In this document: one piece after another, positions 1-64,000 of the stretch
Numbering within the stretch: the first letter of the stretch is position 1
Layout of the letters: the number at the start of each line of letters is the position of its first letter
Source: Candidatus Doudnabacteria bacterium
GTDB lineage: Bacteria > Patescibacteriota > Doudnabacteria > UBA920 > O2-02-FULL-48-8
Assembly (NCBI GenBank): GCA_016182875.1
Contig: JACPFQ010000004.1
Location: forward strand, 28,637-92,636
Direction of reading: 5' to 3'
Length of the DNA: 64,000 nt
Notes under the pieces: model-generated
The model's database searches: none
The model's input: only the letters and a program-made list of their open reading frames with translations
Told to the model about the DNA's origin: nothing
Position numbers and translations under genes: made by a program

Positions 1-105
1 ATTTTTAGCATATTGATGAATTCTGAATTTTGAATTTTGATTCAAATTCGAATTTTAGAAATTAGAATATTCATTCGAAATTCAAAACTCGAAATTCAAA
101 ATTAC
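1..105. repeat. AT-rich intergenic repeat with palindromes AAATTCGAATTT / GAATATTC
   Basis: Reverse complement is roughly 90% identical to 12455-12550. A partial copy lies at 32205-32245. Confidence 0.55.
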
Positions 106-1634
106 CTAGCGTATTCTATGACGCGTGTTTCTCTGATAACCATAACTTTTATTTCACCGGGATATTTGAGGTCCTGCTCGATCTTGTTGGCTATTTCCCG
201 CGCGAGTTTGGTGGCTGACCAATCATCAACTCTTTCCGGCTTAACAAATACCCGAATCTCTCTTCCGGCCTGGATGGCATAGACCTTCTCCACCCCTTCG
301 AACCCGGAAGCCAAGCGCTCCAGATCCTCGAGCCGCTGAATGTACTGCTCATAAGTATCCCTTCGCGCTCCCGGCCGGGAGCCGGAAATATTATCAGCCG
401 CGTCAACTATCGCCGCTTCTATGGAAGTGTACTCGACATCACCGTGGTGCGCCTCAATGGCGTTAACGATTTTCTCAGGCAGATTGAATTTCTTGGCAAT
501 CTGCTTGCCTATCTCGACGTGAGTTCCTTCCATATCCTGGTCCAAGGCCTTGCCGATGTCATGAAGAAGCGCCCCCTGTTTCACGGTCGGCACGTCCGCC
601 CCCAATTCTTCGGCCATAAGTGCGGCCAGCTTGGCCATTTCTATGGAATGCTTGAGCACGTTTTGCCCGTAACTCGTTCTGAATTTAAGGCGGCCGATGA
701 GCTGAATCAGTTTGGTGGGAAAATTCGTTATGCCAAGTTCGTAAACTGCCGCTTCCCCTGCCTCTCTAATCATCTCCGCCACTTCCTTTTTGGCCTTTTC
801 CACCGACTCTTCGATTTTAGCCGGGTGAATCCGCCCATCTTGTATCAATTTCTCCAAAGCAATTTTGGCGATATGCCTTCTTACCGAATTAAAGCCGGAA
901 ATGACCACGGTGTCCGGCGTGTCGTCGATAATCACCTCAACACCGAGCATCTGCTCGAAGGTTTTGATGTTGCGGCCTTCTTTTCCAATGATTCTGCCCT
1001 TCATTTCCTCGTTGGGAAGCGTCACGGTAGTCGTGGTCTGCTCGCTGGTAACCTCGGAAGCGCAGCGCTGGATGGCCAAAGCCACGATCTCCCGCGCTTT
1101 GCGGTCCGCTTCATCGCGCGCATTGGTCACGAGTTTTCGAGTTAAGGCCATCAGCTCCGGACCGATATTTCTTTCGGTGGCTTCAAGCAATACCCGTTTG
1201 GCGTCTTCCAAACTAAGATTGCTGATTTTCTGAAGCTGTTCCAGCTGCCGCTGCTTGATTTGTTTGAGCTCTTCGCTCGTTTTGAGCAAATCTTCCTTCT
1301 TTTGGGCCAGCTCTTCCTTGCCTTTATCAGCCTCTGTCAGTTTTTTATCCAGATCCGATTCCCTCTTGGCCAGCCTTTCTTCGACTTTCAAAATCTGGTT
1401 TCGGAAGTCTGATTCGGTTTTCTTGGCCTGGTCGACTATTTCCAAAGCCTTGGCTTTCGCTTCCAAGACCAGCTCTTTTTCCTTATTTTTGGCGTCCTCC
1501 AGACCTTTCGCCACTTTGGCTTCTAAAGACCCGACCTTGCCTGCTATCTGAATTTTGCGGATGAAATAACCGGCCACTAATCCTGCGACTAGGGCTATGA
1601 CTAAGTAAACTATGGACATGAAAAACCTTTCCAA
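102..1634 (-). CDS. rny: Ribonuclease Y (N-terminal TM helix, KH domain, HD domain)
   Basis: 510 aa. N-terminal hydrophobic helix, long coiled coil, KH motif (IIGKEGRNIK) and HD motif (LLHDIGK) match RNase Y. Confidence 0.9.
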   Translation of the reverse strand: MERFFMSIVYLVIALVAGLVAGYFIRKIQIAGKVGSLEAKVAKGLEDAKNKEKELVLEAKAKALEIVDQAKKTESDFRNQILKVEERLAKRESDLDKKLTEADKGKEELAQKKEDLLKTSEELKQIKQRQLEQLQKISNLSLEDAKRVLLEATERNIGPELMALTRKLVTNARDEADRKAREIVALAIQRCASEVTSEQTTTTVTLPNEEMKGRIIGKEGRNIKTFEQMLGVEVIIDDTPDTVVISGFNSVRRHIAKIALEKLIQDGRIHPAKIEESVEKAKKEVAEMIREAGEAAVYELGITNFPTKLIQLIGRLKFRTSYGQNVLKHSIEMAKLAALMAEELGADVPTVKQGALLHDIGKALDQDMEGTHVEIGKQIAKKFNLPEKIVNAIEAHHGDVEYTSIEAAIVDAADNISGSRPGARRDTYEQYIQRLEDLERLASGFEGVEKVYAIQAGREIRVFVKPERVDDWSATKLAREIANKIEQDLKYPGEIKVMVIRETRVIEYAR

Positions 1635-1902
1635 CTATGTTGGCTGCATCTTTATGACTGAATTGCTTTTCAGATTAGTTTCTCAGCCCAAAAACTCCCA
1701 AAGAATTGTTTGAGCTAAAATTGTCGCCGAGAAATTGAGAGAAAACTTGATTCATCAATTAACTTAAGATGCAATCAACCAGTAAAATGAGTAATCTCTG
1801 ATTTATTGAGCCCCAAATGGGCTAGCCCCAATATAACACAATTGACGATACTGTCAATAACTGCTAACTTTTAACCGTTAACCATTAACGGGAGCAAAAA
1901 AT

Positions 1903-2484
1903 ATGAAACATACATTACCACAACTTAACTATTCCTACGACGCCTTGGAGCCTCACATCGACACCAAGACCATGGAGATCCATCATACCAAGCATCACCA
2001 GGCCTACGTCGATAAGTTAAACGCAGCCTTGGAAAAATATCCGGATATCGCCGACAAGCCAATTGAGGAGCTTTTGAAGAACCTTAATTCGCTCAAAGTT
2101 GATGATGCTGACCGAACAGCTATTAGAAACCATGGGGGCGGGCATGTAAACCACTCTTTGTTTTGGAAACTGCTTGACCCTTCAAATCAAAAAGATGAAC
2201 AGCTGGTTACAGACATAAATTCAACATTTGGTTCCACTGAAGAGTTCAAGAAACAATTCAGTGATATTGCAACAAAGGTCTTTGGCTCAGGCTGGGCTTG
2301 GTTAGCAAGAGATGAAAGTGGCAAATTGCACATACACGGCATGCCAAACCAAGATTCGCCTTATCTTCACGGCCATACGCCAATAATCGGCTTGGATGTC
2401 TGGGAGCATGCCTATTATCTTAAGTACCAAAACCGCAGACCAGAATACATTGAAAACTTCTGGAAAGGCTTGAAACTATTATAA
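1903..2484 (+). CDS. sodA: Fe/Mn superoxide dismutase
   Basis: 193 aa. N-terminus HHTKHHQAYV and the C-terminal DVWEHAYY metal-ligand motif are classic for this family. Confidence 0.9.
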   Translation: MKHTLPQLNYSYDALEPHIDTKTMEIHHTKHHQAYVDKLNAALEKYPDIADKPIEELLKNLNSLKVDDADRTAIRNHGGGHVNHSLFWKLLDPSNQKDEQLVTDINSTFGSTEEFKKQFSDIATKVFGSGWAWLARDESGKLHIHGMPNQDSPYLHGHTPIIGLDVWEHAYYLKYQNRRPEYIENFWKGLKLL

Positions 2485-2505
2485 AATATTGACCTTTCCG
2501 GAACC

Positions 2506-2751
2506 GTGCTCTATTATAAATACAGAAATATGCAGATTTACTTCACGCGGCATGCTAAGAATCGTATGCGCTGGCGGAAGATAACTCTTCAAGAAGTACA
2601 CACAGTGTTAAATAATTTTGACAAGAAAGAACAGCTAACCAATTATAAATACCATTTATATAAATCAATTAATAACCGTCTACTACGTGTAACAATATCA
2701 GAAGAACAAGATAAATTAGTAATCTTAAGTATTGTAGACAAACACGACTAA
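2506..2751 (+). CDS. DUF4258-family small protein (putative toxin of a two-gene module)
   Basis: 81 aa. Motif FTRHAKNRMRWRKI. Stop lies 1 nt before the next ORF. Confidence 0.55.
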   Translation: MLYYKYRNMQIYFTRHAKNRMRWRKITLQEVHTVLNNFDKKEQLTNYKYHLYKSINNRLLRVTISEEQDKLVILSIVDKHD

Positions 2752-2752
2752 T

Positions 2753-2953
2753 ATGCAATTAGAATACGACAAAGAGGCCGATGCCTTATACATCTACTTT
2801 CAAAAAAAACAGGTTTACAGAAGCAAAGAGCTCTCCCCTGGCATTATTTTGGATTTGGACAAGCAAGGCCGACCTATTGGACTTGAAGTTTTGGATGTTT
2901 CCGAGAAAGTCCCTCAACCCGAATTGACAACATTATCAATCAAAAAAGCATAA
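2753..2953 (+). CDS. DUF2283-family small protein (putative antitoxin partner)
   Basis: 66 aa. Motif YDKEADALYIYF...GRPIGLEVLD. Translationally coupled to the upstream DUF4258 ORF. Confidence 0.55.
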   Translation: MQLEYDKEADALYIYFQKKQVYRSKELSPGIILDLDKQGRPIGLEVLDVSEKVPQPELTTLSIKKA

Positions 2954-3044
2954 AAAAATAAAATGTGGCAAACAATAATTGATTTTAGAAAAATCAAAAA
3001 GCAAGGCGTTCCTCTTGAGGAAATCCTAATGCGTCTCTAAACTT

Positions 3045-3069
3045 AAAACCGCCTTTCGGCGGTTTTTTT
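3045..3069. terminator. Bidirectional rho-independent terminator between convergent genes
   Basis: Hairpin CCGCCTTTCGGCGG flanked by an A-run and a T-run. Confidence 0.6.
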
Positions 3070-3079
3070 AAAAATTAAG

Positions 3080-4369
3080 CTAGGCGACCAGTACTTCCTC
3101 AGGCCTACTTATTTTTTTTCTGGCATGGTAGCGCTCGGCTTTTGCAGTCTCTACTTTATCTCGCTCAAGGTCAAACGATTTTAAGATAACCGCCCACTCG
3201 GTAGCTTTTTGTGACATGAGCCACAGAAGCATTAGCATGACCGAATTGTGTCCTGCAACCTTTGAGATGTAAGCATTGTATCTATCTTTTGCCTTACTCG
3301 AATCAAGTTTCTCAAGTAAAGGATCGACCGCCTCGCGAGCAGGGGAAATCATTTTATCGCCCAACCCGATAAACATGCTCAAGTCCAGCTGGCCATGGCT
3401 CAGAAGCTCCGATAAATCATCTGTGAGGTCTATCGGATTAAATTGCCTAAGTACCTTGTCAAAATCTTTAAAGCTTAGCCCTTGCCTGGCCAGCCTTTCC
3501 CTTAATTGCGCGGCAAACTTGGCATTGGTTCTTGCTAAAGCATCCTGCCAGCTGGTTCCAACTTGCACCAAAGCAGTTTGAATTTTACGGTCGGGATTTT
3601 GATGGCAAAGGTCAATCGACAGTCTGCTGGCAAGCATAGTCCCAATACTGTTGCCCATCACATGGGTCACCTTATCAATCAATGGGTCCTTCAAAATTTC
3701 TTGACGGACCTTATTGAATGTTTCGGCAACTTGTTCCGGTTTTTCGCCAATCACACTGTGCGGCAGTTGATAAGCCACGACTGGCAGCCGAAAATTTCTA
3801 AAAATTCCTTTGTACGGTGTAGTAGTCGCGCCATAGCCGCATATGAACAAGACGACTCCTTGGTTCGCACCTTCATGCTCTGCCTGCCCTTCGGGGTAAA
3901 TGACGTCCCGCTTAAGCTCCGGACATGACTGTTCCACTAACTCCAAACTTCCGCCATATCGAGCCAACAAAGCAATGGCGCTGTCACCGTTTTCAATGTC
4001 TCGATATTTATCGAAGTCTCCGACCTGCCCGCTAGTAATCTCGTTAATCATTCTATCTAAATTTCGATAAATATGTGCCCAGACTCCCTCAACCCCGTTC
4101 TGCCGATACGCTTCAGCAACTCTTAACAAATAACCGGCAAGTTCTTTTTTCTTAACCCCGCTCTCCCAAAGCCGTTTAATGTCTTCAACCAGTTCGTGAA
4201 CGGTTTCCGCTTCGTAAGGATAAACATAGGGAAAATGCTCGAACTGCACGCGCTGGATGGCCAGCCTTTCGAGTTCTGTTAAAGGCTCAGTCAAGAGCCG
4301 GTCGCTTTCCTGGGCCTGGGTATGATGAGTTTCGGGATGAGCTGAATTAGACTCTACTGTATTTCTCAT
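3080..4369 (-). CDS. Alpha/beta-hydrolase-like hypothetical protein (GxSxG nucleophile elbow)
   Basis: 429 aa. GNSIG motif preceded by a CGYG oxyanion-like motif. No specific family recognised. Confidence 0.45.
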   Translation of the reverse strand: MRNTVESNSAHPETHHTQAQESDRLLTEPLTELERLAIQRVQFEHFPYVYPYEAETVHELVEDIKRLWESGVKKKELAGYLLRVAEAYRQNGVEGVWAHIYRNLDRMINEITSGQVGDFDKYRDIENGDSAIALLARYGGSLELVEQSCPELKRDVIYPEGQAEHEGANQGVVLFICGYGATTTPYKGIFRNFRLPVVAYQLPHSVIGEKPEQVAETFNKVRQEILKDPLIDKVTHVMGNSIGTMLASRLSIDLCHQNPDRKIQTALVQVGTSWQDALARTNAKFAAQLRERLARQGLSFKDFDKVLRQFNPIDLTDDLSELLSHGQLDLSMFIGLGDKMISPAREAVDPLLEKLDSSKAKDRYNAYISKVAGHNSVMLMLLWLMSQKATEWAVILKSFDLERDKVETAKAERYHARKKISRPEEVLVA

Positions 4370-4401
4370 AAAGCAATAATAACATCATCAGGACAAGAAT
4401 C

Positions 4402-4429
4402 AAAAAACCGCCTTGCGGTGGTTTTTTTT
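4402..4429. terminator. Rho-independent terminator downstream of rplS
   Basis: AAAAAACCGCCTTGCGGTGGTTTTTTTT hairpin with T-run. Confidence 0.6.
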
Positions 4430-4772
4430 ATTCTCTAACTTTTGCTTCCTGGCCTTGCCTGGTGTAATAGAGCTTGGCTTTTCTGGCCGGTGAGGTTTTG
4501 ACCACTTCGATTTTTTCGATGCTTGGAGAGTGAATCGGGAATATGCGCTCCACGCCAATGCCGGAAGAAATCTTGCGCACGGTCACGGTGCCGTTCATTC
4601 CTTTGCCGCCCTTGGTGGCTATGACCTGGCCTTCAAATATCTGGATCCTTTCCTTTTCCTTGCCCTCGGCCGAAACGTCCTTGATCTTCTGATGCACACG
4701 GACCAAAAACCCCGGCTTGAGCACCGGCGCGTCGGCTTTGAGATGTTCTTGTTTGAATGCGGTTATTTGCAT
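4428..4772 (-). CDS. rplS: 50S ribosomal protein L19
   Basis: 114 aa. Typical bL19 sequence (GDVVEVHVKI-like core; RIQIFEG..VIATKGG). Confidence 0.9.
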   Translation of the reverse strand: MQITAFKQEHLKADAPVLKPGFLVRVHQKIKDVSAEGKEKERIQIFEGQVIATKGGKGMNGTVTVRKISSGIGVERIFPIHSPSIEKIEVVKTSPARKAKLYYTRQGQEAKVRE

Positions 4773-4803
4773 AACTTTACGAAGTACGAATATTACGAAT
4801 TTA

Positions 4804-5703
4804 CTAATATTTTAAACCCAGTTTATTTAATACGAATTTTAAATCTTCCGGGAGCTCCGAGATTAGCTCAAGCCAACTGCCATCGATCAATCTTAGTTTC
4901 AGCCTATGCGCGTGAAGGAATTGCCGGCCGATCAATTCGGCATCTTGCTGTTTAAACTTGCCGCCGTAGAGTTCGTCTCCGACCACCGGATAGCCAATAT
5001 GGCTCATGTGTACCCGTATCTGGTGAGTACGGCCTGTGTGCAATTTTACCTTAAGTAGAGAATATTGTAAAGGGTCATCAGAGGCCAATAAACTGTATTC
5101 CGTCACCGCTTCCCGCCCTTCTCCAACCTTCATCTTCTGATGAGTCCCGGCTTTGCCGATCGGAACGTCGATTATGCCGTGAAGCTTGGGCACGCCATGG
5201 ACCAAAGCCAAGTACTCCTTCTCTATGTTCCGAGTTTGAAAGAGATTTTTGAGGTACTCAAAGCCGCCGACTGTTTTGGCCACCAAAAGCAAACCGGATG
5301 TATCTTCATCAAGCCGGTGCACAATTCCGGGCCGGTGAGCGTCGCCGACTTTTTCGATGCCGGGAAATCTGGCGAGCAATGCATGCGCCAAAGTATTTCC
5401 CTCCCGACCAGCGGCCGGATGGACCATTAGTCCGGCGGGCTTATCAATCACAGCGAGGTCGGCATTCTCGAAAAGCACGGCAAGGTTTGAGGGGTGAGGT
5501 TTGAGGGGTGAGGTTTTAAACTCCGGAAGCTCAACAATATCATTTTCTGAAATCTGAAAATCTGGCTCCAAAACTTTCTGACCGTTGACCAAAACTAAGC
5601 CGTCCTTAATGGCCTTTTGAATCCTGCCGCGGGAAACTTCCGGAATTTTGCCGGATAAAAATTTATCCAGCCGGTCTGATTTGTCTACTGTAAATTTATG
5701 CAC
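4804..5703 (-). CDS. rluD: RluA-family 23S rRNA pseudouridine synthase (RluD-like) with S4 domain
   Basis: 299 aa. Catalytic motif HRLDEDTSGLLLVAK. N-terminal S4-like domain. Confidence 0.85.
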   Translation of the reverse strand: MHKFTVDKSDRLDKFLSGKIPEVSRGRIQKAIKDGLVLVNGQKVLEPDFQISENDIVELPEFKTSPLKPHPSNLAVLFENADLAVIDKPAGLMVHPAAGREGNTLAHALLARFPGIEKVGDAHRPGIVHRLDEDTSGLLLVAKTVGGFEYLKNLFQTRNIEKEYLALVHGVPKLHGIIDVPIGKAGTHQKMKVGEGREAVTEYSLLASDDPLQYSLLKVKLHTGRTHQIRVHMSHIGYPVVGDELYGGKFKQQDAELIGRQFLHAHRLKLRLIDGSWLELISELPEDLKFVLNKLGLKY

Positions 5704-5714
5704 ACTTTAATACG

Positions 5715-6038
5715 TTAAAGTATTTTAACTAATTTCTTAACGAGACGTTCACGGTCTTTAGTCATCTTAAGCAAGGTCTGCAAAGAAGAGGCTATATAAT
5801 AAGTCCGTTTCCCGACTTTTCTAGAACTAAAAAACCGTCGCCGGATTAGTTCCTCCATTAAATAATACGCTGTTGTACGCCTGACCCCCGCTCTTTTGGC
5901 TAACCGAGCCATAAGCTCGGGCCCTGATTTCAAGCCAGTATAATATATCTTTGCCTGAGCAACAGTAAATCCAAATCGAATGAGTTGAGTGACGATCTTT
6001 CGGTCAGTCATAAATGAATTATCCCAAATCATAAGCAA
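5715..6038 (-). CDS. Small helix-turn-helix DNA-binding protein (TrmB-like N-terminal HTH)
   Basis: 107 aa. AQAKIYYTGLKSGPELMARLAKRAGVRRTTAYYLMEEL resembles a TrmB winged-helix. Confidence 0.45.
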   Translation of the reverse strand: MLMIWDNSFMTDRKIVTQLIRFGFTVAQAKIYYTGLKSGPELMARLAKRAGVRRTTAYYLMEELIRRRFFSSRKVGKRTYYIASSLQTLLKMTKDRERLVKKLVKIL

Positions 6039-6132
6039 AAAGAAAAGCCGAACGAGAAAATCGTCCGGCGACTTGTATGATCACCCAGCAATGAGCATAG
6101 CTGCCTCTTCGGCCAACTCCGGTAAATACTTG

Positions 6133-6522
6133 TTACTCCCCCACGGCAAGTTGAAGACCGGTAGTCTTAGCCATTCCTTGCAGGTTAAAGAACCAGTCCC
6201 CCACTTTCCAAGACCCAATTTTTGAAGCCAGGATTCGGTAATGGCTACCCCCTTCGACAAAGGCGTTGACCGTTCTTTCTTCCAGTACCACTTGTATGTT
6301 GTCCAGTTGAATGAGCATAGAAGCCAATTCATCCAACTTAATCCGGTTTCGGGCGACACGAATGACAACAATGGTAGGTCTTTTCCGCAGCTTACGCATG
6401 TACACTTTCGTGTCACAAAAAAAAATCTTCGCAGCTGCCTTCTCGACCTTATCCACTGTTTCTGACCATGGCAGTACTTCGAATAGGTGGCATGTCCCAT
6501 TAGCTGTCGATTTTTTGCGCAT
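6133..6522 (-). CDS. Hypothetical protein
   Basis: 129-aa ORF with no recognisable motif. An overlapping alternative ORF 6081..6500 is less likely. Confidence 0.3.
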   Translation of the reverse strand: MRKKSTANGTCHLFEVLPWSETVDKVEKAAAKIFFCDTKVYMRKLRKRPTIVVIRVARNRIKLDELASMLIQLDNIQVVLEERTVNAFVEGGSHYRILASKIGSWKVGDWFFNLQGMAKTTGLQLAVGE

Positions 6523-6724
6523 CTTGACCTCCTTCCACTTGACTGGGTATTATAAGTCCTAGAGTAAAAAGTGTCAAGTTTTTCGTCACTTTTTTAGTAT
6601 TTAAAAATTCCCGCTTTGTTACAAATGTACCAAAAACGGAATGACTAGATTGCTTCATCCCCCGGATCGGAGTCCGGGGTCCTCGCAAATGCGCATCTGC
6701 GAGCCGTGACAGCGGCGTGGCAAT

Positions 6725-7471
6725 CTATTTATTTATTTCTAAACTTTTTGCACCTTTCCACGATAACTCATAGGCTTGTCGCATAGCCTCGGCAATGGCT
6801 TGGCTTTCGATTATCACAGACATATTCTCGGCATAGTTTAGAAACGCGACCTTGTTATTATAAATATTAACTTCGATTTGCGGGTCAAATTGTTCCTTGG
6901 CAACTACGAGCGTTTGCGATAATTCTTTTTCATCCAAATACCGGTGCTTGATATCCCACTTGCTGCCCTTGCCGGCAAGTCTGCGAGCCTTAATCCCCAA
7001 CGCAACCCGTTTTTGAATGTAATTTGGATCAACATTGGCCTTGCCTTCGAAATAAGCATTGGTATTGTACTCCAAAATCTCAGTAGGCTTTTCCTCCAAA
7101 GTATCATCATAAACTTTTTGAACCGCATTCGGTCCTTCATAAAAGGTGATTTTCGGTTTGGCTCCCTGTTTGTTGTAAATCGCGGCCAACTCCGGTAAGG
7201 CTTCCCTAATCCCGCTTTCCAGCTCGTTGACCAAACTTAGCAATCTTTGCGGCGGTTCGGCAACAAATCTATTTTTGCCTTTAATCTTGGTCTTGGCCAC
7301 CACACCGCGGTTAACTAGGTAAGAAAGCACGGAATAAGCAGTGGTCCGTTTAAGCCCGGCTACTGCCGCTATATCCTGGGCCGAAGCGGCGCCCGTTTCC
7401 AAACCAGCCAGGTAAACCCTGGCTTCATTGCGAGAAAACCCTAGTTTATGAAGTAATATGTTAATCGGCAT
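6725..7471 (-). CDS. TrmB-family transcriptional regulator
   Basis: 248 aa. N-terminal HTH (EARVYLAGLETGAASAQDIAAVAGLKRTTAYSVLSYLVNRGVV) plus a C-terminal TrmB-like domain. Divergent from the radical SAM operon. Confidence 0.7.
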   Translation of the reverse strand: MPINILLHKLGFSRNEARVYLAGLETGAASAQDIAAVAGLKRTTAYSVLSYLVNRGVVAKTKIKGKNRFVAEPPQRLLSLVNELESGIREALPELAAIYNKQGAKPKITFYEGPNAVQKVYDDTLEEKPTEILEYNTNAYFEGKANVDPNYIQKRVALGIKARRLAGKGSKWDIKHRYLDEKELSQTLVVAKEQFDPQIEVNIYNNKVAFLNYAENMSVIIESQAIAEAMRQAYELSWKGAKSLEINK

Positions 7472-7664
7472 TGAATTATGACGAATATTTCGTCGTCTTT
7501 AGTATAGCAAAATAATCGCTTATCTGTCAAATAATTCAGACATTAATACTGGCTACTCGTCAAAAAATGACGAGAAATATGGACATTTAGCCCTTTTTTG
7601 AATAAACTTAACCGTCACAGTAACGGATCGTTTCTTAACAACTACAACTGCCACGGAGGGAAAA

Positions 7665-9035
7665 ATGAAATTCCTGCTCATTATCCCACCCTACGTGGTG
7701 GATGAAAATGGTTTAGGCATCTGCCCTAAAAAAGCGATGCTCCCGGTCGGTCCCCTCTCCATCGCAACTGCTCTACTCACAAGGGGGCATGCAGTTGAGG
7801 CGTTGGACTTGGTCTTCGTATCAGAATGGTGCGAACGGCTCGTTTCAATTCTCCAAGCACCTTATGACCGCATTCTGCTTTCTTGCCACACCACTCGCAA
7901 CATCGCGGTCTGCAAGCAAGCCGAACCGCTTATCCGTTCATTGCAACCGGGAGCACATATTACCCTCGGCGGGAATGTCTGTGTGGATCTGGGAACTGAA
8001 GACTTCCGCAAACTTGGGCTTCATGTTGATGCTGTTGTGCGCGGCTATGGCCACGCCGACAATGTCATCAAAGCAATCGAGTGCGGGGAAAACGGAGATA
8101 TCAGGCCGCAATCAGTCCCGCAAGATCTGCCTGCCCCGGCACTGCACCTGCTTGATGAAGAAACGCACCGACAGTACCGCGAAGAAACATCAGGCGGAAA
8201 GTATCCCATGATCGGACCCGGCGGCTTCGGCTGCTACTGGTCCTGTGAGTACTGCTCAGCAAAAATGAATTCTCCGGCCGTTGTGCGGACGTGGAAAGGC
8301 ATTGAAATTGAAAGCGAAATCAATCTTGCTGTTGACTACGGATACACGCACCTCTGGTGCGTGGACAACCTGGTCATCCACAACAACGAAGAAAAAGTGT
8401 TGCGGTTCGACAGCGAGGTTGGCAAGCGCGGACTTACCTGGTCTGGTATGACCCGTCCCGAACTGGTTCTCAAACACTCGCATCTGTTCAGTAAGCTTCA
8501 CTCGCTCACGGAACTGGCAGTCGGGATCGAATCCGCTAGCCCGCAGGAACTCACGGTGTGGGGCCGAGGAAACCGAGTCGGCTATCTGGAAACCTGCCAT
8601 ATGGCAGTCCGGATAGTCCACGATGCGGGAATCGCGACCAATGCATTCGTCATGCTCGGAGGACCGGGTGCAAATGAGCAGGGTTTCTGGGAGCTTTACC
8701 GCTTTCTCAAGTCCCTGCCGCTCAGCACCATCTCGTGGTCGTTCTTTAATCCCTCACCCAAAACACTCGCGGCTGATCAACTTGAGCCCAAGCAATTCGG
8801 TTTCTACCGCTGGCCGCTGCTTTCTGCTGTACCGCCCGCTCGGGTGGTGCAGTGGGCCATGATTCTTTCGGGATCATGGTGGAGCGGCTGGCGGCTCAAC
8901 GAGTCCGATCCCTTTTTCTCGGACGACGAACGCTTCGGTATCCGGTTTGAAGAAGGGATTATATACCAACCAACAGATGCCAGGTCGGAAATAGGTGATC
9001 TTTGGGAGATCTGGCGCAGAGGGAGGATGGCATGA
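7665..9035 (+). CDS. B12-binding-domain radical SAM enzyme (class B-like)
   Basis: 456 aa. N-terminal Rossmann-like B12-binding region. CxxxCxxC motif CYWSCEYC. No SPASM-type C-terminal cysteines. GC is visibly higher than in neighbouring genes. Confidence 0.75.
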   Translation: MKFLLIIPPYVVDENGLGICPKKAMLPVGPLSIATALLTRGHAVEALDLVFVSEWCERLVSILQAPYDRILLSCHTTRNIAVCKQAEPLIRSLQPGAHITLGGNVCVDLGTEDFRKLGLHVDAVVRGYGHADNVIKAIECGENGDIRPQSVPQDLPAPALHLLDEETHRQYREETSGGKYPMIGPGGFGCYWSCEYCSAKMNSPAVVRTWKGIEIESEINLAVDYGYTHLWCVDNLVIHNNEEKVLRFDSEVGKRGLTWSGMTRPELVLKHSHLFSKLHSLTELAVGIESASPQELTVWGRGNRVGYLETCHMAVRIVHDAGIATNAFVMLGGPGANEQGFWELYRFLKSLPLSTISWSFFNPSPKTLAADQLEPKQFGFYRWPLLSAVPPARVVQWAMILSGSWWSGWRLNESDPFFSDDERFGIRFEEGIIYQPTDARSEIGDLWEIWRRGRMA

Positions 9036-9109
9036 AGAAGAACGAAAAACCCGAGATCATCGATCTCGGGCCGTATGACAAGCGGCCGTCCGGGCAGCAG
9101 CCCGGGTAG
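9032..9109 (+). CDS. Small peptide A (25 aa) MKKNEKPEIIDLGPYDKRPSGQQPG; candidate precursor peptide
   Basis: ATG overlaps the rSAM stop (ATGA). GGGAGGA lies just upstream. Shares the C-terminal motif PY..RP.GQQPG with peptide B. Confidence 0.5.
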   Translation: MKKNEKPEIIDLGPYDKRPSGQQPG

Positions 9110-9146
9110 GCCGCAAAAATCCAAAACAGAAAGGAGGTGATTTGAG

Positions 9147-9230
9147 ATGGCGGAGAAGGAACCGGCTCCCAAGCCGGCACCGCCCGAGGAGCCCTATCCG
9201 GGACGCCCGAAAGGCCAGCAACCCGGCTAG
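9147..9230 (+). CDS. Small peptide B (27 aa) MAEKEPAPKPAPPEEPYPGRPKGQQPG; candidate precursor peptide
   Basis: Perfect RBS AAGGAGGTGA 6-7 nt upstream. Pro-rich. C-terminus is homologous to peptide A. Followed by a terminator. Confidence 0.5.
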   Translation: MAEKEPAPKPAPPEEPYPGRPKGQQPG

Positions 9231-9242
9231 ACCCGCTCCCCG

Positions 9243-9292
9243 CTCGTTGGCCCGGCTGCGACTGCACATCGCAGGCCGGGTCTCTTTTTTTC
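9243..9292 (+). terminator. Rho-independent terminator ending the rSAM/peptide operon
   Basis: GC-rich hairpin GCCCGGCTGCGA...TCGCAGGCCGGG followed by TCTTTTTTT. Confidence 0.65.
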
Positions 9293-9308
9293 AATTAACC
9301 ATACTTAT

Positions 9309-9644
9309 ATGCAACAAGTCACATGGCAACAATTCGAACAAATAGAGCTCAGGGTTGGCACAATCCTTAAGGCTGAAGATTTTCCTGAGGCTAGAAGGTC
9401 TTCTTATAAATTAGAAATCGACCTGGGAGAATTCGGCATTAAAAAATCAAGCGCTCAAATCACTCATCTCTATAAACCAGAAGAGCTTGTCGGCAGACAA
9501 GTGCTTTGTGTCATAAACTTCCCGCCCAAACAGATCGCCAATTTTTTCTCGGAGGTTTTGACTTGCGGATTTTATCTGCCAACGGGAGAAGTGGTGCTTG
9601 CTCAACCGGAAAGAAAAGTCCCTAACGGCTCAAGGCTTGCGTAA
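9309..9644 (+). CDS. csaA: CsaA/Trbp111-like tRNA-binding domain protein
   Basis: 111 aa. ELRVGTI...VINFPPKQI resembles the EMAP/CsaA tRNA-binding fold. Confidence 0.7.
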
Positions 9645-10313
9645 CAAATCCGGCCTTCGCTTTTTGGTCCGCTTAAGCGCTTCGGCTTTGCGCCACTCAT
9701 TGATTTTGGCGTGATTGCCGGAAAGCAAGACTTTCGGCACCTTCATGCCTTTGTAATTTTCTGGTCTCGTATACTGAGGATACTCCAGGAGGTTTTCTGA
9801 GAAGCTTTCATTCACGGTTGACTCAAACTTACCCACTACTCCTGGCACCATGCGAGCAACCGCATCGACCACTGCCATGGCCGGAATCTCGCCACCAGTT
9901 AATATATAATCGCCAATGGAAATTTCTATGTCCGCCAACTTTCTTATACGTTCATCAAATCCCTCATAGCGCCCGCAAATCAGAATCAAAGTTTTATTTT
10001 TGCTTAACTGCTTCACCAGTTTCTGATTTAAGGTTTTGCCTTGTGGGGTAAGGAGTACTACTTTTCGCTTTTCGCTTTTCGCTTTTCGCTTAAGATCGCG
10101 CAAGACGCGATCAATTATATCAACCCTCATAACCATCCCAGCGCCACCGCCATAAGGCCGGTCATCAACGGACTTATGCGCATCAGTCGCCCAGTCCCGC
10201 AAATTGCGGACTTGAATTTTTATAAGCTTCTTGGCGAGCGCGCGTTTAATTACGCTTATATTGAAATAAGATTCGAATGCTTCCGGAAAGATTGTGAGGA
10301 TGATGAATTTCAT
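9630..10313 (-). CDS. trmD: tRNA (guanine37-N1)-methyltransferase TrmD
   Basis: Start taken at [16 protein letters not shown] TrmD motifs ([21 protein letters not shown]). Contains an in-frame (GCGAAA)n repeat. Confidence 0.85.
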
Positions 10314-10350
10314 AACATAAAACAACCCCGACGTTACGTCGGGGTGGATT

Positions 10351-10677
10351 TTAAAGCTTGAATTCGTCAATATCTGAGGCAAGTTCTTTGTCCACTGAGG
10401 AAGTTTCCTGCCTGGGTTTTCTGGAGCCTTCTGGTTCGTGGATTTTGAGATTGACTCGAGCTTTTCTCTTAGCTCCCACTACTCGGAGCAGGGTTCTTAT
10501 GGATTTGGCGGTTTGACCCTGACGCCCGATTACCTGGCCCATGTCTTCCGGATTGAGGTGGAGTGTAATGAGCACTCCCATTTCATCCACTGTGCGCTCG
10601 GTTCGAACATCGCTGGGATGATCCACCAAGGCTTTGACCACGTATTCGACAAATTCCTGATCTTGTTCTGTAGCCAT
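10351..10677 (-). CDS. KH-domain RNA-binding protein (YlqC/UPF0109-like)
   Basis: 108 aa. VIGRQGQTAKSIRTLL KH motif. Sits between rpsP and trmD as in the conserved operon. Confidence 0.8.
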   Translation of the reverse strand: MATEQDQEFVEYVVKALVDHPSDVRTERTVDEMGVLITLHLNPEDMGQVIGRQGQTAKSIRTLLRVVGAKRKARVNLKIHEPEGSRKPRQETSSVDKELASDIDEFKL

Positions 10678-10750
10678 GTCTTATGAATTTTTACTTTACA
10701 GTAAAGCTGTAGTCCGACCTTAATGCCTACACTTTCTTAACAAGAAAAGT

Positions 10751-11131
10751 TTACTGCTGTTTCTGCTCGGTGTCAACTCCGGCAGCTTCGCTCGTCGGAG
10801 CCGGTTTTGATTCTGCTGCTGGTGCAGGTTGTGCTGTCGGTTGAGTTTCCGGCGTCTCCTTCTTCTTGGGCGCCCAGGCTTTGACTTTCTTGCCGGCTAC
10901 AAGCTGCTTTTCTACGAAGAGATTCCGCACCGTGGGAGACATGGAAATGTTTTTATCAATCCAGGCCTTAAGCCGCTCCTGGTTCTTGATGCTGAAGTTC
11001 TTGGTGCGGGGATTGTAGTTACCAAGAATTTCCAAAAATTTCTTGCCGGATGCCCTGAGAGATTCAGCCAGAACGATTCGAAATTCAGGCCGGCTTTTGC
11101 TGCCAATGCGCTGGAGTCTGATAATTAACAT
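10751..11131 (-). CDS. rpsP: 30S ribosomal protein S16 with Lys/Pro-rich C-terminal extension
   Basis: MLIIRLQRIGSKSRPEFRIVLAE is a typical bS16 N-terminus. Confidence 0.9.
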   Translation of the reverse strand: MLIIRLQRIGSKSRPEFRIVLAESLRASGKKFLEILGNYNPRTKNFSIKNQERLKAWIDKNISMSPTVRNLFVEKQLVAGKKVKAWAPKKKETPETQPTAQPAPAAESKPAPTSEAAGVDTEQKQQ

Positions 11132-11210
11132 CTTTGACTATTTAATGATGCCTGCATATACTACCAAAACGACCGTCGTTGGTCAACAGTTAGAAAACGG
11201 AGGATTTCCG

Positions 11211-11747
11211 ATGAAGCGACAGATACCCAACGCTATTTCGGCGATTCGGGTAGCTCTCGCTTACCCGGTTGCCTCCTACGCTCTCGCCGATCAATGGACT
11301 TTGAGTTTCTGGCTGCTGGTTATTGGTTGGTTAACCGACTTTTTGGACGGGTTCGTTGCCAAGCGTCTCAAGGTCGCTGACAAAAACGAATTCGGCAAAA
11401 AGTGGGCTGATCCGATAAGCGACGCCTGTCTCAACGCCGGCAGTATCATCGGCCTCTTGCAGGGGCCAGAAAAACCCTGGGTGTTCGGGCTGGGGCTTGC
11501 CTCCTTCGTCCTGATGGTGAGCTTGAAGACACTCAAACACTGGGGCTGGTCCGACGAAGTTCGACGGCTGAGCGCTTCGATTTCGTTTGAATTCGTCGTC
11601 ATCTCAATCGCCGTCATCCTCAACATCTACGCCTATCGCGGCCTGCATTGGGGTCCCACGGGCATTGTCCTCACGATCCCAATTCTGCTCTATCTCCGGC
11701 GCGCTAAAAGGCAGAGGATTGAGAGAGTCTACAGGCTCGGCTTCTAA
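11211..11747 (+). CDS. CDP-alcohol phosphatidyltransferase family protein (PgsA-like)
   Basis: Start taken at MKRQIPNAIS after RBS ACGGAGGA. Motif DFLDGFVAKRL...G..WADPISD. Multiple TM segments. Confidence 0.7.
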   Translation: MKRQIPNAISAIRVALAYPVASYALADQWTLSFWLLVIGWLTDFLDGFVAKRLKVADKNEFGKKWADPISDACLNAGSIIGLLQGPEKPWVFGLGLASFVLMVSLKTLKHWGWSDEVRRLSASISFEFVVISIAVILNIYAYRGLHWGPTGIVLTIPILLYLRRAKRQRIERVYRLGF

Positions 11748-11808
11748 AAGTCCCGCTTGCTGCAACAGCGAGCGGGGCCAATTTTTTTTATGCTATATCT
11801 AGATATAA

Positions 11809-12426
11809 CTATTTTATCCGGCTTTTGATATGCCTTCTAATCCACCAAACAATAACTGCGACGATGACTATAACAATGACTGCGTCAAACTTCCGAAAAT
11901 ATCCTTCAAGCAATTGCCAATTCTCGCCTAACTTCAGGCCGAGCCAAGCTAAAAAATATGACCAGATAAAGGAACCGATGAAAGCTATAACAATAAACGA
12001 TCCCAGAGGCACCTTGCCGATGCCAGCGGGGATGGAAATAAAAGTGCGGACCACTGGCAGCATTCTGCCGACAAAAACCGAAAGCTTGCCAAAGCGCTGG
12101 AAAAACTTCTCGGTCAATTTAAGATCATTCTCGGAAATCAAAACATAACGGCCGTACTTCAGGATCAACGGCCGGCCGCCATAATATCCCAGCGCATAGG
12201 TTGCAACCGAGCCGACTACCGAACCGACGGCTCCGGCAACAGCAAGCCCAAATAATGTAAATCGCCCCGCTTCCACCAAAAAGCCAGAAAATGGCATGAT
12301 GACTTCCGAAGGCAGCGGAATGGCAGCGGACTCAATAGCCATTAAAAAAGCAACTCCAGTGTAGCCGAGCTGGTCTATGGTCGAGATAATGAAGTTAGTT
12401 ATGGCTAGAATGAGGTCCGTGAACAT
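11809..12426 (-). CDS. DedA/VTT-domain membrane protein
   Basis: 205 aa. FLMAIESAAIPLPSEVIMPFSGFLV is a typical DedA motif. Confidence 0.8.
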   Translation of the reverse strand: MFTDLILAITNFIISTIDQLGYTGVAFLMAIESAAIPLPSEVIMPFSGFLVEAGRFTLFGLAVAGAVGSVVGSVATYALGYYGGRPLILKYGRYVLISENDLKLTEKFFQRFGKLSVFVGRMLPVVRTFISIPAGIGKVPLGSFIVIAFIGSFIWSYFLAWLGLKLGENWQLLEGYFRKFDAVIVIVIVAVIVWWIRRHIKSRIK

Positions 12427-12454
12427 TTATGTATAATTTCGAATTATGAGTTTT

Positions 12455-12550
12455 GCCGCCTTGGGCGAGCCTCGCCTCCGGCGGGAATTTCGAATGAATA
12501 TTCTAATTTCTTAAATTCGAATTTGAATCAAAATTCTAAATTCATTATTC
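12455..12550. repeat. AT-rich intergenic repeat (inverted copy of 1-105)
   Basis: GAATTTCGAATGAATATTCTAATTTCT.AAATTCGAATTTGAATCAAAATTC. Confidence 0.55.
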
Positions 12551-12554
12551 AAAA

Positions 12555-14690
12555 TTATTCAGCAATAGCTTCTGCCTTCTCAAGCTTAATGGACAAAATC
12601 TTAGAAACGCCGGCATCGTCCATAGTCACGCCATACAAAGTATGGGCTTGCCTCATGGTCTCGCGATTGTGGGTTATGGTAATGAATTGGGTTTGGTGGG
12701 CCAGCGTGCCCAAGATGCTGGCAAATCTAATCGAATTGGCCTCATCCAAAGCCGCATCAACTTCATCCAAAACCACGAATGGAGAAGGGTAGGACGCAAG
12801 AAGCGCGCAAAGCAGGGCAATCGCGGTCAGCGCCCGCTCGCCTCCAGACAACGCCTGGATGGTTGCCAATTTCTTGCCGGGCGGCGTGGCTTTGATTTCA
12901 ATGCCCACTATTTCCCTATGAGTTTTCGGCTCTTCGGTTTGGTCATCGTTATCCGCCTCCGCTAAAGCTTCGGCGGACAAGTTGTCATCGTCAACCTCAG
13001 CCACGTCTTCCCGCAATAAATTCATGTGCGCCTTGCCGCCGTTGAAGAGAATCCGGAAGTACTCGGCAAATTTATCGGAAATCCTGCTGAAGGCCTCATC
13101 AAACTGCTTTTTAATCACCAGGTCCAATTCTTCGAGCACGGTTTTCAGGTCAGCCACGGCCGCGGATAAATCTTTCACCTGCGCGGAAAGATAGTCAAAT
13201 CGCTGTTGAGTTTCGCGGTACTCATTCAAAACCTGTTCATCCACTCCGCCAGCCAGCTCAAGCTGCCGTTTGAACTTCAAAATCTGATTTGGCAAGTCAG
13301 GATTGCCCGGCGCTTTTTTATGCTGGCTGAGCATTTCCGGCATGCCGCCGAAAGCCTCTCTGATTTCTTTCGTCAAGTTTTCCATTCTGGTATCGAGCTT
13401 GGCTTTTTCAATTAAAATTAAATTCTGCTCATCTTTTAGCTCGTTTAATTCGTTGCTTTTAGTCCGGAACTTCTTTTCTTCCGCCGTAAGAAATTGCTTT
13501 TTCTGCTTTTCTTCAGTCAAGAGCTTGTTTTTGGCCGCTCTTTGTTCTTCCATGTCCTTGACAATTTGTTCCAATTCACGAGTCAGGACTTGCTTCTGCT
13601 TGAGCAGTTCGTCATTTTTTGCGTTGCTGAAATCGGAGACCAGCTTTTTTAAGCTCCGCTTGACTTCCTCGATGTTGTCAGGACGGAGCTGGTTTAAAAT
13701 TGCCTCGAACTGCCGCTGGAATTCAGAAAAATTCCGGGTTGCGGCCGGATCTATTTTAAGCTTGCCAGAAATTTCGGCCAGCTGTTCAAGCAGCGCCAGT
13801 TTTCGATCCTCGAGATGCTTAAGCCTACTGTCCAATTCGTCCACAAAGGTGCTGGATTTCGTCGATTGCTGTTCGTCTTTCTCCAAGTTTTTTTGGAAGG
13901 CAGTTATCTCTGACTCCAAACCCGCAACCACACGCTTTTTCAACTGCAAGGCTTCTGAAACACTGTCTAATTCGGTTTCCAAAAGATAAATTTGCCCGCC
14001 GAAATACTCCAGCTGCAAGCCGGCTAATTGAGCGGCAACAGCTTCGCGTTCCTCCATCCGCTTGGCTTGGCGTTTAAGCGAGCGGAGCCGCGGTTCAATT
14101 TCGGCGATGAGCTGGGAAACAGAAGTTAAGTTCTCCTCGGTCTGCGCAAGCCTTCGGATAGTTTTTTCTTTCTTCAAATAATACGGCTTGACCCCCGAAG
14201 CGTCTTCAATCAAATTCTTGATTTCGGCAGGGCCGGCCAAAACCAGCTGGTCGATCGTGCCCTGGCCGATAACCGCATAGTTAGTCGCGCCGAAGCCCGA
14301 GCGAAGCAGGGCGTCGACGACATCCAGCAGCCGGACGCGGTTTTTATTTATGAGGTATTCCGATTCCCCGTTTCGATAAAGTCTGCGGGCAATGACGACT
14401 TCATTGTAGTCATAGGGCAGTTTGTGGTCCTTGTTGTCGAAATACAAAGAAACCTCGGCCATGGAAAGCTTCGATTTTTTGTCAGAACCGGCAAAAATCA
14501 CGTCTTCCGACTTCTTGCCGCGCAGAAGCTTGAGCGACTGCTCGCCCATGACCCAGCGAATGGCATCCGCGACATTGGATTTGCCGCTGCCATTGGGGCC
14601 AACTATTGCGGTGAGGCCCGGATCAAAATCAAGCACAGCTTTCTGGGCAAATGATTTGAAGCCGTGAAGTTCGAGGCGTTTGAGATACAT
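12555..14690 (-). CDS. smc: SMC-family chromosome segregation ATPase (short form)
   Basis: Start taken at MYLKRLELHGFKSF. Walker A GPNGSGKSN. Long coiled coil. C-terminal signature LSGGERALTAIALLCA and Walker B VLDEVDAALD. Confidence 0.75.
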   Translation of the reverse strand: MYLKRLELHGFKSFAQKAVLDFDPGLTAIVGPNGSGKSNVADAIRWVMGEQSLKLLRGKKSEDVIFAGSDKKSKLSMAEVSLYFDNKDHKLPYDYNEVVIARRLYRNGESEYLINKNRVRLLDVVDALLRSGFGATNYAVIGQGTIDQLVLAGPAEIKNLIEDASGVKPYYLKKEKTIRRLAQTEENLTSVSQLIAEIEPRLRSLKRQAKRMEEREAVAAQLAGLQLEYFGGQIYLLETELDSVSEALQLKKRVVAGLESEITAFQKNLEKDEQQSTKSSTFVDELDSRLKHLEDRKLALLEQLAEISGKLKIDPAATRNFSEFQRQFEAILNQLRPDNIEEVKRSLKKLVSDFSNAKNDELLKQKQVLTRELEQIVKDMEEQRAAKNKLLTEEKQKKQFLTAEEKKFRTKSNELNELKDEQNLILIEKAKLDTRMENLTKEIREAFGGMPEMLSQHKKAPGNPDLPNQILKFKRQLELAGGVDEQVLNEYRETQQRFDYLSAQVKDLSAAVADLKTVLEELDLVIKKQFDEAFSRISDKFAEYFRILFNGGKAHMNLLREDVAEVDDDNLSAEALAEADNDDQTEEPKTHREIVGIEIKATPPGKKLATIQALSGGERALTAIALLCALLASYPSPFVVLDEVDAALDEANSIRFASILGTLAHQTQFITITHNRETMRQAHTLYGVTMDDAGVSKILSIKLEKAEAIAE

Positions 14691-14808
14691 AGGAAATTCA
14701 AAAGTCAAAATGCAAAATGCAAAATGACAAAGCAAAATTAAAAATTATTCTCTTTGCATTTTTAATTACATTTTGATTTTTGAGCTTTGATTTTTGATTT
14801 CTCATAAG

Positions 14809-15498
14809 TTAAAGGTCAGAAACTTTCAATCCATTCTCCGCCGCGGCAATTTCCGCTTCCTGTTTCGAGGCTCCGACCCCGGTTGCCACCTGCTTGTCAT
14901 TCACAAACACTCCAACCTCGAACTGCTTGTTGTGGTCCGGCCCCCATTCTCCCAGAACTTTGTAATGCGGGGTCACGCCGATTTTTTCCTGGGTCAGCTC
15001 CTGAAACTTGCTTTTCGGGTCAAGGATTTTGCCTGACTCCATGACCGAAGTAAGCTTGACCAAAACATAGCGGTCCACAAACTGCTTCGCCGCGGCAAAT
15101 CCCGAATCCAAATAAATAGCCCCGATCAAAGCCTCCAAGGCATTGGCCAAAATAACCTGGCGGGCGCGGCCGGTATCCTTCGCCTCCCCCTTAGAGAGGA
15201 GGATGTGGTTGTCCAGATTCAGTTCCGCTGCTACATCAGAAAGCATTTTATAATTCACCAGAGCGGAGCGAAAGTTGGTCAGCTCGCCTTCGGGATTTGG
15301 GTAACTGTGGTACAAATACTCCGTAGTTATTAACTCCAAGACAGCGTCGCCCAAAAACTCCAGCCGCTCGTTGTGAGGCAGCGGCCATTTGCGGTTCTCG
15401 TTCAGATACGAGCGGTGGGTCAGTGATGATTGAAGCAGATTGCGATCATTGAATTTTATGTTTATTTTGGTCTCTAAGTTATCAAGATCCATAGACAA
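14809..15498 (-). CDS. rnc: Ribonuclease III
   Basis: 229 aa. ERLEFLGDAVLEL signature plus a C-terminal dsRBD. Confidence 0.9.
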   Translation of the reverse strand: MSMDLDNLETKINIKFNDRNLLQSSLTHRSYLNENRKWPLPHNERLEFLGDAVLELITTEYLYHSYPNPEGELTNFRSALVNYKMLSDVAAELNLDNHILLSKGEAKDTGRARQVILANALEALIGAIYLDSGFAAAKQFVDRYVLVKLTSVMESGKILDPKSKFQELTQEKIGVTPHYKVLGEWGPDHNKQFEVGVFVNDKQVATGVGASKQEAEIAAAENGLKVSDL

Positions 15499-15617
15499 GA
15501 GTTTCTTGTCATTCTGAACGCAGTGAAGAATCGGCCCCCGGCGGGACAGAGGTATAGCTGCCCAGTGCCGGATTCAGATGCTTCGCTCCGCTCAGCATGA
15601 CACAAATATTAATTCTC

Positions 15618-15692
15618 TGGTGGACGGTAGAGGATTTGAACCTCTGACCCTCTCTACGTCAAAGAGATGCTCTACCACTGAGCTAACCGTCC
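15618..15692 (-). tRNA. tRNA-Val (anticodon GAC)
   Basis: Cloverleaf read on the minus strand. Acceptor GGACGGT/ACCGTCC. Anticodon loop TTGACGT. CCA encoded. Confidence 0.75.
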
Positions 15693-16472
15693 TTATGCTG
15701 CTTCCGGCAAAGCAGCTTCCTGCTCACCTTCTAATTTTACCGGCTTAACCAACTCTTGGAAAGTTAGTATCCAGCAGGCCTGGGTAAATACCAGGGGCAG
15801 AGCCGAACAGAGTAAAAAAAACGCGGCTGCTAAAGCCATCCCTATATTACCATAAAACCGGAAAAAAACAATCGAAGCTATCGTGGGCAAAATAGAATTT
15901 ATTATCAATAAAACCAGGCTTAAAAAGGTTAAGCTGAACCAGTATTTGGAGACCAAATCCCACGCAGCACTCAAGCTTTGTCTTGCCCTTAAGTCGTTAA
16001 AAACCGTGAACAATGCTGCAAGTTCGACAACTGCGATTAGGCTTAGTCCTACTATTGCGTATACCAAAGTCGAGAACATGCGCGAGGCCGCGGCAGAAGC
16101 GGGCTCAAACAAAAGCCAGCTGATGAGAGTTAAAAATACGGCAAACAATAAAAATTCTATAGCTATGCGTTCATAATATTTTCTGCCGGTTCTGAAAGAT
16201 TTGCGCAAATTTGTTTCCCTTTTGGCAAGCAGTTCGCTGAAAGCTGTTACAAGCCCCACTTTTGACCTGAAACCAAGGAAGAGTACGGCTACCAAAACTG
16301 CCAAAATCAAAAGTGCGCTTGCGGGCTTTTGGACAAACAAATTTGCGGAGCTTTTTAAAAATAATACAACTGCCGCTGACAAAACCAAAAGCAGGCCGTA
16401 TGCCCACAAAAATTTATGACTTTTTGTAAGCAACCAAGCCTGCTTTAGAATTTTTTTGTAGGGAATCATCAC
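15693..16472 (-). CDS. Polytopic membrane protein, hypothetical
   Basis: 259 aa with about seven hydrophobic segments. No motif recognised. Confidence 0.4.
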   Translation of the reverse strand: MMIPYKKILKQAWLLTKSHKFLWAYGLLLVLSAAVVLFLKSSANLFVQKPASALLILAVLVAVLFLGFRSKVGLVTAFSELLAKRETNLRKSFRTGRKYYERIAIEFLLFAVFLTLISWLLFEPASAAASRMFSTLVYAIVGLSLIAVVELAALFTVFNDLRARQSLSAAWDLVSKYWFSLTFLSLVLLIINSILPTIASIVFFRFYGNIGMALAAAFFLLCSALPLVFTQACWILTFQELVKPVKLEGEQEAALPEAA

Positions 16473-18361
16473 ACAGAGGCGACAGATGGCAATCCTCTAT
16501 CCAATTCTTGCATCCCTTTCTTGGCCAGCTTTTCCTTGGGCATGATGTCAGCAAGCAGCTGCTCAAAATCTTCCCGTTCGATGGTTTCCACTTCAATCAG
16601 CTTTTTAGCCAGCAATTCCAGATATTTTTTATATTTCTTGATGATATCAAAGGCTTGCTTATAGGCTTTGTCTATAAAGCTCGCCACTTCCTCGTCGATC
16701 TTGGCGGCCACTTTTTCCGAATAGTTCTTTTGTTCCGAAATTTCCCGGCCCAAAAAAATCATTTCGTGATGCTCGCCGAATGTCATGGGCGGCAACTTTT
16801 CGGACATGCCGTAAGCCGTGACCAATTTTCGCGCCAGATTCGTGGCGACCTTCAAATCATTCGAAGCGCCGGTGGTTAGTTCATTAAAGATGAATTTTTC
16901 CGTGGCATACCCGCCCAAACTTACGGCCAGGTCCGCCAAAAATTCGGATTTCGAATGAAGATTTTTATCTTCTTCCGGAAGCTTCATCGTATAGCCCGCT
17001 GCCCGGCCGCGGGAAACTATCGAAACTTTGTGCACCGGGTCGGCATGCGGAAGGATTGTGGCCACCAAAGCGTGGCCGGCTTCGTGCCAAGCCGCGATTT
17101 CTTTTTCTTTTTTCGAAAGCAAATGGCTTTTCCGCTCCGGCCCAAGCATGACTTTTTCTATTGATTCAATCAATTCGGTCTGCGTAATCTCTCTTAAATT
17201 CTTTCGCGCGGCCAAAATCGCGCCCTCATTGACGAGGTTGGAAAGGTCAGCGCCGGAAAATCCGGGAGTGCGCTCGGCGATTGAGCGCAAATTGACGTTT
17301 TTGGCCAAAGGCTTGTTTTTGATATGGACCTTAAGGATGGCCTCGCGGTCATTGATGTCCGGCTGGTCCAAAATCACCTGCCGGTCAAACCTCCCGGGCC
17401 TCAAAAGCGCCGGGTCAAGAACATCAGGCCGGTTGGTCGCCGCAATCACGATGACATTGGCGTCTGATTCAAACCCGTCCATCTCCACTAAGATTTGATT
17501 CAATGTTTGCTCGCGCTCGTCGTGGCTGCCGCCCAAACCCGCGCCTCGCTGCCGCCCAACCGCGTCAATTTCGTCGATGAACACGATGCAGGGTGCGTTC
17601 CTCTTTGCGCGTTTGAACAAATCACGGACTCGGGAGGCCCCTACCCCGACGAACATCTCCACGAATTCCGAACCGGAGATATGGAAAAACGGGACATTGG
17701 CTTCGCCGGCGATGGCCCTTGCGACCAGGGTCTTGCCTACTCCGGGAGGGCCCAAGAGCAGAACGCCTTTGGGGATGCGAGCGCCCAGCGCAAAAAACTT
17801 CTGCGGGAAGCGCAAAAACTCGACAATTTCTTTAAGCTCTTCCTTGGCTTCTTTGACCCCGGCAACATCGGCAAAGGTAATCCGCTTTCTGCGGTCTGAC
17901 TGCTCCATAAGCTTGGCGCCAGACTGTCCAAACGACATGGCTCGGTTGTTTGAGCCTTGCACCTGGCGCATGAGAAACCAAATAAACGCCGCTATCAAAA
18001 CAAACGGAATCAGAAACGGCAGGATCGTGGAAAGCAGAATCGAAGTGCCGCTGCCGTCCTTGACTTCTATTTTCAAATCTTTGATTTTCTCGGCTTCCAG
18101 GCCGTAATTTCTCAAAGTTTCCGAAAGCGCGACTTCCCGCTCCTTGAATGCCTTTGCTTTGCTTCCATCTTTGTAGAAAACCGCAAGCTTGTCGTCGGAG
18201 ACCTCAATGCGGTCAACCTTGCCGGCATTAGCCTCTTCGGCGATTTGGCTGATGGAAACTATCGGCAAATCCTTGTCTTGAGCGCCAAAAAGGCTGAAGC
18301 CCGCGGCGACGACCAAAAATATGCCCAAAATAATAAGCAAGTTTTTTATGAATCTGTTCAT
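16469..18361 (-). CDS. ftsH: ATP-dependent zinc metalloprotease FtsH
   Basis: 630 aa. Walker [12 protein letters not shown]. Zn motif HEAGHAL. Confidence 0.95.
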
Positions 18362-18395
18362 CGCGTTTTAGAAATTGATGTGACTAAGCCTAAAA

Positions 18396-18424
18396 ATTTT
18401 ACTGGTTTTAAGAACTAATGTCAA
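18396..18424 (-). promoter_or_regulatory. Sigma70-type promoter for ftsH (TTGACA-17-TAAAAT)
   Basis: Read on the minus strand. -35 at 18424..18419 and -10 at 18401..18396, about 35 nt upstream of the ftsH start. Confidence 0.5.
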
Positions 18425-18558
18425 CTGGCGTCAGGAATCGAATAAATCGGGGGCCCCCGAAAATTGCGCAGCAATTTTTGGGGAAAGAGGCACTGGCACG
18501 GAAGCCGAAGCGACTTTGACGATTAGTCAAAGGCGCAAAGGCTGAAGTGCCTGATGAC

Positions 18559-18718
18559 TCGTGGTGCCGGGGGCAGGAGTTTCATTCGCCGCTAATGCGG
18601 CTCTATACAGGGTTGCGCCGGAAGCTGCGCTTGCTCGCTTCCGTCGATCGCTTGACTTCGACTGATGTCTTGTCTCGCTTCAACCCGTTCAACTCCGCTC
18701 AAATCTTAGCAAATTCTC
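18559..18718 (-). mobile_element. ~160-bp insertion/remnant at the tRNA-Leu 3' end bounded by a 20-nt duplicate of the tRNA 3' end
   Basis: AACTCCTGcCCCCGGCACCA at 18559-18578 (minus) matches the tRNA 3' terminal 20 nt at 19 of 20 positions. The intervening ~140 nt is homologous to the tRNA-Pro trailer. Confidence 0.4.
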
Positions 18719-18805
18719 TGGTGCCGGGGACAGGAGTTGAACCTGCATGCCCTTGCGGGCGCTAGCTCCTAAAGCTAGTGCGTCTGCCAGTTTCGCCACC
18801 CCGGC
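18719..18805 (-). tRNA. tRNA-Leu (anticodon TAG), class II with long variable arm
   Basis: Acceptor GCCGGGG/CCCCGGC. Anticodon loop TTTAGGA. Long variable arm. CCA encoded. Confidence 0.8.
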
Positions 18806-19008
18806 TAGCTTATGATCTAAAATTTTATCGCAAATCCCTTAACTTCCGCAAGACTCTACCCTTACCTGATTTAATTTGCCGACGGCTTCTGTTTATCTGT
18901 TTAAGCAGCTTGTTTTCTATCTTCAATTTCATTTTGCTTAATTTCATATCCAAATAACAATTTAGTATCTATTCCAAACCATCAGGCTCATTATATCAAA
19001 TTCTATTT

Positions 19009-19043
19009 GTCTAATAAATAGTGTAATTACACCAAATATTAGA
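19009..19043. repeat. Direct repeat copy 1 containing 12-bp palindrome GTGTAATTACAC
   Basis: 35 nt (32 of 35 match) shared with 19748..19782. Lies immediately 3' of the PaaX-like gene. Confidence 0.6.
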
Positions 19044-19054
19044 CAGAACTTTTT

Positions 19055-19726
19055 TTACAAAATACCTTTATTTTGGAAATGACCAAAAATAACTTTTTCG
19101 TCGTCTGGATCTAATTTACTAATTTCCATAGTCGTCACGAATTTTTCCAGACTATAAAAAGCGGCGACAAAATCCACCTGGTCGCGGGGGTCAAAAGGAA
19201 AAACCCAGACCGTTCTTTGCAGCGGATAAAATCCTAAACTTTTAAGCTTGTCTCGAAAAAAATCCGCATGTTTTCTATAAGGCACAGAAGGGATGTCAGC
19301 CAGTACTAGCCACCATTTGTGATTCCAAAATTCAGGTTTGGAAACCTCTATGGTCTCAAAGTTAAACCGCCGGACTTTTTTTCGCCCTCTTTGGGTAACC
19401 TTTAAAACAAAGTCTTTTCCGGCCGGGGAGAGTTCTATGTCACCGCGGTTCTTAAGATAATAAATTGATTTGAGAACCTGCCGGCCGTATTTTTTCTTCT
19501 GTTCGCGTGATTTTATAAACCTGCCCTGCCCCGACAGTTTGCCGAGCAGCTGCACTGCGTTGGGAGCCAAAGCCGCAAGCGTAACTGTACCTGCGACCGC
19601 GGCCAGGGCCAGTATGATTCGTGAGACTGTCTTTAATCTTTTGATTTGTTTTTCCGACAAATCTAGTTTTTTATGCGGAAGTGCCTGTTTCAAGGAACTT
19701 GCGATAGTTAGTTTTTCATAATGCAT
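19055..19726 (-). CDS. PaaX-domain-like protein with N-terminal TM segment
   Basis: 223 aa. WNHKWWLVLADIPSVPYRKHADFFRDKLKSLGFYPLQRTVWVFP matches the PaaX C-domain signature. Confidence 0.5.
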   Translation of the reverse strand: MHYEKLTIASSLKQALPHKKLDLSEKQIKRLKTVSRIILALAAVAGTVTLAALAPNAVQLLGKLSGQGRFIKSREQKKKYGRQVLKSIYYLKNRGDIELSPAGKDFVLKVTQRGRKKVRRFNFETIEVSKPEFWNHKWWLVLADIPSVPYRKHADFFRDKLKSLGFYPLQRTVWVFPFDPRDQVDFVAAFYSLEKFVTTMEISKLDPDDEKVIFGHFQNKGIL

Positions 19727-19747
19727 TTTTTTCTAGCTAATTTATAA

Positions 19748-19782
19748 GTCTAACAAATGGTGTAATTACACCTAATATTAGA
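19748..19782. repeat. Direct repeat copy 2 containing GTGTAATTACAC palindrome
   Basis: Lies immediately 5' of the PaaX-like gene start. Confidence 0.6.
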
Positions 19783-19918
19783 ATCAAAGAAAACGCTTGT
19801 CAATTCATTATTTTCATTAATTCGCAAAATTCGTATTTTGTAAAAATGAAAGCAGCTGCCTGTATCTTCCCTGGTATACCCAGGGTCGATAACAAACAGC
19901 TGCTGCGATGAGCCAATC

Positions 19919-21430
19919 TTACACGACGCGCGACACCGGCACTTGGTCCATGGCCGGCGGCAGCTCCGGAACCTGCCGTCCTTCCTTCCCCGTATCTGCC
20001 CACGCCGAACCGTTGCGTTCATCTGATCGCTTCACGATCTTGCCATCGAGGTATTTCTCGATGACCTCGATGATGGTCTGATCATCGAGGGCGCATGGCG
20101 GCCCTTCCTTATGCGACTGCGTCGAACCGCCACCAAGGATGTAGCCGGCCTTTGCCGAGGGCATTGAGAACTGCGAACCCTCGACGTAGTTGGCCGCGAG
20201 CTCAGCATCGGTTCGCTCGGTCTTGTCCCCTCGCAGCGCGAACTCCCAACGCCGTAGTTCGATCAGGATCCGGCGCAGGCTGAGCTCAATTTCGATGAAC
20301 GGAATTTCGACGTCCTGCTCCTCCCTGTGGCTTTCTTGCTGGGCGTCGGGATCCTGCGTCATCTCGTCTTCTTGTTCTTTCTTTTTGATTCCTTCGCGGA
20401 TCGAGATGTACACATGACCCCTGGAGTTACGAATGAGAATCACGTCAGCGCCGACGTATCGTGATCGCAAAATTCGCGCGAGCTCGCCGTCACCTGACAG
20501 CGGATGCTCTTTGCGAATCACCACGAACCTGATGGACGGCTTGATGCCAGCGACCTTGACTTTCCGCAACTCGCCTCGGTTGGGTGCAAAGCGCTTAAGG
20601 CACTGTGCAAAAGTCACCTCATTCATGAGCTTTATCCAAAGCTCCAACAAAGTGCTCTGGACGACCTGGGTGGCCAGGAAATTCCCCCGCTCCTCAGGAT
20701 CTTGCGGAAGCGATTGTTCCGAGAGAGCGAGGTGTGGCGGGAATTTCTCGCCGGCAGCGATGCGGTCGGCGATCGCCCACTTGTGCTTGACCACGGGCCC
20801 CATTGCGTCGGAATCGTTGACTCGCCCGCGATCACCCTTCTTAACGTAGTGCGTGACTGAGTCAATCGCGAACCTGATGACGTCAGGCTCGTAGCCCAGA
20901 CGCTTGAAGAACTCGCCACGGTGAAGCAGATCGAGGCCCCGCTTCGAAGGATCCGTGAGATAAGCCGTGTGTTCCGCCTTGTAGCGTTCGAACTTGGCCC
21001 GGTATGCGTTCCACTTAGCTTTGTTCTCCTCAGTCTCTTTCTCTTTCGGCGGCCTCGGAGCCTTGGGGTAATACCCCTTGCCCAGCAGCTCCGCAGCGCA
21101 GGTGTTGATCTGTTCACCCTGTTCGTCCATCCGCCCATGCTCGTCATACGGATTGTCTGTGCCGCCGATTCCGATCGGTGTCAGCCCCAGCGAGTAGAGT
21201 TCTGCGGAAGTCGTATTGTGCGGATCCCGCACGCAAACGACCTTGCCTTCTTTCGGCATCAGTTCGCCGCCGAAGAAGGTGCCCTGAAAAATCGCCCACT
21301 GCTCATCGAGATGAGGATCAGTGTGCGGAGCAAAGGCCCCAGACAACCCCAGGGGGTCGTCTTTGGCCATGGCTCTAATCTGCTCAACAGTGAGTACGAG
21401 TGTCTTGATGTTGGCGATTTCGTGCAACAT
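19919..21430 (-). CDS. Hypothetical protein encoded in the high-GC island
   Basis: High-GC ORF. Start taken at MLHEIANI after RBS AGGGGGA (the longer ORF runs to 21532). No family recognised. Confidence 0.4.
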   Translation of the reverse strand: MLHEIANIKTLVLTVEQIRAMAKDDPLGLSGAFAPHTDPHLDEQWAIFQGTFFGGELMPKEGKVVCVRDPHNTTSAELYSLGLTPIGIGGTDNPYDEHGRMDEQGEQINTCAAELLGKGYYPKAPRPPKEKETEENKAKWNAYRAKFERYKAEHTAYLTDPSKRGLDLLHRGEFFKRLGYEPDVIRFAIDSVTHYVKKGDRGRVNDSDAMGPVVKHKWAIADRIAAGEKFPPHLALSEQSLPQDPEERGNFLATQVVQSTLLELWIKLMNEVTFAQCLKRFAPNRGELRKVKVAGIKPSIRFVVIRKEHPLSGDGELARILRSRYVGADVILIRNSRGHVYISIREGIKKKEQEDEMTQDPDAQQESHREEQDVEIPFIEIELSLRRILIELRRWEFALRGDKTERTDAELAANYVEGSQFSMPSAKAGYILGGGSTQSHKEGPPCALDDQTIIEVIEKYLDGKIVKRSDERNGSAWADTGKEGRQVPELPPAMDQVPVSRVV

Positions 21431-21560
21431 GGCAAAATCCCCCTGCGTTATGTGAATGTTCGAGTTAATGACGTTGAGACAGTCGCCCCAATTGCCGACT
21501 GTAACCGAAAATTTTATCAAAAACACGGTCATCTGTCAATTCAAAGCAACAAAGCTAACG

Positions 21561-21589
21561 TTGACAAAGTGGCCGAAAGTTGCTAGAAT
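21561..21589 (+). promoter_or_regulatory. Consensus sigma70 promoter TTGACA-17-TAGAAT within the island
   Basis: Perfect -35 and near-consensus -10 with 17-bp spacer. Reads toward the island plus-strand operon. Confidence 0.55.
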
Positions 21590-21777
21590 TCGCGGTTATC
21601 ATGTCTGACCGCCCTTTGTATCGGCGGCATCATGATAGGTCTTTAATAATCGTGTTTTAATCATAGGATTTGGTGGGCTGTTTTTTGCGTTGGGTGTGAT
21701 GAACATTCAGCGCAAGAAGCGGTCTAAACATTTACCACGCAACAGACTCTATCAGCCGATCCGTTTAGGAGGCAGAC

Positions 21778-22515
21778 ATGGCAAAAACGCCACCAGGAAA
21801 AGGGCCTAGAAAGGGTCCCGGCGGAAAAACCGGGGGTGGCCCCAGGAAAGCGGTTTACAAGCGAATATACGAAGTCGGCGGCACACCCGACGCCACCGAG
21901 CTCACTGTCACCATCTACAGGGACGGCCTGCTCGCGGACAAGGAAGCCGTGTGGTTCTACCTCGGGGTCGAAGGCAATCTGCACCAGAAGCCGGCCGAAG
22001 AACTCGACCCGGCAGCCCCCGGCGGCAAGAAAATTTGGAAGCTCGAGACCAAGGGCGGAGTCGCCCACGGCAGGCTCGACTTCACGAGCGCCGAGCTCTC
22101 CAAATTCACACACGTCACGGCTAAGCACGGCTCGTTCGACTGGGAGGAGACGAAGACACGGCCGCCAGCAGAGCCCACTGGGGTGAAGCCGAAAACCAAG
22201 TGGTTCAAGCTCACCCCCGACGACGAGAAGATCGAAACCTGGGATGAGCGCGCGGCGTTCACCTTGGTCACCTTCGACGCCACGGGCAAAACCCCGTCGG
22301 CCGAGACGATGCGCATCAGCGCAGGCAAGGTCATTCGCCTGTTCAACCGCGAAACCGGAGCGCTCATCGGCGAGGGCAAGGTCATCACGTTCGCAACGCC
22401 GGGCACCGGCATCCTCGACATCGAAGTCGAGGTCGTCGGCGACTTCCTGGCGAAGCTGACGTTCATGCACATCGCCAGCGCCGAGACGCTCACCAAGGAA
22501 ATCCGACTCAAATAG
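21778..22515 (+). CDS. Island hypothetical protein with Lys/Gly/Pro-rich N-terminus
   Basis: 245 aa. RBS GGAGG. High-GC codon usage. Overlapping minus-strand ORFs are treated as spurious. Confidence 0.45.
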   Translation: MAKTPPGKGPRKGPGGKTGGGPRKAVYKRIYEVGGTPDATELTVTIYRDGLLADKEAVWFYLGVEGNLHQKPAEELDPAAPGGKKIWKLETKGGVAHGRLDFTSAELSKFTHVTAKHGSFDWEETKTRPPAEPTGVKPKTKWFKLTPDDEKIETWDERAAFTLVTFDATGKTPSAETMRISAGKVIRLFNRETGALIGEGKVITFATPGTGILDIEVEVVGDFLAKLTFMHIASAETLTKEIRLK

Positions 22516-22526
22516 GAGAGACTGAC

Positions 22527-23141
22527 ATGGCAGAGATTGGCGGTATCAAGTTTGACTTCCCGGCCATCAAGGAAGTCCTCGCGTCGGCGGCTGGCCATCA
22601 GGTCTCCAACCTGTTGAGCTTCATCCTCGAACGCGGAACCGAGGCCGAGAAGCAGATCGTCGTCCAGGCCGGCAGGTTGATGGCCGAGGGCAAGTTCAAG
22701 GAAGCCGAGGAAGCATTGAAAGCGCTCCCCGGCGGAATCGGCCGGGCTGACGAAGCCATCTGGTGGTCGGATCTGGCATTCCTGCGGCGGCGCAACCTGC
22801 TCACTCCCGCGCAGGCGACGGCGCTCGAAGCCTTCCTCCGCAACCTCACGGAAGCGGAGAAGGACAAAATCCGCCTGACGCACGTGGTCAAGAATGAAGA
22901 CCAGCGCCGCCACGACCTGGTGACGCTGGGACGCATCGACAGGGACGACGCCAAGCGCCAGCACCTGGACATGGTGTTTCACAAAACGCTGGCCGACACG
23001 CTCAACGCAATCGGCGCGCAGGTCAGCACCTGGGTTCGTCCCAAGATTGAGGAAGCCCAGTGGCGAAACAAGCGGTTCGACGGACCGATCTGGCGGCTCT
23101 TCCGCCCGATCACCTGCATCTGGGAAGGCCTCGGCTTCTAA
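22527..23141 (+). CDS. Island hypothetical protein
   Basis: 204 aa. RBS AGGAGAG 7 nt upstream. Tightly packed with flanking plus-strand genes. Confidence 0.45.
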   Translation: MAEIGGIKFDFPAIKEVLASAAGHQVSNLLSFILERGTEAEKQIVVQAGRLMAEGKFKEAEEALKALPGGIGRADEAIWWSDLAFLRRRNLLTPAQATALEAFLRNLTEAEKDKIRLTHVVKNEDQRRHDLVTLGRIDRDDAKRQHLDMVFHKTLADTLNAIGAQVSTWVRPKIEEAQWRNKRFDGPIWRLFRPITCIWEGLGF

Positions 23142-23153
23142 GGAGAAGAGACA

Positions 23154-24107
23154 ATGAATCAGTTCGAACAAGCGTTGCTCCATGTCCTCGAACTGGCCTT
23201 CACCGATGGCAAGGGTAAAGTCCAGAGGACGATTCGTCCCATCACCGCCGGCTGCACGTTCTTCTGGGCGCTCGGCATGTTCCTGGCGTGGCTGCTCCAG
23301 AGCGGGACCCCGGCGTTCGTGTGTGCGGCCATCTGCGGCGCCATCTGGTTCATCCCCATCGGCCGGGTTGCTCTGGCCGCATGGATTGCCCAGATGATTC
23401 CCGAAGAGTGGCTGAAGAAACTGGGCTTGAGCGTCGAAAACTTCACGCCCAGCAAGACCACCTACACCCTCGGCACCGTCGGCATGTGGCAGATCGCGTC
23501 GCTCATCCTGCTCGGAGTCTTCCCGTTCTGGAAGAGCGGCATGTACTACTCGCTGTATGCCGCGTTCTGGGCCGTGATGGTGGCCACGTGGCTTATTGTC
23601 GCTACGTCCGAAGGCGACATCCGCTTCTGGCGCAAGATCTACGGCTGGTCCATCGCCGGGATTTTCGCCGGGATTCTGCTGTTGCTGCTAATGCCGGAAG
23701 AAGTCAACGGACTGCGGTCGTGGTTGGATCGGCGTGCGACGTACACCGTGGCCGAGACCGCGTTCCACAACGGCGTCGCGTCAGATACGCAAGCCATGCT
23801 CCAGCAGACTGACCAGAACCTCCGCGTCCTCGTCAACCAGCGCCGGTACTACAACCTTCAAGGTTGGGACTATCCGGCGGACAAGGAAGCGGAGATCGTG
23901 CGGCTGACTGCGCTGCACGAAGACCTCGTGCGGGAGCGCGACGTTCCGATTGCCAAGGCGCCGGGCCGGTTCTCGGCCGAAGCCGCCAACGCATTCGGAA
24001 GTTCACTCGACTTCGTCAGCGCGACAGCCAGCAACCCCTGGCTCGCGGGGTTTGCCTGCTTCGCACTGCTGATGTTCGGCTGGGTGGTCATGAAGGGAAG
24101 GAGCTAG
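23154..24107 (+). CDS. Island polytopic membrane protein
   Basis: 317 aa. RBS AGGAGAAG. Several hydrophobic helices. Confidence 0.45.
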   Translation: MNQFEQALLHVLELAFTDGKGKVQRTIRPITAGCTFFWALGMFLAWLLQSGTPAFVCAAICGAIWFIPIGRVALAAWIAQMIPEEWLKKLGLSVENFTPSKTTYTLGTVGMWQIASLILLGVFPFWKSGMYYSLYAAFWAVMVATWLIVATSEGDIRFWRKIYGWSIAGIFAGILLLLLMPEEVNGLRSWLDRRATYTVAETAFHNGVASDTQAMLQQTDQNLRVLVNQRRYYNLQGWDYPADKEAEIVRLTALHEDLVRERDVPIAKAPGRFSAEAANAFGSSLDFVSATASNPWLAGFACFALLMFGWVVMKGRS

Positions 24108-24109
24108 CC

Positions 24110-24919
24110 ATGAGCACACCATCTTCGTCGTCAGGAAACGGCCGACTCCGGCGCTTCGTGATCTTCGTCGGGTTCATGGGCGTGATCTGGTTCGCCTTGC
24201 TTCAGCCATGGATGCAGAGCGCCATCGGGTTCAACGGCTGGCACATCATGGCCTACCAGAACGGCATCCGCTCGGCGGACTGGCGCTGTGCCAACAAGCA
24301 GCCCGAGGACATCGGTCCGGACTGCGACATCGACGCAGTTTATGAGAGGTACGTCCCCACCGCACAGCGCGCCGGCAACCTGACAGCGTCGGTCCACCAG
24401 CTCAACGCAATCGCGGCGAACCTCGCCACGGTCAAATCGCCGCTGGTGGTCGATTCTGGGTCCGCGCTCTGGCAGCTCGACAATATCCACGACACAGAAT
24501 ACCGGCAAACCTTCAAAGGTATCCCTGTGTTCAAGGGTCGGGTGCAGATCCGCGTCCGCGAGCGCGTCACCAGCAAGGACTGCGGCTACAATACAACGGA
24601 CGCCAACGGGGTGCCCAAGCCCGGCGGGCCGTTCTGCAAGCTGGAGCTTGTGGACGACAACCTGCCGTACCTGGCCGCGATCGGGCGGCGGTGTCCGGCA
24701 GAGGGCTGCAGCAATCCCTCGTCCTTCACCAGTCCGGAGGCCAAGTTCCTGGTCGGGACGTGTCTCGACCTGGACGCGGCTGCGGTCAACGGTGTCGTCA
24801 ACCTCGTCGTCAATGAGGGTCGGCATGCCGACTACTTCGGCGACAATACCGGGGACTACGTCGTCGAGTATGAACACAATCCCGCGACTGGCTGCCGTGG
24901 GGAGCAGTTCACGTACTAG
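24110..24919 (+). CDS. Island secreted/membrane-anchored Cys-containing protein
   Basis: Start taken at MSTPSSSS after RBS GGAAGGAG. Signal/TM segment FVIFVGFMGVIWFALL. Confidence 0.4.
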   Translation: MSTPSSSSGNGRLRRFVIFVGFMGVIWFALLQPWMQSAIGFNGWHIMAYQNGIRSADWRCANKQPEDIGPDCDIDAVYERYVPTAQRAGNLTASVHQLNAIAANLATVKSPLVVDSGSALWQLDNIHDTEYRQTFKGIPVFKGRVQIRVRERVTSKDCGYNTTDANGVPKPGGPFCKLELVDDNLPYLAAIGRRCPAEGCSNPSSFTSPEAKFLVGTCLDLDAAAVNGVVNLVVNEGRHADYFGDNTGDYVVEYEHNPATGCRGEQFTY

Positions 24920-25053
24920 CAGCCAACCCAAGGAGGAAGCGTCTCCGGTCAGATGACTGGAGGCATGACAATAACCACGGCCCTGAAGGAGCAGGGCTGG
25001 AGAGCGGCGTCGCACAATCGGCACCGCTTTTTTTTATTTTGCAAAACAAAATA

Positions 25054-25078
25054 CTCCGACCCGCCCGCGGCGTCGGAG
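25054..25078. repeat. CTCCGAC...GTCGGAG hairpin (member of TCCGAC hairpin family)
   Basis: 7-bp inverted repeat with 11-nt loop. Same arm sequences as the hairpins at 39332, 39921 and 60646. Confidence 0.5.
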
Positions 25079-25315
25079 TTAAACTGGCTTTAATATTGCC
25101 TCTATGGGCAGGGATATTGGCGAATCTGTTTTTAGCCGCTTGCTGAAATTGAGAATAGTGAATCCTTTGATGGCTTTGGTTTTAGGATCAAGCCGAATCA
25201 CGACATCATCCGCAGTTTCTACAGAGAGGGAGCTTTTGGATGGCTTGCCTTGGGAAAAATACATTACGTCTGCTTGTTTGTCGTAGTAGTAATAAAGTTT
25301 CATGATTGAATCCAA
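25079..25315 (-). CDS. DUF2283-family small protein (second copy)
   Basis: 78 aa. YYYYDKQADVMYF...KAIKGFTILNF. Low GC, embedded in the high-GC island. Confidence 0.5.
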   Translation of the reverse strand: MDSIMKLYYYYDKQADVMYFSQGKPSKSSLSVETADDVVIRLDPKTKAIKGFTILNFSKRLKTDSPISLPIEAILKPV

Positions 25316-25608
25316 TAAGTTAAATACGCTGTGAGGATAAAATTTCGCCTGTTAATTTTGACGACTGCTGCCAGATGCTTGTTATGAGAAATTTCGCGGT
25401 AAAGAATAAATGCCTTGGGATCTGTTTTGGATGGACGAATAAGCTCTGGATTTTCCAAAACAAGCTTTATGCTTGGCTTGAGAGTTCTCAGCTCGGGGTG
25501 AAAATTGACTATGTGGCTCCACCGTTCGCTGGTCAATTCCACCGGCCCGAATGGTGAGTCAAATAGCTCCATGTAAAAATTATAAACCCATTGCGTCAGT
25601 CTTGACAA
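25300..25608 (-). CDS. DUF4258-like small protein (putative toxin partner)
   Basis: 102 aa. Overlaps the downstream DUF2283 gene by 16 nt. Same gene order as the pair at 2506-2953. Confidence 0.4.
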   Translation of the reverse strand: MSRLTQWVYNFYMELFDSPFGPVELTSERWSHIVNFHPELRTLKPSIKLVLENPELIRPSKTDPKAFILYREISHNKHLAAVVKINRRNFILTAYLTYWIQS

Positions 25609-25630
25609 GTGGACGGTTTTCTGCTATACT
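25602..25630 (+). promoter_or_regulatory. Sigma70-type promoter TTGACA-17-TATACT upstream of island secreted protein gene
   Basis: Shares the core TTGACAA.GTGG.CG with the promoter at 21561. Confidence 0.45.
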
Positions 25631-25745
25631 TGTACGTTAAAATCCCGAATTTGTTTCAGGGCCCAAAATTGAGGGCTCTACAACAAGTTCAGAATTTACG
25701 GAAACCGCAAGAATTGTAAAAAGGTCTAGGAGGACCAATACTACC

Positions 25746-26738
25746 ATGAGAACGAAACTCTTTTTCGTCGTCGCGTTCGTCGCACTCGCGTCTACCGCGT
25801 TCGCACAGGAGACGCTCGACTTCAGTACCCAGCCGCGCTCAGTGCGCGCCATCGCTAAGGTCGTCATCGAGACGGCGGGGTACCTCGTCAGCGAGGAGTC
25901 GCTGAGCACCATCGACCCCTCCTGCACGTGGAACCGCACGCTCGACGTGAGCGACCTCGAGCAGGCGCTCAACACCATCCTGCCGAGTTGCGGCAACGAG
26001 GCGCAGTTCGACGACTACCGGGTGACCATCCGGAAGCGCGGCAGCCCGGCACCAGCCACACGCAGTATGTCCGCTCCCGCTCGCCGCGCCGCAACGCCGA
26101 CCATCGCGGAACCCGAACCGCCTGCCGCTCAGCCTGCCGCACCCGCGGCGCCGGCGTCCACTGACCCGAACGTGTGGTCAGCCGCCGACGTCAGCCGCTA
26201 CGGCCCCTTGCCGCTGAATGCCAGGCCGGAGTTCTATCGCATCAGCCAGCAGGTCAGGCGGCAGGCGTTCGGCGACGCGTTCGTCAACTTCCGCAACGCG
26301 GAAGAGGACTTCGCACGCCGCACCGGCGTTTACCCCGATCAGGTTGGTCCGTTCGTCGGCGCTACCTACGGCGCATATTCCCCCTACGGTTTGTACGGCT
26401 ACGGCCTCTCGAGGGGTTGTTCCACTGGACAGCCGTCCGGCAGGGTCAAGTTCAAGTACTACGGTGAGGGAAAGGAACGTGGCCTCTGGAAGGTCTGGTT
26501 CAACGGACGTCGTATCGGGTCCGTGGACCAGGGAGACAGTGCGTGGAACGAGATGTGGGAGTGCGTCGGCGACTATGTCGTCGAAATCGAAAAACGCCGC
26601 TGTCAACCCAGGGGTCTCTGCCGGTATCGAGACGTGTACAGCGTCAGAGCCGGCGAACTGACCGAGGTTGAGATCGGCGACGTGCTGTTCGAAGACAGCC
26701 ACGAACGGCGGCGGCCTCAGATTCTCACCGAGCGTTAA
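25746..26738 (+). CDS. Secreted protein with signal peptide and Pro/Ala-rich linker (high GC)
   Basis: 330 aa. MRTKLFFVVAFVALASTAFAQE signal peptide. RBS AGGAGGA. Confidence 0.5.
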   Translation: MRTKLFFVVAFVALASTAFAQETLDFSTQPRSVRAIAKVVIETAGYLVSEESLSTIDPSCTWNRTLDVSDLEQALNTILPSCGNEAQFDDYRVTIRKRGSPAPATRSMSAPARRAATPTIAEPEPPAAQPAAPAAPASTDPNVWSAADVSRYGPLPLNARPEFYRISQQVRRQAFGDAFVNFRNAEEDFARRTGVYPDQVGPFVGATYGAYSPYGLYGYGLSRGCSTGQPSGRVKFKYYGEGKERGLWKVWFNGRRIGSVDQGDSAWNEMWECVGDYVVEIEKRRCQPRGLCRYRDVYSVRAGELTEVEIGDVLFEDSHERRRPQILTER

Positions 26739-26766
26739 TAGCGCTCGGATCTCATGGATGCCAAAA

Positions 26767-26810
26767 CGGCCAGTTACTCATCGCGAGTGACTGGCCGTTC
26801 GTTTTTTATG
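26767..26810. terminator. Bidirectional terminator at island right edge
   Basis: GGCCAGTTACTCATCGCGAGTGACTGGCC hairpin followed by a T-run. Confidence 0.6.
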
Positions 26811-26815
26811 AACAC

Positions 26816-27184
26816 TTATACGTAATCGCTCAGGGCACTGTTAATCACATTAACAATAACATATGAGAGGATAATCACCACCAAACCGATAATTGCGTTA
26901 CGCAAAGTTTTTTTGCCGTTCTCCGCCCATTCTTCATTCGCTCCGGAAAATATATATTGGAACCCCCCGATAATAACGAACAGTACGGCCAAGAGGCCAG
27001 CAAACGTCAGAAGAATGTTTATTATTTTTGTAATCAGGGCCGCGGGGGATGAACTGTACTCAGGTAAAGTCCCACTTGCGGGGTTCGGTATATCCAATCT
27101 AGCCAATGTCAGCAACGGCATGCCCATTACAACAATTGCCATCAAAACTATCGGCAGATACTTTTCAAGCTTTTTTAAGCTCAT
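26816..27184 (-). CDS. TrbC/VirB2-like pilin family protein (paralog 1)
   Basis: 122 aa. Signal peptide plus two TM helices with motif GGFQYIFSGANEE..A....IIGLVVIILSY. Confidence 0.6.
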   Translation of the reverse strand: MSLKKLEKYLPIVLMAIVVMGMPLLTLARLDIPNPASGTLPEYSSSPAALITKIINILLTFAGLLAVLFVIIGGFQYIFSGANEEWAENGKKTLRNAIIGLVVIILSYVIVNVINSALSDYV

Positions 27185-27185
27185 A

Positions 27186-27319
27186 CCAGGTACTGAAAAT
27201 TTGATTTAATGATACTTAACATAAGTTATATTATTATCTAGTCCGGTAATAAAAATTTGATTTAACTGCTGGTCTTTTAGTCCCGCCTTTGGCGGGACTA
27301 TCAAATTTCTAGTACCTGG
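27186..27319. repeat. 134-bp segment bounded by 20-bp inverted repeats CCAGGTACT(G/A)GAAAATTTGAT
   Basis: IRs at 27186-27205 and 27300-27319 (19 of 20 match). The segment holds the terminator hairpin of pilin 2 and the promoter region of pilin 1. Confidence 0.55.
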
Positions 27320-27340
27320 CATACTTTTTTCTTTAGCTTG

Positions 27341-27724
27341 CTAAACGCCGCTGCTGCCACTGCTAAGCAAGGCGTTGGAAATCACGCGGACAATCACGAA
27401 CGAAAGAATAATCACGACGATTCCGATAATGGAATTGGTGATGATTTTTTTGGCGCTCTCGCCCGCTTCCTCATTGCCGGCTGCGGTAATGTAGCGGAAG
27501 CCGCCGATGATGAGGAACAGCACTGCGACCAATCCGGCAATCGCAAGAGCTATGTTGATGATACGCAGGATGAATTCGGAAAGCTTGGTATCGCCCGGAA
27601 GATTGGTGCCAGTGGGATTTGGCCTTTCGAATTGCGCGCCTGAGACCAATGGCAGGACGAACAAAGCCAGGCTCAGCACAATCGAGGTAATCTGGGCAAT
27701 TTTGACTAATTTATTATGCTTCAT
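27341..27724 (-). CDS. TrbC/VirB2-like pilin family protein (paralog 2)
   Basis: 127 aa. GGFRYITAAGNEE motif. Confidence 0.6.
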   Translation of the reverse strand: MKHNKLVKIAQITSIVLSLALFVLPLVSGAQFERPNPTGTNLPGDTKLSEFILRIINIALAIAGLVAVLFLIIGGFRYITAAGNEEAGESAKKIITNSIIGIVVIILSFVIVRVISNALLSSGSSGV

Positions 27725-27753
27725 AGGTTTCTTGAGTTTTTTATCTTTAGGTT

Positions 27754-27796
27754 CGCCCGGTCATCCGACCGGGCGTCCAGTCGAATGACTGGACGA
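27754..27796. repeat. GC-rich double-hairpin repeat (REP-like), copy 1
   Basis: CGCCCGGTCATCCGACCGGGCG + TCCAGTCGAATGACTGGACGA. Roughly 85% identical to 50950-50993. Confidence 0.5.
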
Positions 27797-27824
27797 CCGA
27801 CCTTTCTACCTAAAGCTATTAATG

Positions 27825-28214
27825 TTATGTGGGAGGCTTGGATAAGGCGTTATTGATTACGCTAACTATTATATAAGAAAGAATAATTATAGACAAACCA
27901 ATTATAGCATTTCTTAAACCCTTTTTGCCAGCCTCGGCCCATTCTTCATTGACGCCCGATGTGATGTACTGGAAGCCGCTGTAGATGATGAAAAAGATGG
28001 CCAGGACGCCGGCCACAACCAAAAGCTGCCTGATAAAGAAGGTGAATAGGTAGCCAAAGCTGTTGCAGGCTGTTCCGGGCGTGGCGTCAGCCGGACAGGT
28101 GCCAAAATCGACCAAATAATCCTTTGAGGGATTTTTGATTTCTGCCAGGGCTGGCAAAGCCAGCACAGCGACAACCAAACACGCGATAATCCAAAATTTA
28201 TACTTATTTTTCAT
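27825..28214 (-). CDS. TrbC/VirB2-like pilin family protein (paralog 3)
   Basis: 129 aa. SGFQYITSGVNEEWAE motif. Confidence 0.6.
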   Translation of the reverse strand: MKNKYKFWIIACLVVAVLALPALAEIKNPSKDYLVDFGTCPADATPGTACNSFGYLFTFFIRQLLVVAGVLAIFFIIYSGFQYITSGVNEEWAEAGKKGLRNAIIGLSIIILSYIIVSVINNALSKPPT

Positions 28215-28906
28215 GACGGCGCTCCTATTAAATTGGCCGCTGCCCTTATTATAACGTATGCAAACAAAATAGCGACAATGCCCGCGCTAATCCACTTGAG
28301 CGCCGCCTTGGCTTCTGTCAACTGCTCCTCGTCGCCAGCGGCGGTGATGTATCGAAAGCCGTTGAACACCAGCATGAGAATAGCTAACAATCCGACTATC
28401 TGCAAAAATCCTGCAAGCAGCCGGTTGACCAAAAAGTCGACGAAAGTCGGTTCATTGATCGGGTTAACCACTCTATTGGCAAAAGATGGATTGGCAGGGT
28501 CGGGAATTTCTGTGGCTCCAAAGAAATTAATCATGCCAGCCACAAGGACAAATGACAGCACGGCGACGATGAAACCATATACCGCGTAGCTAAAAGCAGT
28601 CTTGGCTCGCTTGACCGCTTCGGCGTTGCCCTGGGAAACAATCATCTGAAACCCGGCGGCAACCACAACCAAAATCGGAATCAAGGCAGTGAAGCTGGTA
28701 AAAATGATAAGCAGGCGAATTATCAAATCTGGCAGATTGGCAGCTCCGGCAAGGGGCATTCCGAAAAAATCGACTTGACTGCCAAAAGGATTGCAAAGTT
28801 TGGTCGTGGTTTCGTCCGGATTACAGCCGCCTTGCGCCAAAGCTGCAGCCGGCAATAAAAACAGCAAACCTAAGGAGCATAAAATTGTTTTTTTGTGTGT
28901 CAGCAT
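28211..28906 (-). CDS. Tandem-duplicated TrbC/VirB2-like pilin protein (two domain copies)
   Basis: 231 aa. The domain occurs twice (GFQMIVSQGNAE and GFRYITAAGDEE). Confidence 0.55.
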   Translation of the reverse strand: MLTHKKTILCSLGLLFLLPAAALAQGGCNPDETTTKLCNPFGSQVDFFGMPLAGAANLPDLIIRLLIIFTSFTALIPILVVVAAGFQMIVSQGNAEAVKRAKTAFSYAVYGFIVAVLSFVLVAGMINFFGATEIPDPANPSFANRVVNPINEPTFVDFLVNRLLAGFLQIVGLLAILMLVFNGFRYITAAGDEEQLTEAKAALKWISAGIVAILFAYVIIRAAANLIGAPS

Positions 28907-29334
28907 CAGAATCCGGGTAAAAATTCGTAAATGCTGTTGTCCGCGCCCGGGCTAAAGCTGTAGCCGCCGAAAGCATGAAGCAAATAATCAACCAGCAGGA
29001 ATGCCATCATAATGATGAAAAATCCAATAACCCCGTTTTTGAAATCGGCTCTGGCGGCTTTCATCTTCTCTTCGTTGCCAGCCGAGGTAGCGAGGTTATA
29101 ACCCCCCCAAAAAATAAAGAATAAAGCTATGAGCCAAGAAATCCCCAGAAAAAGATTAATCAGCCTGACTGCAATCAGTACAATTCCGGTAAGCTCACAG
29201 GGCTGGGAATCAGTGCCCGCCCCTCGCCGGCCGCAGGTGACAAGCGCGGCTTGAGCCAAACTTGCGGTCAGGGAAAATAAAACTACGGCCGCGATTAGAA
29301 TTTTAAGCTTTGGCTTTATTTTTCCATATTCCAT
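28906..29334 (-). CDS. TrbC/VirB2-like pilin family protein (paralog 5)
   Basis: 142 aa. GGYNLATSAGNEE motif. Confidence 0.55.
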   Translation of the reverse strand: MEYGKIKPKLKILIAAVVLFSLTASLAQAALVTCGRRGAGTDSQPCELTGIVLIAVRLINLFLGISWLIALFFIFWGGYNLATSAGNEEKMKAARADFKNGVIGFFIIMMAFLLVDYLLHAFGGYSFSPGADNSIYEFLPGF

Positions 29335-29351
29335 ATTCTATGTTCCAGATT

Positions 29352-30668
29352 CTAATTTTTGATGAGCAAATTCACGGACGCCGCGGCGTTGCGGATAGCG
29401 TCTTCCACGCTGAGGTTGCGAAGCACCACGTCATCAATCATCTTAAGAAAGATGCTTTCGAACTTGGCGACATCTTTTTTGTAGACCGTCCGGGCAGAAA
29501 GCGCTTCCTCGGCAAACACGCCGATTTCTTCGTCTGCCGCCTGTTCGGTCAGAATGTCCTTGCGGCTGGAAGGCAGTTTCTTTTTCTCATAATATTTCTT
29601 GAGATTTTCTTTTTCGCTGATGAACTTCAAGAAATCCCAGGCCACGGCCTGATCGCCGGAAAACTTGGAAACCGCTTCACCCCAATAATTGGCAAAATTG
29701 ACTTTCAGCCCTGATTGGTCAATTTGGGGGATGGGAGCGACGGCCCAGTTGAGATTGGGCGCGCGGGCCCTAAGCGTGGGCATTAAATAAGCATAAGAAA
29801 ATATCATGGCAACCTTGCCCGAGGTAAAGGCATCGAGGCTGAAGTCAGACTTGCTGTTCCAGGTGTAAACCTTTTTGCCTGGATCGGCAAACTGGGTATA
29901 AAACTCAAGCGCTGTTGCCCCCGGATTAAAAGTTTCGCGGTTGGGAAGATTAACTTCGTTGTCAAACACGGCACTGCTGCCGTTGTCAGAATAAAATTGC
30001 GTGCCGTTCTGCAGCATCAAAAGCAGCAAGATATCAACTGCCCGGTTGACATTGGCAGAAGTCCCCAGCGCCACGGCCGAAACATTGAAGGTCCCAGGCT
30101 TGGCTTGCCGGGTTATCTTCTCGACAGCCGCCACCAGTTCCGGCCAGGTTTTGGGCGGCAGGACTCCGGCAGAATTGAGCAAATCCTTGTTGTAGTAAAG
30201 GGTTAAGACATCGACACTCAGCGGAAAAGCGTAGATTTTTCCGTCTTTGATGAAGTCAGCGCTCGCCGCGTCGATGAAAGTCTCTTTATACGCTCTGCTG
30301 GTGATTAAACTGTCCGGGGCCGGGGCGAGCTTGTCGATATGTTTGGGCAGCCAGTCATTGTGAATGGTAAAGATGTCCGGAGTGCGGCCCGAAGCGATGG
30401 CGTCCACCAGTTCCTGCTCGTAATCGGCAATGTCTTTCTTGACAAAAGTAATCTTGATGTTTTGATGGCTTTCCTGGTAAGCCTCGATCAAAGGATTGAC
30501 GTTTTCTGACTCTTCGAATGTTTTCCACCAAACGATTTCTATTTCCTTCTGCTCGGAAGGTTTGTTGCTTCCTCCCCCGCCAAACACTACAGCCAAAAGC
30601 ACAATCAGAAGTACCGCAATCGCCCCGCCGATAATGAGATATTTTTTATTCATTTTTATTTCTAGCAT
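29352..30668 (-). CDS. ABC transporter extracellular solute-binding protein (family 1, sugar-type), orphan
   Basis: 438 aa. N-terminal TM/lipobox-like segment. SBP_bac_1-like sequence. No permease adjacent. Confidence 0.75.
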   Translation of the reverse strand: MLEIKMNKKYLIIGGAIAVLLIVLLAVVFGGGGSNKPSEQKEIEIVWWKTFEESENVNPLIEAYQESHQNIKITFVKKDIADYEQELVDAIASGRTPDIFTIHNDWLPKHIDKLAPAPDSLITSRAYKETFIDAASADFIKDGKIYAFPLSVDVLTLYYNKDLLNSAGVLPPKTWPELVAAVEKITRQAKPGTFNVSAVALGTSANVNRAVDILLLLMLQNGTQFYSDNGSSAVFDNEVNLPNRETFNPGATALEFYTQFADPGKKVYTWNSKSDFSLDAFTSGKVAMIFSYAYLMPTLRARAPNLNWAVAPIPQIDQSGLKVNFANYWGEAVSKFSGDQAVAWDFLKFISEKENLKKYYEKKKLPSSRKDILTEQAADEEIGVFAEEALSARTVYKKDVAKFESIFLKMIDDVVLRNLSVEDAIRNAAASVNLLIKN

Positions 30669-30722
30669 TTTAGGAGTAAGGTTGCAGGATTTAGGTTATT
30701 TTAGCATATTTAAACTTAAATC

Positions 30723-31620
30723 TTAAATCCTTAATCCTTTCAAGAATTTGCCAAAATCTTCTCTTAAGTCATCATGCTTGAGCCCAAACTCCACGACCGC
30801 TTTGAGATACTCCAATTTGTTGCCGCAGTCATACCACTTGCCGTTCTTTATCTCGACGGCGTAGCAGTCTTTTTTTTGTCTGAGCAAAACGTTAATCGCG
30901 TCAATATAGACCAGCTCTTTTTTTGTCGAAGAGCTCTTTTCTAACTCTGCTTTGACCTCTTCGATTGCCGGAAAGATTTCCGGGCCGTAAATCGCGCCGC
31001 CGATCAAAGCGAAATCCGAATCAATCACGCCCGGCCCCGGCTTCTCAATGATTTTTTCGATTCTTCTAACCCCTTCCGAAATTTTCACGCCGGCGGCGTA
31101 CCCGTATTGGCGATAGTCCTGTTCGCTGTTGGCGCGGATGCAGCTTAGGACCACACTTCCGCCCAAGTTCTCATACGCGCTCACAAGCTGCTTGGCGCGC
31201 GAGGGAGTGGCTTCCATAAATTCATCGCCCCACAAAACCATGAACGGTTCATCTCCCACCAAATGTCTGACATTAAGAATCGGGGTCGCATTGCCCATCA
31301 GTCCTTTTTGCCTGATGTAGGTGAAATTAGCCAAGTCGCCGATTTTTCGAATTTCGTTCAGTTCTTCGGTTTTGCCGGCCTCTTCCAATCGCTTCTCCAA
31401 TTCAAAAGGATAGTCGAAGTGATCTTCAATGTTGCGCTTTGACCAGCCAGTGACAATAATTATGTCCTCAATCCCAGCTGAAACCGCGTCTTCCACCACA
31501 TATTGAATAATCGGCTTGTCGACGATTGGGAGCATCTCTTTGGGCTGGGCCTTGGTCGCAGGCAAGAATCTGGTTCCCAAACCGGCTGCGGGAATTACCG
31601 CCTTTCTTATTTTTCTCATA
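30723..31620 (-). CDS. galU: UTP-glucose-1-phosphate uridylyltransferase
   Basis: Start taken at MRKIRKAVIPAAGLGTRFLPATK (canonical GalU N-terminus). The ORF extends to 31673. Confidence 0.8.
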
Positions 31621-31821
31621 GTATCCAATCCATTATAGCTAAAATTGCTGCTGTTGATAACTCCTCTTGACATAAGGTGAACGAACGTTTACCATAACCA
31701 TGGAAGAAGTTAAAACCAAGAAACTGGTAAGCAAGAAGCCGCCTCTTCCTTACTGGTTTCTTGGAACCCCTTCCAAAAAGAATTCAGAATTTAAAATTAA
31801 GAATTTCGAATCAATTACCCA

Positions 31822-32238
31822 ATGCCAGAATTTAATAAAAAATACGACCTCGAAGAACGGACTGCTATCTTTGGGGAGGACGTAATCGAATTCTGCATCG
31901 GCTTGGAACAAACAGCAATTTCAAAACCGCTCATCAGCCAATTAGTGAGGTCAGGAACGAGCATTGGAGCGAATTATATGGAAGCAAATGCAGCAAGTTC
32001 CAGAAAAGACTTTAAAAATAAAATCAGCATCTGTAAAAAAGAAGTTCAGGAAACTAAACATTGGTTCCGAATGCTACTTAAATGTTTCCCTTCGCTAACT
32101 GACAAGATGAGGCAGTTAAACAACGAAGCCCAAGAATTAACTTTAATTTTCGGCAAAATTCTTTCAACGCTTAATAAGGCTGATCATCCCATTAAAAATT
32201 CAGTATTAAAAAATTCACTCGAAATTCAAAACTCATAA
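31822..32238 (+). CDS. Four-helix-bundle protein (23S rRNA IVS-protein family, TIGR02436-like)
   Basis: 138 aa. SIGANYMEANAASSRKDF...ETKHWFRML. Confidence 0.55.
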   Translation: MPEFNKKYDLEERTAIFGEDVIEFCIGLEQTAISKPLISQLVRSGTSIGANYMEANAASSRKDFKNKISICKKEVQETKHWFRMLLKCFPSLTDKMRQLNNEAQELTLIFGKILSTLNKADHPIKNSVLKNSLEIQNS

Positions 32239-32247
32239 TTCAAAATT

Positions 32248-32862
32248 ATGAATGAGCTAACTCCCAAACAAAAAAAATTACTAGACTTGCTTTCTGAGCA
32301 GATTAGAACCAAGGGGCTGCCTCCCTCTATTTCAGAGATTGCTCACAGCCTCAAATTGAAATCCAAAAATGCCGTAGTGAAGCTTCTAAACAGCCTGGAA
32401 GCAAAAGGTTTTATCAGACGGTCAAGCAAGGCCCGCGATATTGAAGTCTTAAACCCGGATGGGGAGCCGTTGGGGCGAGGACTTTTGAGCGTGCCGCTGC
32501 TCGGGCGAATCACGGCGGGAATACCCATGCTGGCCGAAGAACAGGTTGAGGATTGGTTAAATTTACCTATGAGCCTGGTCCGGGGGCGCAAAGACGTGTT
32601 TTTGCTCAAAGTTGCCGGCATGAGCATGAAGGATGCAGGCATTCTGGATAGCGACTTGGTTTTGGTCAAACAGCAAAAAATTGCCGAACCCGGAGACATC
32701 GTCGTGGCTTTGCTGGAAGATGAAGCCACGGTCAAGCGCTTGGTGAAAAAAGAGGGCAGGTTCTTCCTAAAAGCGGAAAATAAAGAATACCCAAATATTT
32801 ACCCTGAGCATGAATGGTCGATTCAGGGAAAAGTAATCGGAGTTATCCGGAGGATGGAGTGA
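32248..32862 (+). CDS. lexA: LexA repressor
   Basis: 204 aa. N-terminal wHTH. Ala-Gly cleavage site (VAGMSM). Ser/Lys dyad of an S24 peptidase. Confidence 0.9.
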   Translation: MNELTPKQKKLLDLLSEQIRTKGLPPSISEIAHSLKLKSKNAVVKLLNSLEAKGFIRRSSKARDIEVLNPDGEPLGRGLLSVPLLGRITAGIPMLAEEQVEDWLNLPMSLVRGRKDVFLLKVAGMSMKDAGILDSDLVLVKQQKIAEPGDIVVALLEDEATVKRLVKKEGRFFLKAENKEYPNIYPEHEWSIQGKVIGVIRRME

Positions 32863-32863
32863 T

Positions 32864-33046
32864 ATGTCAGAATTCGAGAAACAAAAATACACTGTGATCA
32901 GTCAGTTGAAGAGTCTCTGCGCCCACTGTATCAATAATGTAGAGCACAACTGCAAGCTTCACAAGATTGTTTCAGAAGTATCGGGTTTGAACGGAGTCCC
33001 GCTTATAGTCAACGACAGATTCAATGGAATATTCTTTAATAATTAA
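32864..33046 (+). CDS. Small Cys-containing protein coupled to lexA
   Basis: 60 aa. CAHC...HNC motif. Start lies 1 nt after the lexA stop. Confidence 0.3.
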   Translation: MSEFEKQKYTVISQLKSLCAHCINNVEHNCKLHKIVSEVSGLNGVPLIVNDRFNGIFFNN

Positions 33047-33062
33047 TTGCAAGGACTAAGAC

Positions 33063-33299
33063 ATGCAGCAGACATTTGCTCCCACGCTTTTCTCCACCAA
33101 GGCCACTGTTGGCCGAAGGACGTATTTCTTCGACGTGAAAACTGCGAAAAATTCCAAACCCTTTCTCAAAATCACGCAGTCTGAAATAAATGGTGAAGAA
33201 AAGAAAAAGAGTTATCTGAACGTCTTTGATTCAGAAGTCCCAAACTTTCATTCGGCGCTGACTGAAGCCGTGGACTACATCAATCAAAGCGCCAAATAA
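33063..33299 (+). CDS. PUR-alpha-like nucleic-acid-binding protein (DUF3276-like)
   Basis: 78 aa. RRTYFFDVKTAKNSKPFLKITQ resembles a PUR repeat. Confidence 0.5.
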   Translation: MQQTFAPTLFSTKATVGRRTYFFDVKTAKNSKPFLKITQSEINGEEKKKSYLNVFDSEVPNFHSALTEAVDYINQSAK

Positions 33300-33343
33300 A
33301 ATCAAGCCCTGACTTCAAGCCGGGGCTTTTGTAAATTTAAACA

Positions 33344-34870
33344 ATGCAAAATTTTCCAACTAAAGTATACTCGGCAGCTCTCCTGGGCCTTGATGCGGCC
33401 TGCGTAGAGGTGGAAGTTGATATCTCAGGCGGCTTGCCGAAGACAATTATCGTCGGACTTCCGGACACGGCCGTCCAAGAGGCTAAGGAGCGCGTCAAAT
33501 CCGCGATCAAAAACTCCAACGCCATATTCCCACCCACGCGCATAGCAGTTAACTTGGCTCCGGCCGACATCCCCAAAAACGGCACTCACTACGATTTGCC
33601 CATAGCACTTGCCGTGCTTCTTAACTCCGGACAAATATTTTTTGAGCCCAAGGGCAAGCTCTTTTTGGGCGAACTGGCCTTAGACGGCTCGGTCCGCGCA
33701 GTAGCCGGCGTGCTTCCGATTTTGCTTATGGCCAAAAAGCAAGGATTCAAAACAGTGTTTATACCGCATGCCAACAGCAAGGAAGCTAGCCTGGTTTCCG
33801 GAATCCGTATCATAGCCATCAAAAATTTGTCCCAACTGATTGGATATCTGCAAAATCTTATCAAAATTGCCCCAGTTAAAGAAATCGATTGGTCCGGCGT
33901 TTTAAAAACTTTGGAAAACGGTTTCGACATGAAACTAGTTAAAGGACAAGAAGCTGCCAAACGCGCCTTGGAAATCGCGGCAGCGGGCGGCCACAATATA
34001 CTGCTCTCAGGTCCCCCCGGTACGGGCAAAACCTTGCTTGCCAAGTCCTTGCCTTCCATCCTTCCCCAGCCCACTGTGGACGAGGTCTTGGAGATTACGA
34101 AAATCTACAGCGTCGCCGGGCTCCTTAGCTTAAACAAAACCTTGGTTACCAACCGGCCCTTCCGCCATCCCCACCACACTTCTTCAGCCGTAGCTTTGGT
34201 CGGCGGGGGGTCCAGCCCCAAGCCGGGAGAAATCTCACTGGCTCATCGCGGAGTACTATTCCTTGATGAATTCCCGGAATTTGCCCGGTCGGTATTGGAA
34301 AATCTAAGGCAGCCGCTGGAAGACGGCGTGGTCACTGTTGCGCGGGCTCAAGCGACCATTACCTTTCCCGCGACTTTTACCTTGGTCGCAGCGCAAAATC
34401 CCTGTCCCTGCGGTTATTTTGCCGACCCAGCTCATTCCTGCTCCTGCTCGCCCTCTCAAATTATGAAGTATCAGAAAAAAATCTCCGGACCCTTGTTGGA
34501 CCGAATCGATCTTTGCATTGAAGTTGGCAGGGTCGAGTACGAAAAACTTACAGGCGAAGCAGAAACCGAAAATTCGGAAGATATCCAAAAAAGAGTCCAG
34601 AAAACTCGGGATATCCAAACTCAAAGATTTGAAGGAAGCGGTATTAAAACCAATTCCGAAATGAGCATTGGGGAAATTAGAAAATTCTGCGAACTCGGCC
34701 CAGAAGAACGGGAGTTCATGAAAACAGTGGTCATAAAAATGTATCTGTCGGCCCGTTCGTATCATCGAATCCTAAAAATCGGAAGAACCATAGCTGACCT
34801 TGCCCAATCACCGGACATTAAAGTTGCGCATCTGGCCGAGGCCATCCAATACCGGCCAAAAGTTGAATAA
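33344..34870 (+). CDS. comM: Mg-chelatase-like AAA+ ATPase ComM/YifB
   Basis: 508 aa. N-terminal VEVDISGGLPKTIIVGLPDTAVQE. Walker A GPPGTGKT. C-terminal ChlI domain. Confidence 0.9.
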   Translation: MQNFPTKVYSAALLGLDAACVEVEVDISGGLPKTIIVGLPDTAVQEAKERVKSAIKNSNAIFPPTRIAVNLAPADIPKNGTHYDLPIALAVLLNSGQIFFEPKGKLFLGELALDGSVRAVAGVLPILLMAKKQGFKTVFIPHANSKEASLVSGIRIIAIKNLSQLIGYLQNLIKIAPVKEIDWSGVLKTLENGFDMKLVKGQEAAKRALEIAAAGGHNILLSGPPGTGKTLLAKSLPSILPQPTVDEVLEITKIYSVAGLLSLNKTLVTNRPFRHPHHTSSAVALVGGGSSPKPGEISLAHRGVLFLDEFPEFARSVLENLRQPLEDGVVTVARAQATITFPATFTLVAAQNPCPCGYFADPAHSCSCSPSQIMKYQKKISGPLLDRIDLCIEVGRVEYEKLTGEAETENSEDIQKRVQKTRDIQTQRFEGSGIKTNSEMSIGEIRKFCELGPEEREFMKTVVIKMYLSARSYHRILKIGRTIADLAQSPDIKVAHLAEAIQYRPKVE

Positions 34871-34959
34871 CAAAAACTATTCGCTAGTAGTCTATGCTGT
34901 GGATAACGTTTTGCAAATCCAAACTTGTGGAGAAAAACCCAAAATGTTAGAATTCTAGT

Positions 34960-37254
34960 ATGGCTATCAGCAGTGAATTTCACGCATATACCTACATAAA
35001 AAACGAGCTAAAAGCTCTGGGTTGGAATGTTTACAACCCAAGCAGACGCGCGGATGGAGAAGTTTATACTCAAAACGAGTGCTTACAGAATGCGCTAATA
35101 AAAAAACATTTAATCGGCGAAAAGCCGGAGAATGTTATTGTCGTAAGGAATAATAAATTTTGGGTTATAGAAGCCAAATCAACACACAAGGAACTTCAAA
35201 AAGCAATAGAAGAAGCGCAAGGATATGCTGACAAATTAAATGAAGACGGAATTCATGCGCCTATTGCCACGGGAATAGCTGGTAATGATGAAGATACTTA
35301 CTTAATAAAGAGTTTTTATTTTTACAAAGGGAAGTGGGTTCCAATTGAGGCCAACGGGAAAGTTTTAACCGGATTGTTGCCTCGCGAAACAGCGCGTTAT
35401 TTGGTTGACAATGATATATACAAAACAGAGGACTTTAATCTTCCTGACGAGCTTTATTACGCAAAGGCCAATGCCATCAACGAAATACTACATATTGGCT
35501 CTATTAATAAAAACAATAGAGCGAAAGTAATGGCTGCATTATTGTTAGCACTTCTTGAGGAAACTCCGATCAACCTAGATAATTCTGCTTCCTTGTTAAT
35601 CCAAGAAATAAACGCGCGGGTTGACAAGATTTTGTTTGAACATGGCAGGAGAGATTTTGCTAGGTTTGTTCAAATAACAACCCCACCCACTCCTGACAAT
35701 CATGTAAAGTTTAGGAAAGCGATTATTGACACCATACAAGAGTTGAAGGGATTAAATATTCGGTCTGCGATGAACTCCGGAACTGACATTCTCGGCAGAT
35801 TTTATGAAGTTTTCTTAAAATACGGCAATGGTGCAAAAGAAATTGGTATCGTTTTAACGCCAAGACACATTACCAGATTAGGTGTTGAGATTTTAAATGT
35901 AAGCAGAACCGATGTTGTTTTTGATCCGGCTTGCGGAACCGGAGGATTTTTGGTGGCCGCTTTTGACTATGTGCGAAAACACGCAAATAAAACACAGTTA
36001 GACGAGTTCAAGGAAAATAGGATTTTTGGCATAGAACAAGAACCTGAAGTGGTTGCTCTTGCTCTAGTAAATATGATCTTCAGGGGCGATGGGAAAAACA
36101 ACATTATTGAAGGCAATACTTTCGCAAAAATAATTCCTACAAAGGCAACGAAAGTTTTAATGAATCCCCCATTTGCACTCAAAAAAGATGATGAGAAAGA
36201 GTATAAGTTTATTGATAGGGCAATTGAGCAAATGGAAGATGGTGGGCAGATGTTTGTTATTATTCCTAGCACCATAATGTTTAAGGGAAAACAATATAAA
36301 ACATGGAGAGAAAAATTACTCCAAAATAATACTATTCAAGGAGTAATTAAACTACCCGAGGATCTATTTTATCCAATAGGAGTACATACATCCGCTTTAA
36401 TTCTTAAAAAAGGCATTCAACACGACAAAGGAGAACAGATTTTTTGGGGTTACCTAGTTGATGGGTATATGAAAAAGAAGGGTGTAATGAAAAAAGTAAA
36501 GGATGGGAATATAGAAATGATGAAATCAGCCGTTATTGATTTTTTGAACCATTCAAAAAATCTGCCGAAATCAAAACCGAAAGAATATACCATTGCGCCA
36601 GCATTATTCGATTCCGATTTAGAACTTGCTCCAGAATATTACCTTGAAGAGGGCGAGCACAGCGACAATGAAATTGAAAAGCAAATGCAAATCGTATTGG
36701 ATAGGTTGTTTAGTTATCTTATGAATAGCTCTCAAACAAATGTTAATGGTAGTGTTCTACAATCTTCAAAAATAGACATCGATCATTTTGAAGACATAGA
36801 AGGCGTTTTCAACATCGCAAACGCGAAATCTAGCAATATCGAGGATTACGCCAAAGGCGACGTACCTTTTGTTACGAGTACGGAGTTAAATAACGGTGTT
36901 GAAATGTTTATTGAGCCAGATGATGATAGTTTAATTTTCGATACGCCCGGTATAGCTATTTCTTCTTTTGGATTTGCCACTATACAATTACCGCCATTTG
37001 TAGCGAGAAGCCATGGGGCAGTAATAGTGCTAAAACCAAAAAAGAAAATGGGGATTTTAGAACTTGCGTACTTTGCCGCACAACTTAATTTACAAACGTG
37101 GCGGTTCTCTTACGGAAGATGGGTAACAAAGAAAAGATTGAAAAAGCTCGAAATAAAAACTCTCAAAAATGGAGACATTCCATCGTTCAAGAAATTCGTA
37201 GATAGATTTGAAGATAACTATAAAAAAGCAAGGAAAATAGTTACTGGAGAATAG
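34960..37254 (+). CDS. Single-chain Type IIG-like restriction-modification enzyme (nuclease + gamma-class N6A MTase + TRD)
   Basis: 764 aa. N-terminal PD-(D/E)xK-like VIEAKS. MTase motif I FDPACGTGGFL. Motif IV NPPF. C-terminal TRD-like region. Confidence 0.65.
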   Translation: MAISSEFHAYTYIKNELKALGWNVYNPSRRADGEVYTQNECLQNALIKKHLIGEKPENVIVVRNNKFWVIEAKSTHKELQKAIEEAQGYADKLNEDGIHAPIATGIAGNDEDTYLIKSFYFYKGKWVPIEANGKVLTGLLPRETARYLVDNDIYKTEDFNLPDELYYAKANAINEILHIGSINKNNRAKVMAALLLALLEETPINLDNSASLLIQEINARVDKILFEHGRRDFARFVQITTPPTPDNHVKFRKAIIDTIQELKGLNIRSAMNSGTDILGRFYEVFLKYGNGAKEIGIVLTPRHITRLGVEILNVSRTDVVFDPACGTGGFLVAAFDYVRKHANKTQLDEFKENRIFGIEQEPEVVALALVNMIFRGDGKNNIIEGNTFAKIIPTKATKVLMNPPFALKKDDEKEYKFIDRAIEQMEDGGQMFVIIPSTIMFKGKQYKTWREKLLQNNTIQGVIKLPEDLFYPIGVHTSALILKKGIQHDKGEQIFWGYLVDGYMKKKGVMKKVKDGNIEMMKSAVIDFLNHSKNLPKSKPKEYTIAPALFDSDLELAPEYYLEEGEHSDNEIEKQMQIVLDRLFSYLMNSSQTNVNGSVLQSSKIDIDHFEDIEGVFNIANAKSSNIEDYAKGDVPFVTSTELNNGVEMFIEPDDDSLIFDTPGIAISSFGFATIQLPPFVARSHGAVIVLKPKKKMGILELAYFAAQLNLQTWRFSYGRWVTKKRLKKLEIKTLKNGDIPSFKKFVDRFEDNYKKARKIVTGE

Positions 37255-37347
37255 CACCATTTGCCGCTGAAAAAGCGATCTTTTGCTAAAATAAGTTCAA
37301 AGTGCCGCCCATCAATTGGCTTCAAAAAAGCTTTCTGATTTTATTGT

Positions 37348-37460
37348 GGTGGGCTTGACCTGGGTGACTTCGAGGCCAAGCTGATTATTGTCCTGCTTCG
37401 CCAAAGGCTTCGCAGGACACTGCTTCGTGCTTGCACTGCGTAGTTCGAAGAACGAAGCAG
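37348..37460. repeat. 113-bp repeat fused to tRNA-Ile 3' end (copy 1)
   Basis: 100% identical to 63871-63983. Contains two strong hairpins. Distal end resembles a tRNA 3' end (CCCAGGTCAAGCCCACCA). Confidence 0.7.
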
Positions 37461-37537
37461 TGGTGGGCATGCCTGGACTCGAACCAGGAACCGTTCGGAT
37501 ATAAGCCGAATGCTCTAACCAGTTGAGCTACATGCCC
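37461..37537 (-). tRNA. tRNA-Ile (anticodon TAT, reads AUA)
   Basis: Acceptor GGGCATG/CATGCCC. Anticodon stem TTCGG/CCGAA. Loop CTTATAT. CCA encoded. Confidence 0.65.
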
Positions 37538-37564
37538 CCGTCGAAATATTATAAATTTTTTTGA

Positions 37565-38317
37565 TTATCTTTTCAAGGCGGCTAAGCCCGCGCCGACTAG
37601 GCCAGGATAAGTTATCTTTGATATTTTTACAGGAGTTATTGTTTTATAGTTGCCAGTATTTTTTGTTAAGGATTGTGCTAACCTTTGCATTCCCGAAAGA
37701 TTCGACCAACCGCCCGCGAGAACAATGATGTCTGGATTATAGCTTATAACAATATGGTTCAGCAGAATTTTCAAATAGCTTTTTGCTTGAGCGGCATTTT
37801 TAAACGGGCGCGCCTTTTTAACGTAGAATCGCAACAATTCTCCGTTAGGCATTAGTAAATGGTCAAACTCACCTACCAGGCCGTCCTTGCCTTGAAAAAT
37901 TTTTTTATTGATGACCACGCCAACACCAGTACCGGTCCCTAAAATAACCCCGACCACGCACCGGTTATTCCTGCCCCATCCCAGCAGGCTCTCAGCCAAA
38001 GCAAAGCAGTCGGCATCATTATTTACCGTCGTAAGTTTTCGGAATTTACGCTCGAAAATTTTTTTTAAATCAACATTATGAAACCTCTTTACGTTGGGTA
38101 GCCTTACAACTTTACCGGCAGCCAATACCTGACCGGGCATACCCAAACCAATCGATGAGTAACCGCGGTATGTTTTGGCGATTCGAACAAGCTGGCCAAG
38201 TAAATTCTGCTGAGAGGTCGGCTCAAGAGAAAATCTGGTAATTTTTCCAGCATTATTGACCAAACCAGCAGCGACTTTGGTGCCCCCGACATCAATTCCT
38301 AGGGCCAATTTAGACAT
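37565..38317 (-). CDS. ROK-family glucokinase/sugar kinase
   Basis: 250 aa. LGIDVGGTKVAAGLV N-terminus. Confidence 0.8.
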   Translation of the reverse strand: MSKLALGIDVGGTKVAAGLVNNAGKITRFSLEPTSQQNLLGQLVRIAKTYRGYSSIGLGMPGQVLAAGKVVRLPNVKRFHNVDLKKIFERKFRKLTTVNNDADCFALAESLLGWGRNNRCVVGVILGTGTGVGVVINKKIFQGKDGLVGEFDHLLMPNGELLRFYVKKARPFKNAAQAKSYLKILLNHIVISYNPDIIVLAGGWSNLSGMQRLAQSLTKNTGNYKTITPVKISKITYPGLVGAGLAALKR

Positions 38318-38372
38318 AAAAAAAGCCTAATATGGCTGTATTATAACCATTTATAACTCAAACATACAGGCT

Positions 38373-38483
38373 TTATACTTCGATTTGTCTGCGTTTTCTG
38401 GCCCTGGCCTGTCCACCCTTTCTTCCGGCCTCAGCATGCCTTTTTGCGTCGCCGTGCCACCCCCGTCCTTTACCCCTTGCCAT
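38373..38483 (-). CDS. Small KGG-repeat stress-induced protein (YciG-like), 36 aa
   Basis: MARGKGRGWHGDAKRHAEAGRKGGQARARKRRQIEV. Strong RBS AAGGGGGTGG. Absent from the ORF track because it is shorter than 60 aa. Confidence 0.5.
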   Translation of the reverse strand: MARGKGRGWHGDAKRHAEAGRKGGQARARKRRQIEV

Positions 38484-38564
38484 GTAACCACCCCCTTTCT
38501 TATCCATTTACGTTAAGTTTAGTGCTTGGCAAGGATAAGGCAATAGTATGCTTTACACAAAAAC

Positions 38565-38963
38565 TTATTGTTGCTTTAGGTGTTTAGAATCCAGCAGTGA
38601 CCATAAGACTCCCAGAAGGAGATAAAAGTCGGCCAAGTTTACAGTGGCTAATCCTAAATTGATGAAGTCGCGGACATATCCAAATGATATACGGTCAAAC
38701 AAATTCGATATGGCTCCGGAAAAAATGAGCAAAAAATAAAATGACTTGAATTCAAGCGGCGCTCTGAAAACGAAAAAGTACCAAACTAACAGGCCGAAAA
38801 TTAATACCAGCACCAGCCAATCATATGGTCTGAAACTTATACTAAAAATTAATCCATAATTTTTGGTGAGTCTTAGGCAAGAACAGAAATCAAAAAAACC
38901 ACGAAAGGCCAAAAATTTCGTGATTTGATCCAGCAGAATCAAAAAAACAATTTTCTTCATCAA
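38565..38963 (-). CDS. lspA: Lipoprotein signal peptidase II
   Basis: 132 aa. Motifs NYGLIF and FDRISFGYVRDF..NLAD. Confidence 0.8.
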   Translation of the reverse strand: MMKKIVFLILLDQITKFLAFRGFFDFCSCLRLTKNYGLIFSISFRPYDWLVLVLIFGLLVWYFFVFRAPLEFKSFYFLLIFSGAISNLFDRISFGYVRDFINLGLATVNLADFYLLLGVLWSLLDSKHLKQQ

Positions 38964-39316
38964 ACGGAGTGTTTGATGCAGGTATCCGCTTCCGGTACGG
39001 CAATCAATCTTTCGCTCTCGATTTCATCTCCGTGTTTGCACTTCCCGTAGCTGCCGTCCTCTATCCGGTTCAGCGCGGCTTCAACTTTCGCTAATTTGCC
39101 TTCTAAGTCGGATGTGACTGCTAAATTAGTTTCATAAGCAGCCATCTCGTTCGCGTTCTCATCATCTTTGCCTCCGAACTCCGGAAAGCGCGGTTTGAAC
39201 TCTCCGGGAAATTCTGAAGCTCCGTCCACCACCGCATCAAAACCCAAAATCGAGCGCAAACGCTTCTGTTCTGCCAAAAGTCTTTTTCTATTTTCTTCTA
39301 TCAGTGCTTTATCCAT
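38960..39316 (-). CDS. DksA/TraR-family C4 zinc-finger protein
   Basis: 118 aa. C-terminal CxxC...CxxC (CKHGDEI...CIKH). Confidence 0.75.
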   Translation of the reverse strand: MDKALIEENRKRLLAEQKRLRSILGFDAVVDGASEFPGEFKPRFPEFGGKDDENANEMAAYETNLAVTSDLEGKLAKVEAALNRIEDGSYGKCKHGDEIESERLIAVPEADTCIKHSV

Positions 39317-39331
39317 ATACAGCTATTATAA

Positions 39332-39426
39332 CTCCGACGCTCGAACTAGTCGAGGTTCGGAGTTCCGATCCCGACGCCGACCGGTACGGGACGCCGACTA
39401 ACGCGTCGGCGCCGAAGCGTCGGAAC
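39332..39426. repeat. Nested TCCGAC hairpin element in 5' leader of dksA-like gene
   Basis: CTCCGAC..GTCGGAG and TTCCGA..TCGGAA inverted repeats. Same architecture as 60646-60692. Confidence 0.5.
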
Positions 39427-39920
39427 AAAAAAAGCCTTCCTAGGCTAAATTTAAATCTCTCGTAATTTTTGGATTACAGAGCGGATCATACACCCCGCTA
39501 AAATATATTATGTGGGCAGATCCGCCCTGCTGGCGGCCCCTACTTCAAGCTTATCTCCGCCCGCAGGCTCCGATTCCGAAGGACGTCGGAACCCGAGCCT
39601 GAGGCAGAGGTAAACATTCTAGAGTAGAAACCGATTTGTCACCTATATATCTAGTCTATTTATAAGTGTAGTTCTCACTGTTCTTATGGTGGTTAACACC
39701 TAACAATTTTTGTTTATGTTTGTTTTATTTTGAAACAAACCAAGGATTTTTGTTTTTGTTTTACAGACAGCTGGACTAGAACAGCTCTGACGAATAGTGG
39801 AGAACGCCTGAGGGTCAACAATACAACGCTTCACTCCCCAAGCACACTCCGCTATTCACAAAATTCATTAATTTTTAAGGTTCTTTCATTCAGTATAGCA
39901 AATTATTGAAGCGCTGTCAA

Positions 39921-39969
39921 TCCCGACGCCGGCTTCGCCGGGTCGGGACTCCGACCGCAAGCGTCGGAG
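39921..39969. repeat. Tandem TCCCGAC/CTCCGAC hairpins just downstream of recA stop
   Basis: TCCCGAC..GTCGGGA followed by CTCCGAC..GTCGGAG. Confidence 0.5.
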
Positions 39970-39974
39970 ACCGG

Positions 39975-40994
39975 TTACTCCAGTTCATTACCCGCTACCA
40001 CAGCCTCTTTTGCCTTGCTTCGTATGGCTTTATCTATTTCTTGAGCCAGTTTTGGGTTGTCTAATAAGAATTTTTTTGCGTTTTCCCTGCCCACTCCCAG
40101 TTTATTGCTGCCGAAAGAGTAACTATTGCCGTTTTTATCGACTACTTCATACTTTATGGCAGTATCTAAGACGTCTCCGGCATGGGAAATGCCTCCCTCG
40201 GAAAACATTATATCGAACTCAGCAAATTTGAAAGGAGGAGCTACCTTATTTTTAACAACTTTAGCCTTGACGCGGCTTCCGACGATGATGTCGCCCTGTT
40301 TAATTTGTGAAACTCTTCTAATTTCTATTCTAACTGAAGAGTAAAATTTCAAAGCTTGCCCCCCGGTTGTAGTTTCGGGGTTGCCGAACATCACTCCGAT
40401 CTTCATCCTAATCTGGTTTATAAAAATAACCGTAGATCTGGATTTGGAAATAATGCCGGTGAGCTTGCGCAAGGCTTGGCTCATAAGCCTGGCATGCAGA
40501 CCCATGTGGGAATCACCCATTTCGCCTTCCAATTCGGCTCGGGGAGTCAACGCCGCAACTGAATCAACAACAATCAGATCAACCGAATTCGATCTGACTA
40601 AGGTGTCGACTATATCCAAACCCTGTTCGCCGCTGTCCGGCTGAGAAATCAAAAGCTTGTCTATCTTCACTCCCACGGCCCGCGCCCGTTCCGGATCCAA
40701 TGCGTGTTCGGCATCGATGAACGCGGCGACTCCGCCGGACTTCTGGACCTCGGCGATCATATGCATTGCCAAGGTAGTTTTACCCGAAGCTTCCGGCCCA
40801 TATATTTCTATCACTCGTCCTTTCGGAATCCCGCCGACTCCCAATGCAAGATCCAGCGAAATGGAGCCCGTCGGAATTACGTCAACGTTCATGGTCTTGG
40901 CTGCCTTTAGAGTCATGATCGAACCCTCGCCAAATTTATCGCGGATGGCGGTGAGGGCGGATTCCAGGTTATCTTTGACAGTGTCTTTGGGCAT
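39975..40994 (-). CDS. recA: Recombinase RecA
   Basis: 339 aa. Walker [10 protein letters not shown] and a conserved RecA core. Confidence 0.95.
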
Positions 40995-41017
40995 GCCTCA
41001 TTATATCATTTATATAA

Positions 41018-41968
41018 TCACTTGGCTTCGGCAACGGAGAACTCAACATTTCTTACAACCTCGCCGTCCCGTCCCAGTTTACCTAAATCTTTCCCATTGT
41101 ATATGATTTTGGTTGACCCGGCGTTGGCAGAGGTCAAGAGGATGTCTTTTTTTGCGGTTACGGTTTTGGTGGAGCCGGGAAGCATGGTTCCTCTGTGAAC
41201 CATGGACCCATCCGCTTCCAGATAAATCCAGGCACTTTCCGGGCCTATTTCCAAGACGATATTTACGTCGGCAGGAAGCTTAGTCGAAGCCTCTGCCACC
41301 TGAGCAACAACCTTTCTTACGATACTGCTCTCTTTGCCGAATTTATTTATGGTTTTTACTTCAATAACGTTTAAACCCGGGCTTAATACTAGATTTTCGG
41401 CAAAAAAGCCGTTTTTATCAACTAAAACCGTCTGATTGTTGATAGTTACGTCCGCACCGACTTCGGTTCGGCCGGTTATCACGATGCTTGTGCCTGAGAC
41501 ATTGATATCCGAACCAGGTTCTGTCACTTCCAAAGCTGGCGGGGCCAAAACAGAGCGAATCTGGCCCGAGATATAGGTGCCGACCCCCAAAACTAAAACT
41601 GCCGCGACGATAATGACCAAGGTCTTGGGGTTGATATGAATTTTCTTAAGACCCGAGGAACTTGAAGCATGTGAATAATCGGGAGTTTGCGATTTTTGGG
41701 CAAAACTATGCTCCTTTTCAAACTGATCAATCAAGTCGGCCTCTCTCACTCGATAAAGCTCTGCCAACTGTTTGAGAAAACCCTTGATGTAAACCTCTGC
41801 CGGCAGCTGAAGCCAATCGCCTGACTCCAAGCTCTCAATGTACGAGGGCTTGATTTGTGTCAGCATGCTGACGGTTTTTATATCAAGGTTCAGTTTTTGC
41901 CGGCTTAAATTCAAATGCTCGGCGAGGGTTTGGATTTTGACTGGCTTGATCTGAAATAACTGATTCAT
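41018..41968 (-). CDS. rodZ: RodZ-like cytoskeleton protein (XRE HTH + TM + C-terminal domain)
   Basis: 316 aa. N-terminal HTH. Single TM. C-terminal DUF4115-like region. Confidence 0.55.
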   Translation of the reverse strand: MNQLFQIKPVKIQTLAEHLNLSRQKLNLDIKTVSMLTQIKPSYIESLESGDWLQLPAEVYIKGFLKQLAELYRVREADLIDQFEKEHSFAQKSQTPDYSHASSSSGLKKIHINPKTLVIIVAAVLVLGVGTYISGQIRSVLAPPALEVTEPGSDINVSGTSIVITGRTEVGADVTINNQTVLVDKNGFFAENLVLSPGLNVIEVKTINKFGKESSIVRKVVAQVAEASTKLPADVNIVLEIGPESAWIYLEADGSMVHRGTMLPGSTKTVTAKKDILLTSANAGSTKIIYNGKDLGKLGRDGEVVRNVEFSVAEAK

Positions 41969-41971
41969 AAA

Positions 41972-44110
41972 TCACGATTCATCTTCGGTTGAATCTGCAT
42001 CATAAACGTCCCTCGGCTTCGCTCCCTCAGCCGGCCCGATGATTCCTCTTTCCTCAAGTATATCCAAAAGCCTTGCCGCGCGGGCGTACCCGACTCGCAG
42101 CCTCCGCTGCAATAATGAAGCAGAGGCCTTGCCAGCGTTTCGAACCGTTTCGATGGCGACGGGAATTAACTCATCGTCCTCGTCAAAGTCTTCTTCGCTC
42201 TGCCGGCTAAAATCGTGTTTTGGCTTTTCGACAATCCGCTCGTCATACTCCGCCGGGCTGCCCTGTGCACGCAGGTAATCCGTGACTTTTTTTATTTCTT
42301 TTTCGCCGACAAAAGTCCCCTGCACTCTTTTCGGCTTGGAAAGTTCGGCCGTGACGTAGAGCATGTCTCCGCTGCCCAAAAGTTTTTCAGCCCCGGCCAT
42401 ATCTAAAATAGTTCTTGAATCTACTTGCGAGGCGACTGCAAAGGCAGCGCGAGCGGTGATATTAGCCTTAATCAAGCCCGTGATGACGTCGACTGACGGG
42501 CGCTGGGTTGCGACCACCAGGTGGATTCCCACTGCCCGCGCCATTTGCGCCAGGCGCACTATGGCGGCTTCGACGTCATTCTGGGCAACACTCATCAAGT
42601 CAGCCAGCTCATCAATGACTACCACCAAATAAGGCAATTTGAGCAGTGACGATTGATTATACTCTCCGATGTTTCGTTTATGGACTTCGGACAGTAACTT
42701 GTACCGGCGGTCCATTTCCGAAACCACCCACTTGAGGGCGTTAACCGCCTGCTGGTGATCAATAATAACTTTGGTCAGAAGGTGAGGGATGCCGTTGTAA
42801 AGCGGGAGCTCAACTCTCTTTGGGTCAATTACAATTAGCTTGACTTCATTCGGCGTGGATCGGTACAAAAGGCTTATGAGCAGGGAATTAATCCCTACGG
42901 ATTTGCCGGTGCCGGTGGCTCCCGCAATCAGAAGATGCGGCATTTTTGCCAAATCCGAGACCATGGGATGGCCGGCCACGTCTCGGCCCAAGGCGAAAGC
43001 CAGCTTCGAAGGATGTTCTACAAACCCGGGATGGCCCAATATCTCTTTAATCCTTACCGTGGCAGTGGTCTTATTCGGAATTTCCACGCCCACCAGCGCC
43101 TTGCCGGGAATGGGCAGCTCCATTCTGACAGAAGAAGCCGCCAGGGCTAGGGCTAAGTCATTTTGCAAGGCGCCGATTTGGGACAATTTCACGCCAACCG
43201 CCGGTCTTAACGTATATTGCGTGACTGTCGGGCCGACGTTAACTTCGCCCATTTCCACTTCAATCCCAAAGTCATTGAGAGTTTTCTGGATAATGGCGAC
43301 GTTCATTTCTATGTTTCCGGAATCGACCCGGGTTTTTGAATCATCGAGAAGATCCAAGGACGGGAACTTCCAGTTCTGGTCGCTTGGCTGGACTTTCGGT
43401 TTTTTTGAAACTTTTATTTCGTCCAACCCGTGAACAACCGGCTTCTCAATTTTATCTTCCCGCAGGCGAGGATTGACTTCGGGAACGGCTTCCTTTACAA
43501 ACCCGGTCACCTGATTGTTAATCTTAAACGGGGCGGCTTTTAATTTTTCTTCCTGTTTGCCGATTTTATTTTTTCTAAGGAAAAAATTAAATGAATCAAA
43601 GGTAATAAAAATGGAAATCAGCACTCCCCCGATCAAAATCACCAATGCGGCCGCAAAGCTTGTAAAATTAAGCAGCGGATAGCTGGTCAGTACTCCCAAA
43701 TAACCTCCGCCCCGGCCGACTTTGACCAGTTCAAAAGCCTGATTAATGTCATTTCTTATAACGAACAAATGCATTAAGCCGGTTAAAGCTATAGTCAAAA
43801 GCACTCCCCCGACATAAGGGTGGGTTGAAACGGAATCGCTTTCGCTCTGCTCGCGATTCTTAAGAAGTGAAATTATTATAAAAAGAAAAACCACCAGCAC
43901 TCCGTAAGCCATCCAGCCAAAGGCCAATCTTAAAACCTTGCTGAGCACTTCGCCAAACGGCCCGGCGTTTCCGTTGAGGCTTAAGGCAAAGACAATGACC
44001 AGCACGATAAAAAATACCACAGCTACTCCTTTTCTGGTCTCAGTCTTCAAATTAAGCTGTGGGCGCTTAACAAATTCGTCGGTGAATCCAGTGTATTTTC
44101 TTCGGGCCAT
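41972..44110 (-). CDS. ftsK: DNA translocase FtsK/SpoIIIE
   Basis: 712 aa. N-terminal TM helices. Walker A GATGTGKS. C-terminal gamma winged helix. Confidence 0.9.
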   Translation of the reverse strand: MARRKYTGFTDEFVKRPQLNLKTETRKGVAVVFFIVLVIVFALSLNGNAGPFGEVLSKVLRLAFGWMAYGVLVVFLFIIISLLKNREQSESDSVSTHPYVGGVLLTIALTGLMHLFVIRNDINQAFELVKVGRGGGYLGVLTSYPLLNFTSFAAALVILIGGVLISIFITFDSFNFFLRKNKIGKQEEKLKAAPFKINNQVTGFVKEAVPEVNPRLREDKIEKPVVHGLDEIKVSKKPKVQPSDQNWKFPSLDLLDDSKTRVDSGNIEMNVAIIQKTLNDFGIEVEMGEVNVGPTVTQYTLRPAVGVKLSQIGALQNDLALALAASSVRMELPIPGKALVGVEIPNKTTATVRIKEILGHPGFVEHPSKLAFALGRDVAGHPMVSDLAKMPHLLIAGATGTGKSVGINSLLISLLYRSTPNEVKLIVIDPKRVELPLYNGIPHLLTKVIIDHQQAVNALKWVVSEMDRRYKLLSEVHKRNIGEYNQSSLLKLPYLVVVIDELADLMSVAQNDVEAAIVRLAQMARAVGIHLVVATQRPSVDVITGLIKANITARAAFAVASQVDSRTILDMAGAEKLLGSGDMLYVTAELSKPKRVQGTFVGEKEIKKVTDYLRAQGSPAEYDERIVEKPKHDFSRQSEEDFDEDDELIPVAIETVRNAGKASASLLQRRLRVGYARAARLLDILEERGIIGPAEGAKPRDVYDADSTEDES

Positions 44111-44132
44111 GTTTTTATTTTAGCACAAAGTC

Positions 44133-45092
44133 TTAATCCGACTTATCTATATTCCAAACGTCGCCCTTTTTGACCAATCGGCCTTTAATTTTAAAGCCGG
44201 ATGCCAATTTATGTCCGCCGCCGCCGAAAGATTGAGCGATCCTGGAAACGTCAACTCCTTTGTGGGGTTCTGAACGCAACGAACCTTTAACTATATCGCC
44301 GTCCTGTCGAAGCAGTAACGCAAATTTGGCTTGGGGAATATTATTCAAAAGCTCGACAAAGCCATCTAAATCTTCGTCCGTTGCGCCCGCTTCCTTTAAA
44401 TCCTCTTCCGTGAGCACCGAAAAAACCATCCTTTTGTCTGAATCAAAACGGGTGTTTTCGAGCGCCCTGGCCCAGGCTTTGATAGTAGAGGGTCTTTTTT
44501 TACCCACCAGTTGAATCGAAATTTTGTCTATCCTGGCCCCCTTTTTGAGCAGCTCGGCTGATACTTCCAAAGCTTCTGCCGTAGTGTTGGCGTGTTTAAA
44601 CCCGCCGGTGTCAGAAAAAATCCCGGTTAAAAGGCAGGTTGCAATGTCTTTATCAATCGAAAACTCTCGATATTTAATAAAATGATAAACCAACTCGGCA
44701 ACCGCCGAAGCTGCGGGATCTATCACGTTAACCGTGCCGAAGTTGGTATTGTCCGGATGATGGTCAAAATTAATTACATTGCCCGGCCATCGGGACAGTT
44801 CGGCAGTGCCCGTGCGCTCCATTTTATTGCAGCCAAAAGTAACAACCAAATCATATTGGCCCGGCACAAATCCATCCTGAACGTGCTCTGACCCGGATAA
44901 AAATAGCAAGCTTGACGGAACTCCGCCCCTAACCCCCGCTGAGACTCGTTTGCCTTCTTTAACTAACACGCGTCTTAACGCAAGCAGGCTTCCTAAGTCA
45001 TCGCCGTCGGTCCCTTCGTGCGTAGTCAAAAAAATATTCTCCGACTTATCAATCAAAGCCCAGGCCTTTTTAAATTGAATCTTAATCGACAT
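44133..45092 (-). CDS. nrnA: DHH-family phosphoesterase (NrnA-like oligoribonuclease/pAp phosphatase)
   Basis: 319 aa. DHH motif (INFDHHPDN) and a DHHA1-like C-terminus. Confidence 0.8.
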   Translation of the reverse strand: MSIKIQFKKAWALIDKSENIFLTTHEGTDGDDLGSLLALRRVLVKEGKRVSAGVRGGVPSSLLFLSGSEHVQDGFVPGQYDLVVTFGCNKMERTGTAELSRWPGNVINFDHHPDNTNFGTVNVIDPAASAVAELVYHFIKYREFSIDKDIATCLLTGIFSDTGGFKHANTTAEALEVSAELLKKGARIDKISIQLVGKKRPSTIKAWARALENTRFDSDKRMVFSVLTEEDLKEAGATDEDLDGFVELLNNIPQAKFALLLRQDGDIVKGSLRSEPHKGVDVSRIAQSFGGGGHKLASGFKIKGRLVKKGDVWNIDKSD

Positions 45093-45097
45093 AAAGC

Positions 45098-45430
45098 TTA
45101 ATCCTTAACGTCTTTAAGCAGTTTGCTGATGCCCGCGGCGTAACTGGGCGAATAATCAATCTCAAAAGACAAACGGGGGATGATTTTCATGGCCAGTTCT
45201 CTGTTCAACGAGCCTTGCAAGTCATAAATTTCCGCCGAAAGGACATCTAAAACCTTTTTTTCTAAAGCCTCGTCAGAAGGAAGGATGGTTATAAATACTT
45301 TCGCGTGGCGCAAATCGCCGGAGGTCTCAACTCTGCCAACTGTTACCATCGCGGGCAGTTCGAGGCCCAACAATAACTCAGCTACTTTTTTATGAATCAA
45401 TGACGAGACTTTTTCCGTTCGGAGCGTCAT
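45098..45430 (-). CDS. rbfA: Ribosome-binding factor A
   Basis: 110 aa. Conserved position between infB and nrnA. Confidence 0.85.
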   Translation of the reverse strand: MTLRTEKVSSLIHKKVAELLLGLELPAMVTVGRVETSGDLRHAKVFITILPSDEALEKKVLDVLSAEIYDLQGSLNRELAMKIIPRLSFEIDYSPSYAAGISKLLKDVKD

Positions 45431-47343
45431 GCCAGGCTTCTCTTTCTTACCGTCTCCTCGTAAGCTGCCAAAATATCGCCTTCCAAAACTTTTGTATTAG
45501 TTTTGAGGCTTAATCCAAACTCAAACCCGCTTAGAACTTCCTTGGTTTTATTTTTATTTTGCTGCAGTTCCAAAATGGCCGCTTGGCCGACGACCTCGCT
45601 TCCGCGTTTAATCTCAACCGAGGCATTATCTTTTAGCTTGCCTTCCAGCACGGTTCCGCCGACAATCATTTTATCCTTTTCGGTTCGGAAGATGGCTAAG
45701 ACTTTAGCCTTGCCCAAATCAGTTCGAAGTATTTCCGGGGTCAGCATGTCTACCAGCTGCTTGGTCAAATCTTCCACTAATTCGTAAATCACTTCATAGG
45801 TTCTCACTGGGACGTTCTTGGCTTGGGCAAGCTTGCTTGCCTGCGGATTCATGCGCGTGTGAAAACCAATAATGGAAGCCATCGCTGCGGCGGCGCGGAG
45901 GACATCGTTCTCTGTGATTTCCCCAGCCCCTTCCTCAATGATGTTTAACTTAACTTCCGTATGTTTAAGTTTCGACAGCGCTTCGTTGATTGCCTCGAGA
46001 CTTCCGAGCACGTCAACCTTGAGAATCAGATTAAGCTCTTTACCTGCCGATTTTAGAGGACTTTTGGCTTGAATTTTTTTTGCTCGATCGGATTTTGCCA
46101 CAAGCAGCGCCTGGTCCCTGGCTTCGTCAGGATTTTTATAAGTCTTAAGTATGTCTCCGACCTGCGGCAGCTCCGAAAGTCCTGTGATTTGAACCGGAGT
46201 TGAGGGCGGCGCTGATTTAACTTTCGCGCCTTTGGCGTTCATCATGGAGCGAATCTTGCCAAACGAGGCGCCGATAGCCACGATATCCGAAAGATTAAGC
46301 GTGCCGTTCTGCACAAGCACGGTCGCAACTGGCCCCTGGGTTCTCGAAACATGCGACTCGATTACGGTTGCCAGAGTCTGTCCAACGGGATTGGCTTTTA
46401 GCTCCAAAACCTGCGCTTGCAAAATGATAAGGTCCAAGAGAGCATCTATCCCCTGGTTGTTTTGAGCAGAAATTTTGGCCAGGGGAACATTGCCGCCCCA
46501 CTCTTCAATCAAAACGCCATAATCCGAGAGTTCTTTTTTGACCCGTTCGATGTTGGCATCTGGCCGGTCGATTTTATTGATTGCCACGATCAGCGGGGTT
46601 GCGGTCAGCTTGGCGCGGTTGATAACTTCGATGGTTTGGGGCTTTACCCCGTCATCGGCGGCGACAACCAAAACTATGATATCGGTGATAGTGGCTCCGC
46701 GGGCGCGCATGGCGGCAAACGCTTCGTGGCCGGGCGTGTCCAAAAAAGTGATTAGCTCATTATTGTGAAAAGCTTGATAAGCGCCGATGTGCTGAGTGAT
46801 TCTTCCCGCTTCTTGTTCCACGACATGCGTCCGCCTGATCGCGTCCAGGAGGGTTGTTTTCCCATGATCGACGTGCCCCATTATGGCCACCACCGGAGGC
46901 CTTGACTGCAGCGTTTCCGTTTTCTGCTCCTTGCTTATAACCTCCGAAACAAAGCCCGAACCTAGCCGCGTGGTCTTCTCCATTTCTTCCAAAACTTGGA
47001 AACCAAGATCCGCGGCAATAATCGCCGCAGTGTCAAAATCTATTTCTTCGTTAATCGTGGCCATGACCCCGTTTTCGATTAACCGCTTTATAACCACGGC
47101 GACGTCTAGGTTGAGCTTGGCCGCCAACTCCTTCACTGTCAAAACCTTGGGCAGTTTGACCTCCTTACTCTCCCCAACAGGCGCCTCAACCTGCTTGGTG
47201 CCAAATGCCACCATTATTTGCTTGGCCATATAATTGTCTATCTTATTGGCGCGGGGCGAAATTCTAAAACCCGCTTCTTGCGCCTTGGCGCGCAGCTGGG
47301 CAATTGGGATATTCAGTTGTTTTGATAGCGTAGAAATGTCCAT
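45427..47343 (-). CDS. infB: Translation initiation factor IF-2
   Basis: 638 aa. G-domain [20 protein letters not shown] and NKID motifs. Confidence 0.95.
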
Positions 47344-47445
47344 CGGAGCACTAAATAAAAATATTTTGTCGATGTCCGCCGAAGCTTAGCGAAGGCGGAA
47401 TCGTCCACTTATTGTGCCAGAAATATCCCAAAAAATCAATCAAAA

Positions 47446-47478
47446 ACCCCGCTCTCTCGCGCGGGGTTTTTGTTGCGT
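47446..47478. terminator. Rho-independent terminator downstream of hsp20
   Basis: CCCCGCTCTCTCGCGCGGGG hairpin flanked by T/A runs. Confidence 0.55.
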
Positions 47479-47481
47479 GAT

Positions 47482-47949
47482 TTATGGCTTGCTTGCTACC
47501 TTAATCTTCTTGGCTTTGGCCTTGGCCGCTTTTGGAAGCACCACGGTCAAAATTCCATCCTTAAGGTCAGCGCCGACATTTTCTATATCAACATCTACGG
47601 GCAGCACCACGGACCTCGAAAAGCTGCCCCAGTAGCATTCTTGATAAAAATAATCCTCGCTGGATGCTTCGAAGTCGCGCTTTCTCTCTCCACGGATGGT
47701 GACCATGTCGTTGGCAATCGTGATATCGATGTCTTCGGGCCTGACCCCGGCAATGGTTGACTTGATAATAACGTTGTCTTTTGTTTGATACATGTCGATC
47801 GTCAGCTGTCCTTCGTATTCCGACAGCCAGTCTTCCGACGATACTTCTTTGTTTTCGGTTTCTGTCATCTCCTCCTCATCAGTATCGGTATTTTCAGCCA
47901 CCGCCTGGGTTCCCATGAGTTTATTAATTAAATTCTTGTCTTTTGGCAT
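47482..47949 (-). CDS. Hsp20/alpha-crystallin small heat-shock protein
   Basis: Start taken at MPKDKNL (the ORF extends to 47997). ACD-domain sequence with GILTVVLPK. Confidence 0.8.
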   Translation of the reverse strand: MPKDKNLINKLMGTQAVAENTDTDEEEMTETENKEVSSEDWLSEYEGQLTIDMYQTKDNVIIKSTIAGVRPEDIDITIANDMVTIRGERKRDFEASSEDYFYQECYWGSFSRSVVLPVDVDIENVGADLKDGILTVVLPKAAKAKAKKIKVASKP

Positions 47950-48006
47950 AATTATTTCTTTATGACCCTTAAGTACTTTAGATAGTAAAAGAAGCAAAGA
48001 GGGGTG

Positions 48007-49155
48007 TCAAGCCTCATAGTGAGAAACTTTGAGAGCTTGCTTGTTTGGGTTAATCTCGTCGATAAGCGAGATGAAATCCGAGCTGCCGTTCGGCTTGACG
48101 ATTTTACGGAAACTTCGTTCATGGTTGAAGCTGATTTTTTTGTCGAGGATTTGCTCCACCAAAAAAACCGCTTCCCTGGGTATGCGCGCATATTGAACAA
48201 TTTCATTTTCAAGGAGGTATTCAAGGTTAGCCAGCTCATGCCCGGGACGGACGTCAGTTATGACCATGGGAAGTTTTTTCACAACTGCTTCGGCCATGGT
48301 GGGCCCTCCGGTCTTTCCTACCAGCACATCAGCCGCCGACATCAGGGGCCCCATATGGTCCATATAGCCAAAAATTTTTACAGGATGCCGATTAGGCGAG
48401 GAAATTTTTTCGAGTTCTTCTTTAAGCCTCTTGTTGTGGCCGCAAACAACCACGATTTGGTATGCTTTCGGACTGCGCAGGAGCTGTAAAAAAATTTCTT
48501 TCACAAAATTCCGCACGTTTCCACCGCTGGTAACCAAAACCACGGGCATGCTCGTAAGCAAACCGAGGCTTTGGCAGGATTGTTCTTTGCTAACTTGTTC
48601 GAAGTACTCATCCATAATCAGCGTTCCGCTCAAAGCAATCTTTTCATCCGGAATTTTAAGCTTTCTAAGCTCCTCCACCTGCTTGGCGACATTGCAAATG
48701 TATAAGTCCACTTCTTTATACAGCCAGAACCTCTGCAAATGGTAGTCAGAAAAAACCACCACCAGCTTCCCATGGTATAAACCTTTGGATTTAAGATAAG
48801 AAACAATCCCTGAGGGAATGGTTTGGGTGGAAATCACCACTGCCGGCTGAAACTCCCGCAGAATTTGCAAGATTCTCTTGGCCTTAAAGGACGCAATAAA
48901 CTTTCTGAAAGGCAAGGTTACGGAAAGTATCAAATTCGAATGGTACAAAAACCCCCAAAGAGCGGAAATGTGAGCAAGAATCGTAGAATAAGTTTTTTGG
49001 ATGATGGAAGCAAAGAACCCACTCTCCATATCCTCCACGTCTTCCATCCTGACTTCATACCTTCCGCTTTTATTAAGCTTCTCGGCAATCGCCACGGCAG
49101 TCATTTTTATGCCATAGCCGATGTGCGTGTGCAGGATAAGCACTTTTGTTTTCAT
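48007..49155 (-). CDS. GT28-family glycosyltransferase (MGDG-synthase/UgtP-like)
   Basis: 382 aa. N-terminal MGDG_synth-like and C-terminal Glyco_tran_28_C-like regions. Confidence 0.65.
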   Translation of the reverse strand: MKTKVLILHTHIGYGIKMTAVAIAEKLNKSGRYEVRMEDVEDMESGFFASIIQKTYSTILAHISALWGFLYHSNLILSVTLPFRKFIASFKAKRILQILREFQPAVVISTQTIPSGIVSYLKSKGLYHGKLVVVFSDYHLQRFWLYKEVDLYICNVAKQVEELRKLKIPDEKIALSGTLIMDEYFEQVSKEQSCQSLGLLTSMPVVLVTSGGNVRNFVKEIFLQLLRSPKAYQIVVVCGHNKRLKEELEKISSPNRHPVKIFGYMDHMGPLMSAADVLVGKTGGPTMAEAVVKKLPMVITDVRPGHELANLEYLLENEIVQYARIPREAVFLVEQILDKKISFNHERSFRKIVKPNGSSDFISLIDEINPNKQALKVSHYEA

Positions 49156-49171
49156 TTTTGGTTTCTTTGGA

Positions 49172-49778
49172 TTAATTTATTTTTGCGACGACTCTTACAA
49201 GCGCCGAGTCAGCGTCTAATTTCATTGGCAGGGCTATGACTTCGAATTGTTGGTTTAATAATTTTTCTAAATTGGTTAAATTTTCGATAATCAAAATCTC
49301 TTTTACAAGCAAAATTTTGTGGATGTTGTATGGCGGCGCATCGGGACTTGAAGTGTCTACACCAACCGCATTAACTTTCAGCTCAATTAGCTTTTGCGCA
49401 AATTCTTCGGTCAGCACGGGATAGTCCTTGTAATATCCAACCTGCCCAAACTTATTTGCCCAACCCGTAAAAACCAAGACTATATCCCCTGCTCGGACGC
49501 CTTCTAATAATTCTGGACCAATGTTTTTGTTTCTCGCATCGACCAAGAATCCCTTGCCAAAAAATTTTTCCGGAGGGATTTCATAAAGCTTCCTCCCGCC
49601 TGCAATCATATGCGCCGGACCATCCATGTGGGTACCAACATGCATTCCGGTTCTGACTTCAAAATCCGAATAGCCGTGTTCTTCAATAGTATTAAATTGC
49701 TTCAAAGTCGGCTGAGGATCCCCAGGATGCACCGGCATGCCAACTTTAAATGTATGGGTTAGGTCAACGTATTCCATA
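49172..49778 (-). CDS. Cyclase-family protein (arylformamidase/kynurenine formamidase-like)
   Basis: Start taken at MEYVDLTHTF. HxGTHxDxPxH motif (GMHVGTHMDGPAHM). Confidence 0.75.
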
Positions 49779-50556
49779 TGAGATAAATCAAATATAGGAA
49801 GGCAACAAAAATCAAAAAATTCCTTAGGTAAATATCGGGTATTTTCTGAATATGCGTGGCGACGAAATATGCGCCGACAAAAGTTCCAAACCATAAGGTT
49901 ATAACATATGGCCAAACTAACAATCCCGCGAAGGCTGTTATTCCGATTGAAACAAAAGTTGCCGGTAAGTAAACAATACTGCTTACACCGATTCCCTCTA
50001 CGGCTTTCATTCTCAACAAACTCACGAAAGCAACTTTCATAAATGTGCCGCTACCCACCCCGGAAATGTTAGTGTACAAGCCCAAAACTCCCATGATGCT
50101 GCCAAGCAAAGGGTATTGTTTCAAGGTCACGCGCAATTCATCTAAATTTTTTGGTTCGTGATTTTTCCCCACAAGCATGTATAAAATTAGGAAAATTAAC
50201 GCCGCAATAAGCAAGTAGCTTAAGAGCGTCGCTGAAATCTTAATCAAAAAAATACTCCCAAATATACTTCCAACAAAAAACGGCAGCGTAACAAGCCAAA
50301 TTAATTTTTTGTTGCTCCAAATGCTCCGTGGCGATGCCGACATAACCCCCAAATCAGCTCCGAGCACGCCCCCCAAATCAGTGGCAACCACAACAGGCAA
50401 TGGTAATCCGAATGAAGCGAGCACAAACTGAATTAATATTCCCCCGCCGCCGACGACAACAGCATAGCCTTCAGCGATCATTCCAGTCAAAAAAATCACG
50501 GGCAGATGCCAAAGATGAAAACTAGATGGCGTTATGTTTGAAAAAAATTCAAGCAT
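49759..50556 (-). CDS. TauE/SafE-family sulfite exporter-like membrane protein
   Basis: 265 aa, polytopic. Shows the internal repeat typical of the TauE family. Confidence 0.7.
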   Translation of the reverse strand: MLEFFSNITPSSFHLWHLPVIFLTGMIAEGYAVVVGGGGILIQFVLASFGLPLPVVVATDLGGVLGADLGVMSASPRSIWSNKKLIWLVTLPFFVGSIFGSIFLIKISATLLSYLLIAALIFLILYMLVGKNHEPKNLDELRVTLKQYPLLGSIMGVLGLYTNISGVGSGTFMKVAFVSLLRMKAVEGIGVSSIVYLPATFVSIGITAFAGLLVWPYVITLWFGTFVGAYFVATHIQKIPDIYLRNFLIFVAFLYLIYLIWNTLT

Positions 50557-50580
50557 TTTGTTTCAGATAGCTTCCTTACT

Positions 50581-50922
50581 CTACCGCAGCCGGTCTCCGA
50601 TATTGACGGATAGCTTGGATGGGGTTATCAAAATCCACCCATCTCCAGAATTATTTTTGAGGCCAAGAGTCAGCACTTCAGAAATAAAAGGGCCGATTTG
50701 CTTCGGAGGAAAATTAACCACTCCCAACATCATCATTCCTAGCAATTCTTCTTTGGTATGCGCCCCAACCGCCTGCACGCTGGAAGCCTTAATGCCTAAC
50801 TCCGGCCCAAAATCAATTTTTAATTTAAATGCCGGCTTTCTGGCCTCTGGAAAATCCTGGACGTCAATTATCTTGCCCAGGCGTACGTCCACTTTTTCAA
50901 AGTCGTCGTAACTTATGGTCAT
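50581..50922 (-). CDS. CsaA/Trbp111-like tRNA-binding domain protein (second paralog)
   Basis: Start taken at MTISYDDFEKVDVRLGKI. VVNFPPKQIG. The longer ORF would overlap the REP-like repeat. Confidence 0.65.
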   Translation of the reverse strand: MTISYDDFEKVDVRLGKIIDVQDFPEARKPAFKLKIDFGPELGIKASSVQAVGAHTKEELLGMMMLGVVNFPPKQIGPFISEVLTLGLKNNSGDGWILITPSKLSVNIGDRLR

Positions 50923-50949
50923 AAATTTCTCTGGCGGAGAGGGTGGGAG

Positions 50950-50993
50950 TCGCCCAGTCATCCGACTGGGCGTCCGGTCGTATGACCGGACGA
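50950..50993. repeat. GC-rich double-hairpin repeat (REP-like), copy 2
   Basis: CGCCCAGTCATCCGACTGGGCG + TCCGGTCGTATGACCGGACGA. Lies between tRNA-Ser and the csaA-like gene. Confidence 0.5.
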
Positions 50994-51009
50994 ACAGCTA
51001 AATTTCAAC

Positions 51010-51099
51010 TGGCGGAAGCGGGAGGATTCGAACCTCCGATAGGGTTTCCCCTATACCGCATTTCGAGTGCGGCCCATTCGGCCACTCTGGCACGCTTCC
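51010..51099 (-). tRNA. tRNA-Ser (anticodon CGA), class II
   Basis: Acceptor GGAAGCG/CGCTTCC. Anticodon loop CTCGAAA. Long variable arm. CCA encoded. Confidence 0.75.
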
Positions 51100-51128
51100 C
51101 TATTGTCATTCTGAACGCAGTGAAGAAT

Positions 51129-51845
51129 CTATACCGAGATCAGATCCTTCGCTTCACTCAGGATGACACCATAATTCTTTTCAAAATTCCTAAATGAGCA
51201 AAAACTTCTAATCACTTGTTGCACGAACGTGAAACTGGTGCGATGCACGGGTGTTACACCGAATCTTTTCAAAGCCGCTCGATGCTCCTTAGTGCCATAA
51301 CCTTTATGTTTCACGAATCCATAATTCGGATACTGCTCATGCAACTCAGCCAGTATTTTATCCCGTGAAACTTTGGCGATAATCGAAGCCGCTGAGATAG
51401 AAAGAATTTTTACATCGCCATCAACTACCGGTTCCTGCGCAAAATCAAACCGTTTTATTCTGTGCAAGCCGTCCAGAAACAAATAATCCGGCAATACCTT
51501 CAACTGCTCAGCTGATTTCTGCATCGCCAGCATTGCCGCTTGATGAATATTTATTTCGTCAATCGTTTCGTGTGACACGACTCCGATTCCAAAGTCAACG
51601 CAATTATCTTTTATAAATTCTATGAGTTCGGTTCTTTCCTTCTCATTCGTCGTCTTTGAATCGCGCACGCGGTACCACCATTTGTTCTTGCTGCGCTGTC
51701 TGCCGATTGACTGCGAATCAAGAATGACCGTGGCGGCCACCACCGGGCCGGCCAGCGGCGCGATTCCCACTTCATCACAACCAGCAACCACTTTAAACCC
51801 TTCGAGATATTTTTGTGTTTCGTGCTTATATGTCGGAAATTTCAT
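51129..51845 (-). CDS. rnhB: Ribonuclease HII
   Basis: 238 aa. N-terminal GCDEVGIAPLAGPVVAA motif. Confidence 0.85.
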   Translation of the reverse strand: MKFPTYKHETQKYLEGFKVVAGCDEVGIAPLAGPVVAATVILDSQSIGRQRSKNKWWYRVRDSKTTNEKERTELIEFIKDNCVDFGIGVVSHETIDEINIHQAAMLAMQKSAEQLKVLPDYLFLDGLHRIKRFDFAQEPVVDGDVKILSISAASIIAKVSRDKILAELHEQYPNYGFVKHKGYGTKEHRAALKRFGVTPVHRTSFTFVQQVIRSFCSFRNFEKNYGVILSEAKDLISV

Positions 51846-52153
51846 CTTACTACTTCAGTTTTGTTTGCATTCATTAATTGTTTATGTAATTCAGGCAGTC
51901 TTTTGGCTAACATATCGAGTTCGTTTTGAGTTGCTTCTACCAGCAACCGAAGCGCATTACGAGCGTGCAAGGCTTCTACGAAAGTCAAGATTTCAGGATG
52001 AGTTTCTAAAAAACTAAGCGGAACTTTCACGAAGTATGTACCAGACTGCAATGACTCAAAAAAATCCCGAAATTGACTGACTGGACGGCTCAAAAACTCT
52101 TCCGTCACGTCATGCGGATCCTTTGGTTCTTTTGTTGGTTCGCCTTCTGCCAT
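51842..52153 (-). CDS. Hypothetical protein
   Basis: 103 aa, coupled to rnhB by a 4-nt overlap. No motif recognised. Confidence 0.35.
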   Translation of the reverse strand: MAEGEPTKEPKDPHDVTEEFLSRPVSQFRDFFESLQSGTYFVKVPLSFLETHPEILTFVEALHARNALRLLVEATQNELDMLAKRLPELHKQLMNANKTEVVR

Positions 52154-52157
52154 TTTT

Positions 52158-52233
52158 TTGGTGGACCTGGCGGGACTCGAACCCGCGATCTTTAGTATGC
52201 CATACTAACGCTTTTCCTCTAAGCTACAGGCCC
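52158..52233 (-). tRNA. tRNA-Ala (anticodon GGC)
   Basis: G3:U70 wobble pair in the acceptor (Ala identity). Anticodon loop ATGGCAT. CCA encoded. Confidence 0.8.
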
Positions 52234-52904
52234 GCTAAAATTAACTTTGGGATTGCTTCAAGCTCAAGTTGTATATGACTGCCAACTCCCATGATGACAC
52301 AAACGCCTTTATATTCTTTATTCTTTGTTGGTTTGCCAATAGTTCTCGGGTCAAATTTTGTCTTATAAAAATTTCTCAAAGGTATACCAGTTAGGACTGA
52401 CCAATATTTCTCCAAACTTTTAATGTTCTGATCTGCTCGATAACTAACCCTACACTTAAGGTTCCTGTGATCAACTCCATAGCATAACTCTAGTAATTTA
52501 ATATATAAAAGAATTATATTCGGATCAGAACTACCGAGTACCATGCCGCTATGACCTTTCCACTTAGTTCCTTCACCTAAATAAAGAGTGGCTAAAATCA
52601 TTTTTAAAACATCTAAATCTTTGGTTTTTTGCTGAAGTGGTTTTATGTTATTCAACAATTCTTGGATAAACCTCTCGCGCTTGATTTTATTTGCTGCCCA
52701 TGCTAATTCTCTGGCTTTTTTATAATTCTCTTGGTTCAGTTTGTAAATCTTTTGCCTGTACCACTTTGGCAAAACAACATCCTTACACCAGCCAGATAGC
52801 GTCGCCTTAGGTAATGATAACTTCAAAGCCTGCTCAATTTCGGAATAAGTCTTGCCTTTGGCCCGAAGTTTGATTACTTGCTGTTTTATTTCCACTCGAT
52901 TCAT
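52224..52904 (-). CDS. HTH + LAGLIDADG-like (single-motif) putative homing-endonuclease-like protein
   Basis: 226 aa. N-terminal HTH. ILATLYLGEGTKW resembles a degenerate LAGLIDADG motif. Sits between two tRNAs. Tentative. Confidence 0.35.
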   Translation of the reverse strand: MNRVEIKQQVIKLRAKGKTYSEIEQALKLSLPKATLSGWCKDVVLPKWYRQKIYKLNQENYKKARELAWAANKIKRERFIQELLNNIKPLQQKTKDLDVLKMILATLYLGEGTKWKGHSGMVLGSSDPNIILLYIKLLELCYGVDHRNLKCRVSYRADQNIKSLEKYWSVLTGIPLRNFYKTKFDPRTIGKPTKNKEYKGVCVIMGVGSHIQLELEAIPKLILAGL

Positions 52905-52965
52905 AATTATATAATACCCTAAAAAGTCTCCATGTGTAAATAGATTGTAAAAGATCTTCTCATCA

Positions 52966-53041
52966 TACTATTTCTGGTCCTCTCGGAGGGAGTCGAACCC
53001 CCATCGTACCCTTAGGACGGGTCTGCTCTGATCCATTGAGC
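52966..53041 (-). tRNA. tRNA-Arg (anticodon CCT)
   Basis: Acceptor CCTCTCG/CGAGAGG. Anticodon loop GTCCTAA. One G.A mismatch at the base of the anticodon stem. CCA encoded. Confidence 0.6.
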
Positions 53042-53117
53042 TACGAGAGGTAATTCACTGATTAAAAAGCCTAATAATTTTACTGATTTATGACCTCATT
53101 GTAAAGCCTTTGAACAA

Positions 53118-53759
53118 TTGATTCAATCGAATAATAAAACTACCCTAACAACCATGACAAAGTTTACGCAATTAGAACAAATTGATGAGGGGGATGTGAT
53201 TGTGGCTTGCTCATTTGGCAGGAACAGTTTAAGGGACAAGGAACTTTATGTTATCAGCAGAATTTATAACCAAACACAGAACCAAGATTTTGTCGCAACC
53301 GCAGCGCTTCTGAAACTGGGCTTCGACCCAGGGCTTCCCAACCGCGAAATCGCCGAGCTCTGCCAAAGGCTGTCATCTCAAACCGCTCGGCCGATGATTT
53401 TACAGTGGGAAGTCGCGGCAGCTTTGGACTTGTACTGGTACCAACAAAACCAGAAGCGGATAATTGCGGTCTGGCCGCCGGAAAACGGGTCCCACTTAAG
53501 CACGCGGGGATTTGCCTTGACTGCCCAGGACATCATGAACATTGCGGGACTGCGCAAACCAATATTGGTTACCCATAACTACCACCAACTGCGAGCTTCC
53601 CTAATTTTCAAAAAACTTGGACTTAACCCAATAATTATCGACACGAAAATAAATTCCTTCGACGCGAACTCTGTCCAGCCTTTCACGCGGAGTCTAAAAA
53701 ACTGGATGGCTAGAGAAATCCCCTCCCGAATTTATCACTGGTTTGCGGAATGGATATAG
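53118..53759 (+). CDS. DUF218 (YdcF/ElyC-like) domain protein
   Basis: 213 aa. ILVTHNYHQLRASLIF matches the DUF218 signature. Confidence 0.5.
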   Translation: MIQSNNKTTLTTMTKFTQLEQIDEGDVIVACSFGRNSLRDKELYVISRIYNQTQNQDFVATAALLKLGFDPGLPNREIAELCQRLSSQTARPMILQWEVAAALDLYWYQQNQKRIIAVWPPENGSHLSTRGFALTAQDIMNIAGLRKPILVTHNYHQLRASLIFKKLGLNPIIIDTKINSFDANSVQPFTRSLKNWMAREIPSRIYHWFAEWI

Positions 53760-53823
53760 ACAGGAGTATGATGACTGGGAAGAGCTCCATTTTTTATGGA
53801 CAAAAAAATCCGGGAGTCTTCAC

Positions 53824-53850
53824 ACCCGCCCAAAATAGGCGGGTTTTAGT
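53824..53850 (+). terminator. Rho-independent terminator
   Basis: CCCGCCCAAAATAGGCGGG followed by TTTT. Confidence 0.5.
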
Positions 53851-53904
53851 AGACCGCAGCACTTTTACGAAGTAAAATGCGAAGGTCTACCAATTGCGAC
53901 GCAG

Positions 53905-53978
53905 CGGGGTGTCGTATACCGGTAGTACGCACGCTTCGGGTGCGTGTAGACTGGGTTCAATTCCCAGCACCCCGACCA
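53905..53978 (+). tRNA. tRNA-Pro (anticodon CGG)
   Basis: C1:G72 acceptor (CGGGGTG/CACCCCG). Anticodon stem CACGC/GCGTG. Loop TTCGGGT with U33 and G37. CCA encoded. An alternative Glu(TTC) fold was rejected on geometry. Confidence 0.65.
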
Positions 53979-54134
53979 AGAAATAGGCCCTGTTTATAAG
54001 GGAATTGAACGGGCAGAAGTGAGACAAGGCCTCAGCCGCAGTCGAACGTCGGCGAATGCGAGCAGGCGCAGCATTCGACGCTGCCCCGGCGTGAGCGCTT
54101 CAGCGCGAACTGAAAATTCCCAGCACCCCGACCA
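53979..54134 (+). mobile_element. ~156-bp insertion/remnant at tRNA-Pro 3' end ending in an exact 20-nt duplicate of the tRNA 3' end
   Basis: AATTCCCAGCACCCCGACCA occurs at the tRNA 3' end and again at 54115-54134. The internal sequence is roughly 75% identical to the tRNA-Leu trailer. Confidence 0.4.
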
Positions 54135-54273
54135 GAATCGCTCGGCAATTTGCAAAATTATCGGCTGTCAAAATCTGCTGATTTTGCAGCCTACTTGCTC
54201 GCGCCGGAGTACTAGCGCAGGTTAATTTTGCAAACAGCCTCGCTTTTTAGACAATAAGTAACCATTTTTGTCA

Positions 54274-55602
54274 ATGTTTCACGTGAAACATTTCAAATTG
54301 CATCAGTTGTTATTCTTTGTTTTTCTAATAACCCTGCCACTTCAGACAAGAGTAATCTTTCAACCTGAAACCGCCTATATTGGCGCTGTTTTTAATTACC
54401 ATTTGGCTTTTTTTGTCTATTTATCGGATTTGGTGTTCTTCGCAGCCATCTTAGACTGGCTCTTGTTTCACAGGCCCAATTTAGTTTCACGTGGAACTAT
54501 TTTATGGCCTACAGTTGCTCTATTTTCCTTGATTTTAGCTACATTGTTTCACGTGAAACATATAGATTTAGGGCTTTACAGTACTCTAAAGTGGCTTGAA
54601 TTAATAATGTTGCTTGTTTACGCATGGTCGAATTTTAAAGAAAAACTGATGTTTCACGTGGCACTATGGATTTTATTTGGCTCAGGGGTTATTCAGGCAA
54701 TTATTGGAATATGGCAGTTTCACGTGCAACATGGTCTTAATCTAACTTTTTTGGGTGAATATGTTTCACAACTAGGAACTCCAGGCTTGGCTACTATACA
54801 GTTTCACGGAGAAAAACTGATTAGGGCCTATGGAACCATGCCTCATCCCAATGTTTTGGCAGGTTTTTTACTAGTTTCACTTGTCTGCGGCCTGTATCTA
54901 TTGTCCCGTGAAACAATGTTTCACAAAATAAAAAGTGTCTTAGTTTCATGTGGAACTATTCTGATTTTGCTCGGAATTTTCTTTAGTTTCTCAAGAATTA
55001 GCTGGATTTTGGCGGGTTTGACCATTCTTGCCTACATTTGGTTTCATGTGAAACACATGAATTGGTTCCACGTGAAACTAATAAGCATAATCGCCATTGT
55101 TTCACTTAGCATAATTTTTCTTGGTTATAAGGACCTGGCTGTTTCGCGTGGGTCAGAAAGCCTGGATAGCAATTCGGTCAATCTTCGGACAACTTACAAT
55201 CAGCAGGGGATAGAACTTATAAAAAAATACCCGCTACTTGGCGTAGGAGTAGGGCATTACATTCCGGCTATCCGCGATTCATACCGGCTGCCGGACTGGC
55301 AATACCAGCCAGCGCATAACATTTATATTTTATTGGGAGTGGAGTTAGGCATCCTGGGACTCGGGTTATTTTTGCTGATAGTCGGCAAAATCTTCGCACT
55401 GGCCTGGCCGCAAAAAAACTCCGCCTTCGCCAAGGCTACGGCGGACAAGCAACTGCTGACTTTTTCTTTACTGCTGGCAGTTGGAAGTTTTCTAATTATT
55501 GGTTTGTTCGATCACTACCCGATAACTATTCAACAAACACGTCTAACTTTTTTTCTGCTGTTAGGAATGCTTGCGGCTTCAGGTAATTTGGGGGACATAT
55601 GA
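54274..55602 (+). CDS. O-antigen ligase/Wzy-like polytopic membrane protein
   Basis: Start taken at the ATG (MFHVKH) 6 nt inside the TTG-start ORF. Polytopic. Wzy_C-like region HNIYILLGVELGILG. Confidence 0.65.
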   Translation: MFHVKHFKLHQLLFFVFLITLPLQTRVIFQPETAYIGAVFNYHLAFFVYLSDLVFFAAILDWLLFHRPNLVSRGTILWPTVALFSLILATLFHVKHIDLGLYSTLKWLELIMLLVYAWSNFKEKLMFHVALWILFGSGVIQAIIGIWQFHVQHGLNLTFLGEYVSQLGTPGLATIQFHGEKLIRAYGTMPHPNVLAGFLLVSLVCGLYLLSRETMFHKIKSVLVSCGTILILLGIFFSFSRISWILAGLTILAYIWFHVKHMNWFHVKLISIIAIVSLSIIFLGYKDLAVSRGSESLDSNSVNLRTTYNQQGIELIKKYPLLGVGVGHYIPAIRDSYRLPDWQYQPAHNIYILLGVELGILGLGLFLLIVGKIFALAWPQKNSAFAKATADKQLLTFSLLLAVGSFLIIGLFDHYPITIQQTRLTFFLLLGMLAASGNLGDI

Positions 55603-56438
55603 AAGCATATATCCAAGAACTCGAAGTTCGAAACAACAAACAAAAAGATGAGTATATTAAAAATTTCTTAAGGGAAAGAAATATTCCCTTTTCTACTCAA
55701 ACATTTAGTACATTGCTGGCAGAAGGTGAAAATATTATCGTTGACTATCCGTTCAATAAAAATCCAAATGGCAAAAAAATCTATCTGACAGCCCACTACA
55801 ATGCGTGGTTTAAAAGCCCCGGGGCAAATGACAATGCGTCGGGTGTTGCTGTGCTTTTAGGTTTTCTGGAAAAATTATTGATAGAGAATAAAGATACGGC
55901 ACTAAAATTTATTTTCTTTGATTTAGAAGATGGCTGGGCTGTTCGCGGCGGCTCAAAAGCATATGTCCGGGAGTTTGGCGTCTCCGATGTAGAAAAAAAT
56001 TTCAATATAGATCACGTAGGCATGGGCCGTATGCTTCTACTCTGGCCAAGCAAGGGTAATAACTGGCTTAATCCGCTTGTTAATAACGCGGAAAGCCTGG
56101 GATTTTCCCCTTTTCATTTGCCGACGGCCAGGATAGTGCTGATAACTTTTCCCGCTGAACGCGGTTTTGTTTCAGATCATCTTTCTTTCCTTGAGGCTGG
56201 TTGTATGCAAGCCTGTTCTCTAAGCACTTTCCCTAAGGAAGATTTGCCTTTGTTTGAACCTCTTTTGCGAGGCGAGGGCAGACTGAGGTTTATCTATGAA
56301 CTGCTAAAATACCGCCTCTTCGGCAAGGGCACGGTTCCAAAGCTTATGAAACATTATCACAATAGGGACGACCGATCAGAGTTTGTTGAAGAGCAGAATT
56401 TGCAAAACATGCTTACTCTGCTTTGGAGAGTGACTTAA
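55599..56438 (+). CDS. M28-family zinc peptidase-like protein
   Basis: 279 aa. HYNAW, GANDNASGVAVLLG and FFDLEDG motifs. Start overlaps the ligase stop (ATGA). Confidence 0.55.
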   Translation: MKAYIQELEVRNNKQKDEYIKNFLRERNIPFSTQTFSTLLAEGENIIVDYPFNKNPNGKKIYLTAHYNAWFKSPGANDNASGVAVLLGFLEKLLIENKDTALKFIFFDLEDGWAVRGGSKAYVREFGVSDVEKNFNIDHVGMGRMLLLWPSKGNNWLNPLVNNAESLGFSPFHLPTARIVLITFPAERGFVSDHLSFLEAGCMQACSLSTFPKEDLPLFEPLLRGEGRLRFIYELLKYRLFGKGTVPKLMKHYHNRDDRSEFVEEQNLQNMLTLLWRVT

Positions 56439-56454
56439 AATATGCGATAGCATT

Positions 56455-56560
56455 TTATAAGTCCAATAACCATTCAGCAAATACGTTTAACTTTTTTTCT
56501 TCTATTAGGACTTTTGGCTGCAGTAACTAATATGACTAATGCAACAGAATCAGAATAGCG
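56455..56560 (+). pseudogene. Diverged duplicate of the 3' end of the Wzy-like gene
   Basis: Encodes ...QQIRLTFFLLLGLLAAVTN, which parallels the ligase C-terminus ...QQTRLTFFLLLGMLAASGN. Confidence 0.45.
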
Positions 56561-56670
56561 AATACATGTTAAAAATATTCTAGCCGGCTGAAGTAAATGC
56601 TTGCGCAAATACAATCAGCCGACTTTCTTCTTCTTCCTTTCCTCCTTTTTGCATTGATGACCCTGTTCAA

Positions 56671-57006
56671 TCATTTGTCGCTCCGTTTGAGAATCGAAAC
56701 TATCTCATCAACGCGCAAGGGCAACCGATGGTGAAAGGGCCTTATCGCCTCGGGGAGAGTTCGTGTTGGTCGAAAACTTAAAACCTTCACAAAAATTCCC
56801 AAGACTTTGGCGTTGAGTAGAAAAACTTCCCGCATTCCGCTTTCCATACCATCTGACCATTCCCAGATGATATGAGTAGGCTCTACTTCGACGAGTTTCG
56901 CGAGACACTCTTTGTGGTCGACCACAAAGACTTCAGCGCCAATCTGTCGAAGCGCTTCTTTAAGCGTGTGCCGGTGAGGGAACTTGGCAACAAACATAAT
57001 TTTCAT
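56671..57006 (-). CDS. Receiver-like domain protein (degenerate)
   Basis: Start taken at MKIMFVAKF, overlapping the upstream stop (ATGA). Confidence 0.35.
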   Translation of the reverse strand: MKIMFVAKFPHRHTLKEALRQIGAEVFVVDHKECLAKLVEVEPTHIIWEWSDGMESGMREVFLLNAKVLGIFVKVLSFRPTRTLPEAIRPFHHRLPLRVDEIVSILKRSDK

Positions 57007-57398
57007 TGCTTCCCTTGGAGGATGAGGAACAACTGATTGATTGTCCATTGCCAATCCTTGGCTTCGGAGACCGGAATGCCCATCGAGAGCCATGCTTTCC
57101 AAAGCCACTCGCACGAATGATGTTCGACTCTGGAACAGATCGCCACCGGAACCCCTGTCATCTTCGCCTCAATAGCGATAGAGATGCCGCAGGGCGTGGT
57201 TGCATCAGCACCAGTCTTCTCCGGATAGAAAAGATCAGTGAGGATTGCTTGTACATCCACCGTCTCCCATATCGCCCTCGCTTGTTCATAGGTCTGGGCC
57301 AGAAGCACTTTGTTCCCGCGCTCCTTGAGAATCCGAAGGGCGGAGTCTGCTTCTTCTTGCGTATCTTCGACGAGAAGGACGATTCCTGCCATAACCAC
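57003..57398 (-). CDS. Stand-alone response-regulator receiver domain protein (CheY-like)
   Basis: 131 aa. LLVEDTQEEAD...ILTDLFYPE receiver motifs. Somewhat higher GC. Confidence 0.55.
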   Translation of the reverse strand: MVMAGIVLLVEDTQEEADSALRILKERGNKVLLAQTYEQARAIWETVDVQAILTDLFYPEKTGADATTPCGISIAIEAKMTGVPVAICSRVEHHSCEWLWKAWLSMGIPVSEAKDWQWTINQLFLILQGKQ

Positions 57399-57608
57399 TC
57401 CATGAATGTATTGAGGGTTTATTCCCTCACGCCGGATTGCATTTTTGTTTTACAGTAAATCATATACAAAAAGAGATATTAGGTCAATAATTATGACTAT
57501 TTATATCAAGTAACTAGCGTTTAAACCTTATTTTATTGAGATATTTAGAGGCAATGATAGTAGTCATAAAAATTGACTATTCATTAACCCAGAGATATTA
57601 TACGACAT

Positions 57609-58346
57609 ATGCAGGCGACTGAAGGTCTAAGTTATCTTGGATTAAATGAAAAACAGGCCAAAATTTATATGGCGCTGTTGCAGTTTGGGCAAAGTACGGC
57701 TTACGCTGTTGCCGAAGCCACCAATCTCAAAAGACCGACTGTGTATGTAGTACTAGAGGATTTGCGGATGAAAGGCCTGGTGCGAAAAATCCCGCATGCC
57801 AAAAAGCAATTGTTCTCTGCCAAGGCGCCGGACGAATTTTTGGCTGAAACCCAAGACAAGCTGGATCGGGCGAAAGCCGTATTACCGCAGCTTCTGGCTT
57901 TGACTAAATCAGAACAAAGACCCAAGACTTATCTGTTTGAAGGGATCAAGGGCGTGGAAGAAGCTCTGGCGATGCATTTAAACAGCATGGCGGGAAAAGA
58001 ATTGATTGGCTTTTACGCCCAAGCAGCAGGCATCCCAAAAGAGCTGTTTGCGATATTTGAAAAATATAATCAAAAAATGAAAAATCTGAATATTAAAAGC
58101 CGCGGCATAGTCCCGGATCACCCCAGCCTTAAAATATATCGAAAGCGCGATCAAGAATTTGGGCGAGAGATGAAAATCGTTCCGTTTAGCGTATTTTCTT
58201 CAAACAATGTCGTGGAGATAGGACAAGGTTTTGTAAAAATTATTTCATTCCATGATTTGCACGCGGTAATCATCGAAAATCGAGGAATCGCGCAAACCTT
58301 TAAACAAATTTTCGAGATGGTCTGGAAAAGCACCTTATTCAATTAG
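57609..58346 (+). CDS. TrmB-family transcriptional regulator
   Basis: 245 aa. N-terminal HTH EKQAKIYMALLQFGQSTAYAVAEATNLKRPTVYVVLEDLRMKGLV. Confidence 0.7.
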   Translation: MQATEGLSYLGLNEKQAKIYMALLQFGQSTAYAVAEATNLKRPTVYVVLEDLRMKGLVRKIPHAKKQLFSAKAPDEFLAETQDKLDRAKAVLPQLLALTKSEQRPKTYLFEGIKGVEEALAMHLNSMAGKELIGFYAQAAGIPKELFAIFEKYNQKMKNLNIKSRGIVPDHPSLKIYRKRDQEFGREMKIVPFSVFSSNNVVEIGQGFVKIISFHDLHAVIIENRGIAQTFKQIFEMVWKSTLFN

Positions 58347-58348
58347 AA

Positions 58349-59635
58349 CTACAGCGGTTTGCTGAGGCGATATTTGGATAACTGCAAATTGCCTGGGCCA
58401 CCCAACGAAATAACTTCTTTGATGGCCTTGACCGGGTTTTGAACTTTGAGTTTGTGGATATTCTCTTTAATCTGCTGATAAGCGTCGCGGAAGGGGACAC
58501 CTTTTTTGACGAGCTTGTTGGCCTCGTGCACGGCAAAAAACTCAGGAGCAAGAGACTTCATCAGCACTTCTCTATTAGGTTTCACTCTATTCATCACAAG
58601 TGAAACTATCTCCAGGCTCCGTCTAGCTATACCCAAGCCTTTGATTAACGGCTCTTTGGTCAGCTGGGTGTCGCGGTGGTAGCCGGAAATCAAATTCTTG
58701 GAAATATCCTTGACCTGCGTCTGCAAAGCGACAATAACATTGACGTTGGAGCGAAGAATTTCGAAAACATCGGGATTCTTTTTTTGCGGCATGATTGAGG
58801 AGCCAGTGGTAAATTCGTTCGGCAGAGTGAAATAATTAAATTCAGGCGTGGTAAACCAAATCATTTCGTTGGCCAATCTGCCCAAGGTCATCATGATTTT
58901 AGTCAGCACTCCCAGAATGTAGCTTTCGGTACTGCCTCGGCTGTTTACGGCATACAAAGTATTGATCTGCAAGCGCTTAAACCCGAGCAGACGGGTAGTG
59001 AGGTTGCGGTCAATGTTGATATTGATGCCGAAGCCGGCCGCCGCACCCAGCGGGTTTTGGTCATTGAGCTTGTAGGCCGTTTCCAAAAGCATGTGGTCAT
59101 TGATTAGTTCCTCCAAATAAGCGGCGGCCCAATGGCCAACGCTTGAAGGCATGGCTCGGCGCGTGTGCGTATAGCCCGGCATCGGCACAAACTCATACTT
59201 TTTGGCCATCCGGATGAACATTTCCTGGCATTTGATCAACTCCGCGCTGATTTGCTTGAGCTTTTTGCGGGTATAAAGGCGGGTGGCCACCAAGACTTGG
59301 TCGTTGCGGGAGCGGCAGGTATGAATCTTTTTGCCCAAGGGACCGAGTTTGGCGGTCAAATAATTCTCAATGGCAGTGTGGCAATCTTCGTCAGATTGTT
59401 TGATCACAAATTTGCCCTTGGCATGCAGAGCCAAAATTTCATTCAGCGCGCGCACCAACTTGCGCAGTTCCGTGGGAGTTAAAATCTTGGCTTTGAGCAA
59501 AGCCTGGGCATGCGCCTTGGACGCTTCGATGTCAAAGGGCAAAAGACGCTTATCTAATTCGTAGTCGTTGCCGACTGTGTATTTTTCGACCAGGGGATGA
59601 AGTTTTGACGAACTTGATTGCCAGAGCTTAGCCAT
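58349..59635 (-). CDS. argH: Argininosuccinate lyase
   Basis: 428 aa. Lyase_1 signature GSSIMPQKKNPDVFE. ArgH-like N-terminus. Confidence 0.8.
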   Translation of the reverse strand: MAKLWQSSSSKLHPLVEKYTVGNDYELDKRLLPFDIEASKAHAQALLKAKILTPTELRKLVRALNEILALHAKGKFVIKQSDEDCHTAIENYLTAKLGPLGKKIHTCRSRNDQVLVATRLYTRKKLKQISAELIKCQEMFIRMAKKYEFVPMPGYTHTRRAMPSSVGHWAAAYLEELINDHMLLETAYKLNDQNPLGAAAGFGININIDRNLTTRLLGFKRLQINTLYAVNSRGSTESYILGVLTKIMMTLGRLANEMIWFTTPEFNYFTLPNEFTTGSSIMPQKKNPDVFEILRSNVNVIVALQTQVKDISKNLISGYHRDTQLTKEPLIKGLGIARRSLEIVSLVMNRVKPNREVLMKSLAPEFFAVHEANKLVKKGVPFRDAYQQIKENIHKLKVQNPVKAIKEVISLGGPGNLQLSKYRLSKPL

Positions 59636-59645
59636 ATATTTTTGC

Positions 59646-60620
59646 TTAATGATAGCTTAAAATTTTTTGTCCGTTTACGGTCGCAATGTCAACAAGTTTG
59701 TCGAAGTCATAGAACCGGCAGGCTTCCATGAGCATCCGCAGTTCAGTCCAAAGGTCAGCATCGATGAAAGGTTGATAGAAATCGCAGACATTGTCTACAC
59801 CCAGGCCAACCAGAACTCCGGCCTCAAGCATTTCCGGCACATTGGCAATGGAATTGTGAAGAGGCGCTTGGAAGGAATCAAGCTGGCGCATACTCAGCGC
59901 GGCCGAGGGGCAAACCACGACAGCGATTCCTGCGTCGGCCAATTTTTTATAGAGCTCAGTTCGATACGACTTCTGTTGAGCCGAAACCGAAATAGCGTGA
60001 ATCGCCGCGACGCGCCCTTCGTAGCCGTGTTTTTTGGTGTAGTCCAAAAGTATTCCGGTGTCGCGTTCATTGGGATTGTTTTCCTGATCGATATGCACGT
60101 GCAGAGGCTTATTCAAATTTTTGGCAATCCCAAATAAAATGTCGAGGCTTTCTTTATCGTTTGGGCGGTCCTTGGAAGGAAGCCCGCCGGCGATGTCTGC
60201 TTTAGCGGTAACCGCTTCGTACAAATCCCGGGTAGCCTTATCGGCCAAGCCGCCCAAAGGCTGGGTGATTGTCAGAAGTTTAATTTTGTCTTTATATTCA
60301 TCCTTCACGATATTTGCCGCATCAATGGCGCGATGTTCAACAGCAGAATAAGCATCGACAAAAGTGCAGGTCAGCTTGACACCTTGTACTATCAAAAGAT
60401 CAAGCGCCGTGCGGATTCTGTCCGCAATCTGTTCTTGGCTGGAAGCCTTTTTAATATCATCGCTCATCAGCCATTTCTGCTCCATGTCGACCATGCTTTT
60501 ATCAAGCCCATCTCTGGTAATATAGAAAGCCTTGTCAAAATGGGCGTGGCAATTCACAAAGCCGCCCTTGTCGGCGATGGCTTGGAGCATTTGCGACTTT
60601 AGATCCCAAGGCTGGGTCAT
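59646..60620 (-). CDS. Amidohydrolase-superfamily protein (cytosine-deaminase-like)
   Basis: Start taken at MTQPWDLK (the ORF extends to 60710). NCHAHFD metal-binding motif. Confidence 0.55.
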   Translation of the reverse strand: MTQPWDLKSQMLQAIADKGGFVNCHAHFDKAFYITRDGLDKSMVDMEQKWLMSDDIKKASSQEQIADRIRTALDLLIVQGVKLTCTFVDAYSAVEHRAIDAANIVKDEYKDKIKLLTITQPLGGLADKATRDLYEAVTAKADIAGGLPSKDRPNDKESLDILFGIAKNLNKPLHVHIDQENNPNERDTGILLDYTKKHGYEGRVAAIHAISVSAQQKSYRTELYKKLADAGIAVVVCPSAALSMRQLDSFQAPLHNSIANVPEMLEAGVLVGLGVDNVCDFYQPFIDADLWTELRMLMEACRFYDFDKLVDIATVNGQKILSYH

Positions 60621-60645
60621 AAATTTGGGAAGCCACTCCGACGCT

Positions 60646-60692
60646 GCTTCGCAGGTCGGAGTTCCGACTTCCGCTTTAGCGGAACGTCGGAA
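60646..60692. repeat. Nested TCCGAC hairpin element in 5' leader of amidohydrolase gene
   Basis: CTCCGACGCT...GGTCGGAG TTCCGAC...GTCGGAA. Same architecture as 39332-39426. Confidence 0.5.
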
Positions 60693-60804
60693 TAAAAAAA
60701 CAGCCATCAAGGCCGCTACTTTGGCTGATGGCAGGTGAGTATAATGGTGAGTCGAAAACTATGTCTTTGCATCTAAACTAAGATAGCAGAGTTAATAAGT
60801 ACCG

Positions 60805-61215
60805 TCAATATTTCGTTGGTAGCCTGGAATTTAACCATCGCAGGAGCAGCCCAACGTCATTAACGCCATTCAGATAGTACTTGGCGCTGCTTTGGCTTTT
60901 TCCCACTTTGATTGAGGCGCCGGATTTTAAAACACTAAATACATCTTCATCCGTGGCGTCATCCCCAACGTATATCGGAACAAACTTTTTGCGCAATTTT
61001 GCTTCCAAATATCTTTTTATCATAGTTACAAACTTTCCCTTATCCCAGTCAGCTCTCGGCCTGACCTCAAGGACTTTTTTCCCTCGGATCAGCGCCAGTG
61101 CCTGCTTCGACGCCACTTGTCTTATTGCTTTAAGCGCCTCTCTTTTAAATTCCATCAATTCGCTCTCTTGAAGATTGCGATAATGCAGCGCCAGTGCTAT
61201 TCGCTTATCTTCCAA
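60805..61215 (-). pseudogene. otsB: Trehalose-6-phosphate phosphatase OtsB, C-terminal fragment
   Basis: HAD motif IYVGDDATDEDVF. Matches the C-terminal half of OtsB. Confidence 0.6.
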
Positions 61216-61326
61216 AAGGGCGCCTGGATATTTATGCTGAAGCTTCTTAAGTTCTCTTTTTGCCGATTCTAATGTTTTGAGAGCTTGTTTTGGGATGCTG
61301 ACGGACCTATATTTTTTTTGAACCTG

Positions 61327-61638
61327 TCATTCCATGCCATGATTGCCCGCGTAAATTATATCTTTTAAATTAACTTTATTTTTAATATCAACCAAAGATC
61401 TCCCGCTTACTACCACCACCGGCATTGACCTCGCGGTTTTTTTAAGTTGTTGTTTAATGATTTTGGGTAAAACTGCCTGAGCAGGCGTTGACGCTAATGG
61501 CGACAATGTCCCGTCAAAATCGACCATGAGCAAAGCCTGCCGGCCGCGCAGTTTACTTTCAACTTCCCCCAGGTGGCTAAAAAAATACTTCATGGTTAAC
61601 TCAAACTGGCCAAAGCTTTCAGAAATTCCGCCGCCCAA
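61327..61638 (-). pseudogene. otsB: Trehalose-6-phosphate phosphatase OtsB, N-terminal fragment
   Basis: HAD motif I MVDFDGTL. ORF ends next to an A8/T8 homopolymer. Confidence 0.6.
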
Positions 61639-63815
61639 CGATAAACGTTGTAGTTTTTGACCGATTCACGCATCTTTTTCATTCGCCGGCGCTGTTCGGC
61701 CTGCGGCATGGATAAAGCTTTAGATATTGCTTCAGCTGTTTCTTCGGCGCTGTAAGGATTGATAATCAAAGCCTCCTTAAGCTCACGGGAGGCGCCAGTA
61801 AACTGGCTTAAAATCAACACCCCTGCCTCGTCAGTTCTCGACGCTATGAATTCCTTGGCGACCAGGTTCATGCCGTCACTAAGCGATGTGACCATGCAGA
61901 CATTGGCCGAACGATAGAGCGGATAAATTTCTTCGTGGGTGTGAAGCTTTTTTATCAAAACCACAGGCCTCCAGTTATCGCTTTCAAATTTGCGGTTGAT
62001 TCTTTCTGATTCGCGCTCAACATCTTCGCTGAATTCCTGGTATTTGGCGACTTGCTCGCGGCTGGGGGCGGCAATTTGCAGAAAAGTAAACTGCCGTTTA
62101 TAAGCCGGATGCAGATCAAAAAAGAACTCAATGCCGCGCAGGCGCTCCAAGATCCCCTTGGTATAGTCCAAGCGGTCCACGCCGATTCCCAAGTATTTAG
62201 TTTCGATGCCGAGCTTTTCCATAAGCGGTGATTTCGGAGCGGGAGTCTTGGTTTCGCCGTTGGTGAAGGCGACACTAGTGGGCAAGGGTTTAATATAAGA
62301 TGTGTGTCCTTTGTGAGTAATAGAAAATTTTTCTAAATCGGCCAAGGACTCCACCTCTTTGCCGACTGTTTCCATAAAGTTATTGCAGTATTGTTGGGTA
62401 TGAAATGCCAAAACGTCGGCACCGAGCATCCCTTCCAGAATTTCTTTGCGCCATGGACAGATGCTGAACGCCTCGGCGCTTGGCCAAGGGATGTGCCAGA
62501 AAAAACCGACCTCGGCATCAGGACGGCTTGCTTTAATCATCGCCGGCAATAAGGCAAAATGGTAGTCTTGAACCAGAATCAACGGCCGGTGAACTCTCTT
62601 GATTTCTGCCAAAAGCGATTGAGCAAACTTGCCGTTGACTTTGCGGTATTCTGTCCAATCTTCCTGCCGGAAAATCGGACGGGTATGGGCCAGGTGGCAA
62701 AGCGGCCATAGCGCTTCGTTGCAAAACCCGTTGTAGTAGCCCTTGACTTCCTGCTCACTCAGCCACACGCGCTTCAACGTATATTTAGGCTCGTCCGGCG
62801 GCACGCCGACTTTGTCATCCTTGTCCACCACGAAGCGGTCGGCCTCTCCGCTGCCGTGCGCCAGCCACAGCCCGCCGCAGGCTTCCATGACCGGCTCAAG
62901 AGCCGTGACCATGCCGCTTGCCGGCATTTCGGCCCGAATTTCGTTCTTAATTTTTTTGTGAGCGTAGGGTTCGCGGTTGGAAACCACGTAGATTTTCCGG
63001 TCTTTCAAATAGGCTTTGAAAAACTCCTTCAGCCTTTCTGCAGTCCAGGGCGAGTCGATTTTTTCCAACCGCAATCTGGCCTCTTCGCTGGCGGCAGTCC
63101 TGGCCAAAAGGAGGCTCTGTGACATTTTCCGGATTTCAGCTGCAATCGGGCTAAAAAAACTATGTGCTTTGAAAACGTCGGGATCCCCCTTGGCCAACCC
63201 GGAGCGCGTCTGCCTGATGGCCTCGGCCATACGGATGATCGGCTGATAAATAATCCAGCGGAAAATCAAAATCACGGCCAGGGAAAATAATAAAGACTGG
63301 GTGAGCAGTCTTACTAGATTTCTTTTCCAAGTTTGGCTGATGGCGTCATCGATATAATCGGCGCGTTGGTAAACTGTCACTGCTCCGATGACTTTTTCAT
63401 CTTGATGCAAGGGGGTGGCAAAGACGTAGATTTTACTTTCGCTTAGAAAAGTGAAGTCTCCCTCATTACTGTCGGCGTCCATTGCCTTTTCCGGAATGCT
63501 GGCGCCGGAAGTTAGCTCTTGCGGCAGCTCCGCAGAAGTGGCAAACAAACTGCCCTTGTTGTCAAATACGGCCAGCCCTAACAGCCGCTCGCGGCCCGCA
63601 AATTTGTCGAGCACGTTCTGAAGCCGGGCAGTGTCGTTGCTTAAGTAAGATGGCCGGATTGACTCCTTAAGGCTGTCTGCAAGCAAACCCGTGCGCCGTT
63701 CCAGGTCATCCAACAATGCTGTTCGCTGCTCTTGGACCTGGCGATAAGTAAATCCGAACACCACCAGGCTGACAATGGTTATGACAACACCAATTAAAGA
63801 TAAGAGAGGCTTCAT
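61596..63815 (-). CDS. otsA: Trehalose-6-phosphate synthase (GT20) with long N-terminal TM/sensor-like extension
   Basis: 739 aa. C-terminal ~470 aa is GT20/OtsA-like. N-terminal ~270 aa has a TM segment plus an extra domain. Confidence 0.75.
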   Translation of the reverse strand: MKPLLSLIGVVITIVSLVVFGFTYRQVQEQRTALLDDLERRTGLLADSLKESIRPSYLSNDTARLQNVLDKFAGRERLLGLAVFDNKGSLFATSAELPQELTSGASIPEKAMDADSNEGDFTFLSESKIYVFATPLHQDEKVIGAVTVYQRADYIDDAISQTWKRNLVRLLTQSLLFSLAVILIFRWIIYQPIIRMAEAIRQTRSGLAKGDPDVFKAHSFFSPIAAEIRKMSQSLLLARTAASEEARLRLEKIDSPWTAERLKEFFKAYLKDRKIYVVSNREPYAHKKIKNEIRAEMPASGMVTALEPVMEACGGLWLAHGSGEADRFVVDKDDKVGVPPDEPKYTLKRVWLSEQEVKGYYNGFCNEALWPLCHLAHTRPIFRQEDWTEYRKVNGKFAQSLLAEIKRVHRPLILVQDYHFALLPAMIKASRPDAEVGFFWHIPWPSAEAFSICPWRKEILEGMLGADVLAFHTQQYCNNFMETVGKEVESLADLEKFSITHKGHTSYIKPLPTSVAFTNGETKTPAPKSPLMEKLGIETKYLGIGVDRLDYTKGILERLRGIEFFFDLHPAYKRQFTFLQIAAPSREQVAKYQEFSEDVERESERINRKFESDNWRPVVLIKKLHTHEEIYPLYRSANVCMVTSLSDGMNLVAKEFIASRTDEAGVLILSQFTGASRELKEALIINPYSAEETAEAISKALSMPQAEQRRRMKKMRESVKNYNVYRWAAEFLKALASLS

Positions 63816-63870
63816 AGCATTAGACGAGTAAAGCGCACTAGGTGCGCTATATTTATTATACTAACTCATC

Positions 63871-63983
63871 TGGCGGGCTTGACCTGGGTGACTTCGAGGC
63901 CAAGCTGATTATTGTCCTGCTTCGCCAAAGGCTTCGCAGGACACTGCTTCGTGCTTGCACTGCGTAGTTCGAAGAACGAAGCA
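63871..63983. repeat. 113-bp repeat (copy 2) abutting a truncated tRNA 3' end at the window edge
   Basis: 100% identical to 37348-37460. Followed by TGGTGGACCTAGGGAG, the reverse complement of a tRNA ...CCTAGGTCCACCA 3' end. Confidence 0.7.
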
Positions 63984-64000
63984 GTGGTGGACCTAGGGAG

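Follow-up and report, generated by a model that had tools for sequence, protein, structure and literature searches.

Described systems related to the cassette

Several described systems place a B12-type radical SAM enzyme (rSAM) beside a gene for a ribosomal precursor peptide, among them PoyB/PoyC (polytheonamides), the bottromycin RMTs, clavusporin MpcB and ApyD. The known RiPP systems with class-B C-methyltransferases come with peptidases and transporters, together with leaders, partner proteins (DUF5825) or both. The protein-Gln C-methylase MgmA/QCMT is archaeal and acts on a large enzyme subunit encoded elsewhere, with no dedicated small peptide gene, and TsrM, the thiostrepton Trp C2-methyltransferase (PDB 6wte), methylates free tryptophan non-radically. 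In the mycofactocin (MftA/MftC) and PQQ (PqqA/PqqE) systems the gene beside that of the radical SAM enzyme codes for a very short peptide whose C-terminal motif is conserved; the product is intracellular and an exporter is lacking. The rSAMs of mycofactocin and PQQ are of the SPASM type and depend on a PqqD/RRE chaperone, a peptidase and further enzymes. In the TvgA/TigB poly-cyclopropylglycine systems one rSAM iterates on a short repeat; the repeat motifs are reportedly TVGG and TIGSVS.

The cassette described here lies in a 64-kb stretch of DNA, termed the window, from an ultra-small bacterium (Patescibacteria) and consists of a class-B-type rSAM gene, two short peptide genes and a divergently transcribed regulator gene. 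It is apparently undescribed: published accounts of QQPG peptides with a radical SAM enzyme, of heptad strings or of CPR rSAM-precursor pairs were absent from the openly accessible literature searched, work on the mining of B12-rSAM RiPPs included. In contrast to the known class-B RiPP systems, the regulator is the only constant partner, and conserved RRE, PqqD, leader peptidase, exporter or second tailoring enzyme genes were not detected by Pfam or in the locus neighbourhoods. The cassette shares the lack of a conserved exporter with mycofactocin and PQQ and differs from them in that no SPASM domain, PqqD/RRE chaperone or peptidase was detected. The clavusporins (PMC10849626) were checked and represent a differing system, with a CX7CX2C motif in MpcB instead of the CX3CX2C found here, where the peptides comprise 16-33 aa. 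We favor, with moderate confidence, the reading that the cassette is a new, self-contained, regulator-controlled and leaderless peptide-modifying (RiPP-like) module, its enzyme being probably a C-methylase.

The radical SAM enzyme

The rSAM gene (7665-9035, plus strand) follows a ribosome binding site (RBS) GGAGGG at 7655-7660 and encodes a protein of 456 aa, in which an N-terminal Rossmann B12-binding-like domain (residues ~18-130) precedes a TIM barrel with C190, C194 and C197 and a C-terminal domain (~360-456) that is specific to this family. An earlier note on this DNA, made from the letters alone, had expected B12-binding and radical SAM domains, and Pfam indeed reports both above their gathering cutoffs (PF02310, 34.4 bits versus 32.1; PF04055, 32.4 bits versus 29.5). 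The AF2 model superposes on rSAM cores, which places the protein in the radical SAM superfamily, and the predicted Rossmann-type cobalamin-binding domain N-terminal to the rSAM domain points to class B (structural class I). The cluster motif reads GCYWSCEYC, as the note had it (CYWSCEYC), and its CxxxCxxC pattern is invariant in the 31 sequences aligned. Residues 360-456 are free of cysteine and give no Pfam match to SPASM; the enzyme is therefore without a SPASM or twitch domain, again in agreement with the note.

The nearest solved fold is that of MgmA/QCMT (PDB 9ccb) at ~17-18% identity, and TsrM is ~16% identical and 110 residues longer. Scores against the corresponding curated models place the protein outside MgmA/QCMT (TIGR04014, 11.2 bits versus a cutoff of 360), the proteusin-type C-methyltransferases (TIGR03975, 13.1 versus 281.85) and ApyD (NF050148, 12.7 versus 750), and unlike MgmA/QCMT the family possesses its own C-terminal domain. 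None of the NCBIfam models is near its cutoff, so that the grouping with a non-peptide family that would have spoken against the earlier proposal is not seen, the nearest fold being a protein-Gln C-methylase. As judged from these comparisons, the rSAM family is a small one with sharp boundaries, and it scores under the cutoffs of all curated families.

C-methyl transfer is most likely the chemistry of this enzyme. Characterized peptide-acting class-B rSAMs are mostly C-methyltransferases (PMC12931638), and this speaks against a reading in which the enzyme-substrate pairing is the same and the Q(A)P(A)G motif undergoes epimerization, dehydrogenation, cross-linking or rearrangement instead, with the B12-like domain either devoid of cobalamin (as in AprD4) or using it differently (as in OxsB and TsrM). 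We regard such non-methylating chemistry as unlikely, and one observation cuts both ways. The invariant H75-T76-x-R78-N79 of the rSAM aligns with the TVRN sequence of TsrM in an alignment scoring only 17.8 bits, which speaks for a cobalamin-type enzyme, and in that alignment an arginine takes the lower-axial position of TsrM R69, the residue under the cobalamin. A hydrophilic lower face has been tied to enzymes whose chemistry is not a radical methylation, e.g. TsrM and OxsB (PMC12931638). The arginine at the aligned position may thus count against radical methylation, within the limits of an alignment of 17.8 bits. Cross-linking in particular is disfavored, as no obvious partner residues are conserved in all peptide variants and neither second peptides nor type-2 peptides have the aromatic residue at position -11. 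The peptides lack a conserved tryptophan, the residue methylated by TsrM.

Two short peptide genes under coding constraint

Peptide A (9032-9109, plus strand; 25 aa, MKKNEKPEIIDLGPYDKRPSGQQPG) starts within the stop codon region of the rSAM gene, its ATG overlapping the TGA in an ATGA at 9032-9035, and has the RBS GGGAGG at 9021-9026. Peptide B (9147-9230, plus strand; 27 aa, MAEKEPAPKPAPPEEPYPGRPKGQQPG) follows the RBS AAAGGAGGTGA at 9130-9140. Both end in PYxxRPxGQQPG-stop. The translational coupling, the consensus-like RBSs and the common peptide end, all claimed in the earlier note, are thereby borne out, the peptide start codons being inferred. Two peptides also occur in L003/L007 and L008. 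In a set of 15 peptides that includes A and B, the terminal QQPG is invariant within a consensus P-[FY]-x-G-[RK]-P-x-[GCA]-Q-Q-P-G, and the N-terminus is highly variable.

Standard gene callers skip these very short ORFs and call a 70-aa antisense ORF instead, and this could be taken to mean that they are untranslated and that chance, or some element at the RNA or DNA level, accounts for their conservation. We give this next to no credence. In the QQPG codons of the 15 peptides all four third positions vary, compared with none of the eight first and second positions; synonymous codons differ between peptides, and each of the three stop codons is in use. With nucleotide variation located at third-codon positions, constraint acts on the protein, and the codon-position pattern effectively refutes the notion of untranslated ORFs. 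GGAGG-type RBSs with proper spacing and terminators are retained at the small ORFs across loci, the motif persists upstream or downstream of the rSAM gene in differing arrangements, and Rfam returns no match at the small ORFs. Conservation and translation signals of the kind the earlier note had asked for in related genomes are therefore present. The peptide-1 ORFs of L003 and L008 are identical at 68 of 69 nt, compared with 88.5% identity of their rSAMs. A six-frame scan of the window and 14 loci (~170 kb) found QQPG-stop nowhere but directly 3' of rSAM genes.

Downstream of the peptide genes, an intrinsic terminator (9249-9291, plus strand) combines a 13-bp GC-rich stem (9249-9282) with a U7 tract (9285-9291). 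Its RNA fold has a dG of -24.7 kcal/mol (z = -2.4), so that the description as strong was apt, and equivalent hairpins are located 3' of the peptide genes in L013, L015, L019, L022, L023, L024 and L029.

Co-occurrence of enzyme and motif peptides

The rSAM gene has a gene with the Q(A)P(A)G motif as its neighbor in each of the homologous loci examined, about 20 distinct ones, and the two genes are, as far as these loci go, inseparable. A precursor gene adjacent to and co-conserved with the enzyme gene in about 20 distinct loci, under codon-level purifying selection, is in keeping with a RiPP biosynthetic system. Where downstream DNA is available in Patescibacteria-type loci, a motif peptide follows directly in 14 of 14 distinct cases: twelve carry one or two peptides of 16-33 aa ending in QQPG-stop, and the remaining two, which form one subclade, encode a type-2 peptide ending in PPQAFG-stop or PPMAPG-stop. 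In high-GC loci, one of them labelled Longimicrobium, the precursor is situated directly upstream of the rSAM gene (5/5 distinct) and has the form (QAPAGxx)n, with a conserved leader-like N-terminus and 3-57 tandem QAPAG-x-x heptads. The one with most repeats, in L020, has 460 aa and roughly 57 of them. Within the heptads third positions vary at 6-7 of 7, and first- and second-position changes are confined to the terminal unit. Homolog neighbourhoods thus hold the GQQPG-type ORFs that the earlier note had predicted, or ORFs with a related motif. Peptide type follows the rSAM tree, in which L013 and L019, the type-2 pair, make up one clade and the repeat set another, and the motif is preserved irrespective of its position upstream or downstream of the rSAM gene. 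The Pro/Gly/Gln motif Q-(A)-P-(A)-G is, on the alignments at hand, the sole feature common to all peptides. Neither Q nor P is strictly invariant (QAFG, MAPG), which leaves several candidate residues for the modification.

The 3-57 QAPAG heptads of the sister clade hint at a repeat protein that members of the same enzyme family modify iteratively. The logic is that of the TvgA/TigB systems, whose repeat motifs are unrelated to QAPAG, and the L020 precursor weakly matches NCBIfam RiPP_TigB (20 bits versus a cutoff of 70). The maturases of those systems are SPASM-type rather than B12-type (PMC10878394). A search with the heptad-repeat precursor as query gave a single weak, irrelevant match because compositional-bias correction suppresses matches between repeats.

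The distribution of the motif also bears on what the peptides are. They could be partner or regulatory proteins (a subunit, inhibitor or chaperone) of an rSAM with another substrate such as tRNA, which we find quite improbable. Three unrelated peptide architectures have only a short motif in common, at a free C-terminus in some and in 3-57 copies in others, and such a pattern is expected of a recognition or modification site and not of a folded partner. As for tRNA, the extra N-terminal cluster and TRAM domains carried by MiaB and RimO were not detected by Pfam in the rSAM, and about half of the Patescibacteria-type loci, like every high-GC locus, are without a neighboring tRNA_bind gene.

Alternatively, the peptide may serve as the scaffold or precursor from which a small molecule or cofactor is made, as is the case for PQQ, mycofactocin and pearlins, with conserved C-terminal residues transformed and then freed by a housekeeping protease. 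The invariant terminal tetrapeptide behind a highly variable N-terminus, the lack of a conserved exporter and the retention of the module, with a seemingly dedicated regulator, in reduced genomes would all fit. We nevertheless consider this improbable, as neither a conserved peptidase or second tailoring enzyme nor a SPASM domain or PqqD-like partner was detected, and as the type-2 ends PPQAFG and PPMAPG alter the supposed building blocks. In the sister clade, furthermore, up to 57 copies of the motif lie inside the protein, and a poly-modified protein fits this better than a cofactor precursor.

Conservation over many genomes suggests that the enzyme chemically modifies the QQPG peptides. The RiPP-like pairing of enzyme and precursor put forward in the earlier note gains support from co-occurrence and coding constraint, and we infer peptide modification from it.

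Regulator, candidate operators and promoter

The divergent gene (6725-7471, minus strand) encodes a TrmBL2/TrmB-like winged-helix regulator of 248 aa, as already recognized in the earlier note (Pfam TrmB PF01978, E 1e-14, 54 bits versus a cutoff of 25.6). The best Foldseek matches of its AF2 model (pLDDT 90) are TrmBL2 (5bpd, E 5e-13) and TrmB (3qph, E 4e-8), both over the full length, and the N-terminal winged-helix domain combined with a TrmB-type C-terminal domain assigns it to the TrmB/TrmBL2 family. The protein is 100% identical to one from a 'Candidatus Doudnabacteria' MAG. In each of the 16 Patescibacteria-type loci whose upstream side is known, the regulator gene is divergently arranged upstream. 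Its identity across loci (59-78%) exceeds that of the rSAM, and look-ups starting from the regulator led to an rSAM gene in 2/2 cases. The regulator may be dedicated to the cassette; the homolog search for the rSAM was incomplete, overlooking the window's own protein and P0052.

Two operator-like palindromes lie between the divergent genes. Palindrome 1 (ATGACGAATATTTCGTCGTC, 7478-7497) adjoins the regulator start codon, is the sole match in the 64-kb window (0.13 expected) and has equivalents at the same position in other loci. Palindrome 2 (CTCGTCAAAAAATGACGAG, 7556-7574), likewise the sole match in the window (0.02 expected), is present once per locus, always between regulator and rSAM genes and abutting a TTGACA-like -35 box, and takes the form of a TGACA..TGTCA variant in some lineages. 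In the window it is located 5 nt upstream of the -35 box of a sigma-70-like promoter predicted by consensus scan (7580-7608, plus strand; -35 TGGACA, 17-nt spacer, -10 TAAACT), and the relative position of predicted promoter and palindrome 2 is conserved across loci. The TrmBL2-like regulator and the two candidate operators are, by this conservation, part of the Patescibacteria module. An Rfam scan of the window returned only tRNAs; at the cassette it gave neither a cobalamin riboswitch nor any further RNA.

Possible mode of action and significance

Family assignment, co-occurrence and coding constraint are the only demonstrated parts of the following scheme. A TrmBL2-like repressor or activator would act at the two palindromic candidate operators that flank or abut the sigma-70-type promoter, from which a single transcript would extend over the rSAM gene and one or two coupled peptide genes (16-33 aa) to the intrinsic terminator. 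The peptides would be the substrates of the enzyme. At 16-33 aa, type-1 peptides leave no room for a classical leader/core layout, and the short C-terminal or repeat motif would be recognized directly, probably via the family-specific C-terminal domain and without a leader/RRE step. SAM would be cleaved at the [4Fe-4S] cluster, and cobalamin would most likely move a methyl group to an unactivated carbon of the motif, candidate sites being Gln C-alpha or C-beta, Pro and the invariant Gly. Patescibacteria are in general not known as cobalamin producers, which counts against the use of cobalamin. Direct recognition of a motif would resemble that by QCMT and Mmp10, both of which accept 13-mers. 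QCMT methylates 13-mer peptides at C-alpha, including conversion of Gly to D-Ala (PMC13469106), and Pro is C-methylated by B12-rSAMs in the clavusporins (PMC10849626), a precedent for the methylation of unactivated carbons. The modified peptide, for which export or proteolysis is not obvious, probably acts whole, either intracellularly or through general export.

A bolder and rather doubtful extension is that a new modification is made on a minimal leaderless Q(A)P(A)G motif, e.g. methylation of Pro at a carbon, or of Gln or the invariant Gly at C-alpha (Gly becoming Ala), that the Pro/Arg-rich 16-33-aa products of Patescibacteria might act on translation, their own or that of the host, and that in other phyla up to 57 tandem repeats are decorated. 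Patescibacteria are episymbionts that attach to host cells. The P-[YF]-x-x-R-P core presumably resembles the Y-L-P-R-P core found in proline-rich antimicrobial peptides that target the ribosome, and the peptides might therefore target translation. Such an action would explain the recurrent tRNA_bind and tRNA-Pro/Gly neighbors.

The genomes of Patescibacteria (CPR) are tiny, and specialized peptide chemistry is generally considered scarce in this group. A conserved module of regulator, B12-type radical enzyme and peptide, invisible to standard annotation, would give them a new enzyme-substrate family. As the module consists of one enzyme and a recognizable 12-residue motif (12-mer PYPGRPKGQQPG), with no apparent need for a leader, protease or partner, its chemistry is directly testable and it may be a useful minimal peptide-tailoring tool.

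Genomic context and composition

A gene for a tRNA_bind (CsaA/Trbp111-like) protein of 111 aa (9309-9644, plus strand; Pfam tRNA_bind E 1.5e-15) begins 17 nt past the U-tract of the terminator. At seven of the 16 Patescibacteria-type loci such a gene is the direct neighbor of the cassette, L002 among them, where it sits between regulator and rSAM genes; in two more loci it is found within 3 kb. The protein is a possible accessory, and the association may reflect a functional link or just synteny. A defence-system or phage-borne role was considered and dropped, as none of the viral contigs scanned contains a member of the rSAM family and PADLOC gave noise-level matches only.

The earlier note had viewed the operon as compositionally foreign to a genome of ~40% GC. 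That figure is not borne out, the window background being about 47% compared with 55.5% for the cassette. The GC3 of the cassette (0.60) does exceed that of its immediate neighbors (0.39-0.57), as it exceeds that of the neighbors in every Patescibacteria-type locus tested, but the cassette is no outlier among the window ORFs (0.56 +/- 0.11), and since its GC3 falls inside the window's own range the idea of a foreign operon is downgraded. A far more GC-rich island is present in the window at 20-28 kb. Among the homologous loci, L010 and L021 are located among phage-like genes.

Gene arrangement and partner peptides

The cassette opens with the 456-aa radical SAM (rSAM) gene (7665-9035, + strand), which is preceded by a GGAGGG ribosome-binding site. 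The ATG of peptide A (25 aa, MKKNEKPEIIDLGPYDKRPSGQQPG; 9032-9109, +) overlaps the rSAM TGA, peptide B (27 aa, MAEKEPAPKPAPPEEPYPGRPKGQQPG; 9147-9230, +) is preceded by AAAGGAGGTGA, and a terminator made up of a 13-bp GC-rich hairpin and a U7 tract (9249-9291; dG -24.7 kcal/mol) closes the unit. A TrmB-family gene (6725-7471, - strand) is transcribed divergently. This layout reads as described in the earlier note, which had proposed a RiPP-like system of a B12-binding rSAM enzyme and two peptides sharing a PYxxRPxGQQPG motif. Both domains expected for the enzyme, B12-binding (residues 18-130) and Radical_SAM (188-348), were found with Pfam above gathering cutoffs. The cluster motif is C190-x3-C194-x2-C197, and since the last 97 residues are free of cysteine, a SPASM/twitch domain is absent. 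The peptides were missed by automated gene callers: in public assemblies identical to the window neither is annotated, and a 70-aa antisense ORF (9057-9269, -) that spans both genes is called. Locus L025 equals window positions 6667-10090 with 0 mismatches.

A word-index search yielded at least 49 rSAM homologs (40-52% identity), several labelled Patescibacteria; this count is a lower bound, as the window's own rSAM and the enzyme of locus L029 (P0052) were missed though both reside in public assemblies. About 30 homologous loci were compared. The predicted association of rSAM homologs with GQQPG-type small ORFs was borne out: in all 14 of the distinct Patescibacteria-type loci whose sequence extends beyond the rSAM gene, that gene is directly followed by one or two small ORFs. 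Every one of these has a GGAGG site, and a terminator usually comes after. Twelve loci encode 15 peptides of 16-33 aa that end in QQPG (consensus P-[FY]-x-G-[RK]-P-x-[GCA]-Q-Q-P-G). The remaining two, sisters on the enzyme tree, encode the variant (type-2) endings GVKPPQAFG and GVVPPMAPG. In a six-frame scan of ~170 kb, terminal QQPG was found solely at small ORFs following rSAM genes.

Five distinct high-GC loci are unlike Patescibacteria; one is labelled Longimicrobium, and the 1-Mb contig of another also carries LpxB and BamD-like genes. In all five the partner is encoded upstream of the rSAM gene and starts with a conserved leader (...ESI.EQA.NAR.IAEER..G.GG...), after which come tandem heptads. 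APAGPQQ occurs in 3, 4, 7, 14 or 15 copies, and the L020 precursor contains ~57 copies of QAPAG[F/Y/A]I or QAPAGV. Heptad number differs even between near-identical loci (seven in L010, three in L021). The element common to all partner peptides and precursors is Q-(A)-P-(A)-G. The cassettes of L010 (2400-9500) and L021 are situated amid mobile or phage-like genes (resolvase, TIR-domain protein, ParB-N6/N4 methylase, DUF5681, terminase). The L020 rSAM gene is flanked by an inverted repeat (5700-6000 and 7290-7620) that matches exactly over 36 nt (GAGCCGCGACACTTGCACCGCACTCCCGGAAGGACA) and may be a REP/MITE-like element.

Judged from sequence, the small ORFs do appear to be truly coding, and the conservation and translation signals anticipated in relatives are present. 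Among the QQPG codons of the 15 peptides, all four third positions vary and none of the eight first and second positions does; as stop codon, TAG, TAA and TGA each occur. Between heptad units, 6-7 of 7 third positions vary, and changes at first and second positions are confined to the last, degenerate unit. In two related loci with 88.5% identical rSAM DNA, the first peptide ORF differs at the stop codon only; in the second, the N-terminal half holds 10 of the 11 changes, and the eleventh, on the C-terminal side, replaces Cys with Gly at position -5.

Enzyme family and possible chemistry

An exhaustive profile search over 1.84 billion representatives returned ~19 family members (200-660 bits). 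The next matches were generic class-B rSAM proteins with at most 159 bits, aligned to profile positions ~1-360 only. This drop and the limited extent of the generic matches point to a small, sharply bounded family with its own C-terminal domain of ~90 residues. No curated protein family covers the rSAM protein above cutoff. NCBIfam models stayed far below theirs (best 43 bits vs 360), including QCMT (11 vs 360), the RiPP C-methylase subfamily (13 vs 282) and ApyD (12.7 vs 750). AlphaFold models the enzyme with confidence (pLDDT 92, pTM 0.90).

The comparisons between loci support a pairing of enzyme and substrate; the short Q(A)P(A)G motif would be recognized directly. A role of the peptide as a cofactor scaffold or as a non-substrate partner of the enzyme is possible but less likely. 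For a substrate peptide, the most likely candidate chemistry is C-methylation, because most characterized peptide-acting class-B rSAM enzymes perform it. Two further reasons are that the nearest fold, QCMT, methylates polypeptide C-alpha, acting on 13-mers and including the conversion of Gly to D-Ala (PMC13469106), and that proline C-methylation by B12-dependent rSAM enzymes has precedent (PMC10849626). The type-2 peptides show one replacement of Q and one of P, which leaves Gly as the sole invariant residue, so the modified residue is not assignable. An invariant H75-T76-x-R78-N79 aligns with the TVRN motif of TsrM (HMMER, only 17.8 bits), which supports a putative cobalamin site. Arg69 of this TsrM motif sits under cobalamin, and a hydrophilic lower face has been linked to enzymes without radical methylation (PMC12931638). 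The R78 match is thus compatible with radical methylation and with non-methylating chemistry on the peptides.

An rSAM-modified ribosomal peptide is in general already known. The present cassette differs in its putative substrates of 16-33 aa with no evident leader, in that no RRE, protease or exporter was detected, in a seemingly dedicated TrmBL2-like regulator with conserved putative operators and in a sister clade whose precursors hold 3-57 tandem heptads, and on these four grounds looks like a new form of the theme. Type-1 (QQPG) peptides and repeat precursors, the sets scanned, matched no curated family. The motifs are not mentioned in the searchable literature; prior description in subscription-only papers is possible.

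Regulator, operators and neighbouring genes

The divergent 248-aa regulator is present upstream in 16 of 16 Patescibacteria-type loci with upstream information and was not found at the high-GC loci. Absence of the cassette beside other regulator orthologs is not inferable from the incomplete rSAM homolog search. A protein with 100% identity to the regulator is encoded in a 'Candidatus Doudnabacteria' MAG, which places the host of the window among the Patescibacteria/CPR. TrmBL2 and TrmB are full-length matches to the regulator's structure model. Two palindromes lie in the regulator-rSAM intergenic region: TGACGAA-N5-TTCGTCgTC beside the start of the regulator gene, and CTCGTCA-N5-TGACGAG directly against the -35 box. 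Each has a single match in the 64-kb window, where 0.13 and 0.02 matches, respectively, would be expected. Where the exact second palindrome is present in other loci, it is single-copy and in the same position; a TGACA/TGTCA variant replaces the palindrome in some lineages. A 107-aa TrmB-like paralog comprising the winged-helix domain only (5715-6038, -) lies ~690 nt from the regulator. The gap between them (6039-6724) holds only overlapping, unconvincing ORFs and could be a pseudogene or a non-coding region.

No conserved protease, transporter or second tailoring enzyme was detected near the cassette across the compared loci. A 111-aa tRNA_bind (CsaA/Trbp111-like) gene directly adjoins it in seven of the 16 Patescibacteria-type loci: the window (9309-9644, +), L001, L002 (5646-5969, between regulator and rSAM gene), L004/5, L023 (5527-5862), L029 and the contig encoding homolog P0034. 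In the window its ATG is located just 17 nt past the terminator U-tract, so its expression may depend on read-through. The gene could be an accessory component or merely conserved synteny. In two lineages, tRNA genes follow just past the peptide terminator: tRNA-Gly(UCC) and tRNA-Gly(GCC) in L015 (7745-7902), and tRNA-Pro(UGG) in L009 (4040-4115) and L022 (5470-5545). The conserved peptide terminus ends in Pro-Gly, and the placement of these tRNA genes may reflect chance, an integration hot spot or a functional link.

Evolution and base composition

Peptide type tracks the enzyme tree, which is only partially congruent with the regulator tree. Between L009 and L024, identity is 87% for the regulator and 54% for rSAM; between the window and L023, identities are 83% for tRNA_bind, 77% for the regulator and 47% for rSAM. 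The enzyme-peptide pair seems either to diverge at a far higher rate than the flanking genes or to be exchanged relative to them. Together with the GC3 offset, the discordant divergence suggests that the pair evolves in bursts or is swapped at a fixed, regulator-linked site.

The operon had been considered compositionally foreign to a background of ~40% GC. This background figure is too low, as the window averages 47% (cassette 55.5%). The rSAM gene does exceed its neighbours in GC3 in every Patescibacteria-type locus computed (window 0.60 vs 0.39-0.57; L003 0.52 vs 0.34), and the regulator is host-like in composition. However, the GC3 of the cassette is no outlier in the window (0.56 +/- 0.11 for ORFs of at least 200 aa), and the island at 20-28 kb is far GC-richer, both of which weaken the argument; composition is suggestive of foreign origin, not strong evidence for it. 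The ORFs of this island (~19900-28000; 55-62% GC), 200-540 aa in length, have no Pfam or PHROG match and reach a GC3 of 0.70-0.83 as compared with the window mean of 0.56. Much more deviant than the cassette, the island is possibly foreign or mobile DNA.

What the first reader, a model, noticed from the sequence alone, without database searches (positions are those of the whole stretch)
18559..18805. ~140-bp insertion at the tRNA-Leu 3' end flanked by a 20-nt duplication of the tRNA 3' end (integration footprint)
The last 20 nt of tRNA-Leu (AACTCCTGTCCCCGGCACCA) recur 140 nt downstream on the same strand (18559-18578, 19 of 20 identical). The intervening 140 nt is roughly 75% identical to the trailer downstream of tRNA-Pro at 53979-54114, which ends in a 20 of 20 duplicate of that tRNA's 3' end. 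Shared blocks include TTGAACGGG..GAAG.GAGACAAG and GCGAGCA.GCGCAGC, followed by a small hairpin and GAA.TGAAA. Two different tRNAs each carry a homologous ~140-nt insert with a target duplication derived from their own 3' end. This is the signature of site-specific, integrase-type insertion at tRNA 3' ends. The element is either a miniature non-autonomous integrative element family or paired attL/attR scars of related islands that were later deleted.
Basis: seen in the sequence. Interest (0 to 1): 0.65.

Follow-up and report, generated by a model that had tools for sequence, protein, structure and literature searches.

The report
Structured mobile element behind tRNA genes
The two ~137-base inserts behind tRNA-Leu and tRNA-Pro belong to an apparently undescribed family of small, folded, non-coding elements of Patescibacteria that sit behind many different tRNA genes, each carrying an antisense match to its own tRNA's T-loop and a copy of that tRNA's 3' end, which suggests sequence-guided rather than integrase-type targeting.

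Summary
tRNA-Leu(tag) and tRNA-Pro(cgg) are each followed by a 137/136-nt insert and then a copy of their own last 20 nt (19/20 and 20/20). The Leu copy lies at 18562-18581, not 18559-18578.

It is not a pair of integrase scars. A 19-base motif from the insert retrieved about 40 distinct copies in Patescibacteria MAGs and metagenomes, behind at least 17 tRNA species. All share one plan:
- a 5' block antisense to tRNA positions 53 to about 63;
- a conserved three-way-junction scaffold with strong covariation;
- a sense copy of the tRNA from position 57/58 to its end.

Relatives have the same tRNA-Leu/ftsH locus without the insert. Scaffolds 90-96% identical sit at different tRNAs. No integrase, transposase or reverse transcriptase is nearby, and neither Rfam nor my literature searches describe it.

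Best reading: a non-autonomous mobile element that specifies a structured strand, probably RNA, and recognises the tRNA T-loop by base pairing. The enzyme and the intermediate are unknown. Rivals are an integrase-mobilised mini-element and a host RNA acting on the tRNA.

The parts
18719..18805 (-). tRNA-Leu(tag), intact host gene. Its last 20 nt (18719-18738) are repeat copy 1.
   Evidence: ARAGORN, Rfam tRNA 53.5 bits, repeat family D1.
18697..18718 (-). A/T-rich linker GAGAATTTGCTAAGATTTGAGC. It is homologous among short-linker copies (for example L006), so most of it belongs to the element. The first GAG is probably native trailer.
   Evidence: Comparison with the empty site L025.
18687..18696 (-). 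A-block GGAGTT+GAAC, the exact antisense of tRNA-Leu positions 53-62 (GTTCAACTCC).
   Evidence: 10 nt contiguous. The family mean is 10.7 nt against 6.4 for shuffled pairings, with 0 of 5000 shuffles reaching the observed mean.
18608..18690 (-). Conserved scaffold core: GAAC, P1 (GGGTTG/CAACCC), the junction AAGCGAGACAAG, hairpin P2, GTCAAGCGATCG, and the long hairpin P3.
   Evidence: Covariance model R1, 91.5 bits, E = 6e-21. Covariation.
18582..18607 (-). 3' domain: small hairpin P4 (GCCGC ATTA GCGGC) and the purine-rich junction GAATGA that ends just before the distal copy.
   Evidence: Alignment A3. P4 is predicted.
18562..18581 (-). S, the sense copy of tRNA-Leu positions 57-76 (AACTCCTGCCCCCGGCACCA, 19/20). 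It is followed by the native flank CGAGTCATCAGG.
   Evidence: The flank is homologous to the sequence directly after tRNA-Leu in the empty site L025.
53905..53978 (+). tRNA-Pro(cgg), intact host gene. Its last 20 nt (53959-53978) are repeat copy 1.
53979..53999 (+). A/T-rich linker AGAAATAGGCCCTGTTTATAA.
54000..54010 (+). A-block GGGAATT+GAAC, the exact antisense of tRNA-Pro positions 53-63 (GTTCAATTCCC).
   Evidence: 11 nt contiguous.
54007..54088 (+). Conserved scaffold core (P1 GGGCAG/CTGCCC, P2, P3).
   Evidence: Model R1, 94 bits, E = 1e-21. Seven compensatory pairs against the Leu copy alone.
54089..54114 (+). 3' domain: hairpin P4 (GCGC TTCA GCGC) and the junction GAACTGAA.
54115..54134 (+). 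S, the sense copy of tRNA-Pro positions 57-76 (20/20).
   Evidence: The flank after S (GAATCGCTCGG) resembles the flank after S at the tRNA-Pro locus L036.

Best explanation
The two inserts are copies of one family of small (about 130-170 nt) non-coding elements of Patescibacteria that occupy the 3' flank of tRNA genes.

Each element has five parts:
- a linker, either short and A/T-rich or a terminator-like hairpin;
- an A-block, 9-15 nt that are the exact antisense of the neighbouring tRNA from G53 across the T-loop into the T-stem;
- a conserved scaffold, a three-way junction with a tandem G.A motif and hairpins P2 and P3;
- a small hairpin P4 with a purine-rich end;
- S, a sense copy of the same tRNA from position 57/58 to its 3' end.

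Shown:
- It is an insertion that related genomes lack.
- It folds on the tRNA-sense strand.
- It has moved repeatedly between different tRNAs, and A and S match the local tRNA in almost every copy.
- Its 3' junction is fixed at the T-loop (element|57-58).
- The duplication runs a variable distance past the tRNA end (0 to about 12 nt in adjacent copies).

Inferred:
- The element is made as a structured RNA, co-transcribed with the tRNA in the window copies.
- The A-block recognises the tRNA T-loop region by base pairing, as an intron guide sequence or a transposon guide RNA does.
- Insertion occurs at or next to the recognised tRNA with duplication of positions 57 to the end, so the tRNA stays intact and S is renewed at each new target.

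The catalyst is unknown. It could be a trans-acting reverse transcriptase, transposase or recombinase, or the RNA itself. Whether the element also serves the host is open.
For: - **Family and architecture.** The motif retrieved 22 genuine loci from species-representative genomes, mainly Patescibacteria (Doudnabacteria, Saccharibacteria, Komeilibacteria and unclassified group members), and 29 further model matches in metagenome loci. That is about 40 distinct copies, all downstream of and on the same strand as a tRNA, at 17 or more anticodons.
- **Insertion.** Empty orthologous sites in L025, L026/L027 and L028.
- **Structure.** In 38 copies, 98.5% of pair cells are canonical. There are 130 double-change cells against 28.6 in shuffles (0 of 500 reach the observed value), and slid controls give about 35% paired. 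G.U outnumbers A.C 14 to 3, so the tRNA-sense strand folds.
- **Guide.** The A-block's contiguous complementarity averages 10.7 nt against 6.4 for shuffled pairings (0 of 5000). Its base opposite position 57 follows the tRNA even where the element's own base before S does not, so A matches the tRNA across the point where S starts and is not merely a closing helix.
- **Retargeting.** Nearest-neighbour scaffolds at 90-96% identity sit at different tRNAs: Gly/Pro, Lys/Arg, Arg/Pro, Leu/Ser.
- **Junctions.** S starts at position 57 (13 copies), 58 (11) or 59 (1). The duplication extends 0 to about 12 nt past CCA in adjacent copies. In the window Leu copy the duplicated segment is 57-76 plus nGAG, judged against the empty site.
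- **Turnover.** Tandem arrays (L001, L048) and decayed copies (L002, L011, L020, L023) look like mobile-element turnover.
- **No local enzyme.** No integrase, transposase or reverse transcriptase in the window.
- **Transcription in the window.** No terminator-like site was found between tRNA and element.
- **Fold of the co-transcript.** In all 8 short-linker copies the predicted minimum-energy fold pairs the A-block with the proximal T-loop and closes the tRNA body with S. This is 5-7 kcal/mol better than the tRNA plus a separate trailer.
Against: - No partner enzyme was found, and there is no direct evidence that the element is transcribed or moves through RNA.
- A paper on tRNA introns detected no group II introns in Patescibacteria (PMC13011429), which removes the commonest bacterial reverse-transcriptase source.
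- In hairpin-linker copies, a locus-specific terminator-like hairpin lies between the tRNA and the A-block and is not duplicated after S (L010, L015, L017). A simple staggered-cut duplication therefore does not explain that class.
- A-blocks matching up to 15 nt need either strong selection or templating by the target. Neither is explained.
- Three tRNA-Ser loci that look orthologous (L019, L023, L059) keep the scaffold with compensatory changes although S is truncated to 7-9 nt in two of them. This points to selection in place, meaning a host-level function or gene conversion, rather than pure parasitism.
- Covariation cannot tell RNA from folded single-stranded DNA.
Confidence: 0.45

Rival explanations
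1. Miniature integrative element moved in trans by a site-specific recombinase that crosses over in the tRNA T-loop. The circular form would carry S, or copy 1 plus its terminator, as the attachment site. The scaffold would be a protein-bound or folded single-stranded attachment region, as in integron attC sites or CTX-phage attP. Arrays behind one tRNA would be stacked cassettes.
For: - Direct repeats run from the T-loop to the tRNA end and sometimes beyond, as at integrase sites.
- The boundary is fixed within each scaffold type.
- Cassette-like arrays with several scaffold types occur behind one tRNA (L048).
- The hairpins after copy 1 and after S share outer A/T tracts but not inner stems in L004 and L012. 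That fits a terminator carried in from another strain's locus.
- Structure-conserved, sequence-variable sites are known for integrons (my knowledge).
Against: - No recombinase gene in the 64-kb window or in the 1.5-kb segments lying between tRNA and element elsewhere.
- Scaffolds 90-96% identical sit at different tRNAs with fully different 20-nt copies. An element-borne attachment site cannot change that fast without killing the new tRNA.
- Strong sequence conservation of junction strands with a tandem G.A motif, and the G.U over A.C bias, look like RNA.
- A 157-bp double-stranded circle is too small for known integrase synapses (my knowledge).
Confidence: 0.2
2. A host-useful RNA that acts on its own tRNA and spreads by duplication and horizontal transfer. 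The A-block would act like an internal guide that aligns the tRNA up to C56 with S. The unit would then work as one of the following: a T-loop intron-like switch in the precursor, a trans-splicing device that replaces a damaged 3' 20 nt of the tRNA, or a processing or decoy RNA.
For: - The order is 5' guide spanning the junction, folded core, then 3' 'exon'. This matches the layout of a trans-splicing group I ribozyme (my knowledge).
- The predicted lowest-energy fold of the co-transcript closes the tRNA body with S and pairs A with the proximal T-loop in 8 of 8 copies.
- Compensatory evolution continues in apparently orthologous loci.
- Many copies have an A/T-flanked hairpin directly after S, as expected for an RNA that ends there.
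Against: - Only 2 of 7 tRNAs in the window carry it, and close relatives lack it at the same locus.
- S is decayed or truncated in several copies whose scaffold persists.
- The core is only 83 positions, with no group I features: no omega-G, and C-G rather than U.G at the junction. There is no Rfam ribozyme match.
- The intact upstream tRNA makes splicing unnecessary.
Confidence: 0.2
3. Guide RNA gene left by, or serving, a protein-guided system such as a TnpB omega-RNA, an IS110/IS1111 bridge or seek RNA, or a CRISPR-transposon homing guide. S would be the guide and GTTC of the T-loop the adjacent motif.
For: - A scaffold directly followed by about 20 nt identical to a genomic target is the layout of TnpB/Cas12 guides (my knowledge).
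- A and S match opposite strands of the target, as in IS110 bridge RNAs and TIGR guides (PMC12045711).
- The motif before the target is universal in tRNAs.
Against: - No such protein gene lies next to any copy examined.
- The target tRNA stays intact next to its own guide, which would be self-targeting for a nuclease.
- Two apparently orthologous copies keep the scaffold although S is truncated.
- There are no CRISPR repeats.
Confidence: 0.1
4. Paired attL/attR scars of larger islands that were later deleted, or a chance or assembly artefact.
For: Direct repeats of the tRNA end are what such scars leave.
Against: - About 40 copies from independent assemblies share the same boundaries and the same folded core. 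Independent deletions would not stop at the same points.
- Motif chance expectation is 0 in 100 shuffles.
Confidence: 0.02

Closest known systems
Integrase-borne genomic islands and prophages at tRNA genes (T-loop sublocation of tyrosine integrases)
   Same: The insertion leaves the tRNA intact and is flanked by direct repeats running from the T-loop to the 3' end. Related strains have empty sites.
   Different: It is 130-170 nt with no gene and no integrase nearby. It has a conserved folded core and an internal antisense copy of the T-loop. Closely related copies sit at many different tRNAs.
Group I intron internal guide sequence and engineered trans-splicing group I ribozymes
   Same: A 5' guide complementary to the last bases before the junction and the first bases after it, then a folded core, then the downstream 'exon'. 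Group I introns are common in Patescibacteria tRNA genes (PMC13011429).
   Different: The core is less than half the size of the smallest group I introns. There is no omega-G and no U.G pair at the junction, and no match to RF00028. It lies in the 3' flank or T-loop rather than the anticodon loop. Catalysis is untested.
Transposon-end guide RNAs (TnpB omega-RNA of IS200/IS605; bridge/seek RNA of IS110/IS1111)
   Same: A structured RNA is specified at the element's end. Its target-matching part is, or equals, the adjacent target DNA, so the guide renews on moving. A and S match opposite strands, as bridge RNAs do.
   Different: There is no transposase or nuclease gene. The target is not disrupted. 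The duplication is 20-32 nt. The scaffold is unrelated to any family I could test.
SINE-like non-autonomous retroelements (target-primed reverse transcription)
   Same: It is non-autonomous and small. It has a precise 3' junction, a variable duplication end and a variable-length target duplication. It is associated with tRNA sequence.
   Different: It is bacterial. It has no A-rich tail and no partner reverse transcriptase has been identified. Target choice is sequence-specific for one site in tRNA genes.
Integron attC sites and cassette arrays
   Same: Sites of roughly 60-140 nt conserved in fold rather than sequence, stacked in arrays next to one fixed entry point.
   Different: There is no IntI and no attI. 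Junction strands show strong sequence conservation. The entry point is a tRNA T-loop, and the copies are tRNA-specific.
Dada DNA transposons of fish (PMC8869645)
   Same: Mobile elements that insert specifically into tRNA and other small-RNA genes.
   Different: Dada elements are eukaryotic, protein-coding DNA transposons. No sequence or structural relation is known.

Membership tests
Integrase-type integrative element or att scar at a tRNA gene | Direct repeats of the tRNA 3' part flank the insert, and relatives have empty sites | tested here: met
Integrase-type integrative element or att scar at a tRNA gene | A tyrosine or serine recombinase gene in or beside the element | tested here: not met
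   No such Pfam hit among 45 window ORFs or in the ORFs lying between tRNA and element in L005, L032 and L050. A trans-acting enzyme elsewhere in the genome is not excluded.
Integrase-type integrative element or att scar at a tRNA gene | One element lineage keeps one tRNA target (attachment-site specificity) | tested here: not met
   Scaffolds 90-96% identical sit at Gly/Pro, Lys/Arg, Arg/Pro and Leu/Ser tRNAs.
Any described RNA family (Rfam 15, including group I/II introns and the hammerhead, HDV-like, twister, pistol and hatchet ribozymes) | A match to the family covariance model | tested here: not met
   At gathering threshold only tRNAs were found. At E up to 10 on the Leu copy, and up to 5 on the L048 array, only noise was found.
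Group I intron | A guide sequence pairing with the end of the 5' exon and the start of the 3' exon | tested here: met
   The A-block is a contiguous complement of positions 53-56 and 57 to about 63. It pairs this way in predicted folds. This is geometry only.
Group I intron | A conserved P3-P9 core with a G-binding site, omega-G before the 3' splice site and a U.G pair at the 5' splice site | tested here: not met
   The core has 83 positions and three helices. The last base before S is A. C56 pairs with G. There is no RF00028 hit.
Group I intron | Self-splicing activity | not testable with these tools
   Needs in vitro transcription and splicing assays.
TnpB omega-RNA (IS200/IS605) | A scaffold followed at once by 16-20 nt identical to the flanking target | tested here: met
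   S of 17-32 nt directly follows the scaffold.
TnpB omega-RNA (IS200/IS605) | A tnpB (and tnpA) gene overlapping or adjacent, and a target site split by the insertion | tested here: not met
   There is no ORF upstream, only the tRNA. The tRNA target stays intact.
IS110/IS1111 bridge or seek RNA | RNA segments complementary to both strands of the target | tested here: inconclusive
   A matches the top strand at 53-63 and S equals the top strand at 57-76, so it would pair with the bottom strand. However, the overlap is 7 nt rather than a 2-nt core, and no donor-binding loop was identified.
IS110/IS1111 bridge or seek RNA | An adjacent DEDD transposase gene | tested here: not met
   None in the window or beside the copies examined.
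MITE (miniature inverted-repeat transposable element) | Element-borne terminal inverted repeats and a short target duplication of fixed length | tested here: not met
   The only inverted repeat is the tRNA-derived A/S overlap. The duplication is 17-32 nt and variable.
SINE-like element using target-primed reverse transcription | A precise 3' junction, a variable far end and a variable-length target duplication | tested here: met
   This holds for the short-linker class only; the hairpin class does not fit a simple staggered cut.
SINE-like element using target-primed reverse transcription | A partner reverse transcriptase in the genome | not tested
None is present in the window. No group II introns were detected in Patescibacteria in PMC13011429.
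CRISPR or CRISPR-transposon homing guide | Repeat-spacer units, cas genes and transposon ends | tested here: not met
   There are no repeats beyond the tRNA copy and no cas or tns genes.

The most novel reading that the evidence does not exclude
A new class of RNA-guided mobile element, or natural trans-splicing-type ribozyme, in which a 100-nt folded RNA uses a 5' internal guide against the universal tRNA T-loop and carries or renews a copy of the tRNA 3' end. It would then either insert itself behind any tRNA gene without a dedicated protein gene, or exchange the 3' 20 nt of its tRNA at the RNA level. At least five further unrelated modules are followed by the same tRNA-end copy, and three of them also begin with the antisense block. 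This hints at a general, unrecognised way of using tRNA genes as landing pads in Patescibacteria.
Probability: 0.3. Interest if true: 0.92.

Novelty: new variant of a known kind. Interest (0 to 1): 0.8.

Why it matters
- **Annotation.** If the descriptive part holds, and I rate that near 0.9, Patescibacteria carry an abundant, unannotated structured non-coding family tied to tRNA genes. It should be added to RNA family databases. It also explains many apparent 'tRNA fragments' in these genomes.
- **Mechanism.** If targeting is by base pairing, this is a compact natural system for placing DNA or RNA next to a chosen tRNA gene. Its guide can be read directly from the sequence. That bears on how mobile elements retarget without killing essential genes, on the origin of guide-RNA transposons and introns, and possibly on programmable insertion tools.
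- **Testability.** Whether a 100-nt RNA can do this with host enzymes only becomes directly testable with the sequences given here.

Tried and rejected
- **Other copies in the window.** nhmmer and a 20-sequence covariance model found none beyond the two.
- **Rfam.** Gathering and permissive thresholds gave tRNAs only.
- **Other collections.** The viral contig scan gave 0 hits. blastn against phage and plasmid collections gave no match.
- **An autonomous version.** Three loci have 1.5-1.6 kb between tRNA and element (L005, L032, L050). The genes there are unrelated: a matrixin-like protease, a radical SAM protein and an unknown Cys-rich protein. L005, L032 and L050 also carry what looks like a remnant tRNA end right before the linker, so these look like later insertions rather than cargo or an enzyme gene.
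- **Promoter in front of the A-block.** The region from -28 to -13 is A/T-rich, but no positioned motif emerged. The window scans found promoters only upstream of the tRNA-Pro gene and of ftsH.
- **Terminator counter.** My own counter failed because A/T tracts pair into the stems. I do not use its numbers.
- **HDV-like fold and hammerhead core.** Considered from the sequence and rejected. The required strand order and core bases are absent (inference).
- **A-block as a decayed fold-back copy of the whole tRNA 3' end.** Rejected. The spacer opposite the acceptor strand shows no residual complementarity.
- **L045, where the tRNA-Pro 5' part is fused directly to the A-block.** I read this as a deletion between GAC(C)TGGG repeats, not as a primary T-loop insertion.
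- **Literature.** Five searches found nothing describing this element.
Full report
**1. The observation**

ARAGORN finds seven tRNA genes in the window, including tRNA-Leu(tag) at 18719-18805 (-) and tRNA-Pro(cgg) at 53905-53978 (+). Rfam confirms them and finds nothing else.

The last 20 nt of tRNA-Leu recur at 18562-18581 (19/20). The last 20 nt of tRNA-Pro recur at 54115-54134 (20/20). The start-to-start spacings are 157 and 156 nt.

The two 137/136-nt inserts align end to end at about 79% column identity. Their shared 24-nt motif occurs twice in the window, with 0 expected. No further copy is present.

**2. It is a family, not a pair**

One scan of species-representative genomes with GAACGGGNNGAAGNGAGACAAG returned 24 loci. 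Twenty-two are genuine. They come mainly from Patescibacteria MAGs (Doudnabacteria, Saccharibacteria, Komeilibacteria and unclassified group members); three carry a Gammaproteobacteria label. Several genomes hold more than one copy. The metagenome scan added 29 matches to a covariance model of the core, some duplicating the genome loci. The viral scan found none.

Because only copies with that exact motif could be retrieved, the true number is larger. The window itself is from a Candidatus Doudnabacteria MAG, since its FtsH is 100% identical to a protein so named. Its genes are ordinary chromosomal ones: RNase Y, TrmD, SMC, RNase III, FtsH, RecA, FtsK, IF-2, LexA and others.

**3. Anatomy**

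Every copy lies downstream of a tRNA gene on the same strand. At least 17 anticodons are used: Pro-cgg, Leu-tag, Leu-caa, Arg-gcg, Arg-tcg, Ser-gct, Ser-cga, His, Glu-ttc, Glu-ctc, Asp, Tyr, Lys, Asn, Gly, Gln and Trp. The order of parts is:
- the tRNA;
- a linker, either about 20 nt and A/T-rich as in the window, or a terminator-like hairpin whose stem starts in the tRNA's ACCA;
- the A-block;
- the core: GAAC, P1, the junction AAGYGAGACAAG, P2, GNAGTCGARCG(A)TCG, P3, and the P1 closure;
- P4 and a purine-rich end;
- S.

It is the complement of each tRNA's own GTTCAA.

The A-block is the contiguous antisense of the neighbouring tRNA from G53 onward. Its mean length is 10.7 nt (range 9-15, with one exception). 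Shuffled element/tRNA pairings give 6.4, and none of 5000 shuffles reaches the observed mean.

In at least nine copies the tRNA has G57 and the A-block has the matching C, while the element's own base in front of S is A. So the block is tuned to the tRNA sequence across the point where S begins, not merely to close a helix with S.

S starts at position 57 in 13 copies, 58 in 11 and 59 in one. It follows the gene, not the mature tRNA: where CCA is not encoded, S lacks it too (L008, L016).

**4. It folds, on the tRNA-sense strand**

With only the two window copies, RNAalifold already finds 7 compensatory pairs. Twenty copies give 13 of 21 pairs with double changes.

On 38 copies:

| Measure | Observed | Control |
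|---|---|---|
| Canonical pair cells | 98.5% | 82.6% in shuffles |
| Double-change cells | 130 | 28.6 in shuffles (0 of 500 reach the observed value) |
| Paired cells with partners slid by 1-3 columns | n/a | 32-42% |

The alignment was fitted to the model, which inflates pairing somewhat, but the independent MAFFT alignment shows the same pairs.

G.U pairs outnumber A.C 14 to 3, so the strand that folds is the tRNA-sense one. Part of the junction reads GC-GA-GAC / GTC-GA-GC. That is a helix with tandem G.A pairs, a typical RNA motif (read).

Covariation cannot distinguish RNA from folded single-stranded DNA. No Rfam family matches. blastn against phage and plasmid collections finds nothing. 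Five literature searches found no description. The nearest paper covers group I introns in Patescibacteria tRNA anticodon loops and detected no group II introns in the phylum (PMC13011429).

**5. It is an insertion and it moves**

I fetched the tRNA-Leu/ftsH locus of relatives through FtsH homologues.
- In L025 (FtsH 90% identical) the tRNA ends ...GGCACCA|AGAGTCATCAGGCACTGCAGC. In the window the same flank (CGAGTCATCAGGCACTTCAGC) follows S. The 157 nt are therefore extra. The duplicated segment is 57-76 plus nGAG.
- L026/L027 (87%) and L028 (82%) also lack the element.

Scaffold similarity does not follow tRNA identity. The closest pairs are:

| Pair | tRNAs | Core identity |
|---|---|---|
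| L047 / L045 | Gly / Pro | 96% |
| the two L048 copies | Lys / Arg | 93% |
| L013 / L036 | Arg / Pro | 91% |
| window Leu / L014 | Leu / Ser | 90% |

In each pair both A and S match the local tRNA. The tRNA-Pro locus carries different scaffold subtypes in the window and in L036, although the flank after S is similar.

Several other features look like mobile-element turnover:
- Tandem arrays: L001 and L048.
- Apparent orphans: L003, and L053/L054 where little upstream sequence is held.
- Decay: a truncated scaffold in L002, a truncated or interrupted S in L011, L020, L023 and L059, and a deletion fusing the tRNA-Pro body to the A-block in L045.

The junction next to S is fixed. The duplication runs a variable 0 to about 12 nt past the tRNA end in adjacent copies, and about 17 nt in L005 where the element now lies 1.6 kb from the tRNA.

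**6. What it is not**

*Scars of deleted islands.* Independent deletions would not leave the same boundaries and a covarying core in about 40 copies.

*A classical integrase element.* No recombinase, transposase or reverse transcriptase is among the 45 window ORFs scanned. The 1.5-1.6-kb segments that separate tRNA and element in L005, L032 and L050 carry unrelated genes and appear to be later insertions, since what looks like a remnant tRNA end sits just before the linker. Fast retargeting is hard to reconcile with an element-borne attachment site.

*A TnpB-type guide.* There is no adjacent gene, and the target stays intact beside its own guide.

*A MITE, a CRISPR unit or a known ribozyme.* See the membership rows.

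**7. How it most likely works**

Shown: an insertion specifying a strand that folds, with a tRNA-specific antisense block and a tRNA 3'-end copy, which has repeatedly changed tRNA.

Inferred: it is expressed as RNA. In the window no terminator-like site separates it from the tRNA. The scans found a promoter-like site upstream of tRNA-Pro only, and none for tRNA-Leu, so co-transcription with the tRNA is an inference. In many other copies an A/T-flanked hairpin follows S directly.

The A-block has the geometry of an internal guide. It pairs with the last four bases before the junction (GTTC, 53-56) and the first 5-11 after it, and S supplies the sequence after the junction.

In all eight short-linker copies tested, the predicted lowest-energy fold of tRNA+element+S has three features:
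- It pairs the A-block with the proximal T-loop.
- It closes the tRNA body with S.
- It is 5-7 kcal/mol better than the tRNA plus a separate trailer.

I therefore favour a sequence-guided mobile element that recognises the T-loop of a tRNA gene or transcript by base pairing and inserts with duplication of positions 57 to the end. The tRNA then survives and S is renewed from each new target. A would change by mutation and selection; one base converts GATTC-type to GAGTC-type T-loops.

The fixed junction at the T-loop and the variable end of the duplication are what target-primed reverse transcription or reverse-splicing-plus-copying would give. My confidence is 0.45 for this package and about 0.9 for the descriptive part.

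**8. What does not fit**

- **Hairpin linkers.** The hairpin-linker class has a locus-specific hairpin between tRNA and A-block that is not duplicated after S (L010, L015, L017). In L004 and L012 the hairpins after copy 1 and after S share outer A/T tracts but not inner stems. A staggered cut alone cannot produce this. It fits better with an element that brings a tRNA end plus terminator from another strain, which is the recombinase model.
- **Long A-blocks.** Matches of 13-15 nt are longer than mutation and drift should give.
- **Conservation in place.** The tRNA-Ser loci L019, L023 and L059 look orthologous. They keep linker hairpin and scaffold at 87-89% identity, with compensatory changes in P1, P3 and P4, although S is cut to 7-9 nt in two of them. 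So the fold is maintained without an intact S, by host-level selection or by gene conversion from other copies.
- **No enzyme.** No enzyme is known. With no group II introns detected in the phylum, a reverse transcriptase would have to come from another source.

**9. Wider pattern**

A generic scan of the tRNAs in all held loci found a downstream 3'-end copy and/or T-loop antisense behind 30 of 77 distinct tRNAs. This sample is biased toward element-bearing contigs.

Some of these are other modules: three further GC-rich scaffolds that also start with ..ATTCGAA(C/G) or ..GATCGAAG, a 56-nt two-hairpin module, and one whose copy starts at T54. Arrays mix module types behind one tRNA.

tRNA 3' ends in these genomes are thus landing pads for several small structured modules that all keep a copy of the tRNA 3' end. 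That raises the value of finding the mechanism.

**10. Verdict**

It is a real, widespread and, as far as I can find, undescribed family of tRNA-linked structured elements. The evidence points to base-pair-guided targeting. The mechanism is unresolved but testable.

Noticed in passing
L048 8694-9627; L023 (tRNA-Ser tga at 2668-2755 -, tRNA-Arg gcg at 5235-5307 +); L059 (tRNA-Arg gcg at 9884-9956 -): Other, unrelated GC-rich modules lie behind tRNAs and are also followed by a copy of the tRNA 3' end. Three of them also begin with an antisense T-loop block. Arrays mix module types behind one tRNA. There are at least five further module types.
   Followed up: partly
L025 about 530-770; L028 about 2770-2840; L009 (reverse strand, about 400 nt upstream of the element): tRNA genes carry insertions in the D-loop that begin CCCCGCAC or CCCGTACC. 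In L025 and L009 the insertion contains a whole second tRNA gene flanked by an inverted repeat. In L028 a 16-nt 5' fragment of another tRNA-Leu plus a hairpin sits just upstream of the gene. This looks like a second class of tRNA-associated insertion.
   Followed up: no
window 19900-27300: About 7 kb at 57-62% G+C in a 46% G+C genome. It carries plausible ORFs of 245-537 aa with no Pfam match and lies between a PaaX-like gene and type IV secretion pilin genes. It may be a foreign island.
   Followed up: partly
window 54272-54561: The palindrome GTTTCACGTGAAAC (or a one-mismatch form) occurs three times within 290 nt, at the start of the long ORF for the O-antigen-ligase-like protein. These may be operator sites, and the real start codon may lie further downstream.
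   Followed up: no
window 18440-18560 (-): A roughly 120-nt G+C-rich stretch lies between S and the ftsH promoter (GGCACT...AGTGCC, then TCGGGGGCCCCCGA plus a T-run). It is conserved in L025 but absent from L026 and L028. It may be another small structured insert or a leader/terminator.
   Followed up: no
L045 (reverse strand, about 3330-3480): The tRNA-Pro(cgg) body up to the variable loop is fused directly to the A-block, with the proximal T-arm and 3' end missing. The only 3' end left is S, behind the scaffold. I read this as a deletion between GAC(C)TGGG repeats. If that tRNA is still used, the scaffold would have to be removed from the T-loop.
   Followed up: partly
L022 5526-5813; L009 and L045 upstream regions: ARAGORN calls a tRNA with a 213-nt intron in the anticodon loop in L022, probably one of the group I introns reported for Patescibacteria. 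A shared motif GCGAAGCAAATCGCG(A/T)AGTGT lies next to or inside tRNA genes in L009 and L045.
   Followed up: no
L005 2834-3511 (-): A LAGLIDADG-like ORF (weak Pfam hit) lies close to the tRNA-Leu/tRNA-His pair on the same contig as two element copies.
   Followed up: no

What the first reader, a model, noticed from the sequence alone, without database searches (positions are those of the whole stretch)
26816..29334. Tandem array of five TrbC/VirB2-like pilin paralogs, one a tandem-duplicated fusion, next to an orphan solute-binding protein
Five consecutive minus-strand genes encode 120-230-aa proteins. Each has a signal peptide and two hydrophobic helices with the conserved core GG(F/Y)xYI(T/F)(S/A)xGNEE...A....I(I/V)G(L/I)xxIILS(Y/F). 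The gene at 28211-28906 contains the module twice. This family is typical of CPR-type cell-surface or conjugative-pilus-like systems and likely mediates host attachment or DNA/protein transfer. The paralog expansion, and the IR-bracketed promoter between genes 1 and 2, hint at antigenic or phase variation.
Basis: partly seen in the sequence, partly recalled or inferred. Interest (0 to 1): 0.55.

Follow-up and report, generated by a model that had tools for sequence, protein, structure and literature searches.

The report
Sugar-binding protein plus T4SS pilin array
This is a conserved operon of an ultra-small (Candidatus Doudnabacteria) bacterium that encodes a membrane-anchored sugar-binding protein followed by five ancient, VirB2-like "type IV secretion pilin" paralogs. 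The pilin arrays themselves are already known in this bacterial group, but their tight coupling to a nutrient-uptake-type binding protein appears not to have been described.

Summary
Five consecutive minus-strand genes (122, 127, 129, 231 and 142 aa) all score above Pfam's threshold for PF18895 T4SS_pilin, and the 231-aa gene holds two modules.

The window comes from a Candidatus Doudnabacteria MAG. Tandem VirB2-like pilin arrays in Patescibacteria are already published: 441 arrays have been catalogued, and one is essential in Southlakia.

What I add:
- **The SBP is not an accidental orphan.** It directly precedes the array in 52 of 68 loci found through the pilins. Pilin genes directly follow it in 36 of 39 loci found through the SBP. 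In other lineages it leads complete co-directional clusters: SBP, pilins, VirB6-like, PrgI, VirB4-like.
- **The paralogs are ancient and position-specific.** W4 (27341-27724) is as conserved as housekeeping genes (dN 0.056). The other four evolve about 5-6 times faster, but still under purifying selection.
- **Module fusions are common in the family**, with up to 16 modules in one protein.
- **A strictly conserved 9-mer (AAAGGTCGA), with hairpins in about half the loci, precedes W4.**

Phase or antigenic variation is not supported. No VirB4, VirB6 or ABC permease lies in the 64-kb window. A conserved high-GC gene block next to the array remains unexplained.

The parts
29352..30668 (-). Membrane-anchored MalE-type carbohydrate solute-binding protein and first gene of the operon. 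It has one N-terminal TM or signal anchor and no Cys, so it is not a lipoprotein.
   Evidence: PF13416 1.8e-37 and PF01547 5.2e-32. One hydrophobic segment at residues 11-29 and no Cys. Closest solved relatives by profile are sugar/maltose SBPs, E 1e-25 to 1e-18. About 60% identical across Doudnabacteria orthologs. Directly upstream of pilin arrays in 52/68 loci, and followed by pilins in 36/39 loci found through the SBP.
28906..29334 (-). W1, a PF18895 pilin-like paralog (142 aa). Its mature N-terminal segment carries a conserved Cys34/Cys46 pair.
   Evidence: PF18895 39.7 bits. Same-position orthologs score 53-100 bits against 26-52 for the next-best window paralog. Cys conserved. Fused to W2 in P0005/L027.
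28211..28906 (-). W2, a covalent double module (231 aa): signal peptide, hairpin A, a ~25-aa external linker with a (I/L)PDPxNP...NP motif, then hairpin B.
   Evidence: PF18895 61.8 bits with two stretches. Helices 58-90/95-128 and 155-188/193-226 in the AF2 model, pLDDT 62. A two-module gene sits at position 2 in about 20 loci. Conserved C28...LC38NP.
27825..28214 (-). W3, a PF18895 pilin-like paralog (129 aa). Its stop and start overlap W2 (ATGA).
   Evidence: PF18895 36.2 bits. Orthology is ambiguous between W3 and W5 types.
27745..27805 (-). Conserved leader element in the W3-W4 spacer: the 9-mer AAAGGTCG(G) followed by two GC-rich hairpins.
   Evidence: The 8-mer occurs once in the 64-kb window. 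AAAGGTCGA lies at the same place in 20 or more related loci, with unconserved flanks. 54 nt are 100% identical to L167 although third codon positions of the neighbouring genes are only 41-55% identical. RNA fold -41.4 kcal/mol, z -5.5. No Rfam match.
27341..27724 (-). W4, the most conserved paralog (127 aa, no Cys) and the candidate core or major subunit.
   Evidence: PF18895 51 bits. Orthologs average 65% identity against 35-47% for the other paralogs. 92% aa identity and dN 0.056 against L167, lower than GalU at 0.10. The core is nearly invariant.
27183..27322 (-). W4-W5 spacer, specific to this lineage. It has a 23-nt inverted repeat (27183-27205 / 27300-27322) and an inner hairpin (27279-27299). 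The 3' arm covers the W5 start codon.
   Evidence: RNA fold -55.2 kcal/mol, z -7.3. Identical and in the same orientation in L001 and L003. Relatives have 1-18 nt here.
26816..27184 (-). W5, the last PF18895 paralog (122 aa). Copy number varies among relatives at this end of the array.
   Evidence: PF18895 46.2 bits; TrbC PF04956 24.7 bits, E 2.8e-5, below threshold. Relatives carry 1-3 genes after W4.
26765..26799 (.). 15-bp stem hairpin between the convergent W5 and the 330-aa gene. It is terminator-like in both directions.

Best explanation
The locus is the SBP-plus-pilin sub-module of the chromosomal Patescibacteria-type type IV secretion system (related to monoderm MPF-FATA systems). Here it is detached from the ATPase and channel genes.

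**Shown**
- One operon-like string encodes a membrane-anchored carbohydrate-type SBP followed by six VirB2-like hairpin modules in five genes.
- The unit SBP-then-array is conserved across many genomes and several different upstream contexts.
- In other lineages the same unit is followed, on the same strand, by VirB6-like, PrgI (VirB3-like) and VirB4-like genes.
- The paralogs are old and position-specific. One of them (W4) is under housekeeping-level constraint and is preceded by a conserved cis-element.

**Inferred**
- The proteins are inserted through Sec and cleaved after the signal peptide. They sit as N-out/C-out helical hairpins.
- A VirB4/VirB6 machine encoded elsewhere in the genome assembles them into a pilus- or conduit-like surface structure.
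- W4 is the bulk or core subunit. W1, W2 (a covalent dimer), W3 and W5 are lower-copy, faster-evolving subunits that adapt the structure to the partner cell.
- The SBP binds a host-derived sugar or glycan, as a receptor/adhesin or as the substrate-capture step of uptake through the machine.
- The conserved 9-mer and hairpins set W4 expression apart from the rest of the polycistronic mRNA, for instance by processing and stabilisation.
For: - **Family:** PF18895 above gathering for all five genes, and TrbC sub-threshold.
- **Topology:** signal peptide plus two TM helices per module.
- **Organism:** Doudnabacteria.
- **Arrays are the rule:** 106 complete arrays, with the number of modules peaking at 6.
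- **SBP linkage:** 52/68 and 36/39 in reciprocal searches. Upstream neighbours vary between ComM-GalU and GyrA-methyltransferase.
- **Full clusters:** SBP, pilins, TrbL/VirB6-like, PrgI, then a P-loop_TraG/AAA_10/DUF87 ATPase in L058, L059 and L147, and as far as VirB6-like in L069 (L044 is by phmmer similarity only).
- **Orthology and rates:**
- **Cis-element:**
- **Literature:**
  - Pilin arrays of 2-11 genes occur in 383 Patescibacteria assemblies (PMC12102498).
  - The six-gene array in Southlakia is essential (PMC10633639).
  - A 2025 review speculates about uptake from the host (PMC12857230).
Against: - No VirB4, VirB6, PrgI or VirD4 gene lies in the 64-kb window, so the machine is assumed, not seen, for this genome.
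- Homology to bona fide VirB2 is weak: PF04956 is below threshold, and hhalign against verified Agrobacterium VirB2 gives probability 6.5%.
- There is no sequence hit to solved pilins.
- The AF2 model is too poor for a fold test.
- No pilus has ever been seen for this family.
- The SBP could still serve an ordinary ABC importer encoded elsewhere.
- No SBP-pilin fusion protein was found.
Confidence: 0.62

Rival explanations
1. Fixed-composition conduit rather than a pilus. The six hairpin modules form one hetero-oligomeric membrane- or wall-spanning ring or bundle of defined stoichiometry, comparable to concatenated proteolipid c-rings. Together with the SBP this works as an uptake device.
For: - Each paralog is retained at its own position over long evolutionary times.
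- Neighbouring modules are repeatedly fused: W2 double, W1+W2 triple in P0005.
- Database proteins carry 5-8 and up to 16 modules behind a single signal peptide.
- Modules per array peak sharply at 5-7.
- An SBP, the hallmark of import, leads the operon.
- Patescibacteria T4SSs mostly lack relaxase and coupling protein (PMC12102498, PMC10633639).
Against: - W4 is far more conserved than the others and has its own regulatory leader. That fits a high-copy major subunit better than a 1:1 complex.
- Array size does vary, from 4 to 8 genes.
- The family is related to pilins that form filaments.
- No structural evidence is available.
Confidence: 0.2
2. Unrelated neighbours. The SBP is an ordinary carbohydrate ABC-importer component whose permease and ATPase lie elsewhere. 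Its adjacency to the pilin genes reflects conserved gene order only.
For: - It has typical SBP_bac_1/8 domains and many invariant aromatic and polar residues.
- Its closest solved relatives are sugar SBPs.
- Housekeeping genes such as GalU, ComM and FtsH are also syntenic around it.
Against: - Adjacency survives changes of every other neighbour: GalU inverted or absent, GyrA-methyltransferase context, VirB6/VirB4 context.
- Directly after the SBP came a pilin-like gene in 36 of 39 SBP-selected loci, and in two more after a second, tandem SBP copy. The remaining locus (L153) has genes of 127, 83 and 356 aa, not a permease-sized pair.
- Gaps to the first pilin gene are 17-55 nt.
Confidence: 0.13
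3. One reading: a paralog cassette system for antigenic or phase variation, switched by inversion of the IR-bracketed spacer.
For: - A 23-nt IR flanks the W4-W5 spacer.
- Four of the five paralogs evolve fast.
- Copy number after W4 varies among genomes.
- Antigenic variation has been suggested for VirB2 paralogs of Bartonella and Anaplasma (cited in PMC12102498).
Against: - Paralogs are 25-53% identical and position-orthologous, so they are not recent copies.
- dN/dS is 0.04-0.26.
- No recombinase was found among the window ORFs scanned.
- Orientation is the same in three assemblies.
- The IR spacer is confined to this lineage.
- The arms are only 94 nt apart and form an RNA stem over the W5 start codon.
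Confidence: 0.04

Closest known systems
VirB2-like pilin arrays of Patescibacteria (Southlakia epibionticum SEML1_0014-0019; 441 arrays catalogued in PMC12102498)
   Same: Same Pfam family (PF18895). Tandem co-directional genes, low identity between paralogs (25-53% here against a published mean of 25% and maximum of 54%), chromosomal location, and no relaxase nearby.
   Different: Here the array is not next to virB4, virB6 or prgI. It is led by a MalE-type SBP gene, contains a conserved two-module fusion, and is embedded between housekeeping genes. The SBP link, the positional orthology and the leader motif are not mentioned in the papers I could read.
VirB2/TrbC conjugative pilins of Gram-negative T4SSs (Agrobacterium T-pilus, F/RP4 pili)
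   Same: Small proteins with a signal peptide and two hydrophobic helices joined by a short charged loop. TrbC HMM hits are below threshold, and the register of the hhalign alignment matches the topology.
   Different: - One pilin gene per system rather than five.
- Those systems are diderm machines with VirB5 and VirB7-10.
- Statistical support for homology is weak here.
- Cyclisation and processing motifs were not examined.
Multiple VirB2 paralogs in Bartonella and Anaplasma T4SSs
   Same: Tandem divergent VirB2 copies within one system.
   Different: Those are interpreted as antigenic or host-range variants of one subunit. Here the paralogs are ancient, position-specific and under purifying selection, which suggests distinct structural roles.
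SBPs attached to T4SS biology: PrgZ of pCF10 (OppA-like pheromone receptor) and ChvE of Agrobacterium (sugar sensor for VirA). From my own knowledge.
   Same: A solute-binding protein that couples an external ligand to a type IV system.
   Different: They belong to different SBP families (SBP_bac_5 and Peripla_BP_4 against SBP_bac_1/8). PrgZ feeds a chromosomal Opp permease and ChvE feeds a sensor kinase. Neither is the conserved first gene of a pilin operon.
Archaeal Ced DNA-import system (CedA1 VirB2-like pilin, CedA, CedB; cited in PMC12102498)
   Same: A T4SS-derived machine with a VirB2-like filament protein, used for import rather than export. No relaxase.
   Different: It has no SBP and a single pilin type. 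Homology to the present proteins was not tested.
Mycoplasma ICE Mbov_0395/MMCAP2_0565 pilin-like conjugal transfer protein (NCBIfam NF045849)
   Same: The best NCBIfam match for all five proteins. It is a 2-TM pilin-like protein of a monoderm conjugation system.
   Different: Only W2 passes the curated cut-off (43.7 against 40). It is a single-copy gene in a mobile element with a full conjugation set.

Membership tests
Pfam PF18895 T4SS_pilin | HMM score at or above the gathering threshold (26.6 bits) | tested here: met
   W5 46.2, W4 51.0, W3 36.2, W2 61.8 (two stretches), W1 39.7 bits. The same assignment is precomputed for the public copies.
Pfam PF18895 T4SS_pilin | Signal peptide followed by a two-helix hydrophobic hairpin with a short polar loop | tested here: met
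   Hydropathy segments, alignment, and AF2 secondary structure of W2.
TrbC/VirB2 pilin (PF04956) | HMM score at or above the gathering threshold (27.9 bits) | tested here: not met
   Best is W5 at 24.7 bits, E 2.8e-5. W4 scores 15.1 and W3 14.2. W1 and W2 give no hit.
TrbC/VirB2 pilin (PF04956) | Detectable homology to an experimentally characterised VirB2 | tested here: inconclusive
   hhalign of the six modules against A. tumefaciens VirB2 gave probability 6.5%, E 0.0057, with 68 columns in topological register. The VirB2 sequence was verified 99% against annotated virB2.
TrbC/VirB2 pilin (PF04956) | Fold like solved conjugative pilins | tested here: inconclusive
   The AF2 model of W2 has pLDDT 62.5. 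Foldseek against PDB gave nothing below E 0.49. The profile against PDB sequences gave no pilin.
TrbC/VirB2 pilin (PF04956) | Encoded with VirB4/VirB6 type IV machinery | tested here: not met
   None in the 64-kb window. The feature is met in related loci L058, L059, L147, L069 and L075, and in L044 by sequence similarity only. The rest of this genome is not available.
TrbC/VirB2 pilin (PF04956) | Polymerises into an extracellular filament | not testable with these tools
   Needs microscopy or biochemistry. It has not been shown for any PF18895 protein according to PMC12857230.
Patescibacteria VirB2 pilin array (as defined in PMC12102498) | Two or more PF18895/PF04956 genes in tandem in a Patescibacteria genome, with divergent paralogs | tested here: met
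   Five genes. Doudnabacteria origin. Paralog identity 25-53%.
NCBIfam NF045849 Mbov_0395 pilin-like conjugal transfer protein | Score at or above the curated cut-off (40 bits) | tested here: not met
   Only W2 passes (43.7). W4 scores 38.4, W5 33.9, W1 22.9 and W3 21.4.
ABC-importer solute-binding protein (SBP_bac_1 / SBP_bac_8) | Domain HMMs above threshold | tested here: met
   PF13416 130 bits and PF01547 112 bits. The PDB profile hits sugar SBPs.
ABC-importer solute-binding protein (SBP_bac_1 / SBP_bac_8) | Operon partner permeases and ATPase | tested here: not met
   None in the window. In 36 of 39 SBP-selected loci the next gene is a pilin-like gene, and in two more the pilins follow a second tandem SBP copy.
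Invertible-promoter phase switch (fim-type / inverton) | Inverted repeats flanking a promoter, a site-specific recombinase, and both orientations present in populations | tested here: not met
   The IR is present. No recombinase was found in the scanned ORFs, and no minus-strand promoter hit lies between the arms. There is one orientation in three assemblies; this is a weak test because assemblies are consensus sequences.

The most novel reading that the evidence does not exclude
The SBP-led PF18895 module is a new kind of import apparatus. A sugar- or glycan-binding SBP captures material from the host cell surface. It hands that material to a T4SS-derived conduit built from a fixed set of about six VirB2-like hairpin modules, which in some genomes are concatenated into one polypeptide. 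The conduit is powered by VirB4. This would be an SBP-dependent uptake route that is neither ABC, TRAP nor TTT, and it would explain why the T4SS is essential in genome-reduced epibionts.
Probability: 0.15. Interest if true: 0.85.

Novelty: new variant of a known kind. Interest (0 to 1): 0.55.

Why it matters
Patescibacteria make up a large share of bacterial diversity and live off other cells. Their T4SS with its pilin array is the first T4SS found to be essential for its owner (PMC10633639). What it transports is unknown, and a 2025 review can only speculate about uptake of molecules from the host (PMC12857230).

A conserved carbohydrate-type solute-binding protein is the leading gene of the pilin array and, in some lineages, of the whole T4SS cluster. 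That gives the uptake or host-sensing idea a concrete, soluble, testable handle: express the SBP, find its ligand, and look for partners.

Three further observations constrain models of how a monoderm T4SS could build a surface structure:
- the split into one slow-evolving and four fast-evolving paralogs;
- the recurrent module fusions;
- the conserved leader element before W4.

As a plain annotation matter, the array itself is an expected feature of a CPR genome.

Tried and rejected
- **Solved pilin structures.** A profile of the six modules against PDB sequences gave only chance hits.
- **AlphaFold2 of W2.** With 9 sequences it gave pLDDT 62.5. Foldseek against PDB was uninformative.
- **AlphaFold2 of the SBP.** With 40 closely related sequences it gave pLDDT 64.4, with the C-lobe poorly modelled. 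I did not use it for fold search.
- **tblastn of W4 against 72,556 plasmids.** No match.
- **hhalign against verified Agrobacterium VirB2.** Weak.
- **First related-loci run.** It failed with all six modules because they were too divergent. It worked with three.
- **GyrA, not VirB4.** I suspected the ~810-aa gene upstream of the SBP in several loci was VirB4. It is GyrA.
- **High-GC block as disguised T4SS genes, prophage or defence island.**
  - No Pfam, PHROG or PADLOC hits.
  - i537 has only one homolog cluster in the word-indexed search.
  - The multi-TM i317 family is not VirB6-like (hhalign probability 2.5%).
- **SBP-pilin fusion proteins.** None found in 140 SBP homologs.
- **IR spacer as a MITE.** No other copy in the window.
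- **Rfam.** Nothing credible in 26700-29400.
- **Iterative HMM script.** One run timed out and was replaced by single-pass phmmer.
Full report
**What is there**

Region 26816-30668 (minus strand) holds six tightly packed genes:
- an SBP gene (29352-30668, 438 aa);
- after a 17-nt gap, W1 (28906-29334, 142 aa);
- W2 (28211-28906, 231 aa);
- W3 (27825-28214, 129 aa);
- after a 100-nt spacer, W4 (27341-27724, 127 aa);
- after a 156-nt spacer, W5 (26816-27184, 122 aa).

A 15-bp hairpin at 26765-26799 is shared with the convergent downstream gene. W1/W2 and W2/W3 overlap by 1 and 4 nt.

Every W protein has an N-terminal hydrophobic signal segment and two further hydrophobic helices. W2 has four. 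The AlphaFold secondary structure of W2 shows two long helix-loop-helix hairpins joined by a disordered linker.

The mature N-terminal regions share an 'NP' motif. W1, W2 and W3 carry a Cys pair there, and it is conserved in the orthologs of W1 and W2.

**Family**

- All five proteins pass the Pfam gathering score for PF18895 T4SS_pilin, and W2 does so with two stretches.
- TrbC/VirB2 (PF04956) is hit below threshold, with the best E-value 2.8e-5.
- The best NCBIfam model is the Mycoplasma ICE pilin-like protein NF045849. Only W2 passes its cut-off.
- The SBP is a clear SBP_bac_1/SBP_bac_8 protein. Its nearest solved relatives are sugar and maltose binding proteins.
- The SBP has one N-terminal membrane anchor and no cysteine, so it is not a lipoprotein.

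**Source and surroundings**

The exact proteins are in NCBI as hypothetical proteins of a Candidatus Doudnabacteria MAG (HYV13_01865 and neighbours, a 327-kb contig). They also occur in independent Logan assemblies of SRR121133xx-121134xx. The closest genome loci are Doudnabacteria.

The rest of the window is ordinary chromosome: RNase Y, SMC, FtsH, FtsK, IF-2, RecA, LexA, ComM, GalU and seven tRNAs. Among the ORFs scanned (nearly all of those of 150 aa or more) there is no VirB4, VirB6, PrgI or VirD4, no relaxase and no ABC permease or ATPase.

**Comparative genomics**

In 80 genome loci found through the pilins, PF18895-like genes almost always form co-directional arrays. Among 106 complete arrays the number of modules peaks at 6 (37 arrays), followed by 5 (20) and 7 (12).

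About 20 Doudnabacteria-type loci share the window's order: ~140 aa, ~220 aa double, ~125, ~125, ~120 aa.

The SBP gene lies directly upstream on the same strand in 52 of 68 loci that have room upstream.

The reciprocal test used 80 metagenome loci selected only by SBP similarity (33-59% identity). Of the 39 with at least 2.5 kb downstream:
- 36 have a pilin-like gene immediately after the SBP;
- two of the three exceptions are tandem SBP pairs followed by pilins.

The genes upstream of the SBP differ between lineages: ComM-GalU, inverted GalU, or GyrA plus a methyltransferase. The conserved unit is therefore SBP plus array.

In L058, L059 and L147 the same strand continues with TrbL/VirB6-like proteins (two in L058, one in L059, none in L147), a PrgI protein (confirmed in L059 and L147) and an ATPase with P-loop_TraG, AAA_10 and DUF87 domains. 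L069 continues as far as a VirB6-like gene. L044 shows the same order by sequence similarity only. The SBP is thus the first gene of complete Patescibacteria T4SS clusters in some lineages. In the Doudnabacteria lineage the SBP-pilin part has been separated from the rest.

In Saccharimonadia-type loci (as in Southlakia) the array has no SBP and faces a divergently transcribed VirB6/VirB4 set.

**The paralogs are old and unequal**

- Window W1, W2 and W4 each find their best match at the same array position in about 20 loci, with a wide margin over other paralogs. W3 and W5 are less distinct.
- Mean identity to positional orthologs in 12 loci: W1 35%, W2 41%, W3 46%, W4 65%, W5 47%. For comparison, SBP is 60%, GalU 63% and ComM 74%.
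- Against the closer relative L167, synonymous sites are saturated. dN is 0.056 for W4, compared with GalU 0.10 and SBP 0.14, and 0.30-0.32 for W1, W2, W3 and W5.
- Every dN/dS that could be computed is 0.04-0.26.
- Copy number changes only after W4, where 1 to 3 genes occur.

Fusions recur. W2 is a conserved double module, and P0005/L027 fuses W1 to it. A full HMMER search found 84,660 family representatives. Its top scorers are single proteins with 2-16 concatenated modules behind one signal peptide.

**Spacers**

However:
- relatives have only 1-18 nt between W4 and W5;
- three assemblies show one orientation;
- as RNA the arms make a 23-bp stem over the W5 start codon.

More striking is the W3-W4 spacer. 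The 9-mer AAAGGTCGA (AAAGGTCGG in the window, at 27797-27805) is present there in at least 20 related loci with unconserved flanks, and occurs nowhere else in the window. In about half of the loci a GC-rich hairpin follows it.

In the window and in L167, 54 nt after the motif are identical, although third codon positions of the neighbouring genes are only 41-55% identical. The region folds far better than shuffles, with z -5.5. Rfam has nothing for it.

In the shortest spacers the motif lies too close to the start codon to be a -35 box of a standard promoter, so I favour an RNA-level role. This is inference.

**What is known**

- Quinonero-Coronel et al. 2025 (PMC12102498) searched 3,035 Patescibacteria genomes with PF18895 and PF04956. 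They report 441 arrays of 2-11 pilin genes, a mean paralog identity of 25%, and pilins away from virB4 in many assemblies. They suggest host-range or antigenic versatility.
- Wang et al. 2023 (PMC10633639) show that the six-gene array and the T4SS are essential in Southlakia.
- A 2025 review (PMC12857230) calls a pilus in a monoderm an intriguing possibility and speculates about uptake from the host.
- None of these texts mentions solute-binding or substrate-binding proteins in this context. Full-text searches combining these terms with CPR T4SS or pilins found no relevant paper.
- One GTDB-class Doudnabacteria genome in their Table S1 is scored VirB4-positive.

**Mechanism proposed**

Shown: the gene content, the conserved SBP-array unit, its membership in full T4SS clusters elsewhere, the rate asymmetry among paralogs, and the conserved leader.

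Inferred:
- Sec insertion and signal cleavage give N-out/C-out hairpins. This topology is compatible with tandem fusion.
- A VirB4/VirB6 machine encoded elsewhere extracts or organises them into a surface structure.
- W4 is the core or major subunit and is separately controlled at the mRNA level.
- W1-W3 and W5 are specialised, faster-evolving subunits. In other lineages the first positions of the array carry large ectodomains of 160-570 aa.
- The SBP binds a host carbohydrate as sensor, adhesin or substrate-capture step.

**Rivals**

I considered three alternatives: a fixed-stoichiometry conduit rather than a filament, coincidental synteny of an ordinary ABC SBP, and phase or antigenic variation. 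They are weighed in the structured fields. The third is the least compatible with the data.

**Verdict**

The added value lies in four findings:
- the SBP coupling;
- the ancient division of labour among the paralogs;
- the family-wide module concatenation;
- the conserved leader element.

I rate the finding a new variant of a known kind, of moderate interest.

Noticed in passing
window 19919-26738 (and the 4-9 kb after the array in L007-L028, L040, L167): A high-GC block lies immediately 3' of the pilin array and is transcribed convergently. GC is 0.57-0.64 and GC3 is 0.70-0.82, against 0.50-0.64 for the other window genes measured. In 16 of 17 related Doudnabacteria loci the 4 kb after the array is on average 9.8 GC points richer than the 5 kb before it. 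The difference is 1.1 points where FtsH follows instead. The genes are syntenic but fast-evolving: one secreted (330 aa), one multi-TM (317 aa), one TM-anchored (269 aa) and three cytoplasmic. They have no Pfam, PHROG or PADLOC match and are not VirB6-like. A compositional island kept at one position across diverged genomes is unexplained.
   Followed up: partly
window 27745-27805 (minus strand); same position in 20 or more loci: A strictly conserved 9-mer, AAAGGTCGA, lies in the spacer before the most conserved pilin gene. Here it is followed by a 54-nt double hairpin that is 100% identical to a relative whose synonymous sites are saturated. Its function is unknown and there is no Rfam family.
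   Followed up: partly
proteins P0132, P0133, P0136, P0154, P0219 and others: 'Polypilins': single polypeptides with 5 to 16 concatenated PF18895 hairpin modules behind one signal peptide. Examples are P0133 with 6 modules in 552 aa and P0154 with 16 in 1775 aa. The family has 84,660 representatives at 50% clustering.
   Followed up: partly
window 25079-25608: A low-GC (0.41) pair of small minus-strand genes sits inside the high-GC block. One is a DUF2283 protein (78 aa). The other (102 aa) has a weak PBECR3 nuclease-like hit, so the pair is probably a toxin-antitoxin module. In L167 the same spot holds PIN plus DUF2283.
   Followed up: no
window 31822-32238 and 32248-32862; 33344-34870; 34960-37254: Upstream of GalU lie a '23S rRNA intervening sequence protein' (PF05635) gene, LexA, ComM (Mg-chelatase-like) and a 764-aa fused N6 DNA methylase with a type I S-like specificity domain. 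ComM-GalU-SBP-array is syntenic in many loci.
   Followed up: no
window 18719-18805 and 19055-19726: A tRNA-Leu(TAG) gene and a PaaX_M (Cas2-like domain) protein gene lie at the far end of the high-GC block, between it and FtsH. In lineages without the block the array abuts FtsH directly.
   Followed up: no
L107 17-2998: A GyrA homolog of 993 aa with an Intein_splicing hit, which is probably an intein-containing GyrA. It lies upstream of an SBP-pilin unit in a metagenome contig.
   Followed up: no
window 37461-37537: A tRNA-Ile gene with anticodon TAT.
   Followed up: no
window 50974-50987: A second near-copy (CCGGTCGTATGACC) of the hairpin core CCGGTCGGATGACC from the W3-W4 spacer, just 3' of tRNA-Ser. 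0.04 matches are expected by chance.
   Followed up: no
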